NCBI GenBank assembly: GCA_945787525.1
Contig: CALZJC010000003.1
Span: 4,950 to 53,494 of the forward strand
Source of the DNA: Thermoanaerobaculia bacterium
GTDB lineage: Bacteria; Acidobacteriota; Thermoanaerobaculia; Multivoradales; JAHEKO01
Length of the DNA stretch: 48,545 nt
Reading direction: 5' to 3'
Shown: one piece after another, positions 1 to 48,545 of the stretch
Position numbering within the stretch: position 1 is the stretch's first letter
Layout: every line of letters starts with the position of its first letter
The notes under the pieces: model-generated
Told to the model about the DNA's origin: nothing
Databases searched by the model: none
What the model saw: the letters and a program-made list of their open reading frames with translations, nothing else
Program-made: the position numbers and the translations under genes

Positions 1-1
1 C

Positions 2-202
2 GGCGAGACCTCGGCGGTGGAGCAGATCCTGCACCCGATCGCCATCCCGAGAGCCCAGATGGAGCGCGCCCTGGTCAGCGACTACCGGCTCCAGCACACC
101 CTCAGGATGAAGCCCGGCAGGCAGCTCCTGGCCATCGGCGTCCGGGATGAGATCGGCGCCGTCTCCTCGATCGTGCTGGAGCCTCTGGAAGTCGGCAGCT
201 AG
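2..202 (+). CDS. C-terminal fragment of a gene starting upstream of the window; function not recognised
   Basis: The frame is open from the window edge (GETSAVEQILHPIAIPRAQ...LEPLEVGS) and stops at TAG 200-202. No diagnostic motif seen. Confidence 0.4.
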   Translation, partial: GETSAVEQILHPIAIPRAQMERALVSDYRLQHTLRMKPGRQLLAIGVRDEIGAVSSIVLEPLEVGS

Positions 203-206
203 TCTT

Positions 207-1016
207 GTGAGCTCGGTTCACCGCCGGCTACCGCTCGCCGCCCTCGTCGCGGTGCTGGTGTCGTCGCCCCTGGGCGCCGGCGACGAGGCTCCGTCCTCGG
301 CCTCTCGGCCGGCCGTGGTGCTCGAGCTGTTCACCTCGCAAGGCTGCTCGAGCTGCCCCGCCGCCGACCGGGTGCTGAGCCGCCTGGGCAGCGAGGAGCG
401 GGCCGACGGCGTCGCTCTGGTGCCGCTGGCCTTCCACGTCGACTACTGGAACCGGATCGGCTGGGTCGATCCGTTCTCGTCGCCCCGCTGGTCGGCGCGC
501 CAGCGGCGCTACGCCGATCGGTTTGGCCGGCGCTCGGTCTACACGCCGCAGATCGTGCTCAACGGGCGCGCCGAGCTGGTGGGCTCGCACGAGGGCCGGT
601 TGCGAAGGGAGATCCCGTCCGCCGTGCCGTCGCGTGAGGTGGGCCGGGTCGAGATCCTGCAGGCGCGCCTCGACGGGGCGCGGTCCGAGCTGGTCGTCGA
701 TCTGGCGGCCGAGCTGAATGACGGCGGCGAGGCGCCGCGAACGATCGCCAACCTGGCGCTCTTCGAGAGTGGCCTGGTGACCCGGATCGGGTCCGGTGAG
801 AACGCCCGGCTGACGCTCGAGAACGACTATGTCGTGCGGTTGCTGCGGCCCGTGATCGCCTTCGAGCCGGGCCGGCCGGCGCGGCGGGAGCGCACGAGGA
901 TTGGGCTCGATTCGCATTGGGCGGTCGACAACCTCGGTCTGGCGGCATTCCTCCAGGATGCGCAGACGCTGGAGATTCATGCCGCTGTCGTGCTCGAGAA
1001 GCTGGCGCGGCGATGA
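207..1016 (+). CDS. DUF1223-family secreted thioredoxin-like protein (CxxC)
   Basis: Signal-like N-terminus (SSVHRRLPLAALVAVLVSSPLGAG). Motifs VLELFTSQGCSSCPAAD and HVDYWNRIGWVDPF are typical of DUF1223. The track ORF starts at 147 but overlaps the upstream gene, so in-frame GTG 207 is preferred. Confidence 0.75.
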   Translation: MSSVHRRLPLAALVAVLVSSPLGAGDEAPSSASRPAVVLELFTSQGCSSCPAADRVLSRLGSEERADGVALVPLAFHVDYWNRIGWVDPFSSPRWSARQRRYADRFGRRSVYTPQIVLNGRAELVGSHEGRLRREIPSAVPSREVGRVEILQARLDGARSELVVDLAAELNDGGEAPRTIANLALFESGLVTRIGSGENARLTLENDYVVRLLRPVIAFEPGRPARRERTRIGLDSHWAVDNLGLAAFLQDAQTLEIHAAVVLEKLARR

Positions 1017-1088
1017 GGGTCGCCAGATAGAGCCGGCCAGCGGCAGACGCGGCTCGCGCGGCACTGCCACGGTGCGGCTCGAGATGTT

Positions 1089-4000
1089 CTACGGGTCGTA
1101 GCGGAAGTCGCGAAACGACACCCGGAAGAACAGCGAGTACAGCACCGGCACGACGCCCAGGGTCAGCGCGGTGGCGAAGACCAGGCCCCACATGATGGCT
1201 ACGGCCATCGGCTGGTACATCGGGCCGCCACCGAGATAGAGCGGGATCAGCCCGCCGAGGGTGGTGACGGTGGTCAGCAGGATCGGTCGCAGCCGGCGCT
1301 GGGCCGACTCGACCACCGCCATCTGCGAACTCGAGCCGTTCTCCTCGATCTCGAGGCGGATCCGATCCAGCAGCACGATGGCGTTGTTGATGACGATGCC
1401 GGCTAGCGAGATGATGCCCAGCAGGGTCATGAAGCCGACGTAGGAGCGCATCACCACCAGCCCGACCGCCACCCCGATCACCCCCAGCGGGATGGTGATG
1501 AGGATGATCGCCGGCCGGCGCAGGGAGTTGAACTGGGTCACCAGCAGGAGCACGATGATCAGCCCGGCGGTGGGCAGCTGCTCCATGATCGAGGCGTTGG
1601 CCTTCGCCGAGGCCTCCTCTTCGCCGCCCAGCTCCCAGCCGTAGCCCAGCGGCCAGCCGGCGCTTTCGCGCTTCAGCCATGGCACCAGATCTTTGTTGAT
1701 CTGGCTGGCCGTGAAGCCGGGCTCGAGATCGGACTCGACGGTGACCGTCTTGAGCCGGTTGCGCCGGCGGATCTTGGCCGGCTGCCAGGCGAGCTCGATC
1801 TCGGCCACCTGCTGCACCGGCACCGAGCGGCCGGTGGCCTGCGAGAAGACGTTCAAGCTGGCTACCTGTCGGATGCCGCCGGCCGCCGCCTGCTCCGAGC
1901 GCAGGGTGACCGGGATGACCTTGTCGTCCTCTCGATACTCGGTGGTCTCGAAGCCCGAGAAGACCGTCTGCAGCGACAGGGCGATGTCCTGGTTGGTGAC
2001 GCCGGCGCGTCGCGCCCGGGCCTCGTCGATGCGCACCAGGAGCTTCTTCGAGCGGGCGCCCCAGTTGTCGCTGATGCCCCGGGGGCCGGCCAGCTCGCCG
2101 AGCTTCTGCTTGGTCCGGTCTACGAGGTCGAAGACGACGTCGGGGTCGCGGCCCGAGATGCGCACCTCGACCGGGCTGGCCGACGGTGGTCCCAGCGGCA
2201 GGGGATCGATCGTCGCCTTGAGCCCGGGAAAGCCGGCACAGAACTCGCGCAGCCGCGCCAGCGCCACGTCGACCTGGGGGCGACTGGTGGTGTTGATCAG
2301 CAGAAAGGCGTACTCCGGGCTGGGCGGCTCGGGGTTCGAGGAGAGGATGAAGCGCGGCGCTCCCTCGCCGATGAAGGCGGCCCAGTTGAGCACCCCCTCC
2401 TCGCCCGCCGCGACCTGGTCCGGGGTCAGCCGCAGCTGCTCGGCGATGAACGTCTCGACCTCCTCGACCACCGCCTCGGTGGCCGAGAGCGGCGAGCCGG
2501 TGGGCAGCCGCAGCTCGGCCTGCAGCGTGGCGCGCTCGTTGGGCGGGAAGAAGATCACCGGCACCAGGCCGAAGAGCCGGAGCGCGCCGAAGAAGACCAC
2601 CCCGACCAGCACCAGGCTGATCACCGGATGGCGCAGGGCGAGCAGCAACCCGTCCCGGTAGCGGCGGTAGAAGGTGGTGTCGAAGCCGCTCTCGGCGGCC
2701 TTCTTCTTGACCTTGAGAAACAGGACGCAGAGCAGCGGAATCATGGTCAGCGACAGCACCCAGGAGCACAGCAGGGTGATGGTCACCACCTGGAACAGCG
2801 CCTTGGTGTACTCGCCGGTGGTCGATTTGGCGAGCGCGATGGGGAGAAACGCGGCGGCGGTGGTGAGCGACGAGGTGAGCAGGGGGATCCGCAGCTCGGC
2901 CGCCGAGCGCACCGCCGCCTCGACCGCGGCGATGCCCTCGGCCATGCGCACCATGATCGACTCGGACATGACGATGGCGTTGTCCACCAGCAGCCCCAGG
3001 GCGATGATCAACGCCGCCAGCGACATCTGGTTGATGCCGATGCCGAACAGGGCCATGAAGATAAAGCTGGTGATGATCGCCATCGGAATCAGGCTTGCCA
3101 CCACCAGGCCGGTGCGCACGCCGAGGGTCAGGAGCATCACCAGCATGACGATGGTCACCGCCTGGGCCAGGTTGCCGACGAAGTCCTTGACTTTCTTTTC
3201 CACCGCGTCGGCCTGGAAGACGACGTAGTCGAACTCCACTCCGATCGGGTACTCGCTGCGCACCCGGTCGATCGTCTCGCGCACTGCCGCGCCGAGGTCG
3301 AGGATGTTGCCGCCCTCGCGCAGCGAGATGGCCAGCGCCAGCCCGGGCTCGCCGCTGGCCCGCATCTTGGCGCGCGGCGGGTCGACATAGCCGCGGTAGA
3401 CGCTGGCGACATCCTGCAGGGTCAGCAGCTCGCCGCCGGGCAGGCTGATGACCGTGCGGCGCAGCTCCTCCACCGACTCGAAGTTGCCGCTGGGCTCGAA
3501 GACGATCTCCTCGAACGGCGTGCGGACCTGCCCCCCCGGGTTGATGATGTTGCGGCTCTCGAGGATCTGCCGCAGCTGCAGCGGCGACAGGCCCAGCTCG
3601 GCCAGCCGGGCGTTGTTGTACTCGACGAAGATCCGCTCGTCCTGGTCGCCGTAGATCTCCACCTTGGCGACCTCGCCGATCAGCAGCAGCTCGTCGCGCA
3701 CCTCGTCGGCGACCTTCTTGAGCTCGGCGTACGAGAAGCCGTCGCCGGTGATCGTGACGACGGTGCCGAAGACGTCGCCGAACTCGTCGTTGACGACGGG
3801 CCCGATGATGCCGTCGGGAAGCTCGGGCGTGACCCGCTCGACCTTGCGCCGCAGGTCGTCCCAGATCGGCCGCATCTCCTTGTAGCTCTCCAGGATGTTG
3901 ACCATGATGATCGACACGCCGGTCTTCGACTGGCTGGTCACCGAGTCGAGCTGCGGGATCTCCTGGATCGCCTTCTCCAGCTTGTCGGTCACCAGCTGCT

Positions 4001-4178
4001 CGACCCGCTCGGGGCTGGCGCCGGGGAAGATGGTCTGCACCATGGCGGTGCGGATGATGAAGCCTGGGTCCTCCGACTGCGGCATCCCCAGATAGGACTG
4101 GATGCCGGCCACTACCAGCACCGCCAGGACGACGAAGGTGACCCGGTTCTTCTCGATGGCGGCGCGGGTGAAACTCAT
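1089..4178 (-). CDS. RND efflux transporter, inner-membrane permease (AcrB/HAE-type)
   Basis: 1029 aa. The N-terminus MSFTRAAIEKNRVTFVVLAVLVVAG is followed by large periplasmic loops and repeated TM bundles. 4-nt overlap with the adaptor gene upstream. Confidence 0.9.
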   Translation of the reverse strand: MSFTRAAIEKNRVTFVVLAVLVVAGIQSYLGMPQSEDPGFIIRTAMVQTIFPGASPERVEQLVTDKLEKAIQEIPQLDSVTSQSKTGVSIIMVNILESYKEMRPIWDDLRRKVERVTPELPDGIIGPVVNDEFGDVFGTVVTITGDGFSYAELKKVADEVRDELLLIGEVAKVEIYGDQDERIFVEYNNARLAELGLSPLQLRQILESRNIINPGGQVRTPFEEIVFEPSGNFESVEELRRTVISLPGGELLTLQDVASVYRGYVDPPRAKMRASGEPGLALAISLREGGNILDLGAAVRETIDRVRSEYPIGVEFDYVVFQADAVEKKVKDFVGNLAQAVTIVMLVMLLTLGVRTGLVVASLIPMAIITSFIFMALFGIGINQMSLAALIIALGLLVDNAIVMSESIMVRMAEGIAAVEAAVRSAAELRIPLLTSSLTTAAAFLPIALAKSTTGEYTKALFQVVTITLLCSWVLSLTMIPLLCVLFLKVKKKAAESGFDTTFYRRYRDGLLLALRHPVISLVLVGVVFFGALRLFGLVPVIFFPPNERATLQAELRLPTGSPLSATEAVVEEVETFIAEQLRLTPDQVAAGEEGVLNWAAFIGEGAPRFILSSNPEPPSPEYAFLLINTTSRPQVDVALARLREFCAGFPGLKATIDPLPLGPPSASPVEVRISGRDPDVVFDLVDRTKQKLGELAGPRGISDNWGARSKKLLVRIDEARARRAGVTNQDIALSLQTVFSGFETTEYREDDKVIPVTLRSEQAAAGGIRQVASLNVFSQATGRSVPVQQVAEIELAWQPAKIRRRNRLKTVTVESDLEPGFTASQINKDLVPWLKRESAGWPLGYGWELGGEEEASAKANASIMEQLPTAGLIIVLLLVTQFNSLRRPAIILITIPLGVIGVAVGLVVMRSYVGFMTLLGIISLAGIVINNAIVLLDRIRLEIEENGSSSQMAVVESAQRRLRPILLTTVTTLGGLIPLYLGGGPMYQPMAVAIMWGLVFATALTLGVVPVLYSLFFRVSFRDFRYDP

Positions 4179-5308
4179 GCCGCGCTCTCGCCGGGGGCGG
4201 CGGCGAGCACCTTGACCGCCATACCGTCCGAAAGGCGGCGGACCCCGGCGGTGACCACTTCCTCACCCTCGGCCAGGCCGTCCAGGATCTCGATGCCGCC
4301 CAATCCCTCGGTCGGCTCGCCGACTCGTACTGCCCGCCGGTGCACCACGCCGGTCCCGTTGTCGCCGCGCTCGAGCACAAAGACGAAGCGGCCGTCACGG
4401 TCTTCGCCGATCGCCACGCCAGGCGCCAGAATCCGCTCCCCGCGGTCTCCTTTGAAGGTGAATGTGACTTCCGCCGCCATCCCGGAGCGTACGTCGTCGG
4501 CCGGCTCGGCGATGCCGGCGGTCACCTGGAAGGTGCTGGCGCTGCCGGTCACGGCCACGCCGACCTCGGTGATCTCCGCCGCCAGCTGCCGTCCGGGCAG
4601 GGCGTCGAAACGCACGCTGACCGGCTGGCCCACTTCCACCTGGGCGATCAGCACCTCGGGCACCGCAACCTCGATCTCCGGCTCGGCACCGGCGGTGAGC
4701 AGGAAGACCTGCCTGCCGGCGCCGACGTTCTCGTTGACCTCGAGCGAGACCGCGGCGATGGCGCCGTCGCTGGGCGCTCTCAGCACGGTGTAGCCGACCT
4801 GCTGGCCGGCCTGCTCGAGCCGCTTGGCGCTCGACTCCACCTGGGCCTGCGCCGATTCGGCGCCGGCGCGGGCGGCGTCGAGCTCGCCCTTCGAGGCGTT
4901 CTTGTTCTCGTACAGGGCGCGCACCCGCTCGTAGTCGGCCTCGGCGCGCCGCAGGCCGGCCTGGGCCTGGGCGAGACCGGCCTCGGCCTCGTCGACCTTG
5001 AGCTCATAGTCGGTGGGATCGAGCCGCGCCAGTATCTGGCGGTTGCGGACCCGGTCGCCCAGCGCCACGTCGACCGAGTCGACGGTGCCGGCCACCCGGA
5101 AGCTCAACCGCGACTCGACGCCGGCGCGCGCCACCCCGGCCAACGTGCGGGTCACGCCGCCGCCGCTGCGCTCGACGAACACGGTGCGTACCGGTCTGAG
5201 CTCCGGTGTCGCCGCTTGCGGCTCGTCGCCGCAACCGGCGAGGCCCGTGGCCAGGGTCAGGATCAGCAGGCCGAGGCTCGGCCGGGACAGCTCGCGCGGA
5301 TCGTTCAT
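4175..5308 (-). CDS. RND efflux periplasmic adaptor (membrane fusion protein, HlyD family), lipoprotein
   Basis: Lipobox LATGLAGCGDE. Coiled-coil hairpin (EAEAGLAQAQAGLRRAEADYERVRALYE), then beta-barrel/MP domains. 4-nt overlaps with both the OMF and RND genes. Confidence 0.9.
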   Translation of the reverse strand: MNDPRELSRPSLGLLILTLATGLAGCGDEPQAATPELRPVRTVFVERSGGGVTRTLAGVARAGVESRLSFRVAGTVDSVDVALGDRVRNRQILARLDPTDYELKVDEAEAGLAQAQAGLRRAEADYERVRALYENKNASKGELDAARAGAESAQAQVESSAKRLEQAGQQVGYTVLRAPSDGAIAAVSLEVNENVGAGRQVFLLTAGAEPEIEVAVPEVLIAQVEVGQPVSVRFDALPGRQLAAEITEVGVAVTGSASTFQVTAGIAEPADDVRSGMAAEVTFTFKGDRGERILAPGVAIGEDRDGRFVFVLERGDNGTGVVHRRAVRVGEPTEGLGGIEILDGLAEGEEVVTAGVRRLSDGMAVKVLAAAPGESAA

Positions 5309-7749
5309 GGGCTCGGCTCCGTTGGTGTCGCGCCGGCGCGCTCGAAATACTCCTCGAGCCGCTGGTACCAGAGGTCCCGCTCCACCGGGCCGAGAAAGAA
5401 ATCGAACCGGTTGGCGGTGCGCTGGACGTCCATCAGGTCGATGAAGAAGTCGTAGATCGAGTTGGCTTCGAGCAGCTCGGCGTTGAGCGCCACATTCTGC
5501 GCATCCAACAGCTCGAGGATCGACACCGCGCCTCGGGCGTAGGCGTCCTCGACCAGGTCGAGGCTCTGGTGCGCCGCCTCGGAGGCCTGCCGCGACAGCG
5601 CGATGCCGGCGTACGAGGCGCGGGCCAGCTCGACCCCGGAACGGATCCGCTGGGCGATCCTTTCGGCCACGGCGTCGCGCTCCAGGCTCAGCCGGTCGAG
5701 GTCGATCGTCGCCTGCATCGCCGCCGCCCGCTGGGCGCCGCCAGCGAACAGGGTGACAACGGCGCTCAGGCCGAGGCTCCAGCTGGTGTCGTCGGCCGTC
5801 GGCAGGGAAAGGCCGGGCAGCGAGACCGCCTGGGAGCCGGCGCCCGAGCGGGAGAGCCGCTCATCGAGGCTGGCCTGGAGGCCGATCGTCGGTACCCAGG
5901 AGGCGCGTCGGGCGGCGGCGACCGCGCGCCGCTGAGCGGCGATCGCGGCGTCGAGCGCCCGCAGCTCGGGCGCTGCAGCCAAGCCCTCGTCGACCATGAA
6001 GTCGCGCAGCACGCGCAGCCGCTGCGGCGTCGTGGTGTAGCCCTGGAAGCGCTCTTGACCGGTGATCAGGTAGGCGTCGGTCAGGTTCACCTCGGCGGTC
6101 AGGAAGCGCTCTTCGAGGTCGCGGTGCAGCAGCCGGTTGAGTGCTATCTCGGCCACCCGCCGTTGGGCCAACGCCTCGATCAGCCCCTTGCGGTCGGTGG
6201 CGATCTGGCTCTCCCAGCGGAACACCTCGGCCGGGTTGGCGGCACCGATGGTGCGTCGGATCCGCGCCAGCTCGAGGTTGGACCGGGTGAGCTGCAGGTT
6301 GTTGCGCTGCACCTGGGTCAAGGTCTTGGCACGCAGCAGGTTGAGATAGGTGACCGCCCCCTCGAGCGCGATGTCGAGGCGCAGCGCTTCGAGCTCCTGC
6401 TCACGCGACAGCTGCACGTTGCGCTGGATGGCCAGATTGGCGAGCGCTCCGTCCGAGTAGAGCAGCTGCCGGACGGCGGCCGAGCCGGTCAGGGTGCGCT
6501 CGGCCTGGGAGCCGAAGCTGGCCGCGGCGCTGTCGTCATCGATCTGGACACCGGTGGCCGACAGGTCGAACTGCGGCCGGAAAGCGGCTCGCGCCTGCGC
6601 CACGTCCTGTTCGCCGGCCGCCACAGTCAGCCGCCGTGCTGCCAGATCCAGGTTGGCCTCTATGGCCAGCTCCACCGCGCTCTCCAGCGCCAGCGTCGGC
6701 AGGTCCGAGGCCTCGGGGTGCAGCAGGCGGGCCTCGACCAGCGTGCCCCAGCTGGGCGAGACGCCGATCGCCCGAGCGGTGGCCATGTTGATGGTCAGCT
6801 GGTCGCGCATCTCGAAGTCGACCGGCAGCTCGCCGGGCTCGGCGCCGAGCAGAATGCGCTGCAGGTTGAGCGCCAGACGACGGGTCAGCCGCGGCAGAAA
6901 CTCGTCCGAGCCCAGGCTGGCGAGCATGCCGAGCTCCACGTCGATGCCACCCAGCGCCGAGAAGGAAGGCAGCCGGCGCTCGTTGAGGCCGTCGATCAGC
7001 CTGCGCCTCTCGTCGGGCGACACCAGAAAGAGAGGCCATACGAAGACGGCGTCGACGTCGGTCGAGATCGCGGTCAGGGCCTCGGCGGCGTTGTCGCGGA
7101 CGCCGATGTACTGGAACTCCAGACCCAGCTCGCGGAGGGTCTCCCGGGTGCGCGGCTCGAGCCCCGGGATCGCCTCGAGCAGCGCCGCGATGGTGACGAT
7201 CGCCACTTTGCGAAACGGCACCAGCTGGCGGAAGAAGCCCAGCTCGTCGGCCAGATTGTCGGGCAGCGAGACGTAGCTCAAGTTGGGCACGCCGCTGGCG
7301 CCGTTGTCGAACGGCGCCCCCTGGATCACCCGATCGATCATCACCGGTGCGATGACCGGCTTGGGCAGGGCACCGCGGCAGCAGACGGAGTGGGAGGCCA
7401 ACATGCCCCAGGTGATCACAACGTCGACCTGCGGGTCGGCGAGCAGCAGTTCGAGGTTGCTGCGCGCCGTCTCGGCCGTCCAGTCACCGATGAGATAGGA
7501 CTCGTCGGGGAACCGCACATCGAACTCGCCCTCGGTCAGCGCAGTGACCTCTCGGCGGGTCAGCTCCCGGATTCCGGGGTTGCCTTCCCAGGGCCCGTCG
7601 ACGACGACCCCGACGCGCACCATCGGCAGCTCGGCGGCGACCAGGCCTGCGGCACAGAGCCAGCCCGCCAGCAATGCCACGACCAGCAGCCGAGCTCGCT
7701 TCGCCCTGCGATGGCTCCAGCGGTTCTTGACAACCGTCATTCTGGCCAT
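5305..7749 (-). CDS. TolC-like outer membrane efflux protein with N-terminal ABC_sub_bind/periplasmic-binding-protein-like domain (fusion)
   Basis: 814 aa. Residues about 40-340 resemble the PF04392-type fold (VGVVVDGPW..., DVVITWG, KPVIAPV, VAIVT, ...ILLGAEPGELPVDFEMRDQLTINMATARAIGV). Residues about 350-814 have two OEP repeats (LDLAARRL..., LELARIRRTIGAANPAEV...). An alternative start at ATG 7740 has better SD spacing. Confidence 0.8.
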   Translation of the reverse strand: MARMTVVKNRWSHRRAKRARLLVVALLAGWLCAAGLVAAELPMVRVGVVVDGPWEGNPGIRELTRREVTALTEGEFDVRFPDESYLIGDWTAETARSNLELLLADPQVDVVITWGMLASHSVCCRGALPKPVIAPVMIDRVIQGAPFDNGASGVPNLSYVSLPDNLADELGFFRQLVPFRKVAIVTIAALLEAIPGLEPRTRETLRELGLEFQYIGVRDNAAEALTAISTDVDAVFVWPLFLVSPDERRRLIDGLNERRLPSFSALGGIDVELGMLASLGSDEFLPRLTRRLALNLQRILLGAEPGELPVDFEMRDQLTINMATARAIGVSPSWGTLVEARLLHPEASDLPTLALESAVELAIEANLDLAARRLTVAAGEQDVAQARAAFRPQFDLSATGVQIDDDSAAASFGSQAERTLTGSAAVRQLLYSDGALANLAIQRNVQLSREQELEALRLDIALEGAVTYLNLLRAKTLTQVQRNNLQLTRSNLELARIRRTIGAANPAEVFRWESQIATDRKGLIEALAQRRVAEIALNRLLHRDLEERFLTAEVNLTDAYLITGQERFQGYTTTPQRLRVLRDFMVDEGLAAAPELRALDAAIAAQRRAVAAARRASWVPTIGLQASLDERLSRSGAGSQAVSLPGLSLPTADDTSWSLGLSAVVTLFAGGAQRAAAMQATIDLDRLSLERDAVAERIAQRIRSGVELARASYAGIALSRQASEAAHQSLDLVEDAYARGAVSILELLDAQNVALNAELLEANSIYDFFIDLMDVQRTANRFDFFLGPVERDLWYQRLEEYFERAGATPTEPSP

Positions 7750-7828
7750 TCCTCGGTGCCTCTATGGTCGAAAAACCGATGGTAGCGGCTGGAGAGGCCG
7801 AGTGCCAGTCGGTTCTGGCGGTAGACTC

Positions 7829-9814
7829 ATGGCCTCGATGCGAGGAGACATCCGAGGCGTTCTGGCGTCGCTGGTTCTCGCTGTCCTCATGTCCGTGATC
7901 CCGGCCTCTGCAGAGACGCTGTTCGAGGACGATTTCGAATCCGGTCTCGCCGGCTGGGAGGTCAGCGATCCGGAGACGATCACTATCGTGGACTCGGGCG
8001 ATGAGGCCTACGGCAGGGTGCTCCATCTGGCTCCAGCCGGGGCGCGGCTGCACGCCCTGATCCGCGGCTCCGAGAGGTGGGGTGGCTATCGGATCGAGGG
8101 CGAGGTGCTGTTTCCGGAGGACGAGCACAACTACCTGGGCCTGATCTACCACTACCGCCAGGACGACCGCCGGGTAGATCTGGGCTCGCTCTACATCAAG
8201 GGCAATGGCAGCTACATCCGGGTCAACCCGCGGCGCGACTGGAATCCGGGCCGCATGCTGTACGAGGAGTACCGCACGGCGCTGACCGGCGATGACGCCA
8301 TCGTTATCGGCGAGTGGCAGTCGTTCGCGGCCGAGGTCGTGGGCTCGGTCTGCCATCTCTATGTCGGCGATTCGAGGACCCCCAAGGTGACCTTCGACTA
8401 CTACGAGGCCGACTCGGGCCGGGCGGGGTTCAAGCCCCGGGTCGTCGGCGGGCCGGTCTGGCTGGACAATGTAAGGGTCGTCAGCCTGGATCGGCTCACG
8501 TATCGTGGCCCAAGGCTGCCGCTCGGCATCACCTACGACACCGCCGATGCGGTCAGCGGCTGGGAGGTCCTGGGTCCGCTGACAAGAACGGTTCCCGAGG
8601 TGGAGGCCGCCGGCGGTTTTGGTGAGGGGGCCGAGTGGGTCGAGGACGACGGTCGGCGGGTCGGCTGGCGGCCGTTCGCCGTCGACCCGCGCGGAGCGGT
8701 CCTCACCGGTCGGGTGACCGAGTATCTGGGGAGTCGCACCGTGGCCTACTTCCGCGCCACCGTCGAGGTGCCCGAGGGACCGCGGGTCCGCTTCGAGCTC
8801 AGCTCGCTGGACAACCTGGCGTTCTGGACCGACGGTGTCTTCGACGGCTACTTCGAGCTGCGCGATCGTTTCGCCTGGCACGATTTCGGTCGTAACCCGG
8901 AGCACCCGCGCACCAACGGTTACGGCGAGCTCGACCTGGGCACCCACCGGTTGCTGGTGCGCGCCCGTGGTGGCCAGTACGCCACCGGTGGCTTCTTCAC
9001 CCGGCTCGTACCCGAAGCGCGGCCGGCCGAGGAGCTGGACTGTTCGCCGGTGCCTGGTGCAGAGCAGGTTCTCGAGCGCGCCGGAGTGGTGCTGGTGGGC
9101 GAGATCCATGGCACCGTAGAAAGCCCCGCATTCGTGGCGGCGCTCGCCTGCCAGACGCTGCGAGCCGGCAAGTCGGTCACCGTCGGCTTCGAGTTGGAGG
9201 AGTCCGAGGAAGCGAGGTTCTCCGCCTATCTGGCCTCCGACGGTAGCGCTGCAGCGCGCGCCGCCTTACTCGCCGGCCGGCCATGGCAGGCGACCGGACA
9301 GGGCCAGTACGGCGCCACCAGCGAAGCGATGCTCGCATTGCTGGAGAGCCTGCGTCTGCTGCGGCGTCAGGGCCGGCCGGTGAGCTTCGCGCTCTTCAAC
9401 CGCACCGACAGGAGTAGCTCGCAGGATCGGGACCGCAAGATGGCGAGAACCCTGGGCGCCCTCGTCGAACGTTCGCCCGCCGATCTGTTCCTCGCTCTTA
9501 CCGGCAACATCCACAGCCGCCTCGCGCCCGGCACACCCTGGGATCCGGACTACGAGCCCATGGGCTTTCTCTTGCGCCGGGACAACCCGGGCTTGCGAGT
9601 CGTCTCTCTCGACGTTTCCCACGCTGGCGGCAGCGCCTGGTTGTGCACCCCGGAGGCTTGCGGCGTCCGCGGTATGGGCGCCCGCGTCGAGCATGGCCAG
9701 GAGTTGTTCGCGATCGCACTGCAGGATGAGCTTCAGGCCGACGGTCACCACGGCCGCTACTTCGCCGGCGAGATCCACGCTTCTCCGCCGGCGGTGCGCA
9801 GCGAACCGGACTGA
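7829..9814 (+). CDS. Secreted multidomain protein: DUF1080/LamG-like jelly roll + beta-sandwich + ChaN/EreA/Tiki-like C-terminal domain
   Basis: Start moved to ATG 7829, which gives the signal peptide MASMRGDIRGVLASLVLAVLMSVIPASA. ETLFEDDFESGLAGWEV... is DUF1080-like. The C-terminal VVLVGEIHGTVESPAF...VTVGFELEE and TGNIHS match the GExH...E / GxxH pattern of the ChaN/EreA superfamily. Confidence 0.65.
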   Translation: MASMRGDIRGVLASLVLAVLMSVIPASAETLFEDDFESGLAGWEVSDPETITIVDSGDEAYGRVLHLAPAGARLHALIRGSERWGGYRIEGEVLFPEDEHNYLGLIYHYRQDDRRVDLGSLYIKGNGSYIRVNPRRDWNPGRMLYEEYRTALTGDDAIVIGEWQSFAAEVVGSVCHLYVGDSRTPKVTFDYYEADSGRAGFKPRVVGGPVWLDNVRVVSLDRLTYRGPRLPLGITYDTADAVSGWEVLGPLTRTVPEVEAAGGFGEGAEWVEDDGRRVGWRPFAVDPRGAVLTGRVTEYLGSRTVAYFRATVEVPEGPRVRFELSSLDNLAFWTDGVFDGYFELRDRFAWHDFGRNPEHPRTNGYGELDLGTHRLLVRARGGQYATGGFFTRLVPEARPAEELDCSPVPGAEQVLERAGVVLVGEIHGTVESPAFVAALACQTLRAGKSVTVGFELEESEEARFSAYLASDGSAAARAALLAGRPWQATGQGQYGATSEAMLALLESLRLLRRQGRPVSFALFNRTDRSSSQDRDRKMARTLGALVERSPADLFLALTGNIHSRLAPGTPWDPDYEPMGFLLRRDNPGLRVVSLDVSHAGGSAWLCTPEACGVRGMGARVEHGQELFAIALQDELQADGHHGRYFAGEIHASPPAVRSEPD

Positions 9815-9828
9815 GCGACGGCAGACTG

Positions 9829-11127
9829 ATGATCGCTTTCGTCACCCTGTTCCTCGGCCTGGTGACCGGTGAACAGATGGTGGAAGTCGCGGTTTCCGGC
9901 AGCGTGGCGACGGTCGAGTTGAGGCTCGACGGTGAGTTGGCTGGCAGTCTCAGCGCGGCGCCGTGGAAGAGGACGCTCGATCTCGGCCGCGAACTGACGA
10001 CTCACGAACTGGTGGCGGTGGCGCACGACAGCGCGGGGGTGGAAGTGGGTCGCGCCATACAGCAGGTCAATGTGCCTCGTTCGCCGGTCGAAATGGAGAT
10101 CCTGTTGCACGGTTGGGAGGGAGGCCGGCCGCGGTACGCGCGCCTGATCTGGCGTTCCGCGTTCCTGATCGAGCCGGACTCCATCGCCATATCGCTCGAC
10201 GGGAAAGCCCTGGCGACAGACGACCTAAGCCACATCGAGCTGCCCGAGGTCGATGCGAAGTCGTTGCACTTCATCAGCGCCGAGCTGACCTTCCCAGACA
10301 ACCAGCGCTCCACCGCCCAGTCGATCTTCGGTGGCCGCTACGGTGTCGAAGTGGAGTCGGAGTTGACGGCGGTTCCGGTGCTATCCGTGGGGCGCCGGCT
10401 CGAGCGTCCGGAGGATGGACGGGGCTGGCTGCGGCGCCCGAGCGGCGAGCCGCTTCGGGTGGTTGCGGTCGAGGACGAGGTCGCGGAGGTGGTGATCGTG
10501 CGCGATGACGCCGCACTGGGGACTCTGCAACGCCTCGGGCGCACTCTCCGGCGCGAACGGCCGCGCACCTACAGACAGGTCGGCCTGTTGGCGGAGGATC
10601 GGCTGTTCCTGATGTCCGCCAGGGCCGTGATCTCGGCCCGCCCAGAGGTGGCCTACGCGCTCTATCCGATCTCGCGCGCCTTCGGTCTCGCGGATGTGCC
10701 CCTGCCCGTGGCCCTGTCGGTTGTCGGTTTTAGCGCGGAAACGCATACCCAGCAGCGGCTGTCCGACGCGGTGACAGTCGCCGGTGTGAAAGCCGCGGCG
10801 GGGGGCAAACGGCGCGCGGTCCTGCTGATCGTGGCGGACTGCTCTGAGCGGAGCGGCCAATGGACTGGTGACGAGGCCCGCCGTTTTCTGGCCGAGCTGC
10901 GGGTGCCGCTCGAGGTCTGGACAACCCGCCGGCCCGACCGTGAAAGCGGTGGGTTTTGCCGGGGGGCAAGCCTCCTCAAGAACACCGGCAGCTATCTGGG
11001 GGCTCTTGGCCGCTTGCGTCGGTTGATCGGGAGACAGCAGATCCTGTGGGTCGAGGGGCGCCACTTGCCGCGCGAGATCGTTCTGGCCGACACTGCACCG
11101 GCGACGGAAGTAGTGCAACTGAACTGA
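9829..11127 (+). CDS. Hypothetical protein (N-terminal hydrophobic segment, Ig-like then degenerate VWA-like region)
   Basis: 432-aa ORF, 14 nt after the previous stop and on the same strand. Coding-like composition but no firm motif. Confidence 0.55.
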   Translation: MIAFVTLFLGLVTGEQMVEVAVSGSVATVELRLDGELAGSLSAAPWKRTLDLGRELTTHELVAVAHDSAGVEVGRAIQQVNVPRSPVEMEILLHGWEGGRPRYARLIWRSAFLIEPDSIAISLDGKALATDDLSHIELPEVDAKSLHFISAELTFPDNQRSTAQSIFGGRYGVEVESELTAVPVLSVGRRLERPEDGRGWLRRPSGEPLRVVAVEDEVAEVVIVRDDAALGTLQRLGRTLRRERPRTYRQVGLLAEDRLFLMSARAVISARPEVAYALYPISRAFGLADVPLPVALSVVGFSAETHTQQRLSDAVTVAGVKAAAGGKRRAVLLIVADCSERSGQWTGDEARRFLAELRVPLEVWTTRRPDRESGGFCRGASLLKNTGSYLGALGRLRRLIGRQQILWVEGRHLPREIVLADTAPATEVVQLN

Positions 11128-11153
11128 AGGGCTGAGTCCCGAGGAGTGATGAC

Positions 11154-11348
11154 GTGAGCCAAGAGAAGACAACCTGTGTCGCCTGCCAACGTGACGACGC
11201 CGAGGTCCCCCTGCTGCAGCTCAGCTACCGGGGCGGCAAGTTCGACATATGCCCGCAGCACCTGCCGATCCTGATCCACGACCCAGCGCGTCTGGTCGGC
11301 CTCTTGCCGGGTGCCGAAGAGCTGTCGCCGGCCGACCATCACGATTGA
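11154..11348 (+). CDS. Small Cys/His metal-binding protein (64 aa)
   Basis: GTG start preceded by GAGGAG. CVACQ...CPQH gives four potential Zn ligands. Ends 9 nt before def. Confidence 0.5.
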   Translation: MSQEKTTCVACQRDDAEVPLLQLSYRGGKFDICPQHLPILIHDPARLVGLLPGAEELSPADHHD

Positions 11349-11357
11349 GGAAGCGCG

Positions 11358-11906
11358 TTGGTCGAGCCCGCTGCGATCGTGCTGCTCGGTGATGAGCGGC
11401 TGCGCCAGGTCTGCCGTGCGGTGACCGACTTCGCCGATGCCGAGCTGCGCGCGGCCTGCGCCACGCTCGGCGCTACGCTGATCGACTTTCAGCGCCGTCA
11501 CGGCTTCGGCCGCGCCATCGCCGCGCCGCAGATCGGCGTTGGACTGCGCATCGTCGCCCTGGACCCGGCGCACGGACCGCCACTGCTGATCAACCCGGAG
11601 ATCACCTCGCGTTCGACCGAGAGCATGACCCTGTGGGACGACTGTATGAGCTTCCCGGATCTGCTGGTGCGGCTGCGGCGGTCGCGCTCGATCGGCCTGC
11701 GCTACCGTGATGCCACTGGTGCCGGGCACGAATGGAATGAGCTCGAGCCGAGCGTCGCCGAGCTTCTGCAGCACGAGATTGACCACCTCGACGGCGTCCT
11801 GGCGATCGACCACGCCCTGGACCGCGAGGCGATCGTGCTGCGGGCCGTCTTCGAGGCGCAGCCGGAGCGGTTTCGCGAACAGGTGGACTGGCCGGCGGGC
11901 GGCTGA
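11358..11906 (+). CDS. def: Peptide deformylase
   Basis: Motif I GFGRAIAAPQIG, motif II variant DDCMSFP (canonical EGCLS), motif III HEIDHLDGV. 182 aa; non-ATG start per the ORF track. Confidence 0.85.
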   Translation: MVEPAAIVLLGDERLRQVCRAVTDFADAELRAACATLGATLIDFQRRHGFGRAIAAPQIGVGLRIVALDPAHGPPLLINPEITSRSTESMTLWDDCMSFPDLLVRLRRSRSIGLRYRDATGAGHEWNELEPSVAELLQHEIDHLDGVLAIDHALDREAIVLRAVFEAQPERFREQVDWPAGG

Positions 11907-11958
11907 GGAGCGGCCTGACTCGCGGCACCGGCCGCCGGGTGGACCGGGAGCTGTGGCG

Positions 11959-12081
11959 ATGAGGGTCCTCCTCGACAGCAACGCCTACTCGGCTCTGATG
12001 CGTGGCCACCGCGAGGTCGTCGCGCTAGTGCGGGAGGTTCTTGGTGATCCGGCTCACCTCTCGGCCGGCGCCGCGGCGTAG
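11959..12081 (+). pseudogene. Remnant of a PIN-domain (VapC-like) toxin gene, N-terminal about 25 aa only
   Basis: ATG 11959, MRVLLDSNAYSALMRGHREVVALV is a typical PIN N-terminus. The reading then degenerates and stops after 40 aa. No antitoxin ORF upstream. The 3' end overlaps the convergent gene ending at 12054. Confidence 0.4.
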
Positions 12082-12917
12082 AGGTCGGCACACTGGCGGC
12101 AGAGGCCTCGCGCCGGCTGCCAGTCCGGAAGATCGCGCTGGATTGCTCGCACAGTCCGCTGTCCCAGCCCGGTGGGGTCTGGGTGGAGAGTGGCGGTGGG
12201 CATGCGACAGACGGGGCACCGGTTGTGGGCCGGCCCTGGGCCGGGCAGGCGCGGCTCGGCGGCGAACCCGACGAGTTCGGCATGGCTCGGCCGGATGCCG
12301 CCAAAGAAGCGCCCGAACCAGCGCTCGCCGCTTTCGCCGAGCATCGAGAAGACGCTGAGGAACTCTCGCCGCCGGGCCGCCTCGGCGGCGGCGGGCAGTT
12401 CGCCCCTGGCCAGCAGACGGCCATCGATCGTGGTGTCCCAGAGGGTCTGGTAGCGCCGGCGGAGGAGACTGTCGAGCGCCGCCGAGTCGTCGAGGGTCGG
12501 CAGCTCGGGCTCGAATCCAAACTCCGAGTCCAGCATGTCCGCGACGTGGAGCAGCTCGTGGCGAAGGAAGGGCAGGAGGCGAGCTCGATCGACCAGCGTG
12601 CTCACCCGCAGGCAGAGCAGAAGGGTCGGAGGGCCATCGCCGCGGCGATCGGGCTTGAGGTCGGCGTACTCCTGGCGGGCGTGGACGACCGGGACGAACC
12701 ACCGGCGGCTGAGCTCGTTGAAGGCCGAGTCTCTTCGCTCGGGCCCCTCGATCTCGTAGAGGGGGTCGCGGCGACGGCGGAAACGGCGCCGCGCGGCGAT
12801 CGGTGAGGTGCCGATAGCGAGCAGGACCGAGTCCTCGACCAGACGCGGGTCGAACTCGAGCGGATAGCCGTCGACTGGCGGGTCGGCGGTCGTCGGAGCG
12901 GCCGACGAGATACTCAT
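12054..12917 (-). CDS. HExxH-motif protein with C-terminal CxxC...CxxC zinc ribbon, last gene of the molybdoenzyme operon
   Basis: The real start is ATG 12917 (MSISSAAPTT...), which overlaps the chaperone stop as ATGA. Motifs: LRHELLHVADMLD, and the C-terminal CPVCRMP...CRQCADLY. The upstream part of the 507-aa track ORF is an off-frame overlap. Confidence 0.65.
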   Translation of the reverse strand: MSISSAAPTTADPPVDGYPLEFDPRLVEDSVLLAIGTSPIAARRRFRRRRDPLYEIEGPERRDSAFNELSRRWFVPVVHARQEYADLKPDRRGDGPPTLLLCLRVSTLVDRARLLPFLRHELLHVADMLDSEFGFEPELPTLDDSAALDSLLRRRYQTLWDTTIDGRLLARGELPAAAEAARRREFLSVFSMLGESGERWFGRFFGGIRPSHAELVGFAAEPRLPGPGPAHNRCPVCRMPTATLHPDPTGLGQRTVRAIQRDLPDWQPARGLCRQCADLYAAAPAER

Positions 12918-13741
12918 CTCGGGTCGCCGGGCGTGGCGGCGGACGGACCACGGCGAGCCGCGCCGCCGCCGAGCTGGACCAGCTCGTCGTCGCCCGATCC
13001 GCAAGCCATGGGAACCCCATCGGGCTCGGTCGAGCGAAGCTCGAGGACGTCCGGCCCCAACGGTAGATCGAGCCGCTCGCACTCGACGCGCAGCAGGGCC
13101 TCGCAGAGGCCACCCAGGGCGCCATAGAGCTCGTCGCGCGCCGCCTCCTGGAGGGAGCGGGCGAATGCCCGTCCGAAGCGCGCCAGATGATCGCCCAGGA
13201 ACGTCCGCGCCGCGCTGCGGGTGACCTCGGCCATCTCGTCGTCGCCATGCGCCTGGGCCCAGCACTCCTTGCGCACCAGGAACTCGAGGAACTCGAACTG
13301 GCAAGCGATGTGGTCCGCCCGTTCGTGCCGCGTCCCGCTGGCGCGGAGTCCGAAGGCGGCGTAGGAGCCGGACAGGTCGGCCAGCTCCTGCGCCTGCTGG
13401 AGCAGGGCGCGGTGGCCATACTCGCATTCGTACGGGCAGACGCGGCCGCGCAGGGTGTGGCCAAAGAGCCGCTCGTGGCTCAGGCGGATCTCGCCGAGCC
13501 CGGGATCGGCCAGGGCGCAGAGGCGATCCACCGCGGCGCCGAGCGGCCCCGGCCGGCCCTCCTCCAGGCTGCGGCATGCCTGGCGCAAGGCCGCGCGACC
13601 CTCGACGTCGAAGAAGGTCCCGACCGTGGCCTTGCTGGGGCGGTCGAGACCGAGCTTGAGGGCCCGGTAGAGGACGCCGCGCGCCAGCAGCCGGTCGGTG
13701 GCGTCTTCGGCAGCGACAGATGTCGGAGTTTCGACGGTCAT
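12914..13741 (-). CDS. TorD/NarJ-family private chaperone of a type II DMSO-reductase-family enzyme (delta subunit)
   Basis: 275 aa. Motifs: YRALKLGL..., HERLFGHT...CPYECEYG, ADHIACQFEFLEFL. Lies 9 nt downstream of the beta subunit gene. Confidence 0.8.
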   Translation of the reverse strand: MTVETPTSVAAEDATDRLLARGVLYRALKLGLDRPSKATVGTFFDVEGRAALRQACRSLEEGRPGPLGAAVDRLCALADPGLGEIRLSHERLFGHTLRGRVCPYECEYGHRALLQQAQELADLSGSYAAFGLRASGTRHERADHIACQFEFLEFLVRKECWAQAHGDDEMAEVTRSAARTFLGDHLARFGRAFARSLQEAARDELYGALGGLCEALLRVECERLDLPLGPDVLELRSTEPDGVPMACGSGDDELVQLGGGAARRGPSAATPGDPR

Positions 13742-13750
13742 CGGCGGCCC

Positions 13751-15019
13751 TCAGATCGAGTTGGCGTGGGCGTTGGAGCGCACATAGAGGGGCTCTTCGA
13801 CCGTGGTCCGGAACAGCTCACTGCCGTCTTTACCGAAGGCGATGACTGTGTCGTTGTAGAGGGTCACCGGCCGCCCGCGATACTCCCCTTCGTAGATCAG
13901 CGGCCCCTCTTCGATCTCATAGCGGAAGATGATCCGGTTGTCGCGGCGGAAGAGCTGCAGGACACACAGCAGTTCGCGGTCGGGGTGCTTGTAGCGCTCG
14001 ACCGCCTGCCCGACCCCGGGGCCGAACATCTGCTCGAGGTAGGCGTGCGGTACCCAGCGGGGCGGGATGTAGTAGCCGTTGGGCTGCGTGCCGAGCTGCG
14101 GATAGAGCGGTAGGGCGACCTTCGCCACGTGGACCAGGTAGTAGAGCGGATTCTGGCGATCCTCGGCCCAGGTGCCGTCCTCCGCCAGCCTGGCCAGGCC
14201 CTGGAGGCGGATCTGGCCGATGCACGCCGCCATGCAACGGGTTACCATCGGCACGCCGCCCGACTCGGGATCCGTGCCCTCGACCCGCGGGTAGCAGGCG
14301 ATGCACTTCTCGCTCACCCTGGTGTTGCCGCGGTAGAGGGACTTCTTGTAGGGGCAGGCCTCGACGCACTTGCGGTAGCCGCGGCACTCCTGCTGATCGA
14401 TCAGCACGATGCCGTCCTCGGGCCGCTTGTAGATCGCCTTGCGCGGGCAGGCTGCCAGGCAGCCGGGGTAGCTACAGTGGTTGCAGATCCGCGCCAGATA
14501 GAAGAACCAGGTGTCGTGCACCGGCAGCTCGACGCCCTTCGGGTCCAGGCGGTCGCGGACGCCGGGCTTGCCCAGCGGGTTGTCCTCGTAGATATTGGGC
14601 GAGTTCCACTCTTCATCGGTCGGCAGATAGCCCAGGACACGCGAGCTCTCGGGATCGAAATGGGTCTCGGCCGCCTCGAAGATCGTCTTGCCCTTGAACT
14701 CCCCGTAGGGTCCGAACCGTTGGTCGAGATCGGCGCCCTGCCAGATCTGCCCGTCGGGGTCGGCCTCCTGGAGCTGGCGCAGGATCTTGACGTCCCAAGA
14801 CTGCGGATAGCCGCCGTAGGGCTTGGTCTCGACGTTTGCCCACCACATGTGCTCCTGGCCCTTGCTGAAGGTCCAGGTCGATTTGCAGGCCATGGTGCAG
14901 CTCTGGCAGGCGATGCAGCGGTTGATGTTGAAGACGAAGGCGAACTGGCGTTCGGGGAAGCGCGCCTCGTACGGGTACGCCATCTCCCGTCCCAGCTGCC
15001 AGTTTCCTACTTTTGGCAT
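13751..15019 (-). CDS. Molybdoenzyme iron-sulfur (beta) subunit, NarH/NxrB-like
   Basis: 422 aa. Cys clusters CIACQSCTMAC, CNHCSYPGCLAACP, CRGYRKCVEACP and CIACYPR. N-terminus MPKVGNWQLGREMAYPYE...FAFVFNINRC. AGGAGGG SD 6 nt upstream. Confidence 0.9.
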   Translation of the reverse strand: MPKVGNWQLGREMAYPYEARFPERQFAFVFNINRCIACQSCTMACKSTWTFSKGQEHMWWANVETKPYGGYPQSWDVKILRQLQEADPDGQIWQGADLDQRFGPYGEFKGKTIFEAAETHFDPESSRVLGYLPTDEEWNSPNIYEDNPLGKPGVRDRLDPKGVELPVHDTWFFYLARICNHCSYPGCLAACPRKAIYKRPEDGIVLIDQQECRGYRKCVEACPYKKSLYRGNTRVSEKCIACYPRVEGTDPESGGVPMVTRCMAACIGQIRLQGLARLAEDGTWAEDRQNPLYYLVHVAKVALPLYPQLGTQPNGYYIPPRWVPHAYLEQMFGPGVGQAVERYKHPDRELLCVLQLFRRDNRIIFRYEIEEGPLIYEGEYRGRPVTLYNDTVIAFGKDGSELFRTTVEEPLYVRSNAHANSI

Positions 15020-15369
15020 CGTTCGCCCTCCTGTCGCTCGTCACTCGGTCGTGACGCGGTGCGGGAACCGATCCGGACCAGGCCGGCGGGCGCCGAGTCG
15101 CGGACGACGAACCGTACCCGCCCCCACAGCTCGAGACTCTCGTCGATGATGCGCCGGACCTCTTCTTCGCCGAGCATCCGGTAGGCGCGGTGCGCGCCGG
15201 CGTAGCGCGGCCGCCGGAACATCTCCAGCAGACGCTCGCCGGTGAAGCCCAGCGCCGCGAACTCGTCGGCGAAGGTGGCCGCCATCTGGCGCGTCGAGTC
15301 GAGGTCGCCGGGGATGGAGACCCCCACCAGCTCGTGCGGGTCGGCGGGATCGGGATCGCGGTACGGCAT
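15007..15369 (-). CDS. Unassigned 120-aa protein encoded between the alpha and beta subunit genes
   Basis: ATG 15369 is preceded by GAGGAG and lies 14 nt after the alpha stop. The 3' end overlaps the beta start by 13 nt. No signal peptide or cofactor motif. Confidence 0.55.
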   Translation of the reverse strand: MPYRDPDPADPHELVGVSIPGDLDSTRQMAATFADEFAALGFTGERLLEMFRRPRYAGAHRAYRMLGEEEVRRIIDESLELWGRVRFVVRDSAPAGLVRIGSRTASRPSDERQEGERCQK

Positions 15370-15382
15370 GGTTCTCCTCGCC

Positions 15383-18300
15383 TCAGGCCTTGCGCACGCG
15401 GGTGATCTCGCCTGCCAGGTAGCTGCGCATGAAGTCGTTCTCGTTGTCCGGGGTGTAGCCGGTGGTCGCCGGCTGCCACATCCCCTGGCCGCCCATGCCG
15501 CCGTCCTCGGCCTTGGTCACCCGCACCAGGGTCTCCTTGGGGACGGTGTTGAGGGCGTGGTTGTCGGCCTCGCCGCCAAAGATGAACTTCATGAACACCT
15601 TCGACTTGTGAAACAGGGTGTCGGTCTGGTGCATCGGCATGTGCCAGTTGCGGGTGATCGACTGCTGCGAGCCGTAGCGCAGGTTGGCCTGGTAGCCGGT
15701 GTTCTCCGACAGGGCGCGGCCGTCGGGCCGGCTCTCGTGCGCCCGGACGCTCTTCTCGGTGGCGATGAACGGCGCGTGCTTCATCATCACGATGTTGTAC
15801 GGGTAGGCGTGGTTGTACTTGACCCGCAGCATGCAGCGCGCCACGCGGTAGAAGAACTCGTCCGGTTTGGCACCCAGGTAGGGCCGGTCGGCCGGGTTGG
15901 CGTCGACGTAGACGTAGTCGCCGTCGTTGATGCCCAGATCGCGGGCGGCCTGGGGGTTGACGTGCAGCTGGTGCTCGCCGACCGAGGGGGCGCGCTTGTC
16001 GAGCCGGTAGGGGTCGCCGAAGTTGGAGTCGTAGAGCATGTGCCAGTCGACGTTGGACCAGCCGCTGTGAACCCGGTGCCGGGTCTTGGGCGTCAGGCAG
16101 TAGAACTGGAGGCCCTTCTCCCAAAGAAAGTTCTTGGTTGTCTTGACCCTCTTCCAGGGCATCTTGATGTTGCGCACGGTGCGCTCGTCCCAATGCTCCG
16201 CGTCGGCCGGCAGGCCATAGTCTTCGGGGCGGACGAAGGGGTTGGAGCTGACGATGACGTTGGGCAGATAGGGCGTCGCCTCGGGGCCCTCGCGGTGGAC
16301 GATGAAGTTCTCGCCGTACTCGATCGCCTCCGGCACGTCGGTGTAGGCGTGCAGGCGGCCGGTGTCGGTGTGGAACGGCTCGTTGTCGTGGATCTGCTCG
16401 TAGAACGGGATCCGCGGGTAGGTACGGAAGTTCATCAGCGCGCCGCCCGGAGGGCCGTACTTGCCGGCCATCAGGTCCTCGACCCGGTAGCCGCTGGTGG
16501 TGGTCGAGCTGTCGAGCAGCCGCTGCAGGTAGATGTCCCGGCGCCCCTCGTGCTCGAACTTGAATGCTTTCTCGAACCGGTCGTCGCCGGTCACCCGGCC
16601 CAGGGCGCGGCCGATACCGGCCAGGATCGCCAGGTCGTCCTTGCTGTCGAAGACCGGCTGGATGCCCCCTTTCCAGGCCTGCAGAAAGGGGTTCGAGCAG
16701 CTGGCGGTGACCTCCAGGTCCTCGAACTCGAGCCACGAGTTCGCCGGCAGGGCGAGGTCTGCATACTCGATCGAGGCCGTCATCTGGATGTCGAACGAGA
16801 CGATCATCTCGATGTTGGGATTGACGTTCTTGATCATGCCGTAGGCCCACTTGGCGTTGTTGATCAGTGACGTTGTTGAAGATGATCGACTTGGTCGGGG
16901 TCGGCATGTGGCTGGCGCCGGTAAAGCAGCGCCGGCCGAACCTGGGGGTGTCGACAATCAGCGCCTGGTCGCCGTGGTTCCAGTAGGCGGGCTCCTCGTC
17001 CTTGGTGTAGGCGTGGGCGCGAATATCCTTGCCGTGGGTCGCGGGATCGAGGTCCAGATCGAACGGATCCTCGGCCACCCAGCCCTTGAAGCCGGGGCCG
17101 GTCCACGGTGAGCCCTGAAAGAGCGCCGCCTTGTAGTTACCGGCCCAGGTGTGGCAACCAGCGCCCGGCTTGCCGATGTTGCCGGTGAGCATCAGCGGCA
17201 GGTAGGCGGCGCGGTTCATCTCGGTGGCGTGGAACCAGTGGTTGATTCCCTCGCCCTGGTGGATCGCCACCGGGGCCATGGTGGCGATGTCCTCGGCCAG
17301 CCGTTCCACCATCTGCCGCGGGCAGCTGGTGATGTCGCAGACCGTGTCGAGGTCGTAGTCCTTCAGGTGGGTCTGGTAGAGAGTCCACAGGGTCGAGCAG
17401 CGGGCGGTGTGGCCGTTGGCCAGGCGGACATCGAAGCTTCCCCCAAGGGCCGGGGCGAGGCCCGTGGCCGTCATCGCCCCGCCCACGTCGTCGCGGTTTA
17501 GCGCCCGCGGGCGGCCTTCGGTCTCGTCCCAGATGACGTAGTCGCCCAGTTGGGCGTGCTGCTCGGCGGTCAGGCCCTGGATCTTCATCGACGGGCCTTC
17601 GGGGTCGAGTTCCGTGCGATAGTCCGGGAAGACCTCGTGCGCCCTGAGCCGCCGCAGGTTGTCGTGCCGCACGAGCAGCGGAAAGTCGGTGAAGGTCTTG
17701 ACGAACTCCTCGTCGTACGAGCCCTTCTCGATCATCAGCCGGGTGATGCCGAGCCACAGAGCGGTGTCGGTCGCCGGCCGGATGGGGATCCAGTAGTCGG
17801 CTTTGGTCGAGGGCGGCCCGTACTCGGGCGCGATCACCACGATCTTGCCGCCCCGCTCCATGCACTCGATGAACCAGTGGGAATCGGTGAGCTTGTTCTC
17901 CACCAGGTTCTTGCCGTCCATGATGATCAGCTTCGAGTAGCGCAGGTCGTTGAAGTCGCAATCCGAGGCCTGGAGGCCGTGCACCCAGGGGTGGCCGGGG
18001 GCCTGGTCGCCGTGCCAGGTGTAGTTGGACCAGGTGCGGCCGGCGCGGGCCTTGTCGGGTCCGACGCCGCGGGTCTTGGCGTCGAGCAGGGCGAGCGAGT
18101 TGCACAGGCGATACATGCCGTACTTGCCCAGCACCCCCAGCAGCCCCATGCCGCCGCGCATCTTGATCGTGCGCGTCCCGGCCCCACCCATCGCCTCGAC
18201 CATCTCCGGCTGGTAGCCCTGGGCGAGGAGGCGCTCGGCGCCCTCCTCGCCGCTGTAGCGCTTGGAGATGCTCTCGAGAGCCAGGGCCATCTTCTGGAAC

Positions 18301-18848
18301 GCGTCGTCCCAGGAGATCTGGATGAACTCGTCGTCGCCTCGGCTGTCGAACTTGTATTTGCTCTTGAGCTCGGGTGTCAGCTCGGGGAAACCGGCTTCGG
18401 CCCAGGCTTTCCAGCCGCGCCGCACGATCGGGTGGCGCAGCCGGTAGGGCCCGTAGATCACGCGGTGAAAGGTGTAACCCTTGGCGCACTGGCGGGGGTT
18501 CCAGTTGACGCTGGCGTGGTTGCCGTAGAGGTCGGCGTAGTCCTGGTAGTCGTAGGTCGAGCCGCTCCTGACGACGATGCCGTTTCTTACGTAGGCGCGA
18601 ATACGGCAGGCGTGGGTGTCGTTGGGCGAGCAGACCCAGTCGAAGGTGCGGTCGTAGCGATACTGGTCGTGGTAGATCGTTTCCCAGTCCCGCCGCACCG
18701 CGCGCGAGAGGGGGTTGTCGTTCGGATCGAGGGGCTCGAGGAACGTGCAGGCGCCCTCGAGACCGATCACGGCGGCACCGACGCCGCCGCCGAGGAACTT
18801 CATGAACAGCCGGCGATCGATCGAGGAGCGCAGCGGTTCTGTCGTCAT
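15383..18848 (-). pseudogene. Molybdopterin catalytic (alpha) subunit, Tat-exported, NXR/type II DMSO-reductase family; split by a 1-nt frameshift near 16868
   Basis: ATG 18848 with a GAAGGAGG SD. Twin-arginine motif SIDRRLFMKFLG. Motifs CSPNDTHACR and SNYTWHGDQAPGHP. The N-part 18848..16869 (660 codons) reads ...TKSIIFNNV. The C-part 16867..15383 (494 aa) continues LINNAKWAYGMIKNV... in the +1 frame. Joined length is about 1154 aa. Confidence 0.85.
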
Positions 18849-18862
18849 CTCATCTGCCTCCT

Positions 18863-20527
18863 TCAGGGAGCCAGTACCAGTTCTTGCCAGATGGTCACCG
18901 ACTTCTTGCCGTCGCGATCGCCGGCGCTGCCGTCCCACACCGCGAAGGCCACGGCGAGCTTCTGGCCCGCCACCAACGACGTCGCACCGGCGCCGCCGCG
19001 CTCCAACGACCGGCGGAAGAGCACCCGATACGAGCCGGTGGCCCAGCTGCCGGTGGAGCCGACCGCCAGATCCGCCGCGGGGCGCGCCCGCAGGGTGCCG
19101 AATCCCTCGGCGGTCAGGTCCTCGACGGACCGTTTTCCGGTGGGGTCGGAGACCACGTTACCGGCGCCCCAGGCGGTCACATAGGTCGGATCCGATTCCA
19201 GGGTCAGGGCGTCGCGGGTCGGCTGCTCCAGCGGCGAGCGCAGGAAGTTGGGATAGGAGTCGATGCCCATGTTGGGGTAGACCTTGTCGAGGTCCTGGTA
19301 GGCCGGCCGCAGGTCGGCCTGGCGCTCGGACTTCCACATCCAGATGTTCACCCCACCACCCGGTTGGCCCATGGCGAAGAACGGCGGATCCGCAGCCCGG
19401 GCAAGTTGCACCGCGGCCGCGTCGCGAAAGTCCTGCGGCCGGATGACCGTGTGGTCCCAGGTCGAGTCCGGCCAGACGAGCAGCACAGCCAGCTCCTCGC
19501 CATCGTGCGCCGCCATGACCGTCAGCTCCTCGGGTCGGTTGCCGCGCCACCACAGCGGCATCAGATGGAGCGAGACCGGCTCGATCGCCCTCCAGCCGCC
19601 GGCGTCCGGGTGGTCTGGCAGCTCATCGACGCGGCTCGCCACCACCCGGTAGCGCTTCATCTCCACCGTCTCGCGCTGCTCCGGACTCGACATCGAGAGC
19701 ACCAACCGGGTCAGATGCCAGGCGTCATCGCCGTGGAGATAGGGGCTGGACGGCATGGGCGAGCCGGGCAAGCCTGCGACGATCCGCCGGTAGACCTCTG
19801 CGGGCTCGGGCGTGCCCTTGAACACCCCCGCCGTCAGGTCGCGGGGCCGGGTCGGGCGACCCTGCGAGTCGAACTGCTCCTGCGCTCCATCACCACGGCC
19901 GGTCTCGCCGTGGCAGGGGGCGCATCCCTGGCCGAACAGCTCGCGCGCTCGCGCCTCGCCGGCGGGTGTCTCGGTCGGCATGGCGGCGGTTCGGATGATT
20001 CCCTTGCCGGTTCCGTACCGCTTCGTCGGCTCCTCCGGTCCGGGCACCTCGAGCGGGCGGCTGGACATGGACTTGATGTAGTGCACCAGCCCCCAGCGAT
20101 CCTCCTCGGGCAGATGCGCCCAGGAGGGCATGGCCGAACCCGGCATGCCGCGGGAGATCGTCCGGTAGAGGTCCTCGTCGGTGGGCACCCCCTCCCAGGT
20201 GGAGACCAGGCGATACTGACCGCGGGTGAAATCGCGAGGTTTGGGGTAGAGGAGGTATGCCGCCTCTCCTTGGCCGTCTCCCAGCATCCCGTGGCAGGCC
20301 TGGCACTGCTTCTCATAGACCGCCTGGCCGCGGCGCAGCAAGCTCGGCGACGTGGCGAGCGCTCGAGTCGGCTGGATCGACGCCTGGATCTCGCCGGTAG
20401 AGAGCTCGGTGGGCACCTGACTGCAGCCGCCCAGAGTCAGCCCGACCGATGCCGCGATCGCCACCCGAACGAGTCCCGGCCAGCGCCACCCGAGAGGTTG
20501 CACCCACAGCGGAACCTTGCGGCCCAT
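18863..20527 (-). CDS. Gamma subunit: probable lipoprotein, two c-type heme domains fused to an EB_dh-type (heme b) domain
   Basis: 554 aa. Possible signal/lipobox LTLGGCSQ. CQACHG and CAPCHG, each followed by a G(M/L)PGSxMP Met-ligand motif. The C-terminal half has EB_dh signatures (DAAAVQLA..., VNIWMWK, AVAFAVWDGSAGDRDGKKSVTIWQ). Confidence 0.8.
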   Translation of the reverse strand: MGRKVPLWVQPLGWRWPGLVRVAIAASVGLTLGGCSQVPTELSTGEIQASIQPTRALATSPSLLRRGQAVYEKQCQACHGMLGDGQGEAAYLLYPKPRDFTRGQYRLVSTWEGVPTDEDLYRTISRGMPGSAMPSWAHLPEEDRWGLVHYIKSMSSRPLEVPGPEEPTKRYGTGKGIIRTAAMPTETPAGEARARELFGQGCAPCHGETGRGDGAQEQFDSQGRPTRPRDLTAGVFKGTPEPAEVYRRIVAGLPGSPMPSSPYLHGDDAWHLTRLVLSMSSPEQRETVEMKRYRVVASRVDELPDHPDAGGWRAIEPVSLHLMPLWWRGNRPEELTVMAAHDGEELAVLLVWPDSTWDHTVIRPQDFRDAAAVQLARAADPPFFAMGQPGGGVNIWMWKSERQADLRPAYQDLDKVYPNMGIDSYPNFLRSPLEQPTRDALTLESDPTYVTAWGAGNVVSDPTGKRSVEDLTAEGFGTLRARPAADLAVGSTGSWATGSYRVLFRRSLERGGAGATSLVAGQKLAVAFAVWDGSAGDRDGKKSVTIWQELVLAP

Positions 20528-20655
20528 GAGAACCCCCCTTCTGCTTTCGAACGGTCGGCTCAGGATGCTCTCTGCGGCCCGCCTCGGGCAACACCCGCAC
20601 GGACGGGTGGGCTTCCTACCCCAGCGGGTAGGCAGGTTCGCTGAACCGCCGAGCC

Positions 20656-21444
20656 TCAGGTCACCCGGGCATGCCGGATCAGGCGGCTGAAGAGGCTGGG
20701 AAAGAGCCGTTTGAGATAGACCGCGTACCTCTCCTTGCCACCGATCAGCACTTCTTCGCGATCCCGCTCGACGGCCCGGACGATCTTCGCCGCGCAGCGC
20801 TCGACCGGGTAGCCCCGGCTCTGGGCCCGGTCCATGAATCCCTGGGGGGTGCCGTCGCCGGTCAGGGCGTGCAGCGGCAGGTCGGTCTTGATGAAGCCGG
20901 GACAGACCAGGGTCACCCGGATGCCCGCGCTCCAGAGCTCCGAGCGCAGCGAGTCGAAGAAGCCGTGCAGCGCGTGCTTCGAGGCGGCATAGGCGGAGCG
21001 CACCGGGGTGCCGATCTTGCCCACCAGGCTGGTGACGACGACGAAACGGCCGCCGCCGGCCTCGAGCATCGACGGCAGCAGCGCCTTGGTGAGGGCCACG
21101 GTGCCAAAGAAGTTGGTTTCAAAAAGGCGGCGGTCGACCGCGAGGTCGGTATCGACGACCAGCGCCCGCTGGCTGATGCCGGCGTTGTGCACCATGACGT
21201 CGATGCGGCCGGCGTGCCTAAGCGCCGCCTCGACGGCGACCGGGATCGTCTCGGTCGCGGCCAGGTCCAGCGGCACCACTTTGTGGCGCTCGGGCTCGCC
21301 GAGCGCGTGCCGTAGGTCCTCCAGTTTGTCAGCGCGGCGCGCCGAGAGGATCAGCCGCGCGCCGCGCTCGGCGAGGAGCCGGGCGACCGCCTCACCGATG
21401 CCTGAGGAGGCGCCGGTGATCCAGACCACTTTGTCCCGCCACAT
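20656..21444 (-). CDS. Short-chain dehydrogenase/reductase (SDR)
   Basis: Motifs TGASSGIGEAVARLL, NNAG-type HNAGIS and YAASKHAL. 262 aa. Confidence 0.9.
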   Translation of the reverse strand: MWRDKVVWITGASSGIGEAVARLLAERGARLILSARRADKLEDLRHALGEPERHKVVPLDLAATETIPVAVEAALRHAGRIDVMVHNAGISQRALVVDTDLAVDRRLFETNFFGTVALTKALLPSMLEAGGGRFVVVTSLVGKIGTPVRSAYAASKHALHGFFDSLRSELWSAGIRVTLVCPGFIKTDLPLHALTGDGTPQGFMDRAQSRGYPVERCAAKIVRAVERDREEVLIGGKERYAVYLKRLFPSLFSRLIRHARVT

Positions 21445-21581
21445 GCCGGTCTCCAGCGTAGCAGAGGCGAGAGAGGCGCTCGTCTGGAGCGGTCGGCCGA
21501 GGAGCCCTTGCGGAACCGGTCTCCACCCTGGTCAGATCCCGCCGGGGGACAGCGCCGTAATTACCTGAGGAGAGCCAGACC

Positions 21582-22544
21582 GTGCACCGAGTCCCCCACC
21601 TGTTCCTGGCGCTTGTCGGCCTGTTGGCGGCGGGCACGCTGACCACCACGAGGGCGACGGCCGAGGAAGAGCCGCCGCCGGGCGTCGAGCAGCTGCTGCC
21701 GCGGGGTCGCATCGCGGCGGTCCTCGAGCCGCAGTTCGTGCCCGCCGCCGAGGCCGACCTGCCCGACGACGCCTGGGTGCTCGGCGTCGTCATCGACGGC
21801 ATCGCCAAGGCCTATAGCCTGAACCTGTTGAACCGCCACGAGGTGGTCAACGACCGGACCGGCGAGACCGCCTACGCGGCGGTCTGGTGACCGCTGGCCA
21901 ACACGGCCGTCGTGTACGGCCGAGAATACGGCGATCGGGAGCTCAACTTCGAGGCCTCGGGGGCGCTCTGGCAGGCGTCGCTGGTGATGCGTGACCGGGA
22001 GACCGACAGCTGGTGGTCGATCATGACCTCCAAGGCCATCGGCGGCGAGCTGCACGGCGCCGACCTGGTCGAGATGCCCTATGGGGAGAAGCGCACCTGG
22101 GGCGATTGGCGGGCGCGCTATCCCGACAGCATGGTGCTGTCGGTGGAGGGCAGCCAGCACGAAGCGCACAGCCCCTATGACGAGTACTTCGCCAACGACA
22201 ACACGTTCCGCGATCTGGAGATCGCCGACCGGCGGCTCGGGCCCAAGACGCCGGTCTTCAGCTTCTTTCTCGACGGCAAGCCGTATGCGGTGCCGCACGC
22301 CGCCGTCGAGGGTCGGCGACTGTTCGAGGTCGGTGACGTCAGGCTGTTGTTCTTTCGCCAGCCCGGCGCCGAGCTGTTCGCCTCGACGCGGGCCTGGATC
22401 GCACCACCGGAGGCGGGCGGCACCGTCGAGGCACTGCCGGCCGACGATGAGCTGGAGGCCGCCGGCTTCGAGGTGCTGGGCGGTATCGATACGTTCTGGT
22501 ACACCTGGGCCGCGGTCAACGAGAGATCCGAGATCCTGCGCTAG
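21582..22544 (+). CDS. DUF3179-family secreted protein with an in-frame TGA (21888-21890) at the family Cys position: candidate selenoprotein or nonsense pseudogene
   Basis: GTG 21582 follows GAGGAG, with a signal-like N-terminus. Track ORFs 21582..21890 and 21912..22544 share a frame and together read ...VVNDRTGETAYAAVW-TGA-PLANTAVVYGREYGDRELNFEASGALWQASLVMRDRETDSWWS. This is colinear with the DUF3179 core (..VTYCPLC..FgvSG.L..snlvmyDreTeSlW). Confidence 0.7.
21904..21922 (+). other. SECIS-like hairpin 13 nt downstream of the DUF3179 TGA
   Basis: A perfect 7-bp stem, cggccgt / acggccg, with loop CGUGU. The loop G/U falls about 22-23 nt after the UGA. Confidence 0.4.
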
Positions 22545-22593
22545 CGCGGCGGGGGCTCTGGGTTGGGGGCTGTTAGGCTGGCGGTGCCAGCCG

Positions 22594-23040
22594 ATGCCTG
22601 CCGACGCCCATCCCAAGGTCATCGAAGCGGCCGGCGGCATCCTCTGGCGCCGCGCGGGCGAGGTCGTCCGGCTGGCGGTGGTCCATCGGCCGCGTCATCG
22701 GGACTGGTCGCTGCCCAAGGGCAAGTGCGACCGGGGGGAGAGCTGGCAGGAGACGGCGTTGCGCGAGGTGCTCGAGGAGACCGGCTGCCAGGCCGAGATC
22801 GAGCGCTTTGCCGGCGGCACCATCTACACGGTCAAAGGGCGCCCCAAGGTGGTGCTCTTCTGGCACATGGCGGTGACCCGGGAGGGTGCCTTCCGGCCCA
22901 ACGACGAGATCGATCGGCTCGAATGGATGACCCCGGAGGCGGCGCTCGAGAGACTCGACTACGAGACCGAGCGAGAGCTGCTGATGCGGGGTCTGGTGGA
23001 GCTGCGCCAGGCGGGATCGGCGACCGTCCGGCCAGGTTGA
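22594..23040 (+). CDS. NUDIX hydrolase
   Basis: Nudix box GKCDRGESWQETALREVLEETGC. The real start is ATG 22594; the upstream part of the 319-aa track ORF overlaps DUF3179 out of frame. Confidence 0.85.
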   Translation: MPADAHPKVIEAAGGILWRRAGEVVRLAVVHRPRHRDWSLPKGKCDRGESWQETALREVLEETGCQAEIERFAGGTIYTVKGRPKVVLFWHMAVTREGAFRPNDEIDRLEWMTPEAALERLDYETERELLMRGLVELRQAGSATVRPG

Positions 23041-23043
23041 ACC

Positions 23044-24603
23044 TCAGCGCCGCGAGCGCTCGAACGATCCGCGCTGGTCTGAGATGACGCCCCGGTCGAG
23101 GTACTTCTTCGTCACCCGGGCACGCTTGGCGGCGTCGGTCATCGGGCTGCCGCCGTGCGTCACGCGGATGTCGAGATAGGCGGCGATGAGCTCGAGCTCC
23201 TGCTCCGTGCCCCAGCCCGCCGGATTGCCCAGCCCGGTCCGGTCCAGGGCCTTCTCCAGGCACCTTCCTACGTAGGCCGGGCGGTTGACGTGGTTGTCGA
23301 GGATCAGGCCGACGCCGTACTCCGAGCTCACCAGGGCCGCGATGCGATGGCCGCCGGCGGTGTAGCTGTCGGTGTCGTAGAACTGCTCCAGCCGCGCCAG
23401 GGCATGCTTCACCTCCATCGCCTGTACGGCCGGGTCCTGCCCGGCGCGCCAGAAGTAGAACGCCCAGGGCCCCTGGCGAAGCTGCGCCTTGTCGGTGGCT
23501 GAGCGGATCGTCTGGCCGCGGAGCACGAAGCGGGCGGTTATCGGCCCGGTCTTCGACGACTCCCAGCCCGCGGGTCTGATGTCGCTGATGTCGAGGCCGT
23601 GCTGGCCGCAGTACTTGTCGAACAGATCGGGCTCCTCGGCCTTGACACGGGCCAGAAACGCCGGCAGCTCGCCCGGCTCCGACCTCTGGCCGCCGGTCCA
23701 CTGGAACAGGCCGAAGGAGAGAAAAGCGCTGTCCCAGGTATTGATGGCGTCCAGGTTTCCCTCGTTCTCGGCTACCGCCATCATGACGTTGATCTCGGAC
23801 TGGGTGACGCCGAGCGCGCGCAGCTTCTCGACATTGGATTCGACGAAGGAGAGCGGCTTCTGGTCGCCGGTGCTGAACAGGCCGAGGCGGAACCGGCGGA
23901 ACCGCTTGCGGCGCACGCCGTCGGAGATCTCGAGCGCCTGCTTGTTGCCCTGCCCCATGACCGACCTGATGCTCAACGAGCCGGGCGCCGGCCCCGAGAC
24001 GTGACTCGGATCGTGCCACTGGTCGCCGTAGGAGCGGCCCAGCCTGGCGACGATCCGCTCGGCCATCGCCCGGGTGAGCGCCGCGCCGTCACCGTCGAGC
24101 CCCTCCCTGGCGGCGAAGGCGGCCACCGCCTTGCGGGTGGATCGACCGTAGCCACCGTCGGCGCCGTACCGCTGCCAGGCGAGCTGCTCGCCGTATCCCA
24201 GGTCGTTGAGCAGGGTCTGGAGAGCGGCGATACGGATGCGGTCGCCGCCGCCGGAGACATAGCTCCTCGCGACTCTCTTCTCGTTTACGTCGTCGGCGAG
24301 CTGCTTGAGCTCCTCCAGCGAGTCGTATCGCGCCAGGATGCTTCGGGCCAGCGGTGCCGTGACCGTCTGGCCCCTGGCGGTCGAGCCGTTGCGCTTGGCG
24401 AACTCGGCAACCGCCGCGACCGTCGCACCGCCGTAGCCGCCGTCGGCTCCGAAGCGCTCCCACTTCAGCTGCTGGTCGAAGCCCAACCAGTGGAGCAGGG
24501 TCTGGAGCGCAGCGGTGGCGTGGCGGGCGGAGGAGCCCTTGCGTAGCGTGGTGGCGACCGTGTCCTCGTCGATCAGCTGCTGGACGGTGAGTCGTTCTCT
24601 CAT
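23044..24603 (-). CDS. Peptidoglycan-binding (2x PG_binding_1) protein with lysozyme-like C-terminal domain; no signal peptide
   Basis: Start taken as ATG 24603 with a GGGAGGGAGGA SD. Two repeats of ALQTLL..LG....L.W.R.GADGGYG..T..AVA.FA. The C-terminal AVAENEGNLDAINTWDSAFLSFGLFQWT resembles a muramidase/transglycosylase catalytic region. Confidence 0.6.
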   Translation of the reverse strand: MRERLTVQQLIDEDTVATTLRKGSSARHATAALQTLLHWLGFDQQLKWERFGADGGYGGATVAAVAEFAKRNGSTARGQTVTAPLARSILARYDSLEELKQLADDVNEKRVARSYVSGGGDRIRIAALQTLLNDLGYGEQLAWQRYGADGGYGRSTRKAVAAFAAREGLDGDGAALTRAMAERIVARLGRSYGDQWHDPSHVSGPAPGSLSIRSVMGQGNKQALEISDGVRRKRFRRFRLGLFSTGDQKPLSFVESNVEKLRALGVTQSEINVMMAVAENEGNLDAINTWDSAFLSFGLFQWTGGQRSEPGELPAFLARVKAEEPDLFDKYCGQHGLDISDIRPAGWESSKTGPITARFVLRGQTIRSATDKAQLRQGPWAFYFWRAGQDPAVQAMEVKHALARLEQFYDTDSYTAGGHRIAALVSSEYGVGLILDNHVNRPAYVGRCLEKALDRTGLGNPAGWGTEQELELIAAYLDIRVTHGGSPMTDAAKRARVTKKYLDRGVISDQRGSFERSRR

Positions 24604-24777
24604 GGTGGTGGGTCCTCCCTCCCGTCGGTGGTCGAGCGGCAAGCGGCTCGATGCGGTTCGCTTCCGCCGCCCGGCGGTCGTCTGGCGATCGCGCGGGCGC
24701 CCTCTGGCCCAGGTTGTCGGGCTGTCGGCGGCGGCATTCTGGCACGCCGGGCCCGAGCGCCGTCCGGTCGCTCGGAG

Positions 24778-25752
24778 TCAGGCTCGGCGGACGGCCGAGC
24801 GAGGCTGCCGTCCCAGCCGCACTCTGTCGCAGAGCTCGAGAGCGGCCTCCTCCCATGCGGGGTAGCGGAAGCGGAAGCCGTCTTCGACCAGCCGGCGCGG
24901 CACGACCCGCCGGCTCTTGAGAATCAGCTCGGTCTCGGTGCGGAGGAAGAACGCGCCGAGAGTCAGCATCCACTCGGTGGCCGGCAGGCCCCAGCCGATG
25001 CCCCAGGCTTTGCGCAGCTCGCGCATGAAGTCGGCGTTGGGCAGCGGATTCGGCGCCGACAGGTTGACCGGGCCCGAGACCTGGCATCCGATCAGCCAGT
25101 ACACGGCGCGCACGAAGTCCTCCTCGTGGATCCAGGAGACGTACTGCCGACCGTTCCCGGCCCGTCCGCCGAGTCCCACCTTGACCAGGTTCAGGAGCCG
25201 GTCGAAGACGCCGCCGCGATCCGGGCTCATCGTCATGGCGCTGCGCAGAAGCACTTTGCGCGTCGCCGGCAGGTGTGGCTCCTCGGCCGCAGCCTCCCAG
25301 GCCTTGGCGACGTCGGTGCTGAAGCGCCAGGTGGCCGGTGCCTCGGGCTCTTCGCCGCCCAGTATGCCGTCCTGTTCGTCGTTCGGCGCATCGTAGCGGT
25401 GGGCATAGATCGTGGCGGTGCTCGCCTGGAGCCAGACGCCCGGCGGTCGACGGGCGGCGGCGATGGCCTGGCCGACCAGGCGGGTCGTGTCCAGGCGCGA
25501 CTCGAGGATCGAGCGCCGGTTGGCGGCGCCATAGCGGCAGTCGACGCTACGTCCGGCGAGATTGACGACCACGTCCGAGCCGTCGACCTGTTCGATCCAC
25601 CGCCCGAGCGTGGCGCCGTCCCAGCGCGTCGAGCGCCACGGTGCCGGGCGCGGGTCGCGGCTCAGCACCGCCACCCGATGTCCGTCGCGGTGGAACGCTC
25701 GCGCGAGGATCGTTCCTACCTGGCCGGAGCCGCCTGGGATCACCACCTTCAT
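24778..25752 (-). CDS. NAD-dependent epimerase/dehydratase family protein with DUF1731 C-terminus (YfcH-like)
   Basis: Start ATG 25752 (MKVVIPGGSGQVGTIL, GGAGAGGAG SD) overlaps the TetR stop as ATGA. C-terminus SRRVVPRRLVEDGFRFRYP. Confidence 0.85.
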   Translation of the reverse strand: MKVVIPGGSGQVGTILARAFHRDGHRVAVLSRDPRPAPWRSTRWDGATLGRWIEQVDGSDVVVNLAGRSVDCRYGAANRRSILESRLDTTRLVGQAIAAARRPPGVWLQASTATIYAHRYDAPNDEQDGILGGEEPEAPATWRFSTDVAKAWEAAAEEPHLPATRKVLLRSAMTMSPDRGGVFDRLLNLVKVGLGGRAGNGRQYVSWIHEEDFVRAVYWLIGCQVSGPVNLSAPNPLPNADFMRELRKAWGIGWGLPATEWMLTLGAFFLRTETELILKSRRVVPRRLVEDGFRFRYPAWEEAALELCDRVRLGRQPRSAVRRA

Positions 25753-26516
25753 TCGGAGCTCCTCTCCTGGCCCCCGGGCACGGGCTCGGCCCCCGGCCCC
25801 GCGAGCGCTCGCAGCTCGCCGGTGAGCTGGACCGCGCGGCGCACCAGGGGACGCATCAGGGTCAGCGACGACAGGTTGATCAGGTTCACCACTATGTCGG
25901 CGGTGCGATCGATCAGCTTGAAGGTACGCGCGCAGCCCGCCGAGTCGTCGTGGATCCAGAAGAGGATGATCCCCATGAGGTAGAGCCACAGCAGATTGGG
26001 CAGCTCGTCGGCCAGCTCTGGAGAGACCCGGGCATCGGAGCCCTCCACCACCAGGGCCATCAGCTCGGTGGCCTCTCGGCGCGTCGGCATGGACTCGGAG
26101 CTGAACGGGCTCAGCGGGCTAGCCGGGTCCGCGGCGGTCTTGAACAGCTGGCCGGCGAAGCGATGGTAGGGCTGCGCCGTTTCGATCTTGGTGTAGAGCA
26201 CCGCCAGAAGTCGCTGCTTGAGGTCGCGTTCGGTCTCCAGGGCGTCGACACAGGCGACCAGGTGCTCGGCGTTGGAGCGGCCGTAGTAGGCCTGGATGAG
26301 ATGCTCCTTGGACTCGAAGTAGTAGTAGGCGTTGCCGATGGATACGCCGGCTTCCGAGGCGATCGCCCGCATGGTGGTGCCCTCGTAGCCGTGCTCGCGG
26401 AACAGCCGCAGGGCGGTCTCCACGATGGTTCGCCGCGTCAGGTCGGCCTTCTTGGGCTTGGCGGGCCCGCCGGGGCCGACGCCGGCTCCGGTCTGCCCGG
26501 TCTGCTCGTCGGTCAT
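25749..26516 (-). CDS. TetR/AcrR-family transcriptional regulator
   Basis: HTH region: IVETALRLFREHGYEGTTMRAIASEAGVSIGNAYYYFESKEHLI. Confidence 0.9.
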   Translation of the reverse strand: MTDEQTGQTGAGVGPGGPAKPKKADLTRRTIVETALRLFREHGYEGTTMRAIASEAGVSIGNAYYYFESKEHLIQAYYGRSNAEHLVACVDALETERDLKQRLLAVLYTKIETAQPYHRFAGQLFKTAADPASPLSPFSSESMPTRREATELMALVVEGSDARVSPELADELPNLLWLYLMGIILFWIHDDSAGCARTFKLIDRTADIVVNLINLSSLTLMRPLVRRAVQLTGELRALAGPGAEPVPGGQERSSE

Positions 26517-26532
26517 GCTCTGCCTCCTCCGG

Positions 26533-26877
26533 TCAGGCGAACCTGTTTCGGTTCTTCGATACTTGCCGGATGAAGGCCTCGGCGGCCCACCAGGCGCCCG
26601 GAGTGCGCATGGCGAGAGCGGTGGAGCGGTGCCGGCGCAGCGCCCACAGGCAGATGATCCACGCTTTGGGTCCGCGGTAGATCTCGCCGGTGTCGGCGAT
26701 CACGGTGATCTCTGCCAGGCTGGCGTCGTGGTCGAGGCCGGGGAAGAGGCCGCGCGCTTCCTCTCCGCCGGCGGCCACGAAGACCAGCGGCACGTACTGG
26801 CTCTGCCGCCCGAGCCAGGCGCGGGCGCGCCGGCACAGCGCACAGTCGGCGTCGTAGAGAATCGTCAGGCGACGCAT
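26533..26877 (-). CDS. Thiol-disulfide oxidoreductase DCC family (DUF393)
   Basis: N-terminal ILYDADCALCRRARAWL (DCxxC). 114 aa. Confidence 0.8.
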   Translation of the reverse strand: MRRLTILYDADCALCRRARAWLGRQSQYVPLVFVAAGGEEARGLFPGLDHDASLAEITVIADTGEIYRGPKAWIICLWALRRHRSTALAMRTPGAWWAAEAFIRQVSKNRNRFA

Positions 26878-26881
26878 CGCT

Positions 26882-27277
26882 CTAGTGGGCCGGGGCGAGG
26901 TGGCTGTCGGGCTCCACCGGCGGCGGCTCGTGGCGCAGCCGAGCGCGCTTGCGCATCCGGCTGAAGACGAACAGGTTGAAGAAGTGCATGAAGCCCAGGA
27001 CGAGGAGCACGCCGCCGACCTTGCCGGACAGGGCCTCGACAGCTCCTCTCGAGGAGAGAATCTCGCCGCCCAGCTTGAGCGCCAGCGTCACGTAGCCGAG
27101 ATTGACGAGATAGAAGCCGACGACCAGCAGGTGGTTCACCGAGTCGGCCAGGTCCTCTCGCCTGAACACGTCGACGAGGAAGACCCGGCCGTTGCGGTGC
27201 AGGGTCCGAGCGACCCAGACCGTGAGCAGGATGCTGATGATCAGGTACGCGATGTAGGTTGGGAGGATGAGGTCCAT
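26882..27277 (-). CDS. Small integral membrane protein (3 predicted TM segments), first gene of the TetR operon
   Basis: 131 aa, with hydrophobic segments. AAGGAG SD 6 nt upstream of the ATG. Confidence 0.6.
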   Translation of the reverse strand: MDLILPTYIAYLIISILLTVWVARTLHRNGRVFLVDVFRREDLADSVNHLLVVGFYLVNLGYVTLALKLGGEILSSRGAVEALSGKVGGVLLVLGFMHFFNLFVFSRMRKRARLRHEPPPVEPDSHLAPAH

Positions 27278-27295
27278 GAGAGCTCCTTTCTGTTT

Positions 27296-27309
27296 TTGAA
27301 CACGTTCAA
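27296..27309. promoter_or_regulatory. Palindromic operator O1 (TTGAACACGTTCAA), probable TetR site downstream of the -10
   Basis: A perfect 14-bp palindrome between the -10 and the SD. Confidence 0.55.
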
Positions 27310-27316
27310 CAAGTGC

Positions 27317-27345
27317 AGTATAGGCGGGGTTGGCCTGTCTGTCAA
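27317..27345 (-). promoter_or_regulatory. Sigma70-type promoter of the membrane protein-DCC-TetR-epimerase operon
   Basis: The minus strand reads TTGACA-N17-TATACT (-35 at 27345..27340, -10 at 27322..27317). It sits in a locally AT-rich stretch. Confidence 0.65.
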
Positions 27346-27351
27346 GTTTTT

Positions 27352-27365
27352 TTGAACGCGTTCAT
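27352..27365. promoter_or_regulatory. Palindromic operator O2 (TTGAACGCGTTCAT), probable TetR site abutting the -35
   Basis: 13/14 palindromic with the same half-site TTGAAC as O1. Centre-to-centre spacing is 56 bp. Confidence 0.5.
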
Positions 27366-27526
27366 AGATCGCTGCCGCCCTCCTCGGTGGCGGGCCGGCC
27401 GGCTTGCAGACGAGCGGTCTGGCTTTTCCCTGGCCCGGCTGGGGCCCAGCCTGGCCGGCTGTGAGCGGCCTGAGGTGGATGCCGGGCGTGAAGACGGGGC
27501 CGGCCGGCCTGCGACAGGCGAGATCT

Positions 27527-27748
27527 TCAGGCGGCGTCGACGGCGCCGATCCACCGCTGCGTGACTTCGAGCACGTGCGTAGTCTCGGGGCGCGCCAGGG
27601 CCTGATCGGTGAAGCTGCTGATGTCGTCGTGTTCGGCGCCGGCGAGCCGCAGCTCCTCCCGCACCGCGGCGACCAGAGCGAGAGGATTGGGGCTGCGAAT
27701 CGAGACGCTGATCTCGGGGTAGCGGGGAAGTGGGCGGTCGGGAGGCAC
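27527..27748 (-). CDS. Small hypothetical protein (73 aa)
   Basis: ORF 19 nt downstream of the RHH gene on the same strand. No motif recognised with confidence. Confidence 0.45.
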   Translation of the reverse strand: MPPDRPLPRYPEISVSIRSPNPLALVAAVREELRLAGAEHDDISSFTDQALARPETTHVLEVTQRWIGAVDAA

Positions 27749-27767
27749 TCGATCTCTCCCCGTCTGG

Positions 27768-28259
27768 CTACTCGTCCGCTGCGGCCGCGGACTCGGCCTC
27801 TTCGCCGAATACGTGGCGGGCCTGTTGGCGAAGACGTTCGCGCGCCGCCTCGACGTCGTCGAGAGCTCCCTTCAACCGTTCCAGCTCATCGGCGCGTACC
27901 CTGAGGCCTTCGCGGATGAACAGGGCGGCCGCCTCGGAACGGCTCTTGACGGCGCCGGTCTGCACCCAGGCGTCGAGGGCCTCGCTGGTCTCGGTGTCGA
28001 CCCGCACCATGACCACCTGGTCGCGGGTCGATTTGCCCATCTCGTCGACCGAGTCCTTGAGCCCCGGGGCCACGCAGACCACCTGCACCCGCTTGCTCTT
28101 CTTCGGCCAGGACCAGGTGGTGCAGTCGCCGCTCAGGTCGACGCCGATCCCCGCCTCCTCGAGCCCCGCCTGGATCGAGCCCAGTATGCCGCCCAGGTCG
28201 AACGGGTCGCTGCATTCACTCTTGTTCCGGTCTCCGGGTTCTTTCTTGTCGGTGCTCAC
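27768..28259 (-). CDS. Ribbon-helix-helix (CopG/Arc-like) domain protein
   Basis: GTG 28259 is preferred (GGAGA SD 6 nt upstream); ATG 28298 is the alternative. RHH-like VVMVRVDTETSEALDAWVQTGAVKSRSEAAALFIREGL is followed by a coiled coil and an acidic tail. Confidence 0.6.
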   Translation of the reverse strand: MSTDKKEPGDRNKSECSDPFDLGGILGSIQAGLEEAGIGVDLSGDCTTWSWPKKSKRVQVVCVAPGLKDSVDEMGKSTRDQVVMVRVDTETSEALDAWVQTGAVKSRSEAAALFIREGLRVRADELERLKGALDDVEAARERLRQQARHVFGEEAESAAAADE

Positions 28260-28309
28260 GTATGTCTCCGCTGCGTAATGACTGGCTCCGAGTGACACTT
28301 ACAGATTAC

Positions 28310-28337
28310 ATGATACGCATCCGAGGTCTCTTGTCAA
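28310..28337 (-). promoter_or_regulatory. Sigma70-type promoter of the RHH gene
   Basis: The minus strand reads TTGACA-N16-TATCAT, in the most AT-rich stretch of this intergenic region. Confidence 0.55.
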
Positions 28338-28469
28338 GCCCCCCTGATCAGAATGCGATCAACCCGCCGAGGGTCCGCACCTCTGACGGTCGATGCCGAG
28401 GACTCGTCCGATGCACCCGACCGTCGACTGCGGTCAGCAGCCAGCCGCGGCTCTCCTCTGGCGGGCGGT

Positions 28470-29624
28470 CTATCCGTCCAGCGCGGCCAGCCGGCCGATG
28501 ACCACCAGGCTCTGATCGTCGTCGTGCTCGCCGCGATCTTCGAACTGCTCGATCTCGGCGACGATCCGGTCGTGCACCTCTTGTGGGGTGCCGGCGTGCT
28601 CGAAGCTGCGCTGCAGCCGATCGAAGCCGAAGGCCTCCCCCTCCTCGTTGACCGCTTCGGGGATCCCGTCGGTATGGAGCAACAGCAGGTCGCCCGCCCG
28701 GATCTCGTCGCTGCCGGTCTCGAGGTCGAGCCGCGGTCTCAGACCGAGGGGAAAGGCGCCGCTGCCGAGCTTGCGAATCTGTCCGTCGCGCCGGCGCAGG
28801 AGCGGGAAGGGATGGCCGGCGCAGACGTACTCGAGCCTGCCGCTGGCGGGCTCGAGCAGGGCGTAGAAGAGGGTCAGGAAGGCGCGTGGCCCGCCGGTAC
28901 CGACGAGCGCCTTGTTGATCATCTCGGCCACCGCCAGGGGGCCGGGGTCGGTATCGACGGCGAGCTTGAGGGTCGCGTTGGTGATCGCCATCAGCATGGC
29001 GGCGGCGATGCCGTGGCCGCTGGCGTCGCCCACCGCCAGGGCGACGCGGCCGTCGGCCAGCGGCAGAAACTCGTAGTAGTCGCCGCCCACCGTATTGGCC
29101 GAGCGGTAGGAGAAGGCGAAGCTGTAGCCCTCGATCGCCGGCGCCTGCCGGGGCAGCAGATCCCGCTGCAGCTGCCGCGCCACCTCCAGCTCGTCACGCA
29201 CCTGGACCCGGTCGGCGAGCTCGAGGACGAGCAGGAAGACCAGGCCGAGGACGCTGATGAACAGCAGGATCGGGTGCTGCCAGGTCTCGATCGTCTCTCC
29301 GCCGACCTCGATCGTGTCGGTCTGCAGACCGAGCAGGGCGAGCAGCAGGCAGAGGGCGAAGAGCAGCCGCCGCGGCGGCGAGAGCCGCGAGGTGAACTCG
29401 ATGAACAGCGTCTTCGACCGGTACCACCAGCGGCGCAACCAGCCTTCGGGCTCCACTTCATCCGGATGGTCGTGGGTGATGATTCCGTAGGCGCGCTGCC
29501 AGTCACGCCGCCAGAGCTTCGGCAGGTCACGGGGCTTCACCCCACCCGCGTAGTCCCGGACCGAGGCCTTGAAGCCCTTCTCTGTCTGTCGAGGAGTCAC
29601 CGCACCCTCTCCGGCCCCCTGCAC
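28470..29624 (-). CDS. Membrane-anchored PP2C-family serine/threonine phosphatase (SpoIIE/RsbU-like)
   Basis: Two TM segments (LLFALCLLLALLGL, ILLFISVLGLVFLLVL), then RDLLPRQ, TVGGDYYEF, GDASGHGIAAAMLMA, LLLHTDGIPEA and DDQSLVVI. Confidence 0.9.
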   Translation of the reverse strand: MQGAGEGAVTPRQTEKGFKASVRDYAGGVKPRDLPKLWRRDWQRAYGIITHDHPDEVEPEGWLRRWWYRSKTLFIEFTSRLSPPRRLLFALCLLLALLGLQTDTIEVGGETIETWQHPILLFISVLGLVFLLVLELADRVQVRDELEVARQLQRDLLPRQAPAIEGYSFAFSYRSANTVGGDYYEFLPLADGRVALAVGDASGHGIAAAMLMAITNATLKLAVDTDPGPLAVAEMINKALVGTGGPRAFLTLFYALLEPASGRLEYVCAGHPFPLLRRRDGQIRKLGSGAFPLGLRPRLDLETGSDEIRAGDLLLLHTDGIPEAVNEEGEAFGFDRLQRSFEHAGTPQEVHDRIVAEIEQFEDRGEHDDDQSLVVIGRLAALDG

Positions 29625-29752
29625 TCACTTACGGTTGCCGGCGTCGATGGTTGAGGCTGGGTGCCGGAATCACAGTACGCGTCAGACAGCTGCCGCGCGC
29701 CGTCCCCAAGGGTGGTCGGCTTTGTGGGTGGACACTCCTGTCCGAGCTCGAC

Positions 29753-29857
29753 TCAGGCCAGGCGCAGGCCCAGCACGAAGGCGCCGGCCAGCAGCGCAAT
29801 CCAGCCGAGAAGGAGCGTGAGCAGCGCGCCGGGCTGAACGACTATGGGTCGGGTCAT
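29753..29857 (-). CDS. 34-aa single-TM peptide upstream of the PP2C gene
   Basis: ATG 29857 is preceded by AGAGGAGGGA at 6-nt spacing. Sequence: MTRPIVVQPGALLTLLLGWIALLAGAFVLGLRLA. Confidence 0.4.
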   Translation of the reverse strand: MTRPIVVQPGALLTLLLGWIALLAGAFVLGLRLA

Positions 29858-29948
29858 CGGTCTGTCCCTCCTCTGACTGGTAAGCGACAATGGTCCGCAA
29901 AGGGAGCAGCTCGGTTTCGCTGCGGGACACCGGCTGCCCGATCGCGAG

Positions 29949-30563
29949 ATGCGACTGAACCGCTTTGAGTACCTGCTGATGAACAATCCTCTGCGGGCCG
30001 CCGTCCAGCGCCGCTTCGAGGCGCCTCGACTGCTCGAGATGGGCGGTTCAGCCCGCGGCGGGGTCGCGTTGGAGCTGGGTTGCGGGCGCGGCGTGGGCGC
30101 CGAGCTGATCCTGGATCGGTTCGGGGTGGACTCGCTAGACGCGTTCGACCTCGACCCGCGCATGGTCGGGCTCGCCCGGCAGCGGCTCGGGGGCCGCCCG
30201 GTACGGTTCTGGGTGGCTTCGGGAACCGCCCTGCCGGCGGCGGACGACTCCTACGACGCGGTCTTCGATTTCGGCATCCTGCACCACGTTCGAGACTGGC
30301 GGCGGGCGGTTGCCGAAGTCGCCCGCGTCCTGAAACCGGGCGGCCGCTTCTACGCCGAGGAGGTGCTCGAGCCCTTCATCCGCCGGACGCGGTGGCTGCT
30401 GGATCATCCTCGGACCGATCGTTTCGACGCGGAGCAGTTTCGGGCCGCTATCGAGGCCAGCGGATTGGCGGTGGTGGACTGGCGCCAGTGGTGGGGCTGG
30501 GTGGCCTGGTACGCGGCCAGAAAACCGGTTCAGGCCGGACCGGGTGGCAGCGGCGAAGAGTAG
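29949..30563 (+). CDS. Class I SAM-dependent methyltransferase
   Basis: Motif I VALELGCGRGVG, post-I AFDLD, and LKPGGRFY. Confidence 0.85.
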   Translation: MRLNRFEYLLMNNPLRAAVQRRFEAPRLLEMGGSARGGVALELGCGRGVGAELILDRFGVDSLDAFDLDPRMVGLARQRLGGRPVRFWVASGTALPAADDSYDAVFDFGILHHVRDWRRAVAEVARVLKPGGRFYAEEVLEPFIRRTRWLLDHPRTDRFDAEQFRAAIEASGLAVVDWRQWWGWVAWYAARKPVQAGPGGSGEE

Positions 30564-30569
30564 CGCGGG

Positions 30570-31808
30570 CTATGTGTCCTGCCGCTGCTCTGCCGGCACG
30601 ATGGTCAGCAGCCACAGAAGACCGGCGGCGATCTCGAGCGCCGCGAAACAGAAGATCGCTTGGCGCAAGGTCGCTCCACCGGTCTGCAGCAGGAACGCCA
30701 CGGCCAGGATCGCCAGAGTGTCGACCAGGGTGATCAGCAGCCACTCGGTGGCGAAGACCCGGCCGCGGTAGCGGTCGGGCGTGCGCTTCTGCAGAAGCAC
30801 CGTGGAGGCCACCCAGTTGGCGCCGCTGGGGGCGTGGGCCAGGACGACCAGGACCGGCAGCCATGCGCCCCAGGCGACCCAACCGACGGTCAGATAGCAC
30901 AGGCCGGTCACGGTGAGGCCGATGCCGAACATGAGCGGCCAGTTGCGCTCGGCGACGCCGGCACGGGCGGCGATCGGCCCGATGCCGGTGCCCAGCCCGC
31001 GCGCGGCGAACAGCAACCCGATGCCCACGGCTGGCGCCTCGGGCCGCCAGGATTCGCCGATCAGGGTCAGGGCGTAGACCAGAGCGCCGCCGCCCAGTGC
31101 CCACACCGGCTTGACCAGGGCGATGCGGCCGATCTCGGGCCGGTGAACCAGCTGGCGCCAGCCGTCGGCGATCTCGGCAAGTGCCTTGCGCAGTCTGACC
31201 GCCCCGGTGTCGCCGCGGGTAGGCGGGATGCGCACGCCGGCGATGAAGGCGGCGGAGACCAGATAGCTGACGCTGTCGAGCACGAAGACGGTGCCGGTGC
31301 CGAAGCTCTCGGTGGCGAAGCCGCCGACCGCCGCCCCTACCGCCAGCAGCACCGACCAGGTGGCGGCGGAGAGCGCGTTGGCGGTCAGCAGCTCGCGCGG
31401 GCTGGTGATGTTGGGCAGCGTCGCGCTGCGCGCCGGCACGAAGATGGCGCCGATCATCATCTGCAGGGCGATCAGCCCGAAGAGCAGCGGCAGCTCGGCC
31501 TCCCGGTCGACGGCGAGAAAGCCCAGCACCACCGCCGCCCGCGCCAGGTCGGCGACGATCATCAGCCGTTTGCGGTCGAAGCGATCGGCCAGCAGCCCGG
31601 CCAGCGGCGAGGCGAGGGCGAACGGCAACGTCTTGACGATGAAGACCAGCCCCAGCGCCACCGGCGAGCCGGTCAGCTGGCGGATCAGGGTGTAGAGCGC
31701 GATGGTGTTGAGCCAGTCGCCGAGCAACGACGCCATGTCGCCGATCCACAGCCGGCGGAAGTCGCGGTTGGCGCGCAGGAGCTCGAGGTAGCCGGCCGAT
31801 GAGGTCAT
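30570..31808 (-). CDS. MFS transporter (12 TM)
   Basis: 412 aa with hydrophobic repeats. The DRFDRKRLM loop motif sits between TM2 and TM3. Confidence 0.85.
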   Translation of the reverse strand: MTSSAGYLELLRANRDFRRLWIGDMASLLGDWLNTIALYTLIRQLTGSPVALGLVFIVKTLPFALASPLAGLLADRFDRKRLMIVADLARAAVVLGFLAVDREAELPLLFGLIALQMMIGAIFVPARSATLPNITSPRELLTANALSAATWSVLLAVGAAVGGFATESFGTGTVFVLDSVSYLVSAAFIAGVRIPPTRGDTGAVRLRKALAEIADGWRQLVHRPEIGRIALVKPVWALGGGALVYALTLIGESWRPEAPAVGIGLLFAARGLGTGIGPIAARAGVAERNWPLMFGIGLTVTGLCYLTVGWVAWGAWLPVLVVLAHAPSGANWVASTVLLQKRTPDRYRGRVFATEWLLITLVDTLAILAVAFLLQTGGATLRQAIFCFAALEIAAGLLWLLTIVPAEQRQDT

Positions 31809-32016
31809 GGGATCGGTATTGGACTGCAGCGCCGCGAATCGATGGTGCTCCCGGGCCGGGCTACGCTTCCAGGCCGCACCGTGGCTTCGCTGGCTGCCTC
31901 AATGCTCCGCTCTCGGGGTGGCCGTTCCGGCTGCGCCCTCCGTCTGCTGTGAGGGGCCGGGCCAAGGTCCGGACTGTTCCGGCGGCCTGTTCCGGCCTGG
32001 CCGAGGTCAGGGCCGG

Positions 32017-33123
32017 CTACTCTGATGCGACGTCGGTGCTCAGACCGCGTCCGGTGACCAGATAGGTCGCAAAGCTGCCCAGCCAGTGGCCGCCCTCGTA
32101 GTGCTCGCCGGTCACCGAGCGCAACCCGGCGGCACGGTGGCGAGCGGCGGCGGCCAGCACCGCCGGGCGCCGAGGGTCGGCGGTCGGCAGACCGGCGGCG
32201 ATGCCCTCGAGCATCCAGGCGCGGCTCAGGTTGAGACCGTCGAGATGGGCCAGCTTGGGGTCGGTGGGGTCGCTCACGACCGCCGGCTCCAGCCAGGCGG
32301 CCGATCCCTCGAGCGGCAGTTCGGGCAGGAAAGCGCCCAGCCAGGCGGCAAAGGCGGGCGGTGGCAGGATGCGCCGCATCAGGTCGGCCTCGGCCAGACA
32401 GGGCGAAAGAAAGTCCTGGCCCGACGGCTCGTAGGCCAGCGGGCAGTTGCGGTCGTCGAGGTAGAACTGGCTCGACCGCGCCTCGACCAGCGCCGCCATC
32501 TCGGGTTCGGGCACGGTACGCGCCCAGTCGAGGATGAGACCGAAGGCGAAGGCGGTCTGCGAGTGCTCGCCGGTGCGGATCGGGTGGTCGAGCTTGGGCA
32601 GCCACTCGGCGATCCGTTGCGCGGCCTGGCGTTCCAGCGGTCCCAGGTTGAACGCCCAGAGCTGGACCTCCGGGTCGTCCCAGTTGCGCAGCTCGGCGGC
32701 CAGCTGCAGCAGCCAGGCCAGCCCGTAGGGCCGCTCGAAAGAGACTCTGCCGGCGCCCTCCAGGTAGGTGGCCTCACCCGCCAGCCGCTCGCCGGTCAGG
32801 CTCGTGGCCAGCGCCTGGCGCGCCGGCGCCGCAAAACCCGCCTGCGGCAGGGCCCGCGCCAGCCGCGCCAGCAGCCAGTGCCCGTGCACCGAGGAGTGCC
32901 AGTCGTAGCAGCCGTAGAAAGCCGGGGTCAGCTCGCGCGGCGGCAGGGCGTCCTGGTCGCCGGCCATCACGTGGGCGATCTTGTTCGGGTACTCACGGTG
33001 GACGCAGTCGAGGGCCAGGCCGGCAAACCGCTCGGCGGTGGCGGCATCGAGCGCGGTCTGCTGGGCGTTGGCCGGCAGGGCAAGGCCGGCTGCCAGCAGC
33101 AACGTTGCTGCACGCGTACGCAT
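32017..33123 (-). CDS. DUF2891-family secreted protein
   Basis: The real start is ATG 33123 (signal MRTRAATLLLAAGLALPANA). Motifs: REYPNKIAHVM and FYGCYDWHSSVHGHWLLARL. The rest of the 890-aa track ORF is artefactual. Confidence 0.8.
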   Translation of the reverse strand: MRTRAATLLLAAGLALPANAQQTALDAATAERFAGLALDCVHREYPNKIAHVMAGDQDALPPRELTPAFYGCYDWHSSVHGHWLLARLARALPQAGFAAPARQALATSLTGERLAGEATYLEGAGRVSFERPYGLAWLLQLAAELRNWDDPEVQLWAFNLGPLERQAAQRIAEWLPKLDHPIRTGEHSQTAFAFGLILDWARTVPEPEMAALVEARSSQFYLDDRNCPLAYEPSGQDFLSPCLAEADLMRRILPPPAFAAWLGAFLPELPLEGSAAWLEPAVVSDPTDPKLAHLDGLNLSRAWMLEGIAAGLPTADPRRPAVLAAAARHRAAGLRSVTGEHYEGGHWLGSFATYLVTGRGLSTDVASE

Positions 33124-33203
33124 GGTGGGCAGTCTAGCGCGGTGCCGGGGTGAAGGCGGTGAAGAATCGCACAGCCCGCCCGGCTGGCCCGCGTCGCGAA
33201 CTG

Positions 33204-34406
33204 CTAGCTGTCGCTGGTCATGATGAACAGCGGCAGCATCTCGAAGCTGCGGTAGAGCGGGCGCAGGCGGTCGGCGTTGTAGTGGCGCTTGACGTCGAGC
33301 CGCTTCTTGCGGGAGGTGACCACGTCGACCGGGACGTTGTCGTAGCGCCCGTTCTTGAGCACCACCAGCCGGCCGTGCACGCCGCCGAGGATCAGGTCGA
33401 GGGCCAGGTTGCCGTAGGCCATCGGCACGATCGAGTCGACCGCGTCGGGGTCTCCCGAGCGGGTCAGGTAGCTGAGCTTCTGGTAGACGACGTTCACCCT
33501 GCGGCCGTCGTTGAATCGCGGCGAAAGCTCTTTCAGGCCGGCCGCGACCTGCTCGCCGATGCCGCCCAGCTTGGCGTGGCCATAGGCGTCGACGGCCTGG
33601 TCCGCGAAGACCATGTCGCCGCCCTCGAACTTCGCCCCTTCGGAGACGAGCACCACCGCGTAGTTGCTGGGGTTCTGCCGCCGGTCCTCGACCAGCAGCT
33701 CGGTCAGCCGTTCCATGTTGAAGTTGTGCTCGGGGATCAGGCAGCGGTTGGCAGAGCCGGCCATGGCCGGCAGCAGGGCGGTGAAGCCGGCGTAGCGGCC
33801 GAAGACCTCGAGCACCAGAAACCGCTCGTGCGACCCGGCCACGGTGCGCAGGCGATTGGTCATCTCGATGGTGCGGGTGACGCAGGTCGAGAAGCCGATG
33901 CAGTAGTCGGTGCCCGACACGTCGTTGTCCATCGTCTTGGGGATCGCCACCACTTTGACCCCCTCCTGATAGAGCCGCACGCCGTAGCTCAGCGTGTCGT
34001 CGCCGCCGATGGGGATCAGGTAGTCGATGCCCAGCCATTCGAGGTTCTTCAGGACCTCTGGCGTCAGGTCGTTGACCTCTTCGGTGTAGCGGTCGCGCAA
34101 GCGGGCCGGCACATCTTCCCGCTTCACCTTGCCGGGGTGGGTGCGCGAGCTGTGCAGGAAGGTGCCGCCGGTTCGCCCCGCCTTGTTGACCACTTCGTCG
34201 GTGAGGATCTGGTAGTGCGCGGCGCTGTCGTCGGCGTCGGGGTCGAGATCCACCAAGCCGGCCCAGCCACGGCGGATGCCGACGACTTTGTAGCCTTCGC
34301 GCAGGGCGCGGATGGTCACCGCTCGGATGGCGGGGTTCAGGCCCGGCACGTCGCCGCCGCCCGTGAGGATACCGATGACACCCTTGTTGCTCTCGACGAC
34401 GGCCAT
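33204..34406 (-). CDS. pfp: 6-phosphofructokinase, PPi-dependent-type signature
   Basis: Motifs: GILTGGGDVPGLNPAIR, IGGDDTLS (Asp where ATP-PFKs have Gly) and PKTMDNDV (Lys where ATP-PFKs have Gly). Confidence 0.8.
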   Translation of the reverse strand: MAVVESNKGVIGILTGGGDVPGLNPAIRAVTIRALREGYKVVGIRRGWAGLVDLDPDADDSAAHYQILTDEVVNKAGRTGGTFLHSSRTHPGKVKREDVPARLRDRYTEEVNDLTPEVLKNLEWLGIDYLIPIGGDDTLSYGVRLYQEGVKVVAIPKTMDNDVSGTDYCIGFSTCVTRTIEMTNRLRTVAGSHERFLVLEVFGRYAGFTALLPAMAGSANRCLIPEHNFNMERLTELLVEDRRQNPSNYAVVLVSEGAKFEGGDMVFADQAVDAYGHAKLGGIGEQVAAGLKELSPRFNDGRRVNVVYQKLSYLTRSGDPDAVDSIVPMAYGNLALDLILGGVHGRLVVLKNGRYDNVPVDVVTSRKKRLDVKRHYNADRLRPLYRSFEMLPLFIMTSDS

Positions 34407-34488
34407 GGTCTCTCCTGTTGCCCTGGTTGGCGCTGACCTGCGAAGCTAACATGCCGCCGCCGTCAGGCGAATAGAATCGCCACCGAAG

Positions 34489-35595
34489 ATGAGCCAGAGC
34501 TCGCGCCGGCCGCTGGTGGCCGTGGACGCCCGAATGGTGGAGGCCTCGGGGATCGGCACCTACCTGCGCAACGTGCTCTCGAGGCTGGTAGCCGTCGGGC
34601 CGGAGTGGCGTCTGGCGCTGCTCGGGCACCCCGAGCAGCTGGCCCGTCATTCGTGGAGCGCGGCGCCGGGGGTCGAGGTAGTCGCGCACCGGGCGCCGCT
34701 CTACGGGCTGCGCCAGCAGATGCTGCCGGCGGCGGCGCGCGCCCGCTCACCAGATCTGCTCTGGGTGCCGCACTACAACATCCCGCTCGCCTGGCGCGGG
34801 CGTCTGCTGGTGACCGTCCACGATCTGGCCCATCTGGCGCTGCCCGAGGTGTTCGGGCGGGGCGCCCGGCGTGCCTACGCCTGTCTCACCTTTGCCGCGG
34901 TGCGCCGTCGTGCGGCCGGGCTGCTCTATGTCTCGCGCTTCAGCCGCGACGAGTTTCATCGTCTCGTGGGTGCGCCCCGGGGTGCCGAGTGGACGGTGCC
35001 GAACGGCGTCGGTCGGCAGTGGTTCGAGGTGCCGTCGCCGCCGTCGCCGGAACGGCCCTACTTGGTCTTTGTCGGCAACGTGAAACCGCACAAGAACCTC
35101 GGCCGGCTGCTCGAGGCGTTTGCCATGCTGACGTCTGAGATCCCCCACGACCTGGTCCTGGCAGGCCGCCGGCGCGGCTTTCTCACCGGCGACCGGGAGA
35201 TCGCGCGGCGCGCCGCGGACCTCGGCGAGCGGGTCCGCTTCACCGGCCTCCTCGAGGAGGAAGATCTGCGGCGCATGGTGGCCGGCGCCGCCGCCCTGGC
35301 GTTGCCGTCGCTCTACGAGGGGTTCGGTCTGCCGGCTCTGGAGGCGATGGCCTGCGACGTTCCGGTGCTCGCGGCCCGCGCCGCGTCGCTGCCCGAGGTG
35401 TGTGGAGAGGCGGCGCTCTACTGCGACCCCCGCGACCCGCGGGACATCGCCGCCGGGCTGCGCCGGCTGGTCACCGACGCCGAGCTGGTCTCGCGACTGA
35501 TCGCGGCGGGCGGCGAGCGCGCCCGGTTGTTCAGCTGGGACCACACCGCCGCCGCCGTGGCCGGCGCGATCCGCGAGGTACTCGACCGGGCCTAG
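34489..35595 (+). CDS. Glycosyltransferase family 4 (GT-B)
   Basis: C-terminal EGFGLPALEAMACDVPVLAARAASLPEV (E-x7-E region). 368 aa. Confidence 0.85.
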   Translation: MSQSSRRPLVAVDARMVEASGIGTYLRNVLSRLVAVGPEWRLALLGHPEQLARHSWSAAPGVEVVAHRAPLYGLRQQMLPAAARARSPDLLWVPHYNIPLAWRGRLLVTVHDLAHLALPEVFGRGARRAYACLTFAAVRRRAAGLLYVSRFSRDEFHRLVGAPRGAEWTVPNGVGRQWFEVPSPPSPERPYLVFVGNVKPHKNLGRLLEAFAMLTSEIPHDLVLAGRRRGFLTGDREIARRAADLGERVRFTGLLEEEDLRRMVAGAAALALPSLYEGFGLPALEAMACDVPVLAARAASLPEVCGEAALYCDPRDPRDIAAGLRRLVTDAELVSRLIAAGGERARLFSWDHTAAAVAGAIREVLDRA

Positions 35596-36356
35596 AGCTC
35601 CGGCGAGACCACCAATACCAGCGCGTCGTCATCGAGCGTCGCCTGTCTCACCTTCACCCGGCCGACGTCGAGCGCCAGACCGGACTCGAGCTCGGGCGCC
35701 TCGACGCCCAGCGCCTTCAGCAGGCTCGAGCTCAGCGCCAGCTCGCCGATGCGCAGGTCGATCGGCGGCCCCAGGAGCAGCCGATCCTCCACCGCGGCAG
35801 GTGCGGCGCGCAGCGAGATGTAGATGTCGCCGCCGGAGCCCGACAGCCGCAGCAGCAGCTCGAGGAGCCGCCGCTGGCCGCTGGAGAGACGCTCGGCCGG
35901 CAGCCTTGCCGGCGTCACCACGGCGCCCAGCTCGAGCTCACCGGCGAAGATCTCTGCCCGCACCGCTCTGGTCGCGGCGAGCAGGTTGCGGCCGTCGTCG
36001 TGCTCATAGGCCATGGCCAGGATCAGGCCCTCGAGATCGCGGGCGTCGAGCCGCACCTCGCGTCCCGCGCGCAGGCCGTCGAGGACTATCTTGCCGCGGC
36101 GCTTGACCCGGTCGAGAAACGACTCGTCCGGCGTGCCGTCGTCGGCGGTGACCTCGTCGAGCAGTTCGCGACCGAAGCGGCCGACCAGGCGCTGCTGGGA
36201 GCGCCGCGCGGCGGCCTCGAGATCGGGCTCGAGGGCGTCGGCGGCCCGTGCCTCCACGTACCAGTCGGGCAGCTGGCCTACCTGACTGCCTGTCCACCAA
36301 GCGGTGCCCGCCGCCAGGAGACCGAGGATCAGCAGCAGAAGCAGGACCTTGCGCAT
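35592..36356 (-). CDS. Hypothetical secreted/anchored protein
   Basis: Signal/anchor MRKVLLLLLILGLLAAGTAWW. No recognised domain. Confidence 0.55.
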   Translation of the reverse strand: MRKVLLLLLILGLLAAGTAWWTGSQVGQLPDWYVEARAADALEPDLEAAARRSQQRLVGRFGRELLDEVTADDGTPDESFLDRVKRRGKIVLDGLRAGREVRLDARDLEGLILAMAYEHDDGRNLLAATRAVRAEIFAGELELGAVVTPARLPAERLSSGQRRLLELLLRLSGSGGDIYISLRAAPAAVEDRLLLGPPIDLRIGELALSSSLLKALGVEAPELESGLALDVGRVKVRQATLDDDALVLVVSPEL

Positions 36357-36499
36357 CGCCGCGGAGCTTATCCTGCGTAGTCTGAGAAGCGCCGCGTGGC
36401 GACATCGGGTAGAAAAGTATCAACTTCCTCTCGGGGCCGTTTCTTGCGAGATTCTCACAAGTTGTTCATTTGTAGATACTTAGGGTCGTTCGAGGAGCA

Positions 36500-36514
36500 T
36501 GGCACAGAGCTTGC
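36500..36514 (+). promoter_or_regulatory. Sigma54 (-24/-12) promoter of the minor-pilin operon
   Basis: TGGCACagagcTTGCc matches TGGCAC-N5-TTGC exactly. It lies 28 nt upstream of the GTG start at 36542. Confidence 0.6.
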
Positions 36515-36541
36515 CTTGTGTTGGGAAGGAGGGCAGTGCAA

Positions 36542-37171
36542 GTGAGCGATAGAAAGAGCATCGGACGAGCCACGGGCTTTACGCTGGTCGAGATGATCGT
36601 CGGGGTGGCGATTATCGGGGTCCTCTTCACGCTCGGCGCTCCGGTGGTGATGAGGACGATCCACACGGCGAAAGTGTCGTCGGTGGGCTACGACTGCAAT
36701 ATCACGGTACGTCGGGCCAAATCGGAGGCGATCAAGAAGAACTCGCCCGTTGTGGTGAGGTACGACTCGACCTACGAGCTGCTGACGGCTTTCGTCGACG
36801 TGCACGGCGCGACAGTGAACGATCCGCCGGACTACGCCTTCGCCCCCGATGCCGGCGTCGCTCCCACGGCGACCGATCACGAGGTCAGCCAGTGCGCTCT
36901 GCCCGCCGGCGTGACCTGGGGCGGCCCGACCGATGACGCGGACATCACCGTCGGCTTCACCACCGTGGGCACCGAGAAGCTGGCCATCTTCGAGCCCGAC
37001 GGCACGGTGCAGGACATCGGCACCTTCCGTTTCGGCGACGCCAGGGGCAACTACCTGGCAATCCAGGTCGCCCCGGCGGCTACCGCCCGGGTGACGTTGC
37101 TCAAGTGGGACGAAGAGGACACGAAGTGGAGAGAGCAGGGAGAGGAAGGCAAGAAATGGGTCTGGTTCTAG
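36542..37171 (+). CDS. fimT: Type IV pilus minor pilin, FimT/GspH-like
   Basis: Prepilin cleavage/methylation motif G-FTLVEMIVGVAIIGVLF. GTG 36542 lies 8 nt after GGAAGGAGGG; the track start is 36518. Confidence 0.8.
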   Translation: MSDRKSIGRATGFTLVEMIVGVAIIGVLFTLGAPVVMRTIHTAKVSSVGYDCNITVRRAKSEAIKKNSPVVVRYDSTYELLTAFVDVHGATVNDPPDYAFAPDAGVAPTATDHEVSQCALPAGVTWGGPTDDADITVGFTTVGTEKLAIFEPDGTVQDIGTFRFGDARGNYLAIQVAPAATARVTLLKWDEEDTKWREQGEEGKKWVWF

Positions 37172-37776
37172 ACGCAAGACTGAAGCGCCGGCGCCGCGGC
37201 CGGATGTCGCGCCGGGGTGGCGGCTACTCGCTGGTCGAGGTGCTGCTGGGGCTGCTGATCCTGATGGTCGCGTTGATCGGGCTGATGCCTCTGTTCACCA
37301 AGTCGATCCAGCAGAACCTCGAAGGCAAGCAGTCGACCGAGGCCACCGGTCACGGCCGCACCGAGCTGGAGAACCTGCTGCAGCTGGATTTCAACAACTG
37401 GCTGGTCAACGTCGAGGCGGGCAGCGAGCGCGCCCAGCATCTCTTCTGGACCGAGGGCGACCCCGCCAAGCGCGGCGACGAGTACTGGACCGACACCGAT
37501 CCGGCACCCGTCACCGCCTCCTGGGAGATGTTCGGTGTCGTGCGCCAGTTCGGGATCCAGTCGGTACGTGACGACGACCTCGACGGCGTCATGGAGGTCA
37601 TCGTGGGCCTCGAGGACGACGATCTCGACGGGGTTCTCGACAATCCGCTGGCGGCCGGCTCGCTACCGGCGTTCGTCCATCTGAAGACCCTGGACGTGGC
37701 CCTGCAGAAGCGGGCCAGCTCCGTGACGATGGGCGAGGCCCTGCGGCTCGACCTTCAGACCATCAAGGCCTTCTAG
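37156..37776 (+). CDS. pilV: Type IV pilus minor pilin PilV-like
   Basis: G-YSLVEVLLGLLILMVALIGL motif. ATG 37156 has a GGAGAGGAAGG SD. ATG 37204 would give the usual short leader (MSRRGGG), so the start is uncertain. Confidence 0.75.
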   Translation: MGLVLDARLKRRRRGRMSRRGGGYSLVEVLLGLLILMVALIGLMPLFTKSIQQNLEGKQSTEATGHGRTELENLLQLDFNNWLVNVEAGSERAQHLFWTEGDPAKRGDEYWTDTDPAPVTASWEMFGVVRQFGIQSVRDDDLDGVMEVIVGLEDDDLDGVLDNPLAAGSLPAFVHLKTLDVALQKRASSVTMGEALRLDLQTIKAF

Positions 37777-37797
37777 GGCTTTCAGGAGAGCCAGAAG

Positions 37798-39135
37798 ATG
37801 CGTGGATTCAGAAATCATCATGCCGTTGGTCGCGCGCCGCGGTCGGCCGGTTTCTCGCTCGTCGAGTTGCTGGTCGGCCTGGCGGTGACCTCGATGCTGC
37901 TGCTGGCGATCGTCGGAGTGTTCGACGCTGGCAGCAAGGTCGCTCGGGTCGAGACCCAGGTCTCCGACATGCAGCAGTCGCTGCGGGCCGCGCATCGCCA
38001 GATCACCCGGTTCGTGCATATGGCCGGCCGCGGCGGGCTGGCGCTGGCGCTGCCCAACGTGCCGGTCTTTCAGGGGCCGGCACTGACGGTCCGCAACGCC
38101 GCCGGCGTCGGCGCCGACAACGGCGAGATCGCGGTCGGCTTCGTCGACACGCCGTTCGCGGTCGACGGCAGCGACATCCTGATCGCCAGGGGCGTCTTCA
38201 GCAGCCAGGTCTATCAGGTGGAGACCCTCATCCCGGCCGACTTCACGCTGCTCAACGCGGGCGTGCCGACCGACGATCCCGCCATGGCGACGGATGGCAG
38301 GGTGGTGATTCGAGACCTGACCAACACCGGCGTGGCCCAGGATCTGATGCCGCTCAACGATTCGATCACCGGCAACATTCCCGAGGCCCTGGTCCTGGTC
38401 AGCCAGATGGACGAGGGCATCGTCGCGGTCGTCGAGCTGGATACCGCCAACACCGTCGTGGCGGGCGACCAGATCACCATCGCGTTCAAGGTCCAGGGAA
38501 TGACCCATCCGGAGTACCGCAATCTGTACAACTCCGGCGGCGGCATCCAGCCGGTGCTGCCGGCGGGGCTGACCAGCGTCGCCCACGTCGGCATCCTCGA
38601 GGAGTACCGGTTCTACGTCCGCAAGCCGCCACCGCCGGTGCCGCCAGCGCCGCCGGAAACCTCCAAGCTGTCGCTGGCGCGGATGTTCCCGGGCACCGAG
38701 ATCCCGTATCTGAGCGCCCTCGCCAACGCCGGCGTGGATCTGGCCGACAACGTGCTCGACATGCAGGTGGGGCTCGCCTTCGACTCGGCCCTGGGACCCG
38801 CGGCGACGGACCAGAACGGCGACGGCGAGGTCGACGAGCAGGACATGGAGATCCACGAGTCGATCGATGGCGAGGACGACGACTGGCTGTTCAACACCGA
38901 TCAGGACAGCATCCTGCTGGCGCCCTGGAACGGCACGGCCCCACAGCCGGAGCTCTACTACGTCCGCCTGAGCCTGCTGGCCCGCACCCAGCGCCGCGAG
39001 CGCAACCACCAGGCGCTGGAGCTGGCGGGTTACGAGGACGTCCAGGCGTTGCGCGTCCTGGCCTGGAACACTTTCGAGGAGCGCATGTACAGACGGCGCT
39101 TTCAGCAGACCATCATCGAGCTGAGGAACCTCTAA
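37798..39135 (+). CDS. pilW: Type IV pilus assembly protein PilW-like
   Basis: G-FSLVELLVGLAVTSMLLLAIVGVF prepilin N-terminus. 445 aa. Confidence 0.8.
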   Translation: MRGFRNHHAVGRAPRSAGFSLVELLVGLAVTSMLLLAIVGVFDAGSKVARVETQVSDMQQSLRAAHRQITRFVHMAGRGGLALALPNVPVFQGPALTVRNAAGVGADNGEIAVGFVDTPFAVDGSDILIARGVFSSQVYQVETLIPADFTLLNAGVPTDDPAMATDGRVVIRDLTNTGVAQDLMPLNDSITGNIPEALVLVSQMDEGIVAVVELDTANTVVAGDQITIAFKVQGMTHPEYRNLYNSGGGIQPVLPAGLTSVAHVGILEEYRFYVRKPPPPVPPAPPETSKLSLARMFPGTEIPYLSALANAGVDLADNVLDMQVGLAFDSALGPAATDQNGDGEVDEQDMEIHESIDGEDDDWLFNTDQDSILLAPWNGTAPQPELYYVRLSLLARTQRRERNHQALELAGYEDVQALRVLAWNTFEERMYRRRFQQTIIELRNL

Positions 39136-39701
39136 TGAGACGTTCAATGCCAAACCACCACCGCGCCCAGCGGGGCAGCGTCTACATCATCACCCTGGTG
39201 GTGCTGCTGGTGCTGACCGTGCTCGGCCTGAGCATCGCCCTGATCACTCAAAGCGAGATGCAGATCGGCATCAACGAGCGGCTCGGTGAGACGATGTTCT
39301 ATGCCGCCGGCTCGGGTATCGAAGTGTCGACCGCCAAGGCGCTGGTGATCCCCGATCTGCAGGCCATGCGCATCGACCAGGTCGTGCCGCGCGCGTTGCC
39401 CAACCTCAACGTACGCAACCGGGTGGACGTGTCGCGCTTCCGGCCGATCATGGACTCGCCCTGCGACCTCTGCCAGATCAACGAGGGTCTGGCCTACGCC
39501 AAGCTCCACCACCAGGTAGATGCGACGGCGACGAGAATCGGCTGGCAGGGTGCGGCGACGCCGATACCCGCCAACGTCTCGCCGTTGGCCCAGAAGCGGC
39601 TGGAGGTGATGGTCTCCTTCCAGCCCTGGCCGCTGAACACCCAGGCGATGATCTACGGCATCGGCAATTTCAACCAGACCACCGGCGATTCGGACCTCTA
39701 G
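39135..39701 (+). CDS. pilX: Type IV pilus minor pilin PilX-like
   Basis: PilX_N-type N-terminus QRGSVYIITLVVLLVLTVLGLSIALITQSEMQIGINER...FYAAGSG. TAATG overlap with pilW. Confidence 0.75.
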   Translation: MRRSMPNHHRAQRGSVYIITLVVLLVLTVLGLSIALITQSEMQIGINERLGETMFYAAGSGIEVSTAKALVIPDLQAMRIDQVVPRALPNLNVRNRVDVSRFRPIMDSPCDLCQINEGLAYAKLHHQVDATATRIGWQGAATPIPANVSPLAQKRLEVMVSFQPWPLNTQAMIYGIGNFNQTTGDSDL

Positions 39702-39711
39702 AGCCTGTCCG

Positions 39712-42700
39712 ATGACGTTCGAAAGCGAGGGCAAGACCGTGAGCGCTTCCAGATCGACTGTTCGACACATACTTCCGGCGCTGTTCGTGGCGCTGGCGCT
39801 GGTCGGCCCGGTGGCCGTCGAAGGCGACGACCGCGAGCTGGTCAAGGGCGGTACCCGGGATCCCTACCTGCACGTCATCTTCGACGTGTCGGGCTCGATG
39901 AACTGGCAGCCGCCGCCGCCGGGCGACTCCTGGGCGCCGGGCTACGGCGACGATCCCAACTCCAAGATGTACCAGGCCAAGTCGGCGCTCTACACGGTCG
40001 TCTCCGACCCGACGCTGCGCACCGTGCTCTGGGGTTTCTCGACCTACAACCAGGACTACCTGCAGGTGCACCGCAAGCACTGGATCTACACGCCGCAGAC
40101 CAACCCCCCATGGGTCACTGACGGTCGCATGCCCTACCCGCAGGCCGGCCAGCCAAAGCACTTTGGTGACATGTGCATGGACGACGAGGACGGCAACACC
40201 ACCTGCGATCTGGACGCCATGCATGGCGAGATCACCGGTGCGCGACTCGGCTCGTGCAGCAATCCGCAGGACTTCGACCTCGACGCGACAATCGACGAGG
40301 ACGAGGGCGAGGTCTTCAGCTTTCCGGTCCTGGGCGATCTTGGGACCACCCAGACCGACGAGTGGGTGCGCTTCAACGGCCGCACGTTCAGGCTTCGCTG
40401 GGTGCCGATCTCCGGTGGCTTCGGCGCCGAGACGATCAGCGTCCAGGTCGAGATCAGGGAGCGCTCCGGCAGCTGCTGGGGTCTGGGGCCAGGCCAGACC
40501 GAGACCATAACCTTCGAGCGGGTCTACACCCAGGACCTCAACGGCCGCAACCTGCCCGGCGGCAACGATGTGCTCTTCTGGCAGGGAGACGGCTATACCG
40601 ATCAGGCCGGCAACCCGGCCGGCTTCTGGGGCAACGGCCAGATCCGCGACATGCAGGCCTATGGCACTTGCGAGGGCTGGGAGCCCAACAACGACAGCAG
40701 CCAGGACATCATCAATGGTGTGCGGCTCAAGTACGTGACCCAGGACGACCCACTGAATCGACACTCGAGCGTGCTCGACCGCGGCGATGTGATCCCGCTA
40801 GATTGGCGGGGCAAGGAGGCCTGGGGCGTCCCCAACCGGGACGCCATCCTGCAGCGGCTGAGCCCCAACTACGATCCCGATGATCCGGGTTTCTCGCCCG
40901 ACTTCCGCAGCGCGCCCTACTTCCTGGATAGCCCCAACAACATACTCAACGGACGGTTGGCGCTCAAGCCCGAGTACGTCAACACGCCGCCGCTCATCCC
41001 GCAGGGCGCGACGCCCATCGGCAACTCCATGAAGAACTTCCTGAACTGGTACGACAGCTGGAAGCCGGAGGCCTGCGACCCGGACGACGGTGACCCCTAC
41101 TTCGGCTGCCGTTCGGTGAACCTGCTGATCCTCACCGACGGCGACGAGACCTGCTACGGCGGCAGTCCCGGCGGTCCGTTGCGGGACGGCGGCGGCGACT
41201 ACAACCCGTGTGGCGTCGCCACGCAGCTGCTCACCATGGGCGAGCGCGACATCCGCACCTTCGTCATCGGTTTCGGTGTGGCGGGCAACAACGCCAACTT
41301 CCTCAACTGCATCGCCGTCAACGGCGGCACCGACGCCATCGACCTGGACGATCCGCCGGACGGCATTCCCGAGATCACCGGCCCGATCCTGCCCGGCAAC
41401 GAGCAGGAGCTGGTCGATGCCCTGCGTCAGGTGGTCTCGGTGATCACCGTCGGCGCCCGCTCGTTCAGCTCGGCCGCGGTGCCCCAGGGGCAGGTGAACG
41501 TGCAGGACAAGGTCTATCTGACCAGCTTCCTGCCCGACCGTGAGCTGGTCATCTGGCCGGCCCGGGTGGATGCCTACCTGAAACCGATTCCGCTGGTCGA
41601 GGTCGACATCGAGCTGCCCGACGGCACCCTCGAGAAGCGCAACGTGCCCAACCCGTCGCGCAAGTGCAACACCACCCTGGAGAGCGCCTGCCATCTCTGG
41701 AACGGCGGCGAGCAGCTGCTGGCGCAGGCCGCCGAGGACGCCGAGCTGGTGCCGGGCGACTACAACCTGGGCATGCTCGGGGACCAGCGTCGGGTCTACT
41801 ACGGCGTGGACGAGAGCCCCGGCCTGCCCTGGGGGCGGCTCTTTTTCGCGCCGCCGACCGACCCGGCAACGGAAGACGCGGAGTGGCAGTATCTGCTCGA
41901 GTCGATGGGCATCTGTGCGGCGGGTGACGCGGCGTGCGGCCTGGACCCCGACAGCCGGGACGAGGGCACCGAAGTGCTGGAGTTCACCCATCGCAAGAAG
42001 GCGGGCGACGTGCCCAAGGACGACCCGCGGCTCGAGCCGGAACCGGGGGAGTACATCCTCGGCGACATCTTCCATTCCGATCCGGCGGTTCTCGGCGGTC
42101 CCGACGACTTCCGCTACTGGGTGGCCGACGTCGGCGGCAACGGCAACCAGCCACTGGAGGATTTCTGCGAGGACGATCCGGTCGGATCGCCCGACGGCTA
42201 CCGCTGCTTCTTCGCCGAGCAGCGCAACCGCCGCAAGCTGCTTCTGGCGGGCGCCAATGACGGCCAGGTGCACGCCTTCGACGCCGGCATCTTCCGCGGC
42301 GAGTGCGTGGACAATGCCGCCACCGGCGAGGAGTTCGTCGTCGGCCAGTTCGACAACGGCACCGGCAACGAGGTCTTCTCCTACGTGCCGACTTCGGTGA
42401 TGCCGACCCTGAACGACCTCAAGGACACCGTCCAACAGCAGTTCACCGTCGACGCTCGCATCTCCACGGGTGACGTCTTCATCGACCCCGTGCACGGCGG
42501 CACCCCGGCTGACCGTGAATGGCGTACGGTGATGATGGGTGGGCTGCGCGAGGGCGGCAGCGGCTACTACATGCTCGACGTAACCCATCCCGACACTCTC
42601 GCGGTCTGTGACGGCACCGCCACGATCCCGACGCCGGAGGGCGGGGCCAGCGGCTACGTGCCGTCGTGCGTCGATAACTGCAGCGGTGGTGACGGCGGCA

Positions 42701-44004
42701 GCGACCATCCCTATCCGATGCCGCTCTGGGAGTTCTACGACAACCAGGACTGCGGCACCTACCTGCCCGACGGCCGTTGCGACGACGACCTGAACAACCG
42801 CCCCGACCTCGTCAACAGCTGGTCCGCCGCCACCATTGGCCGGATCCAGGTGCTGGTGGACGACGGCAGCGGCGCCGGCCCGGAGCCCGAGGATCGCTAC
42901 GTCGCGGTTTTCGGCGGCGGCCTGGACACCGAGCGCAAGGACCAGCTGGTGACGGGCGGCAACTATCTCTACATGGTGGACGTCGAGACCGGCAAGGCGA
43001 TCTACAAGCGCCAGCTGATCGACCCGGACAGCTCGGACGATGTCTCCGAGTTGCGGGGCGCCGGCGCCGCGGCCAGCGACCCGGCGGCCGTCGACACGGA
43101 CCAGGACGGCTACCTCGACACGATCTATATCGGCACGACCCGGGGATATCTCTACAAGGCCGACATCTCACAGCCGCGGGAGCTGCTCGACCTCGGCTCG
43201 CTGGGCTTCAAGGTGACCGACACCGACTGGGCGCCGTTTCCCGTTTTCGATAACGACGATCGTCCGATCTACCATCCGCCGGCGGTGGTCTTCGTGGCCC
43301 AGAAGGGCCAGTTCGCGCTGGCATTCGGCACCGGAGATCGCGAGGATCTGTGGTCGCTGTCCACCCAGGAGGGGCGTCTCTACATGATCCTGGACAACAA
43401 CTTCCGGCGCGCCGACTACCTCGCCGGCACGCTGCCCAAGGATGAGAGCGACTACGCCTCACTCGGCAGGATTGACGCGGAAGAGGACCCGAGAGAGACC
43501 GATCTGCTGCGCAACGCGCCTTTCGGCTGGTTCATCACCCTGGATCCGCGTGAGCGAGTCATCACCCGCACCTTCGCACTGGGTGGGGTGACGGTCTTCT
43601 CCTCCTTCCAGCCCACCGAGGAAGTGTCGGAGGAGGGTTCCATCTGCCTGCGACGGGGGAGCAGCCGCGTCTTCGTGGTCAACACCACCAGCGCCGACGC
43701 GCTTCTCGAATCCAGCAAGCGCTACTTTGTCGTCGAGGGCGGCTTCCTCTCGGCGCCGTTCGTCGAGACCGGCGCCACCACCAACCCGGAGGAAGAGTGC
43801 ACCGGGCCGGACTGCGCCGGCACCGATGCCGTCGTGCCGGACAATCTCGATGAGATCATGGACGAGTTGCGGCAGTTGCTGCCGCCTCAGTGCCGGTTCG
43901 CGAACTACACTATCAACATCAAGGCGGTTCGCGACGACACCGGCATCGAGTTCCTGGCGGCGATTCCGGTCTGCACCGTGCGCACCAACTGGAGGGACTT
44001 CTAG
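39712..44004 (+). CDS. pilY1: PilY1-like pilus tip protein with N-terminal vWA domain and C-terminal beta-propeller
   Basis: 1430 aa. MIDAS HVIFDVSGSMNW, LLILTDGDETC, TFVIGFG. C-terminal RYVAVFGGGLD, YLYMVDVETGKAIYK, and the Ca-site-like DTDQDGYLDTIYIGTTRGYLYKADI. Confidence 0.85.
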   Translation: MTFESEGKTVSASRSTVRHILPALFVALALVGPVAVEGDDRELVKGGTRDPYLHVIFDVSGSMNWQPPPPGDSWAPGYGDDPNSKMYQAKSALYTVVSDPTLRTVLWGFSTYNQDYLQVHRKHWIYTPQTNPPWVTDGRMPYPQAGQPKHFGDMCMDDEDGNTTCDLDAMHGEITGARLGSCSNPQDFDLDATIDEDEGEVFSFPVLGDLGTTQTDEWVRFNGRTFRLRWVPISGGFGAETISVQVEIRERSGSCWGLGPGQTETITFERVYTQDLNGRNLPGGNDVLFWQGDGYTDQAGNPAGFWGNGQIRDMQAYGTCEGWEPNNDSSQDIINGVRLKYVTQDDPLNRHSSVLDRGDVIPLDWRGKEAWGVPNRDAILQRLSPNYDPDDPGFSPDFRSAPYFLDSPNNILNGRLALKPEYVNTPPLIPQGATPIGNSMKNFLNWYDSWKPEACDPDDGDPYFGCRSVNLLILTDGDETCYGGSPGGPLRDGGGDYNPCGVATQLLTMGERDIRTFVIGFGVAGNNANFLNCIAVNGGTDAIDLDDPPDGIPEITGPILPGNEQELVDALRQVVSVITVGARSFSSAAVPQGQVNVQDKVYLTSFLPDRELVIWPARVDAYLKPIPLVEVDIELPDGTLEKRNVPNPSRKCNTTLESACHLWNGGEQLLAQAAEDAELVPGDYNLGMLGDQRRVYYGVDESPGLPWGRLFFAPPTDPATEDAEWQYLLESMGICAAGDAACGLDPDSRDEGTEVLEFTHRKKAGDVPKDDPRLEPEPGEYILGDIFHSDPAVLGGPDDFRYWVADVGGNGNQPLEDFCEDDPVGSPDGYRCFFAEQRNRRKLLLAGANDGQVHAFDAGIFRGECVDNAATGEEFVVGQFDNGTGNEVFSYVPTSVMPTLNDLKDTVQQQFTVDARISTGDVFIDPVHGGTPADREWRTVMMGGLREGGSGYYMLDVTHPDTLAVCDGTATIPTPEGGASGYVPSCVDNCSGGDGGSDHPYPMPLWEFYDNQDCGTYLPDGRCDDDLNNRPDLVNSWSAATIGRIQVLVDDGSGAGPEPEDRYVAVFGGGLDTERKDQLVTGGNYLYMVDVETGKAIYKRQLIDPDSSDDVSELRGAGAAASDPAAVDTDQDGYLDTIYIGTTRGYLYKADISQPRELLDLGSLGFKVTDTDWAPFPVFDNDDRPIYHPPAVVFVAQKGQFALAFGTGDREDLWSLSTQEGRLYMILDNNFRRADYLAGTLPKDESDYASLGRIDAEEDPRETDLLRNAPFGWFITLDPRERVITRTFALGGVTVFSSFQPTEEVSEEGSICLRRGSSRVFVVNTTSADALLESSKRYFVVEGGFLSAPFVETGATTNPEEECTGPDCAGTDAVVPDNLDEIMDELRQLLPPQCRFANYTINIKAVRDDTGIEFLAAIPVCTVRTNWRDF

Positions 44005-44877
44005 ATGACGGGACGCAGAGCATGGATCGCCCTCGTGGCGGTTCTGGCGTTGGCTGGCGGAGTCGCGGCGGGGGCCGCAGAGCTGGTGACTCGCGACGGC
44101 CAGGTCATCGAGACTCAGGGACCCTGGGAGGTGCGCGGCAAGCTCCTGGTCTTCAAGCTGACGGACGGCACGCTCGCTTCGCTGCGTCTCGACGAGGCGG
44201 ATCTCCCAGCCAGCGAGGCGCGGGCGCGCGAGAAGGAGCGGCGGGAGCGGCAGCTACGCGAGGCGCCTATGCGGCCGGCGCCCGAGCCGCGGCAGGCGAT
44301 CGTGGTGCTCACCGACAAGGACGTCTCGCACCCGATGGGCCGCGTCGAGGAGTTCGAGCCGGAGGACGTCGCCGGCGACGATCTGGCCGCCGATCCCGGT
44401 GCCGGCGGCCAGGGCGGCGAGGTCAGCGGAGCCGCCGAAGACGCCCAGGGCGCTGCCGAGGATCAGGACGAGGCCCCCGGCGACCCGGTCGCCGGCTCCG
44501 GTCGAGGCGTCCAGGTCGTACAGTGGAGTCAGGAGGCGGAGGGCGAGACCGGTCTGGCGGTGCGGGGCGTCATCCAGAACCTGGGCGGCAGCTTTGCCAC
44601 CAGTCTGAAGGTCAACGCCCTGTTCTACGACGAGGCCGGCGGGCTGGTGGCGGCCCGCGAGGTGGAGTTCGAGGACGGTGCGCTGGGGCCTGGCGCCCGG
44701 CGGGACTTCTCGGTCTCGTTGCCGCACTCGCTGGTCTACGACGAGATCAAGTTCCAGGTCGTCGGCCGGGGCTTCCGCTCGGTCGGTCAGAGTGTGCGGA
44801 CGGGGACGCAGTCCACCAGCCCGGACGAGCCAGTGGAGCCCGAGGTTCCCGAGCAGCTAGCAGCCCGGCCGGCTTGA
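44005..44877 (+). CDS. Secreted acidic protein, C-terminal FxLYD/DUF3426-like beta-sandwich (tentative)
   Basis: The ATG abuts the pilY1 TAG. Signal MTGRRAWIALVAVLALAGGVAAGAA. Asp/Glu/Gly-rich linker. C-terminus VRGVIQNLGGSFATSLKVNALFYDEAGGLV. Confidence 0.6.
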   Translation: MTGRRAWIALVAVLALAGGVAAGAAELVTRDGQVIETQGPWEVRGKLLVFKLTDGTLASLRLDEADLPASEARAREKERRERQLREAPMRPAPEPRQAIVVLTDKDVSHPMGRVEEFEPEDVAGDDLAADPGAGGQGGEVSGAAEDAQGAAEDQDEAPGDPVAGSGRGVQVVQWSQEAEGETGLAVRGVIQNLGGSFATSLKVNALFYDEAGGLVAAREVEFEDGALGPGARRDFSVSLPHSLVYDEIKFQVVGRGFRSVGQSVRTGTQSTSPDEPVEPEVPEQLAARPA

Positions 44878-45068
44878 AGCCGAGGGGCAGGCCCTCTGGA
44901 CGGAGAGCCATCCTGCGCGCGCTGCTTTCGCTGCGTGCTCGGATTCTCCCCTGGGTCGGGCGCCCCTCGCCTCCCGGCCGGCCTCCGGTGATGCCAGCGG
45001 CTTGCAGCGGGCCAAGCCGAAGGAGGGCAAGGAGACCAGCCTATAATCAGTCTCCCGAAGGCTGCGGA

Positions 45069-45314
45069 ATGGGCGAGACTCCGGAGAAGAAGATCGGTGA
45101 CGTCACGGTGCGCCTCCACCGCGATACGTGCATCAGCACCGGCGCTTGCGTCAAGGCGGCGCCCGAGGTGTTGCGCCTCGATTCGCGGCAGTTGGTGACC
45201 TTCACCGAGCCGGTGGGCGAGATCGAGCGCGACCGTCTGGTCGACGCCTGCCAGTTCTGCCCGGTGGGGGCCCTGGAAGCGTTCGACGAGCACGGCGAGC
45301 GGCTGGCGCCGTAG
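45069..45314 (+). CDS. Small ferredoxin (single Fe-S cluster type)
   Basis: 81 aa. C-x5-C...CP pattern (DTCISTGACVKAAP...CQFCPVGAL). The upstream part of the 474-aa track ORF is artefactual. Confidence 0.7.
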   Translation: MGETPEKKIGDVTVRLHRDTCISTGACVKAAPEVLRLDSRQLVTFTEPVGEIERDRLVDACQFCPVGALEAFDEHGERLAP

Positions 45315-45487
45315 ACCGTGCTGCACCGCGTCGAGCGCCAAAGCCGGGCCGGCCTGGAGCGCGGGCGCTGACCCTCTGGCGGGGAGTCATCCTGTGCAGC
45401 GCCGAGTTCGCTGCGGGCGCGAAAGCTGCCCTTTGTCGGGTGTGCCGCTGGCCTCGCGACCGGGCCTCCCTCGAGGCGTGCTGCGCG

Positions 45488-45964
45488 TCAGTCTCCCGGC
45501 CCGATCATCTCGTACTCGAGCCGCTGGATCAGGTCGGTCTCGGCCACCTCGTGCTCGTGCAGGCAGTCGAGGATCCGTGCGATGCGTCGGCGCAGGCCGG
45601 CGTCGGCGGGCTCGATGCCGTCGGAGTACTCCATCGCCGCGGTCGAGCAGCGGCGCATGTCCCTGAGGATCTCCACGTGATCGTGGACCAGACCCTCGAC
45701 CGCCCCGGTGGCGCGGGGATGCGCTTCGGTCAGCTCCTCCATCATGCCGCCCTCTTCCTCTTCGCGGAAATGGCGGAACAGGGCATCGTGCAGCCGCACC
45801 AGGCGACGGGTGATCTCGGTCGACCAGGCGTGGGCGCCCTTCCGGCCCACTTCGGGCCGTGGCGCCTCCAGGAACCGGCGAAGATCGGCGACCATCGCGT
45901 TGAGCTGGCGGTGCTCTTCCAGCACCGTCTCGATCCACTCGTGGGTGGTCGTCGTCTCAGGCAT
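45488..45964 (-). CDS. Hemerythrin-like (HHE cation-binding) domain protein
   Basis: ATG 45964. His/Glu ligand pattern: EEHRQL, LHDALFRHFREEE, VHDHVEIL, LHEHEVAE. Confidence 0.7.
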   Translation of the reverse strand: MPETTTTHEWIETVLEEHRQLNAMVADLRRFLEAPRPEVGRKGAHAWSTEITRRLVRLHDALFRHFREEEEGGMMEELTEAHPRATGAVEGLVHDHVEILRDMRRCSTAAMEYSDGIEPADAGLRRRIARILDCLHEHEVAETDLIQRLEYEMIGPGD

Positions 45965-46133
45965 CTGCAGAAGCTCCTTTCGCAAGCCACGCGGCGGCGG
46001 CTTTGGGTGTCTCGAGCCGCACGCTGTTGCTGCCACAAACCGGGCAGCTGCGCTCGACTACCTGTTTCTTGTCGTACTCCAAAGGGAAGCGGCCCTGGCA
46101 GCGCAGGCAGTAGAACGTCTTGGTCTCGGCCAT
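45957..46133 (-). CDS. 58-aa zinc-ribbon protein (not in ORF track)
   Basis: ATG 46133 lies 7 nt after GGAGG. Sequence: MAETKTFYCLRCQGRFPLEYDKKQVVERSCPVCGSNSVRLE.... The stop overlaps the hemerythrin start by 8 nt. Confidence 0.55.
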   Translation of the reverse strand: MAETKTFYCLRCQGRFPLEYDKKQVVERSCPVCGSNSVRLETPKAAAAWLAKGASADA

Positions 46134-46148
46134 CGTCTACCTCCGCTC

Positions 46149-48545
46149 TCAGTGGGTCACCACCGGCAGAACCGGCTCGGCGGCGGCCATCGTCGGGGCG
46201 AGGACCGGAGCCGCTCCCAACTCCTTCTCCTCGAGGATCTTCATGGTCTTGGCGACCTCCTGCGGCGTGACCTCGCGCAGCAGTTTGTCGACCTCGCGCA
46301 TGACGCGGGCGAACTTCTGGCCCTCGGCGGCGCTGATCCACTCGAGCTGCAGCCGTTCCGGCCGGATGCCGAGCTTCTCCATCTGGGACCAGACCTTCTC
46401 CACCCGCCGCTGGGTCCAGGTCACGGCGTCGATGTAGTGGCAGTCGGAGAAGTGGCAGCCGGAGACCAGCACCAGCGGCGCTCCCTGGCGGAAGGCGCGC
46501 CAGATGAACCGCTGGTCGACGCGGCCGCTGCACATGGTGCGGATCAGCCGCACCGTTGGCGGGTACTGGAGCCGCGACGTGCCAGCGGTGTCGCCGCCGG
46601 CGTACGAGCACCAGTTGCAGGCGAACGCGACGACCTTCTCCATCGGCTTGTCGGCCAGGATGGCGTCGATCTGCGACACCACCTGCTGGTCCTCGAAGTG
46701 ACGCATGGTGATGGCGTCGAACGGGCACTCTGCGGCGCAGGTGCCGCAGCCGGCGCAGGCGGCCTCGATAAAGAACGGGTCCTGCTTGAGCTTTTTGTTC
46801 GCCTCCTCGATGGCGTTGAAGGGGCAGACCTGCGCGCAGATCTTGCACTGGGCGCAGAGCTCGGGGTTGAGCACTGCGGTGATCGCCTCGATCTTCACCT
46901 CGCCGGCACCCAGCAGGTTGCCGGCGCGGGAAGCGGCGGCGCCGGCCTGGGTGACGCTGTCCTTGACGTCCTTTGGCGCCTCGACGCAGCCGGCGAAGTA
47001 GACGCCGCGGGTCGGCGCGTCCACCGGCTTCAACTTCGGGTGCGCCTCCATGACAAAGCCGTCGGAGGTGTGGGACAGGCTGAGGATCTCGTCGATGGAG
47101 CGCTGGCCGGGCCTGCCGTTGCCGTTGCTGTTGCGCGGCACCAGGCCGACCGCCAGAACCACCATGTCCAGGCGGTGCTCGGCGATCTCGCCGCGCAAAG
47201 TGTCCTCGACGCGGACCACCAGCTCGCCGGTCTCGGCGTCCTGCTCGACTGCACCCGGCAGGCCGCGCACGAAACGCACGCCCTCCTCCCGGCTGCGGCT
47301 GTAGAGATCTTCGAAGCCTTTGCCGAAGGCGCGAATGTCCTGGTGGAAGACCGTCGATCGGCTGTCGGGGTAGTGCTCGGCCAGGAGCAGGGTCTCCTTG
47401 ATCGTGTTCATACAGCAGAAGTTGGAGCAGTAGGGCACGCCGCGGTTGGGCGAGCGCGAGCCGACGCACTGGATGAAGCCGATGCGCTTGGGCACCTCGC
47501 GGTCCGAGGGCCGCACCAGCTCACCCTCGGTGGGCCCGCCGGCGTTGATCAGGCGCTCGAACTCCATCGAGGTGATGACGTCGGGGAAGCGGCAGTAGCC
47601 GTACTCGTCGGTGGCGCGAGGGTCGTAGACGTCCATGCCCGTGGCGACCACGACGCTGCCGATCTCGAGGTCGCGCACCTCGTCGCAGGCGTCGTAGTCG
47701 ATGCACTTCTTGTCGCATACTTCGCGGCACTTGCCGCAGGCGATCGGGTTGAAGCCGAGACAGTTGTCCGAGTCCAGCGTGTAGGTCGCCGGTACCGCCT
47801 GCGGAAACGGCATGTAGATCGCCTTGCGGGTGGCGAGGCCCTCTTGATACTCGTCCGGCAGGGCTACCGGACAGACATCGACGCAGTCACCACAGGCGGT
47901 GCATTCGACCGGGTCGACGTGCTGCGCGCGCCGCCGTATGCGGGCGCGGTAGTTCCCCACGAAGCCGGTGATGTCTTCGACTTCGGAGTTGACCAGGAGC
48001 TCAATGCGGGGATGCCGACCGGCATCCATCATTTTGGGGCCGAGAATTCATATAGAGCAATCCATAGTCGGGAACGTCTTGTCCAACGCCGCCATGATCC
48101 CGCCTATGGATGGCTCCTTTTCGACCAGATAGACCTGATGCCCGCCGTCGGCCAGCTCCAGGGCCGACTGGATCCCGGCCACGCCGCCGCCGATGACCAG
48201 CGCGGCGTCGGTGACCGGGAAGACCTTCTCATCCTGCGGCCGCAGCCGGCGCGCCCGAGCCACGGCGCTGGCCACAAGGTCCTTGGCCTTGCTGGTGGCC
48301 GCCTCCTTGTCGTGCATGTGCACCCAGCTGCAGTGTTCGCGGATGTTGGCCATCTCCATCAGATACTGATTGAGGCCGGCCTCCTCGACGCAGGCGCGAA
48401 AAGTCGGCTCGTGCAGCTTGGGCGAGCACGATGCCACCACCACCCGGTTGAGCTGGTGCTCGGTGATGGCCCGCTTGATCTCGTTCTGGCCCGGGTCGGC
48501 GCAGGTGTAGCGGTTGCGCACCACGGCCGCCACGTCGGGCAGCTC
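46149..48545 (-). CDS. hdrA: Heterodisulfide reductase subunit A-like flavoprotein fused to an MvhD domain; in-frame TGA (48050..48048) at the known HdrA Sec/Cys site; 5' end outside the window
   Basis: Colinear with canonical HdrA: YTCADPGQ..., [71 protein letters not shown], ferredoxin CxxCxxCxxxCP pairs. C-terminal MvhD region: [14 protein letters not shown]...[11 protein letters not shown]...GCHFSDCHY. Track ORFs 48048..48533 and 46149..48032 share a frame. Confidence 0.85.
48010..48027 (-). other. SECIS-like hairpin downstream of the hdrA TGA
   Basis: The minus strand reads GGAUGCC-GGUC-GGCAUCC, a 7-bp stem with a GGUC tetraloop starting 20 nt after the UGA. Confidence 0.55.

Follow-up and report, generated by a model that had tools for sequence, protein, structure and literature searches.

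A probable periplasmic NXR-type nitrite:nitrate oxidoreductase cassette with a frameshifted alpha subunit in a Thermoanaerobaculia genome

[quoted passage not shown] In its alpha subunit, Asn70 positions the substrate, Asp71 is a ligand of the FS0 cluster and Asp275 is a ligand of Mo, and the enzyme contains a Met/Lys-ligated haem b. EbdA has Ile at the position of the substrate Asn, and the first Cys of FS0 is replaced by His in the solved NAR and EBDH structures (PMC8387239). The periplasmic NXR of Nitrospina and Nitrospira (Lücker et al., 2010, 2013; PMC3578206) is composed of a Tat-exported alpha, a beta of about 425 aa that lacks a signal peptide and is presumed to be co-exported, and gamma-like proteins with one to three haem c sites and an EB_dh haem b domain; the same system also includes a TorD-like chaperone and a conserved zinc-finger protein. 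One gamma type, alt_NxrC, was proposed to hand nitrite electrons to cytochrome c (PMC3578206). PcrAB (4YDD), EbdABC (2IVF), Ser, Clr, Ddh and NarGHI share the alpha-beta-gamma plus chaperone design and the Fe-S wire, and the type II enzymes other than Nar also have a soluble Met/Lys haem b gamma and Tat export. In the East River floodplain survey, custom NxrA/B HMMs detected nxr in many genomes, and nxrAB transcription was high in low-carbon floodplain soil (PMC8141241).

In this work, six co-directional genes were located on the minus strand at 12054-20527 of a 48,545-nucleotide stretch of Thermoanaerobaculia DNA, the whole of which is referred to as the window. They encode, in the order of transcription, gamma (18863-20527, 554 aa), alpha (15383-18848), a small protein X (15007-15369, 120 aa), beta (13751-15019, 422 aa), a chaperone (12914-13741, 275 aa) and a further protein Y (12054-12917, 287 aa). 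The genes are tightly or translationally coupled, with gaps of 14 nt between gamma and alpha, 13 nt between alpha and X, and 9 nt between beta and the chaperone, a 13 nt overlap between X and beta, and an ATGA overlap between the chaperone and Y. The spacing given in the earlier note agrees exactly with these coordinates, and all the motifs that it quoted were found again, namely SIDRRLFMKFLG, CSPNDTHACR and SNYTWHGDQAPGHP in alpha, and the N-terminus and four Cys clusters of beta.

Alpha (1154-1155 aa once repaired) is an NxrA-like subunit with a Molybdopterin domain in Pfam and NCBIfam, predicted to be the catalytic Mo-bisMGD protein. It matches the Kuenenia NxrA chain 7B04_B end to end with 1722 bits and is 62% identical to a Kuenenia-like NxrA, whereas the next-best solved relatives, PcrA, EbdA and NarG, reach 177, 152 and 108 bits. 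By alignment, C73, N76, D77, C81, C121 and D281 correspond to Kuenenia C67, N70, D71, C75, C115 and D275, so that the 3Cys/1Asp FS0 pattern (C-x3-D-x3-C ... C), the substrate Asn and the Mo-ligand Asp are all present. In the alignment used for the tree, none of the catalytic and FS0 residues varies among the 25 members of the window's clade, nor among the 26 other NXR-type sequences apart from one Gly at the C115 position. The N-terminus reads S-I-D-R-R-L-F-M-K followed by a hydrophobic stretch, which we read as a putative Tat signal; Kuenenia alpha shares the motif, and a relaxed RR pattern occurs in 62 of 73 N-termini of alpha relatives.

Beta, an NxrB/NarH-like protein with a Fer4_11 domain and no signal peptide, matches Kuenenia NxrB (7B04_A) over residues 3-422 with 576 bits. 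Its 15 Cys form groups of 4, 4, 3 and 4 (C35/38/41/45, C179/182/187/191, C212/218/222 and C239/242/262/266), as would be expected of three [4Fe-4S] clusters and one [3Fe-4S] cluster. Gamma carries an N-terminal signal peptide, two c-type haem domains (Cytochrome_CBB3/Cytochrom_C twice in Pfam; motifs CQACH and CAPCH) and a C-terminal EB_dh haem b domain (3e-22). Residues 64-284 match the Kuenenia cytochrome 6H5L_B (147 bits) and residues 335-550 match NxrC 7B04_C (83 bits) in the PDB, and the residues aligned to the haem b ligands Met155 and Lys305 of 7B04_C are conserved. A lipobox-like LGGC in the signal peptide was called from its motif; the pattern recurs in 22 of 65 gamma homologues, and the others examined mostly have an ordinary hydrophobic signal peptide. 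The private chaperone is of the TorD/NarJ type (Nitrate_red_del in Pfam, 3e-15; TIGR03482, 9e-21, below the curated cut-off).

The earlier note had assigned the cluster to the periplasmic NXR-type enzymes, and this placement is borne out by the bit scores of alpha and beta, which lie far above those of PcrAB, EbdAB and NarGH, by the Tat motif, by the agreement of the substrate, FS0 and Mo-Asp residues with Kuenenia NXR, and by a neighbour-joining (NJ) tree of alpha. In this tree (100 bootstraps, comprising sequences other than named Nitrospira or Nitrospina ones), alpha is a member of the NXR family, which is set apart from the SAR202, Gaiellaceae and Halorussus outgroups at 100% bootstrap. 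The 25 taxa of the clade that holds the window's alpha likewise group at 100%, outside the subclade of anammox and marine nxrABC-type sequences, which has 73% support. Membership of the NCBIfam type II DMSO reductase families (TIGR03479/03478/03477/03482), which the earlier note had proposed to check, did not hold up: alpha, scored as two halves because of its frameshift, reached 264.8 and 67.5 against a cut-off of 984.75, beta 244.4 against 480.7, gamma 107 against 169.85 and the chaperone 74.7 against 152.3. Cytoplasmic NarGHJI was likewise rejected (TIGR01580, 111 against 1084; TIGR01660, 171 against 524); an RR motif is present, the cluster holds no NarI gene, and its gamma is an EB_dh plus cytochrome c protein. 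It might be proposed that the enzyme acts on another substrate, such as chlorate or perchlorate, selenate, DMS or a hydrocarbon, as other members of the type II family do, since the best NCBIfam matches are to the generic type II subfamily models and the gamma and chaperone types are common to Ser, Clr, Ddh, Ebd and Pcr. We consider this very improbable, because every one of those matches misses its curated cut-off by a wide margin, the scores against PcrA and EbdA are about 10-fold lower than that against NxrA, and alpha keeps both the 3Cys/1Asp FS0 and the substrate Asn, a position occupied by Ile in EbdA (PMC8387239). Judged by sequence, the product of the cluster is probably a nitrite:nitrate oxidoreductase of the NXR family, located in the periplasm and coupled to cytochrome c, whose maturation factors are encoded alongside it, at a probability of about 0.85 that refers to family identity and architecture.

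The layout departs from that of the anammox loci, where the order is C-B-chaperone-Y-A or Y-A, although the neighbourhood in Kuenenia also includes a TorD-like chaperone and a Y homologue. In addition, the window's gamma, unlike Kuenenia NxrC, carries a fused dihaem cytochrome c domain; Kuenenia has an NXR-T tubule subunit and an anammoxosome, whereas no NXR-T was identified in the window and its host has no anammoxosome. In the metagenome loci of the marine nxrABC type, which we assume are Nitrospina-like, alpha is 54-55% identical to that of the window and the operon NxrC has haem b only. It had been suggested that the operon is non-canonical and the fused gamma unusual. Neither view can be kept, because the arrangement is the standard one of a very large clade, and the gamma corresponds to the alt_NxrC of Nitrospina, Nitrospira and Kuenenia (PMC3578206), with counterparts found in anammox loci. 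In a survey of 80 GTDB loci, fetched from 550 species with a relative, each of the 52 loci with a full set of six detected genes kept the order gamma-alpha-X-beta-chaperone-Y, and no rearrangement was seen among them. The surveyed loci span about 13 phylum-level labels with alpha identities of 73-91%, and the 8000 scored candidates included 2197 matching clusters. The window's own clade includes loci of Rifle RIFCSP Acidobacteria, Rokubacteria CSP1-6 and groundwater MAGs (alpha 79-81% identical, six-gene order shared), and source records already call relatives "nitrate oxidoreductase subunit alpha". The nearest relatives are Thermoanaerobaculia MAGs, in keeping with the earlier impression that the host does not resemble a classical nitrifier; window-type hosts are not known nitrifiers, unlike Nitrospina and Nitrospira.

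Of the two accessory proteins, which both lack a signal peptide and are predicted to be cytoplasmic, only X justifies the earlier remark that the extra reading frames are unusual. It has a conserved N-terminus (MPYxDPDPxDP) and a four-helix core, was found by tblastn in 78 of 80 related loci, and lies between alpha and beta whenever both are present. No match to X was found in Pfam, NCBIfam, the PDB or by Foldseek, and none was detected in the anammox or marine nxrABC loci; by its sequence distribution, X appears to be the sole part of the cassette confined to the window's clade and a few relatives. Y, by contrast, is an accessory gene shared across NXR systems. Its homologues lie 3' of the chaperone in 59 of 80 loci; in marine nxrABC-type loci and in anammox loci, Kuenenia-like and other, they immediately precede nxrA. 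Y probably corresponds to the protein described in 2013 as a "putative zinc finger" (PMC3578206). The conserved E-x2-H-x2-D, a conserved His and two C-terminal CxxC pairs of Y could form a metal-binding set. An AlphaFold model of Y is confident (pLDDT 86.6, pTM 0.79) and had no PDB match by Foldseek; there was also no Pfam or PDB profile match.

The alpha reading frame is broken near position 16869 (16866-16872, minus strand), where GTCA[AC]CTG is short by 2 bp compared with every relative examined (GTCA--CTG against GTCAACCTG). In all 12 of the best DNA relatives both additional bases are retained and encode NVNLIN, and the repaired alpha aligns as one segment with Thermoanaerobaculia homologues. 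The break that the earlier note had joined is real in the sequence; it was treated there as a matter of repair, but the enzyme may be non-functional here. The deletion reflects either a mistake in assembly or an inactivation that occurred recently, and the frameshift means that the enzyme is inactive in this genome unless the assembly is at fault. If the deletion is genuine, the operon would be a decaying pseudogene cluster whose enzyme is not made; the deletion occurs in no relative, a second gene of the window (DUF3179) contains an in-frame TGA, and alpha of the close relative L001 has an in-frame TAG. We nevertheless regard such decay as rather unlikely. Deletion aside, the best segment of alpha shares 91% identity with an intact homologue, a strong coding signature is kept 3' of the deletion (GC3 0.92), the remaining five operon genes are intact, and single lesions of this kind are typical assembly or consensus errors.

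By analogy with related enzymes, apo-alpha would be kept in the cytoplasm by the TorD-like chaperone while Mo-bisMGD and the Asp-ligated FS0 are inserted, and alpha would then bring beta through the Tat system. X and Y, from their position and missing signal peptides, probably aid maturation too. Gamma would take the Sec route on its own and, in this genome, probably carries a lipid anchor. Following homology with the Kuenenia structure, electrons would run, in this order, along Mo, FS0, the four Fe-S clusters of beta, the Met/Lys haem b, the two c haems of gamma and the periplasmic cytochrome c pool, and the enzyme would be intrinsically reversible. As the earlier note had pointed out, nitrate respiration and nitrite oxidation cannot be told apart on sequence. 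Rrf2 regulators and Moco genes (MobB, radical SAM/MoaA-type, FmdE) are over-represented next to the cassette, and no consistent linkage to terminal oxidase, reverse-electron-flow or CO2-fixation genes was seen in the cassette neighbourhoods. Host labels include Syntrophobacteraceae, Omnitrophota and Hydrogenedentota, which are mostly anaerobes.

Because many hosts are labelled as anaerobic lineages and consistent linkage to oxidases or CO2 fixation is missing, host ecology, the one basis for choosing a direction, weakly suggests that in a Thermoanaerobaculia-like host the enzyme would serve mainly as a cytochrome-c-dependent respiratory nitrate reductase under low oxygen, to which we give about even odds. 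The high-potential Met/Lys haem b and the c haems suit nitrite oxidation equally, and MAG surveys annotate these genes as nxr. A true nitrite-oxidizing NXR is conceivable at somewhat less than even odds: heterotrophs would harvest electrons from nitrite and pass them via the gamma c haems and cytochrome c to a terminal oxidase, as auxiliary litho-heterotrophic energy. This possibility agrees with the anammox NXRs being the closest characterised relatives (in the literature, nitrite oxidizers are also said to be close), with an FS0 Asp and a substrate Asn signature that match Kuenenia NXR exactly, with the alt_NxrC type of gamma (PMC3578206), and with the floodplain genomes that carry such genes and the high nxrAB transcription (PMC8141241). 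On the other hand, the anammox and marine nxrABC-type sequences form a clade apart from the window's, some hosts belong by label to lineages that are typically anaerobic, and the linkage to oxidases, reverse-electron-flow modules and CO2 fixation is not conserved. In the MAG-survey literature searched, such genes appear as marker-gene matches, and we found neither the cassette nor X or Y described, nor any biochemical test; nor was a paper found that characterises the window's clade or a cultured carrier.

The value of the window itself is limited, as it is one more, possibly defective, copy of a highly conserved cassette of a kind known already, which hundreds of uncultured bacterial species outside the nitrifiers carry. 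It belongs, however, to a very large NXR branch in non-nitrifiers of soil, groundwater and sediment, and the analysis defines a six-gene cassette with two uncharacterised accessory proteins, of which Y is common to true NXR systems. It is an unlikely proposal that this strictly conserved cassette spread horizontally and lets heterotrophs in more than 12 phyla oxidize nitrite, with X and Y as maturation factors of novel fold, Y for all periplasmic NXRs and X specific to the cassette. To our knowledge, NXR is the sole enzyme that forms nitrate biologically, and if the proposal were true, biological nitrate formation would be far more widely spread than the known nitrite oxidizers. Metagenome studies routinely tally such genes as "nitrite oxidation". 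If the enzymes are nitrate reductases, nitrogen-cycle gene inventories would be biased, and if they are nitrite oxidizers, nitrification would be much commoner than thought.

In the window, six tightly packed minus-strand genes form the cassette: gamma (18863-20527; EB_dh and two cytochrome c domains in Pfam/NCBIfam), alpha (15383-18848; Molybdopterin in both halves), X (15007-15369; no match), beta (13751-15019; Fer4_11), a chaperone (12914-13741; Nitrate_red_del / TIGR03482) and Y (12054-12917; no match). Gaps of 14, 13 and 9 nt separate gamma from alpha, alpha from X and beta from the chaperone, respectively, while X and beta overlap by 13 nt and the chaperone and Y share an ATGA. These coordinates agree with the co-directional arrangement and spacings described in an earlier note on this DNA. 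Promoter and terminator scans around the operon gave no useful signal, and the Rfam and tRNA scans of the window, whose G+C content is about 69%, were empty.

The earlier note had also proposed a periplasmic enzyme of the nitrite oxidoreductase (NXR) type, and this family assignment is solid, as the bit scores against Kuenenia NXR and the conserved residues support it. The repaired alpha, in which the two frames were joined across a 2-bp deletion, aligned end to end with NxrA of Kuenenia stuttgartiensis (7B04_B) at 1722 bits, compared with 177, 152 and 108 bits for PcrA, EbdA and NarG, respectively, while beta scored 576 bits against NxrB and 192 against PcrB. In the Kuenenia NXR structure, the FS0 ligands are C67/D71/C75/C115, the substrate is positioned by N70 and D275 is the Mo ligand (Chicano et al., PMC8387239). 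All of these residues are conserved in the alpha of the window and invariant across 25 aligned members of its clade. The Cys pattern of beta is 4+4+3+4. In gamma, the C-terminal domain can be aligned with NxrC and keeps the haem b ligands Met155 and Lys305, and residues 64-284 in the N-terminal half match the Kuenenia cytochrome 6H5L_B (147 bits) and contain CQACH and CAPCH. Judged by motif, alpha begins with S-I-D-R-R-L-F-M-K followed by a hydrophobic stretch, and a relaxed RR pattern was found at this terminus in 62 of 73 relatives. The signal peptide of gamma, likewise judged by motif, ends in a lipobox-like LGGC; about a third of the gamma homologues have the lipobox pattern, and the others examined have mostly an ordinary hydrophobic signal.

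The cassette is widespread. Among 8000 candidates scored, 2197 protein clusters matched alpha with E <= 1e-50, and the best 120 clusters were 78-85% identical to it. The few named sources among the best clusters were Acidobacteria, Vicinamibacterales, KSB1, Planctomycetota and Limnocylindrales MAGs, and some database relatives are already labelled 'nitrate oxidoreductase subunit alpha'. An alpha relative is encoded on 550 stretches of GTDB contigs (one genome per species), the best matches being Thermoanaerobaculia MAGs with 89-91% identity; the window therefore probably derives from this class. The 80 loci that were kept carry about 13 phylum-level labels, namely Acidobacteriota, Methylomirabilota/Rokubacteria, Binatia, Planctomycetota, Gemmatimonadota, Latescibacterota, Eisenbacteria, Marinimicrobia, Hydrogenedentota, Omnitrophota, Syntrophobacter-like Desulfobacterota, Myxococcales and Cytophagia. 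By clustering at 50% identity, the whole family collapsed to a single full-length representative (62% identical), and the next full-length clusters were at 44-45%. An alpha tree was built by neighbour joining only (Kimura distances, 1141 columns, 100 bootstraps) from 24 named genome loci, 26 metagenome loci, the 62%-identical cluster representative P0281 and, as outgroups, three more distant cluster representatives from SAR202, Gaiellaceae and Halorussus. Support was 100% for the whole NXR family, for the cassette clade of the window, and for the window grouped with Thermoanaerobaculia and Vicinamibacteria. The anammox and marine nxrABC groups formed a separate clade with 73% support in this tree, which holds no named Nitrospira or Nitrospina sequences.

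When the six window proteins were used as tblastn queries against the 80 loci, all six genes were detected in the same order in 52 loci; the remaining 28 miss at least one gene, mostly at contig ends, and none is rearranged. The median identity to the window was 80% for alpha, 77% for beta, 65% for the haem b domain and 58% for the cytochrome c domain of gamma, 52% for X, 42% for the chaperone and 38% for Y. The earlier suggestion of an unusual operon architecture is unsupported, because a huge clade of uncultured bacteria has this six-gene layout as its norm. The genes flanking the cassette are not conserved among the loci, and no gene was common to the flanks in the window and those of its closest relatives. 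Recurring nearby are Moco genes (MobB, radical SAM / MoaA-type, FmdE), hemerythrin-like proteins, sigma-54 two-component systems and an Rrf2-family regulator of about 148 aa. This regulator, putatively NsrR/IscR-like, lies just upstream of gamma in 16-18 of the 80 loci (e.g. L060:1795-2241, L015:6952-7368); it is absent from the window, which has an SDR gene (20656-21444) upstream. The picture is of a self-contained cassette placed in differing genomic contexts, and its high identity across phyla suggests that it may have spread horizontally.

Of the three parts that had seemed odd, the fused gamma and Y turned out to have counterparts in known NXR systems, and X remains distinctive. The comparison was made by tblastn against 80 metagenome loci fetched with the Kuenenia NxrA sequence. 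In a locus with 97% identity to Kuenenia, the gene immediately upstream of nxrA is a Y homologue, and further homologues occur in other anammox-type loci (order C-B-chaperone-Y-A) and in marine nxrABC-type loci (order Y-A-B-chaperone-C). When Y was aligned across the Kuenenia-like, anammox-type and marine groups, the features retained were E-x2-H-x2-D, a His, a Trp and two CxxC pairs. Among the genes conserved in the NXR clusters of Kuenenia, Nitrospira and Nitrospina, Lücker et al. (2013, PMC3578206) reported 'one putative zinc finger' protein; Y is very probably this protein. The fused gamma falls into the class that their study termed 'alt_NxrC'; its counterparts in anammox loci lie a few kb away, with identities of 35% (cytochrome c part) and 27% (EB_dh part). 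X was found only in the clade of the window and in five other loci (L111-L113, L122, L123), and tblastn did not detect it in the anammox or marine nxrABC metagenome loci. The gene after nxrA in the Kuenenia-like locus L081 is not an X homologue, as its product is of the cupredoxin-like / CarboxypepD_reg type. A secreted CarboxypepD_reg-domain protein recurs beside NXR clusters, both at L081:4199-4990, directly after nxrA, and in several flanks of the window-type loci (e.g. L056:7523-8329, L049:17931-18656); it may belong to the 'cupredoxin-like' proteins described by Lücker et al. In the anammox-type loci L082-L097 and L120 (85% identity to Kuenenia NxrA), the genes run NxrC-NxrB-chaperone-Y-NxrA and an alt-NxrC lies some 5 kb upstream; in L081, by contrast, unrelated genes come after Y-NxrA. 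Anammox-type loci thus vary in NXR gene order, which is fixed in the clade of the window.

Neither X nor Y has a signal peptide. AlphaFold models from family alignments were confident for Y (pLDDT 86.6, pTM 0.79) and for a four-helix core of X (residues 23-82). Foldseek found no match to either in the PDB (best E-values 0.78 for Y and 5.0 for X), and nothing significant came from Pfam, NCBIfam and PDB sequence searches or Pfam/PDB profile searches; X and Y are thus uncharacterised families. A protease reading from a Peptidase_M90 match was dismissed as a single weak hit (E 0.053) in 1 of 62 members. X lies between alpha and beta, and Y follows the chaperone in the cassette and directly precedes nxrA in anammox/marine loci; these fixed positions suggest that both may act in cofactor insertion or export proofreading.

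In the window, alpha is split between two frames, one covering 656 codons at the N-terminal end and the other 495 codons at the C-terminal end. Aligned with the DNA of its 12 best relatives, the window is two bases short at the break (GTCA--CTG vs GTCAACCTG), where all these relatives encode N-V-N-L-I-N and Kuenenia NxrA reads VNLINNAK. Programmed frameshifting was rejected as unlikely, since the sequence lacks a slippery site and the two extra bases are present in all relatives aligned. The rest of alpha is intact, the repaired protein giving a single uninterrupted tblastn segment 91% identical to a Thermoanaerobaculia homologue, and GC3 is 0.92 downstream of the break; the lesion is therefore either an assembly/consensus error or a very recent inactivation. 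The latter is kept in view, with two further lesions on its side. One is an in-frame TGA (21888-21890, 'AAVW*PLANTAVVY') splitting a DUF3179 gene of the window (21561-22544, plus strand), both halves of which match consecutive stretches of the Pfam model. The other is an in-frame TAG in the alpha of the close relative L001 (4510-7950; Thermoanaerobaculia MAG BS2bin.32), at codon 1016 of the match, in place of the Lys found in the window ('VMMKHAP'); it is the second disrupted alpha in this lineage. Possible causes of the TGA in DUF3179 are nonsense mutation, sequence error and recoding; a selenocysteine reading is unsupported, with a non-significant downstream hairpin (z -1.5) and no Rfam hit.

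The context genes listed by the earlier note are also present: the regions 1089-7761 (minus), 37777-44004 (plus) and 45488-48545 (minus) jointly hold an RND efflux pump (AcrB, HlyD-type adaptor, OEP), type IV pilus minor pilin and PilY1-like genes, a hemerythrin, and an MvhD/FlpD-ferredoxin protein adjoining an HdrA-like FAD protein. ORFs with a good coding signature and no Pfam match lie at 9829-11127 (plus), 10992-11981 (minus), 26882-28298 (minus) and 35592-37776. No further nitrogen-cycle, oxidase or CO2-fixation genes were found elsewhere in the window.

In vitro, the NXR of Kuenenia both oxidises nitrite and reduces nitrate (PMC8387239), and no difference in catalytic residues separates the clade of the window from it. 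The Met/Lys haem b and the c haems suit electron exit to cytochrome c, i.e. nitrite oxidation. They equally suit electron entry from bc1/ACIII via cytochrome c, as in the Ser, Clr and Pcr reductases. Neighbours that would tell direction (nir, nor, nos, oxidases, NarK) were sought around the loci; recurrence was limited to Rrf2 regulators, Moco genes, hemerythrin and a few cytochromes, none of them decisive. Some host labels belong to mostly anaerobic lineages, and no oxidase or CO2-fixation genes are linked to the cassette, which together tilt the reading slightly to nitrate respiration. On the other side stands nitrite oxidation, as field studies count cassette-type genes as nxr, highly transcribed in low-carbon soils (PMC8141241). 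A lead on the nitrate-reductase reading may come from Thermogutta terrifontis, a cultured nitrate-respiring planctomycete with an NXR-related enzyme adjoining bc1 genes (PMC5673643, PMC12758564). The literature searched contained no functional study of the cassette clade. The cassette belongs to a known yet uncharacterised kind, and its catalytic gene is frameshifted in the window; the role of this widespread cassette in non-nitrifiers concerns the whole clade rather than the window alone.

Follow-up and report, generated by a model that had tools for sequence, protein, structure and literature searches.

The locus considered here raises the question of how a TGA codon that interrupts a DUF3179 gene is read: as selenocysteine (Sec), as another amino acid or as a genuine stop, or whether it is instead the mark of a decayed gene or a faulty sequence. 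The gene lies near the middle of the window, by which we mean the whole 48,545-nucleotide stretch of DNA that was analysed. A first-pass annotation had described one continuous frame broken only by this codon and had proposed a candidate new selenoprotein in which Sec replaces a conserved Cys. Translation of 21582-22544 on the forward strand bears out the single frame, with the TGA at 21888-21890 as its sole internal stop in the context GETAYAAVW, stop, PLANTAVVYGREYGDRELNFEASG. GC3 values of 0.93 and 0.89 indicate that both segments of the gene look coding, in a window whose overall G+C content is 69%. For profile and domain scoring of the read-through product, Cys was substituted for the internal stop; the product then scored 178.1 bits against PF11376 (cut-off 27) and covered profile positions 3-288 of 292, while no NCBIfam model matched the protein. 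Its predicted signal peptide contains no twin-arginine motif. The basic, hydrophobic, small-residue N-terminal pattern of such a peptide recurs in nearly all homologues, some of which have a lipobox Cys, in keeping with the earlier description of the family as secreted. The features of the locus are collected in Table 1.

Table 1. Coordinates of features at the DUF3179 locus and of a second in-frame TGA in the window; assignments of UGA to selenocysteine are predictions.
Feature	Position	Strand	Remarks
Putative DUF3179 selenoprotein gene	21582..22544	+	GTG start 21582, one in-frame predicted Sec-UGA, TAG 22542-22544, 320 residues
Likely ribosome-binding site GAGGAGAG	21567..21574	+	Shine-Dalgarno-like, 7-9 nt 5' of the GTG; inferred from sequence
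Predicted Sec-type signal peptide VHRVPHLFLALVGLLAAGTLTTTRATA	21582..21662	+	Cleavage site inferred
DUF3179 (PF11376) domain	21708..22517	+	Residues 43-312, E 3.5e-52
Predicted Sec-UGA codon (U103)	21888..21890	+	UPLA position 1; corresponds to the first Cys of CPLC/CPLA in homologues
His86-Glu87 codons, family motif HE(V/I)VND	21837..21842	+	Probable partner of the Sec site
Putative bacterial SECIS-type hairpin	21904..21922	+	Stem 21904-21910 with 21916-21922, 7 bp; loop CGUGU 21911-21915
Second predicted Sec-UGA, HdrA2-MvhD, motif CSIU	48048..48050	-	Gene 46149-48545, cut by the window end

Evidence on the nature of the codon comes from its conservation. The best 80 matching loci were taken from one-genome-per-species bacterial and archaeal assemblies, and the aligned codon was read in the DNA of each. 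The encoded proteins share 44-78% amino-acid identity with the window protein, and the loci span at least eight phyla, with labels that include Thermoanaerobaculia, Holophagae, Vicinamibacteria, Gemmatimonadota, Krumholzibacteriota and Latescibacterota, as well as KSB1, Calditrichota, Polyangiaceae, Nitrospira and Cytophagia. In these 80 genomes the tblastn matches extend across the TGA, and the aligned codon is itself TGA in 79 of them; the remaining locus (L042) has TGC and, together with seven further loci, represents the Cys type of the gene. At the site, homologues of full length (42-56% identity) have the sequence VWCPLAN. The UGA is therefore conserved among orthologues, as is looked for in a Sec codon, and forms a Sec/Cys pair with homologous proteins. 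In some close relatives the position is taken by Ser, Asp or Gly. The residue three places on is Ala in the window protein and in all 79 Sec-type orthologues (U-P-L-A), and among the 80 closest species representatives Sec is nearly fixed in this UPLA clade. The proposals that the TGA replaces the first Cys of a CPLC motif and that the second Cys has become Ala both hold when the protein is aligned with Cys homologues and PF11376 members, and the profile match together with the Cys found at the site in homologues supports a Sec-for-Cys form of DUF3179.

We then considered the sequence that follows the codon, where a perfect 7-bp hairpin had been noticed and suggested to be a SECIS element. Folding recovers the hairpin, which begins 13 nt past the TGA, places its loop at a distance of 20 nt and has an energy of -12.4 kcal/mol when folded alone. 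In its 66-nt context the z-score is only -1.5, and in DNA of such high G+C content stability alone says little. The published constraints on bacterial SECIS (bSECIS) elements are a loop of 3-9 nt, a stem of 4-16 bp, a G among the first two loop positions, a distance of 16-37 nt from the UGA and a minimum free energy of at most -7.5 kcal/mol (the bSECISearch model, quoted in the legend of Fig. 2 in PMC13188914). Compared with these published criteria, the hairpin lies within every limit, having a 5-nt loop that starts with CG, a 7-bp stem, a 20-nt distance and the energy given above. Rfam returned no match in the whole window at gathering thresholds, and a search of 21800-22050 at E up to 10 gave two matches (E 2.5 and E 5) that are unrelated chance hits.

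Pairing was counted directly for the named 7-bp structure in the 80-sequence alignment. In the register of the hairpin 89.8% of cells are paired, compared with 24-57% in controls with the 3' arm shifted by one, two or three columns. Compensatory changes occur in the stem (G-C to U-A in L061, and C-G to G-C in both L062 and L071), as do several G-U wobbles. The central stem pair, 26-38, is mismatched in 45 of the 80 sequences, namely those in which residue 113 is Asp and not Gly, and because these variants break that pair RNAalifold recovers only three consensus pairs, all of them apical. Covariation within the stem is thin since the stem sequence barely varies.

Stronger evidence than covariation is that synonymous variation is suppressed in the stem. 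Ala109 is encoded by GCC in 66 of 66 sequences, Tyr112 by TAC in 79 of 80 and Asp113 by GAC in 45 of 45, and the entropy at Thr108 is 0.72 bits; for comparison, the rest of the gene shows median values of 1.53 bits for four-fold sites (with 0.96 as the 5th percentile) and 0.82 for two-fold sites, and the wobble positions of the spacer and loop vary freely. The eight Cys-type genes encode the same peptide with mixed codons at the stem sites, such that the four with Ala at position 109 use GCG, GCA, GCG and GCC (GCC in one of four). As the peptide PLANTAVVY(G/D)R is kept in the Cys forms too, part of the nucleotide conservation is driven by the protein. Within the loop, wobble positions 30 and 33 covary (C-G in 42 sequences, G-C in 19, A-C in 14, A-U in 4 and A-A in 1) with a mutual information of 1.07 bits, the next-highest wobble pair having 0.36; this value was reached in 0 of 10000 permutations, a test whose significance is inflated by kinship among the sequences. 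Hairpin energy shows no clear difference between the Sec forms (median -7.0 kcal/mol) and the eight Cys forms (-2.4 to -11.1 kcal/mol), and as it fails to separate the two at high G+C it was not used as evidence. The assignment of the hairpin as a SECIS element is thus supported by its register, the synonymous constraint, the loop covariation and the published criteria.

We put at roughly 90% the probability that 21582-22544 encodes an exported DUF3179 protein whose UGA at codon 103 is decoded as Sec, a reading made from sequence. By the established bacterial mechanism, the hairpin would expose G-U in its apical loop and act as a bacterial SECIS element, which would recruit SelB, loaded with GTP and Sec-tRNA(Sec), to a ribosome that has paused at the UGA, after which translation would proceed to the TAG codon at 22542.

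Among the alternatives, the one that fares best, although we regard it as very unlikely, is that the UGA is read as Trp, Cys or Gly through near-cognate decoding or codon reassignment. It is left room by the fact that no selA, selB, selC or selD was seen among the roughly 30 ORFs scanned in the window or in a tRNA scan of it. However, TGA serves as an ordinary stop here more often than either of the other stop codons, closing 18 of the 32 genes predicted in the window, which excludes reassignment of the codon. Insertion of a standard amino acid is also at odds with the alignment of the site with Cys and with the conserved SECIS-type hairpin. In addition, the window contains a second TGA at an established Sec position, as the first-pass annotation had pointed out. 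The HdrA2-MvhD gene reads TMDCSI, TGA, ILGPK, which is a CxxU motif, and its product scores 1103.6 bits against NF040770, reaching the cut-off of 1100; a 7-bp hairpin with the loop GGUC lies at 48010-48027, 20 nt past this TGA. HdrA (NF040770) is recorded in a review as a selenoprotein with the motif CxxU. Lastly, in three of the loci (L059, L060 and L066) the DUF3179 orthologue has a tRNA-SeC gene less than 3 kb away.

Less probable again is that the UGA is a true stop, with a 102-aa N-terminal protein followed by a separate 210-aa protein that starts at the in-frame GTG at 21912. Gene callers do report the 210-aa ORF (P0001) and dozens of fragments like it: most protein-database matches at 53-82% identity are 204-226 aa long and begin just after the TGA, and many 50%-identity cluster representatives begin at PF11376 profile position 105. 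Against this, the DUF3179 domain and its predicted fold are continuous over the site, and the Cys homologues are single chains. The restart codon would moreover lie inside the SECIS loop with no ribosome-binding site of its own, and the 210-aa product would be without a signal peptide. We consider that the database entry for the window protein, a C-terminal fragment like those of dozens of its orthologues, reflects the splitting of DUF3179 selenoprotein genes by gene callers, with the consequence that selenoproteomes are undercounted in the annotation of genomes like this one from the Thermoanaerobaculia.

The first-pass annotation had itself raised the possibility of a pseudogene formed by a one-step nonsense mutation of TGC or TGT to TGA. 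A single base change would suffice, and an apparent frameshift in the Mo-enzyme alpha subunit gene indicates that damaged or mis-assembled genes occur in this window. We nevertheless treat a pseudogene as excluded, and rate it as extremely improbable, because 79 of 80 orthologues, drawn from separate species and several phyla, share the TGA; these loci differ at 22-56% of residues and so are not copies of a single contaminant. The gene also has no other lesion, and its coding-type GC3 in both halves, its full-length Pfam alignment and the synonymous constraint on the downstream hairpin all speak against decay. A sequencing or assembly error, for which one could cite the metagenome-assembled appearance of the contig and a probable indel near 16,860-16,880, is just as improbable given that the same codon recurs in independent assemblies of 79 other genomes.

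To place the Sec site within its family, we examined the motif more widely. With E up to 1e-3, a PF11376 profile search identified 11,463 representative clusters (50% identity). The motif was read in 133 Cys-bearing hmmsearch alignment rows, which are domain hits among the retrieved relatives, and is CxxC in 83, CxxA in 43 and CxxT in 5. The CPLC core given for DUF3179 in the first-pass annotation thus describes the family as a whole correctly, and the clade of the window protein constitutes a CPLA/UPLA branch of it. The window protein contains no Cys, and Sec103 is preceded by the motif HEVVND, with a His-Glu pair located 17 residues upstream. Of the 80 Sec-type genes, 79 encode this His and all 80 the Glu; HE is also found in 114 of the 133 Cys-bearing rows, and is degenerate or lost in the close relatives whose Sec/Cys site is occupied by Ser, Asp or Gly. 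An AlphaFold2 model of the Cys homologue P0018 (56% identity; pLDDT 95.3, pTM 0.91) has strands at 64-69 and 72-79 that are hairpin-like around Gly70-Gly71, a register that would set His62 opposite Cys79, the equivalents of His86 and Sec103. From this model and the shared conservation, His86-Glu87 probably faces Sec103.

The fold itself offered few leads. A sequence search of the PDB gave 0 matches at E up to 1, and a Foldseek search of the PDB with the P0018 model gave no match at E up to 1e-3; the best partial matches, all weak, are to NirD or Rieske-like folds and comprise 3c0d_C (probability 0.63), 4aiv and 6zgp. Our literature search found no publication on DUF3179 function. The gene neighbourhood was likewise uninformative: no neighbour of the DUF3179 gene is widely conserved among 81 loci. 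The SDR and NUDIX neighbours seen in the window are shared by L001 and L005 alone, an ECF sigma/anti-sigma pair turns up in no more than 7-10 related loci, and Cys-type DUF3179 genes adjoin carA or carB in three loci. As the neighbours are not conserved, they were not used to predict function.

With respect to function, we favour an oxidoreductase over its main rival, a metal-binding protein. Our tentative proposal, to which we give slightly less than even odds, is that the protein acts in the periplasm as a selenol-based oxidoreductase, with its Sec activated by the His-Glu pair and recycled by an external TlpA-like thioredoxin. Following export by its Sec-type signal peptide, the protein would have Sec103 (W-U-P-L-A) as its only redox-capable residue. 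An intramolecular selenenylsulfide is impossible given that the protein has no other Cys, and a selenenic or selenenylsulfide intermediate would be reduced by the external thioredoxin in place of a resolving Cys within the protein. A redox role is favoured by repeated domain fusions in relatives: of 20 long representatives, 9 have DUF3179 joined to an N-terminal AhpC-TSA/Redoxin domain, the fusions being found in CPLC-type relatives and not in the UPLA clade. Several of the fused domains show WCPFC or WCPIC, a TlpA-like motif, and DUF3179 occurs twice in one representative. The joint occurrence of HE with Cys or Sec at the site points the same way.

The rival reading, which we judge unlikely, is that Sec serves as a metal ligand (for instance for Cu, Fe, Zn or Hg, with His86, Glu87 and Asp91) in a periplasmic metal-binding or metal-handling protein. 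CPLC is the commonest motif of the family and HExxND lies 17 residues upstream of it, a spacing that recalls metal-binding loops; the partial fold matches to NirD and Rieske-like proteins point in the same direction, as does the fusion of one DUF3179 relative to an ArsP-type permease. However, the UPLA clade offers a single soft ligand, and the domain to which relatives are repeatedly fused is a TlpA-like thioredoxin, as is typical of thiol-redox enzymes. Furthermore, most bacterial selenoproteins use Sec for redox catalysis.

Extending the oxidoreductase proposal to the whole clade leads to a more speculative suggestion, on balance somewhat unlikely, that the UPLA proteins may form a distinct, almost obligately selenium-dependent periplasmic enzyme with a lone Sec, His-Glu activation and no resolving Cys. 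The clade is spread over Acidobacteriota and several candidate phyla, and its fold has no solved relative. If the suggestion were true, it would represent new selenoenzyme chemistry recycled by TlpA-like thioredoxins, going beyond a UxxC-type redox protein.

In one respect the first-pass annotation went too far, as the selenoprotein is not of a new kind. Reviews from 2022 and 2026 (PMC9312934, PMC13188914) include DUF3179 (PF11376), with the motif UxxC/T, among the selenoprotein families of prokaryotes, and for this both cite the paper of Zhang and Gladyshev (2007, NAR 35:4952) on the Olavius symbiont metagenome. NCBI, too, names two of the relatives retrieved here 'DUF3179 domain-containing (seleno)protein'. 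The gene, mis-called by gene callers, adds a new member to an established selenoprotein family, and in this sense the biology adds little to what has been catalogued. What is added is the UxxA motif with a lone Sec, the observation that Sec is nearly fixed across phyla, the His-Glu pair as its probable partner, the fusion of relatives to thioredoxin domains and the lack of a solved structural relative. These additions could guide a first biochemical test of a large, uncharacterised family of exported proteins.

Compared with the listed family, the window protein has the same Pfam domain, Sec at the first position of the motif (W-U-P-L-A as against W/Y-C-P-L-C/A/T), Cys-containing homologues and a SECIS hairpin just downstream. 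It departs from the UxxC/T motif of the reviews in that it and the 79 Sec-type orthologues are UPLA, and in that it is without any further Cys; UPLA is a variant of the motif and no ground for exclusion from the Pfam family. The HdrA selenoprotein offers a parallel within the same genome, where a TGA at a documented Sec position is again followed by a hairpin, although HdrA is an unrelated cytoplasmic flavo-iron-sulfur protein and the sequence of its hairpin is different.

The hairpin resembles the bSECIS model in its location in the coding region just past the UGA and in its small loop with a G followed by a U, and differs from it in giving no Rfam match and in the central pair that is mismatched in 45 of 80 orthologues. 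In the E. coli fdhF SECIS, the apical loop is GGUC with an exposed G23 and U24; the loop described here, N1-G-U-N2, in which N1 and N2 covary as C-G, G-C and A-U, would resemble this G-G-U-C arrangement.

As a functional parallel, Neisseria PilB/MsrAB is a periplasmic thiol-redox enzyme fused to TlpA-like thioredoxin domains. DUF3179 relatives with an N-terminal AhpC-TSA/Redoxin domain of the WCPFC type are alike in architecture, and the window protein is alike in being exported and in having a single catalytic-type Cys/Sec. DUF3179 is unrelated to Msr enzymes in both sequence and fold, and the window protein differs further in having neither a thioredoxin domain nor an adjoining thioredoxin gene.

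In the 80-sequence nucleotide alignment A2, which spans the selenocysteine UGA of the DUF3179 genes and the hairpin that follows it, columns 30 and 33 (window positions 21911 and 21914) correspond to the wobble positions of both Val codons in the SECIS loop. These columns covary strictly, with C/G in 42 sequences, G/C in 19, and A together with C, U or A in the remaining 19. The covariation could reflect either a pair between the two variable bases, N1 and N2, across an exposed G-U, or pairing of the column 30 purine with U34 to leave a G-U-N triloop.

Genes surrounding the orthologous selenoprotein genes were also compared. In three related loci, one of which is labelled KSB1, a tRNA-SeC gene is found 0.1-2.2 kb downstream of the DUF3179 gene, an arrangement that the three may share by common inheritance. 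Separately, seven loci carry three ORFs just upstream of, and divergent from, the selenoprotein gene. Two of them, assigned by eye from sequence, encode an ECF-type sigma factor and a zf-HC2-like anti-sigma factor, and the remaining one is also a conserved ORF. Members of the sigma-factor cluster are present in 10 loci, the additional three being L035, L043 and L067. The Cys-type DUF3179 genes of L081, L082 and L085 directly follow carA, with a signal peptidase S26 gene upstream, and in L081 the gene is sandwiched between carA and carB.

Features of the window and of loci containing DUF3179 genes (L-numbers)
Feature	Coordinates	Strand	Remarks
Mo-enzyme operon	window 12914-20527	-	
Molybdopterin alpha subunit	window, about 15383-18840	-	two reading frames, break near 16,860-16,880
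HdrA2-MvhD fusion gene	window 46149-48545	-	cut by window end; NF040770 profile
In-frame TGA of HdrA2-MvhD	window 48048-48050	-	TMDCSI*ILGPK
Hairpin of HdrA2-MvhD	window 48010-48027	-	7 bp, GGAUGCC-GGUC-GGCAUCC, 20 nt downstream of TGA
tRNA-SeC, anticodon TCA	L059 6867-6961	-	downstream of DUF3179 selenoprotein gene
tRNA-SeC, anticodon TCA	L060 9140-9236	-	downstream of DUF3179 selenoprotein gene
tRNA-SeC, anticodon TCA	L066 8576-8672	-	downstream of DUF3179 selenoprotein gene
Divergent ORF trio	about 3000-5900 in L055, L059, L060, L062, L065, L066, L080	-	by eye
Cys-type DUF3179 neighbourhoods	L081 4824-10300; L082 4876-7017; L085 1853-4005		

Among homologues of the CPLC type, an AhpC-TSA/Redoxin domain recurs N-terminal to DUF3179 (proteins P0128, P0206, P0232, P0233, P0234, P0242, P0249, P0260 and P0269). 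This domain is TlpA-like, and bears a WCPFC or WCPIC motif in P0206, P0232, P0234 and P0249. Other fusion partners, each seen in a single protein, are an ArsP-type permease in P0201, a VTT domain in P0268 and a VWA domain in P0250. Five further proteins (P0124, P0127, P0129, P0131 and P0132) are close relatives, with E-values of 1e-90 to 1e-102 against the profile, that have Ser, Asp or Gly at the Sec/Cys site (about residue 100) and have also lost the upstream His-Glu pair. These may be paralogues that lack catalytic activity or serve a different function.

A molybdoenzyme operon lies immediately upstream of the DUF3179 gene in the window. It encodes a NarJ-like chaperone together with alpha (Mo), beta (4Fe-4S) and gamma subunits, of which the gamma subunit combines a cytochrome c domain with an ethylbenzene-dehydrogenase-type (EB_dh) domain. 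Neighbourhood comparison showed that its position beside DUF3179 is not conserved in other genomes. The N-terminal part of the alpha subunit, which carries the Tat signal RRLFMKFLGGG, extends to ...TKSIIFNNV, and the C-terminal part resumes in a different frame as SLINNAKWAYGMIKN... This break looks like a frameshift, which could be an assembly indel, the mark of a pseudogene, or a programmed shift. The operon resembles those of type II DMSO-reductase-family enzymes. The second TGA-containing gene of the window encodes an HdrA2-MvhD fusion whose product scored 1103.6 bits on the NF040770 profile against a cut-off of 1100, and its in-frame TGA falls at the documented CxxU selenocysteine site.
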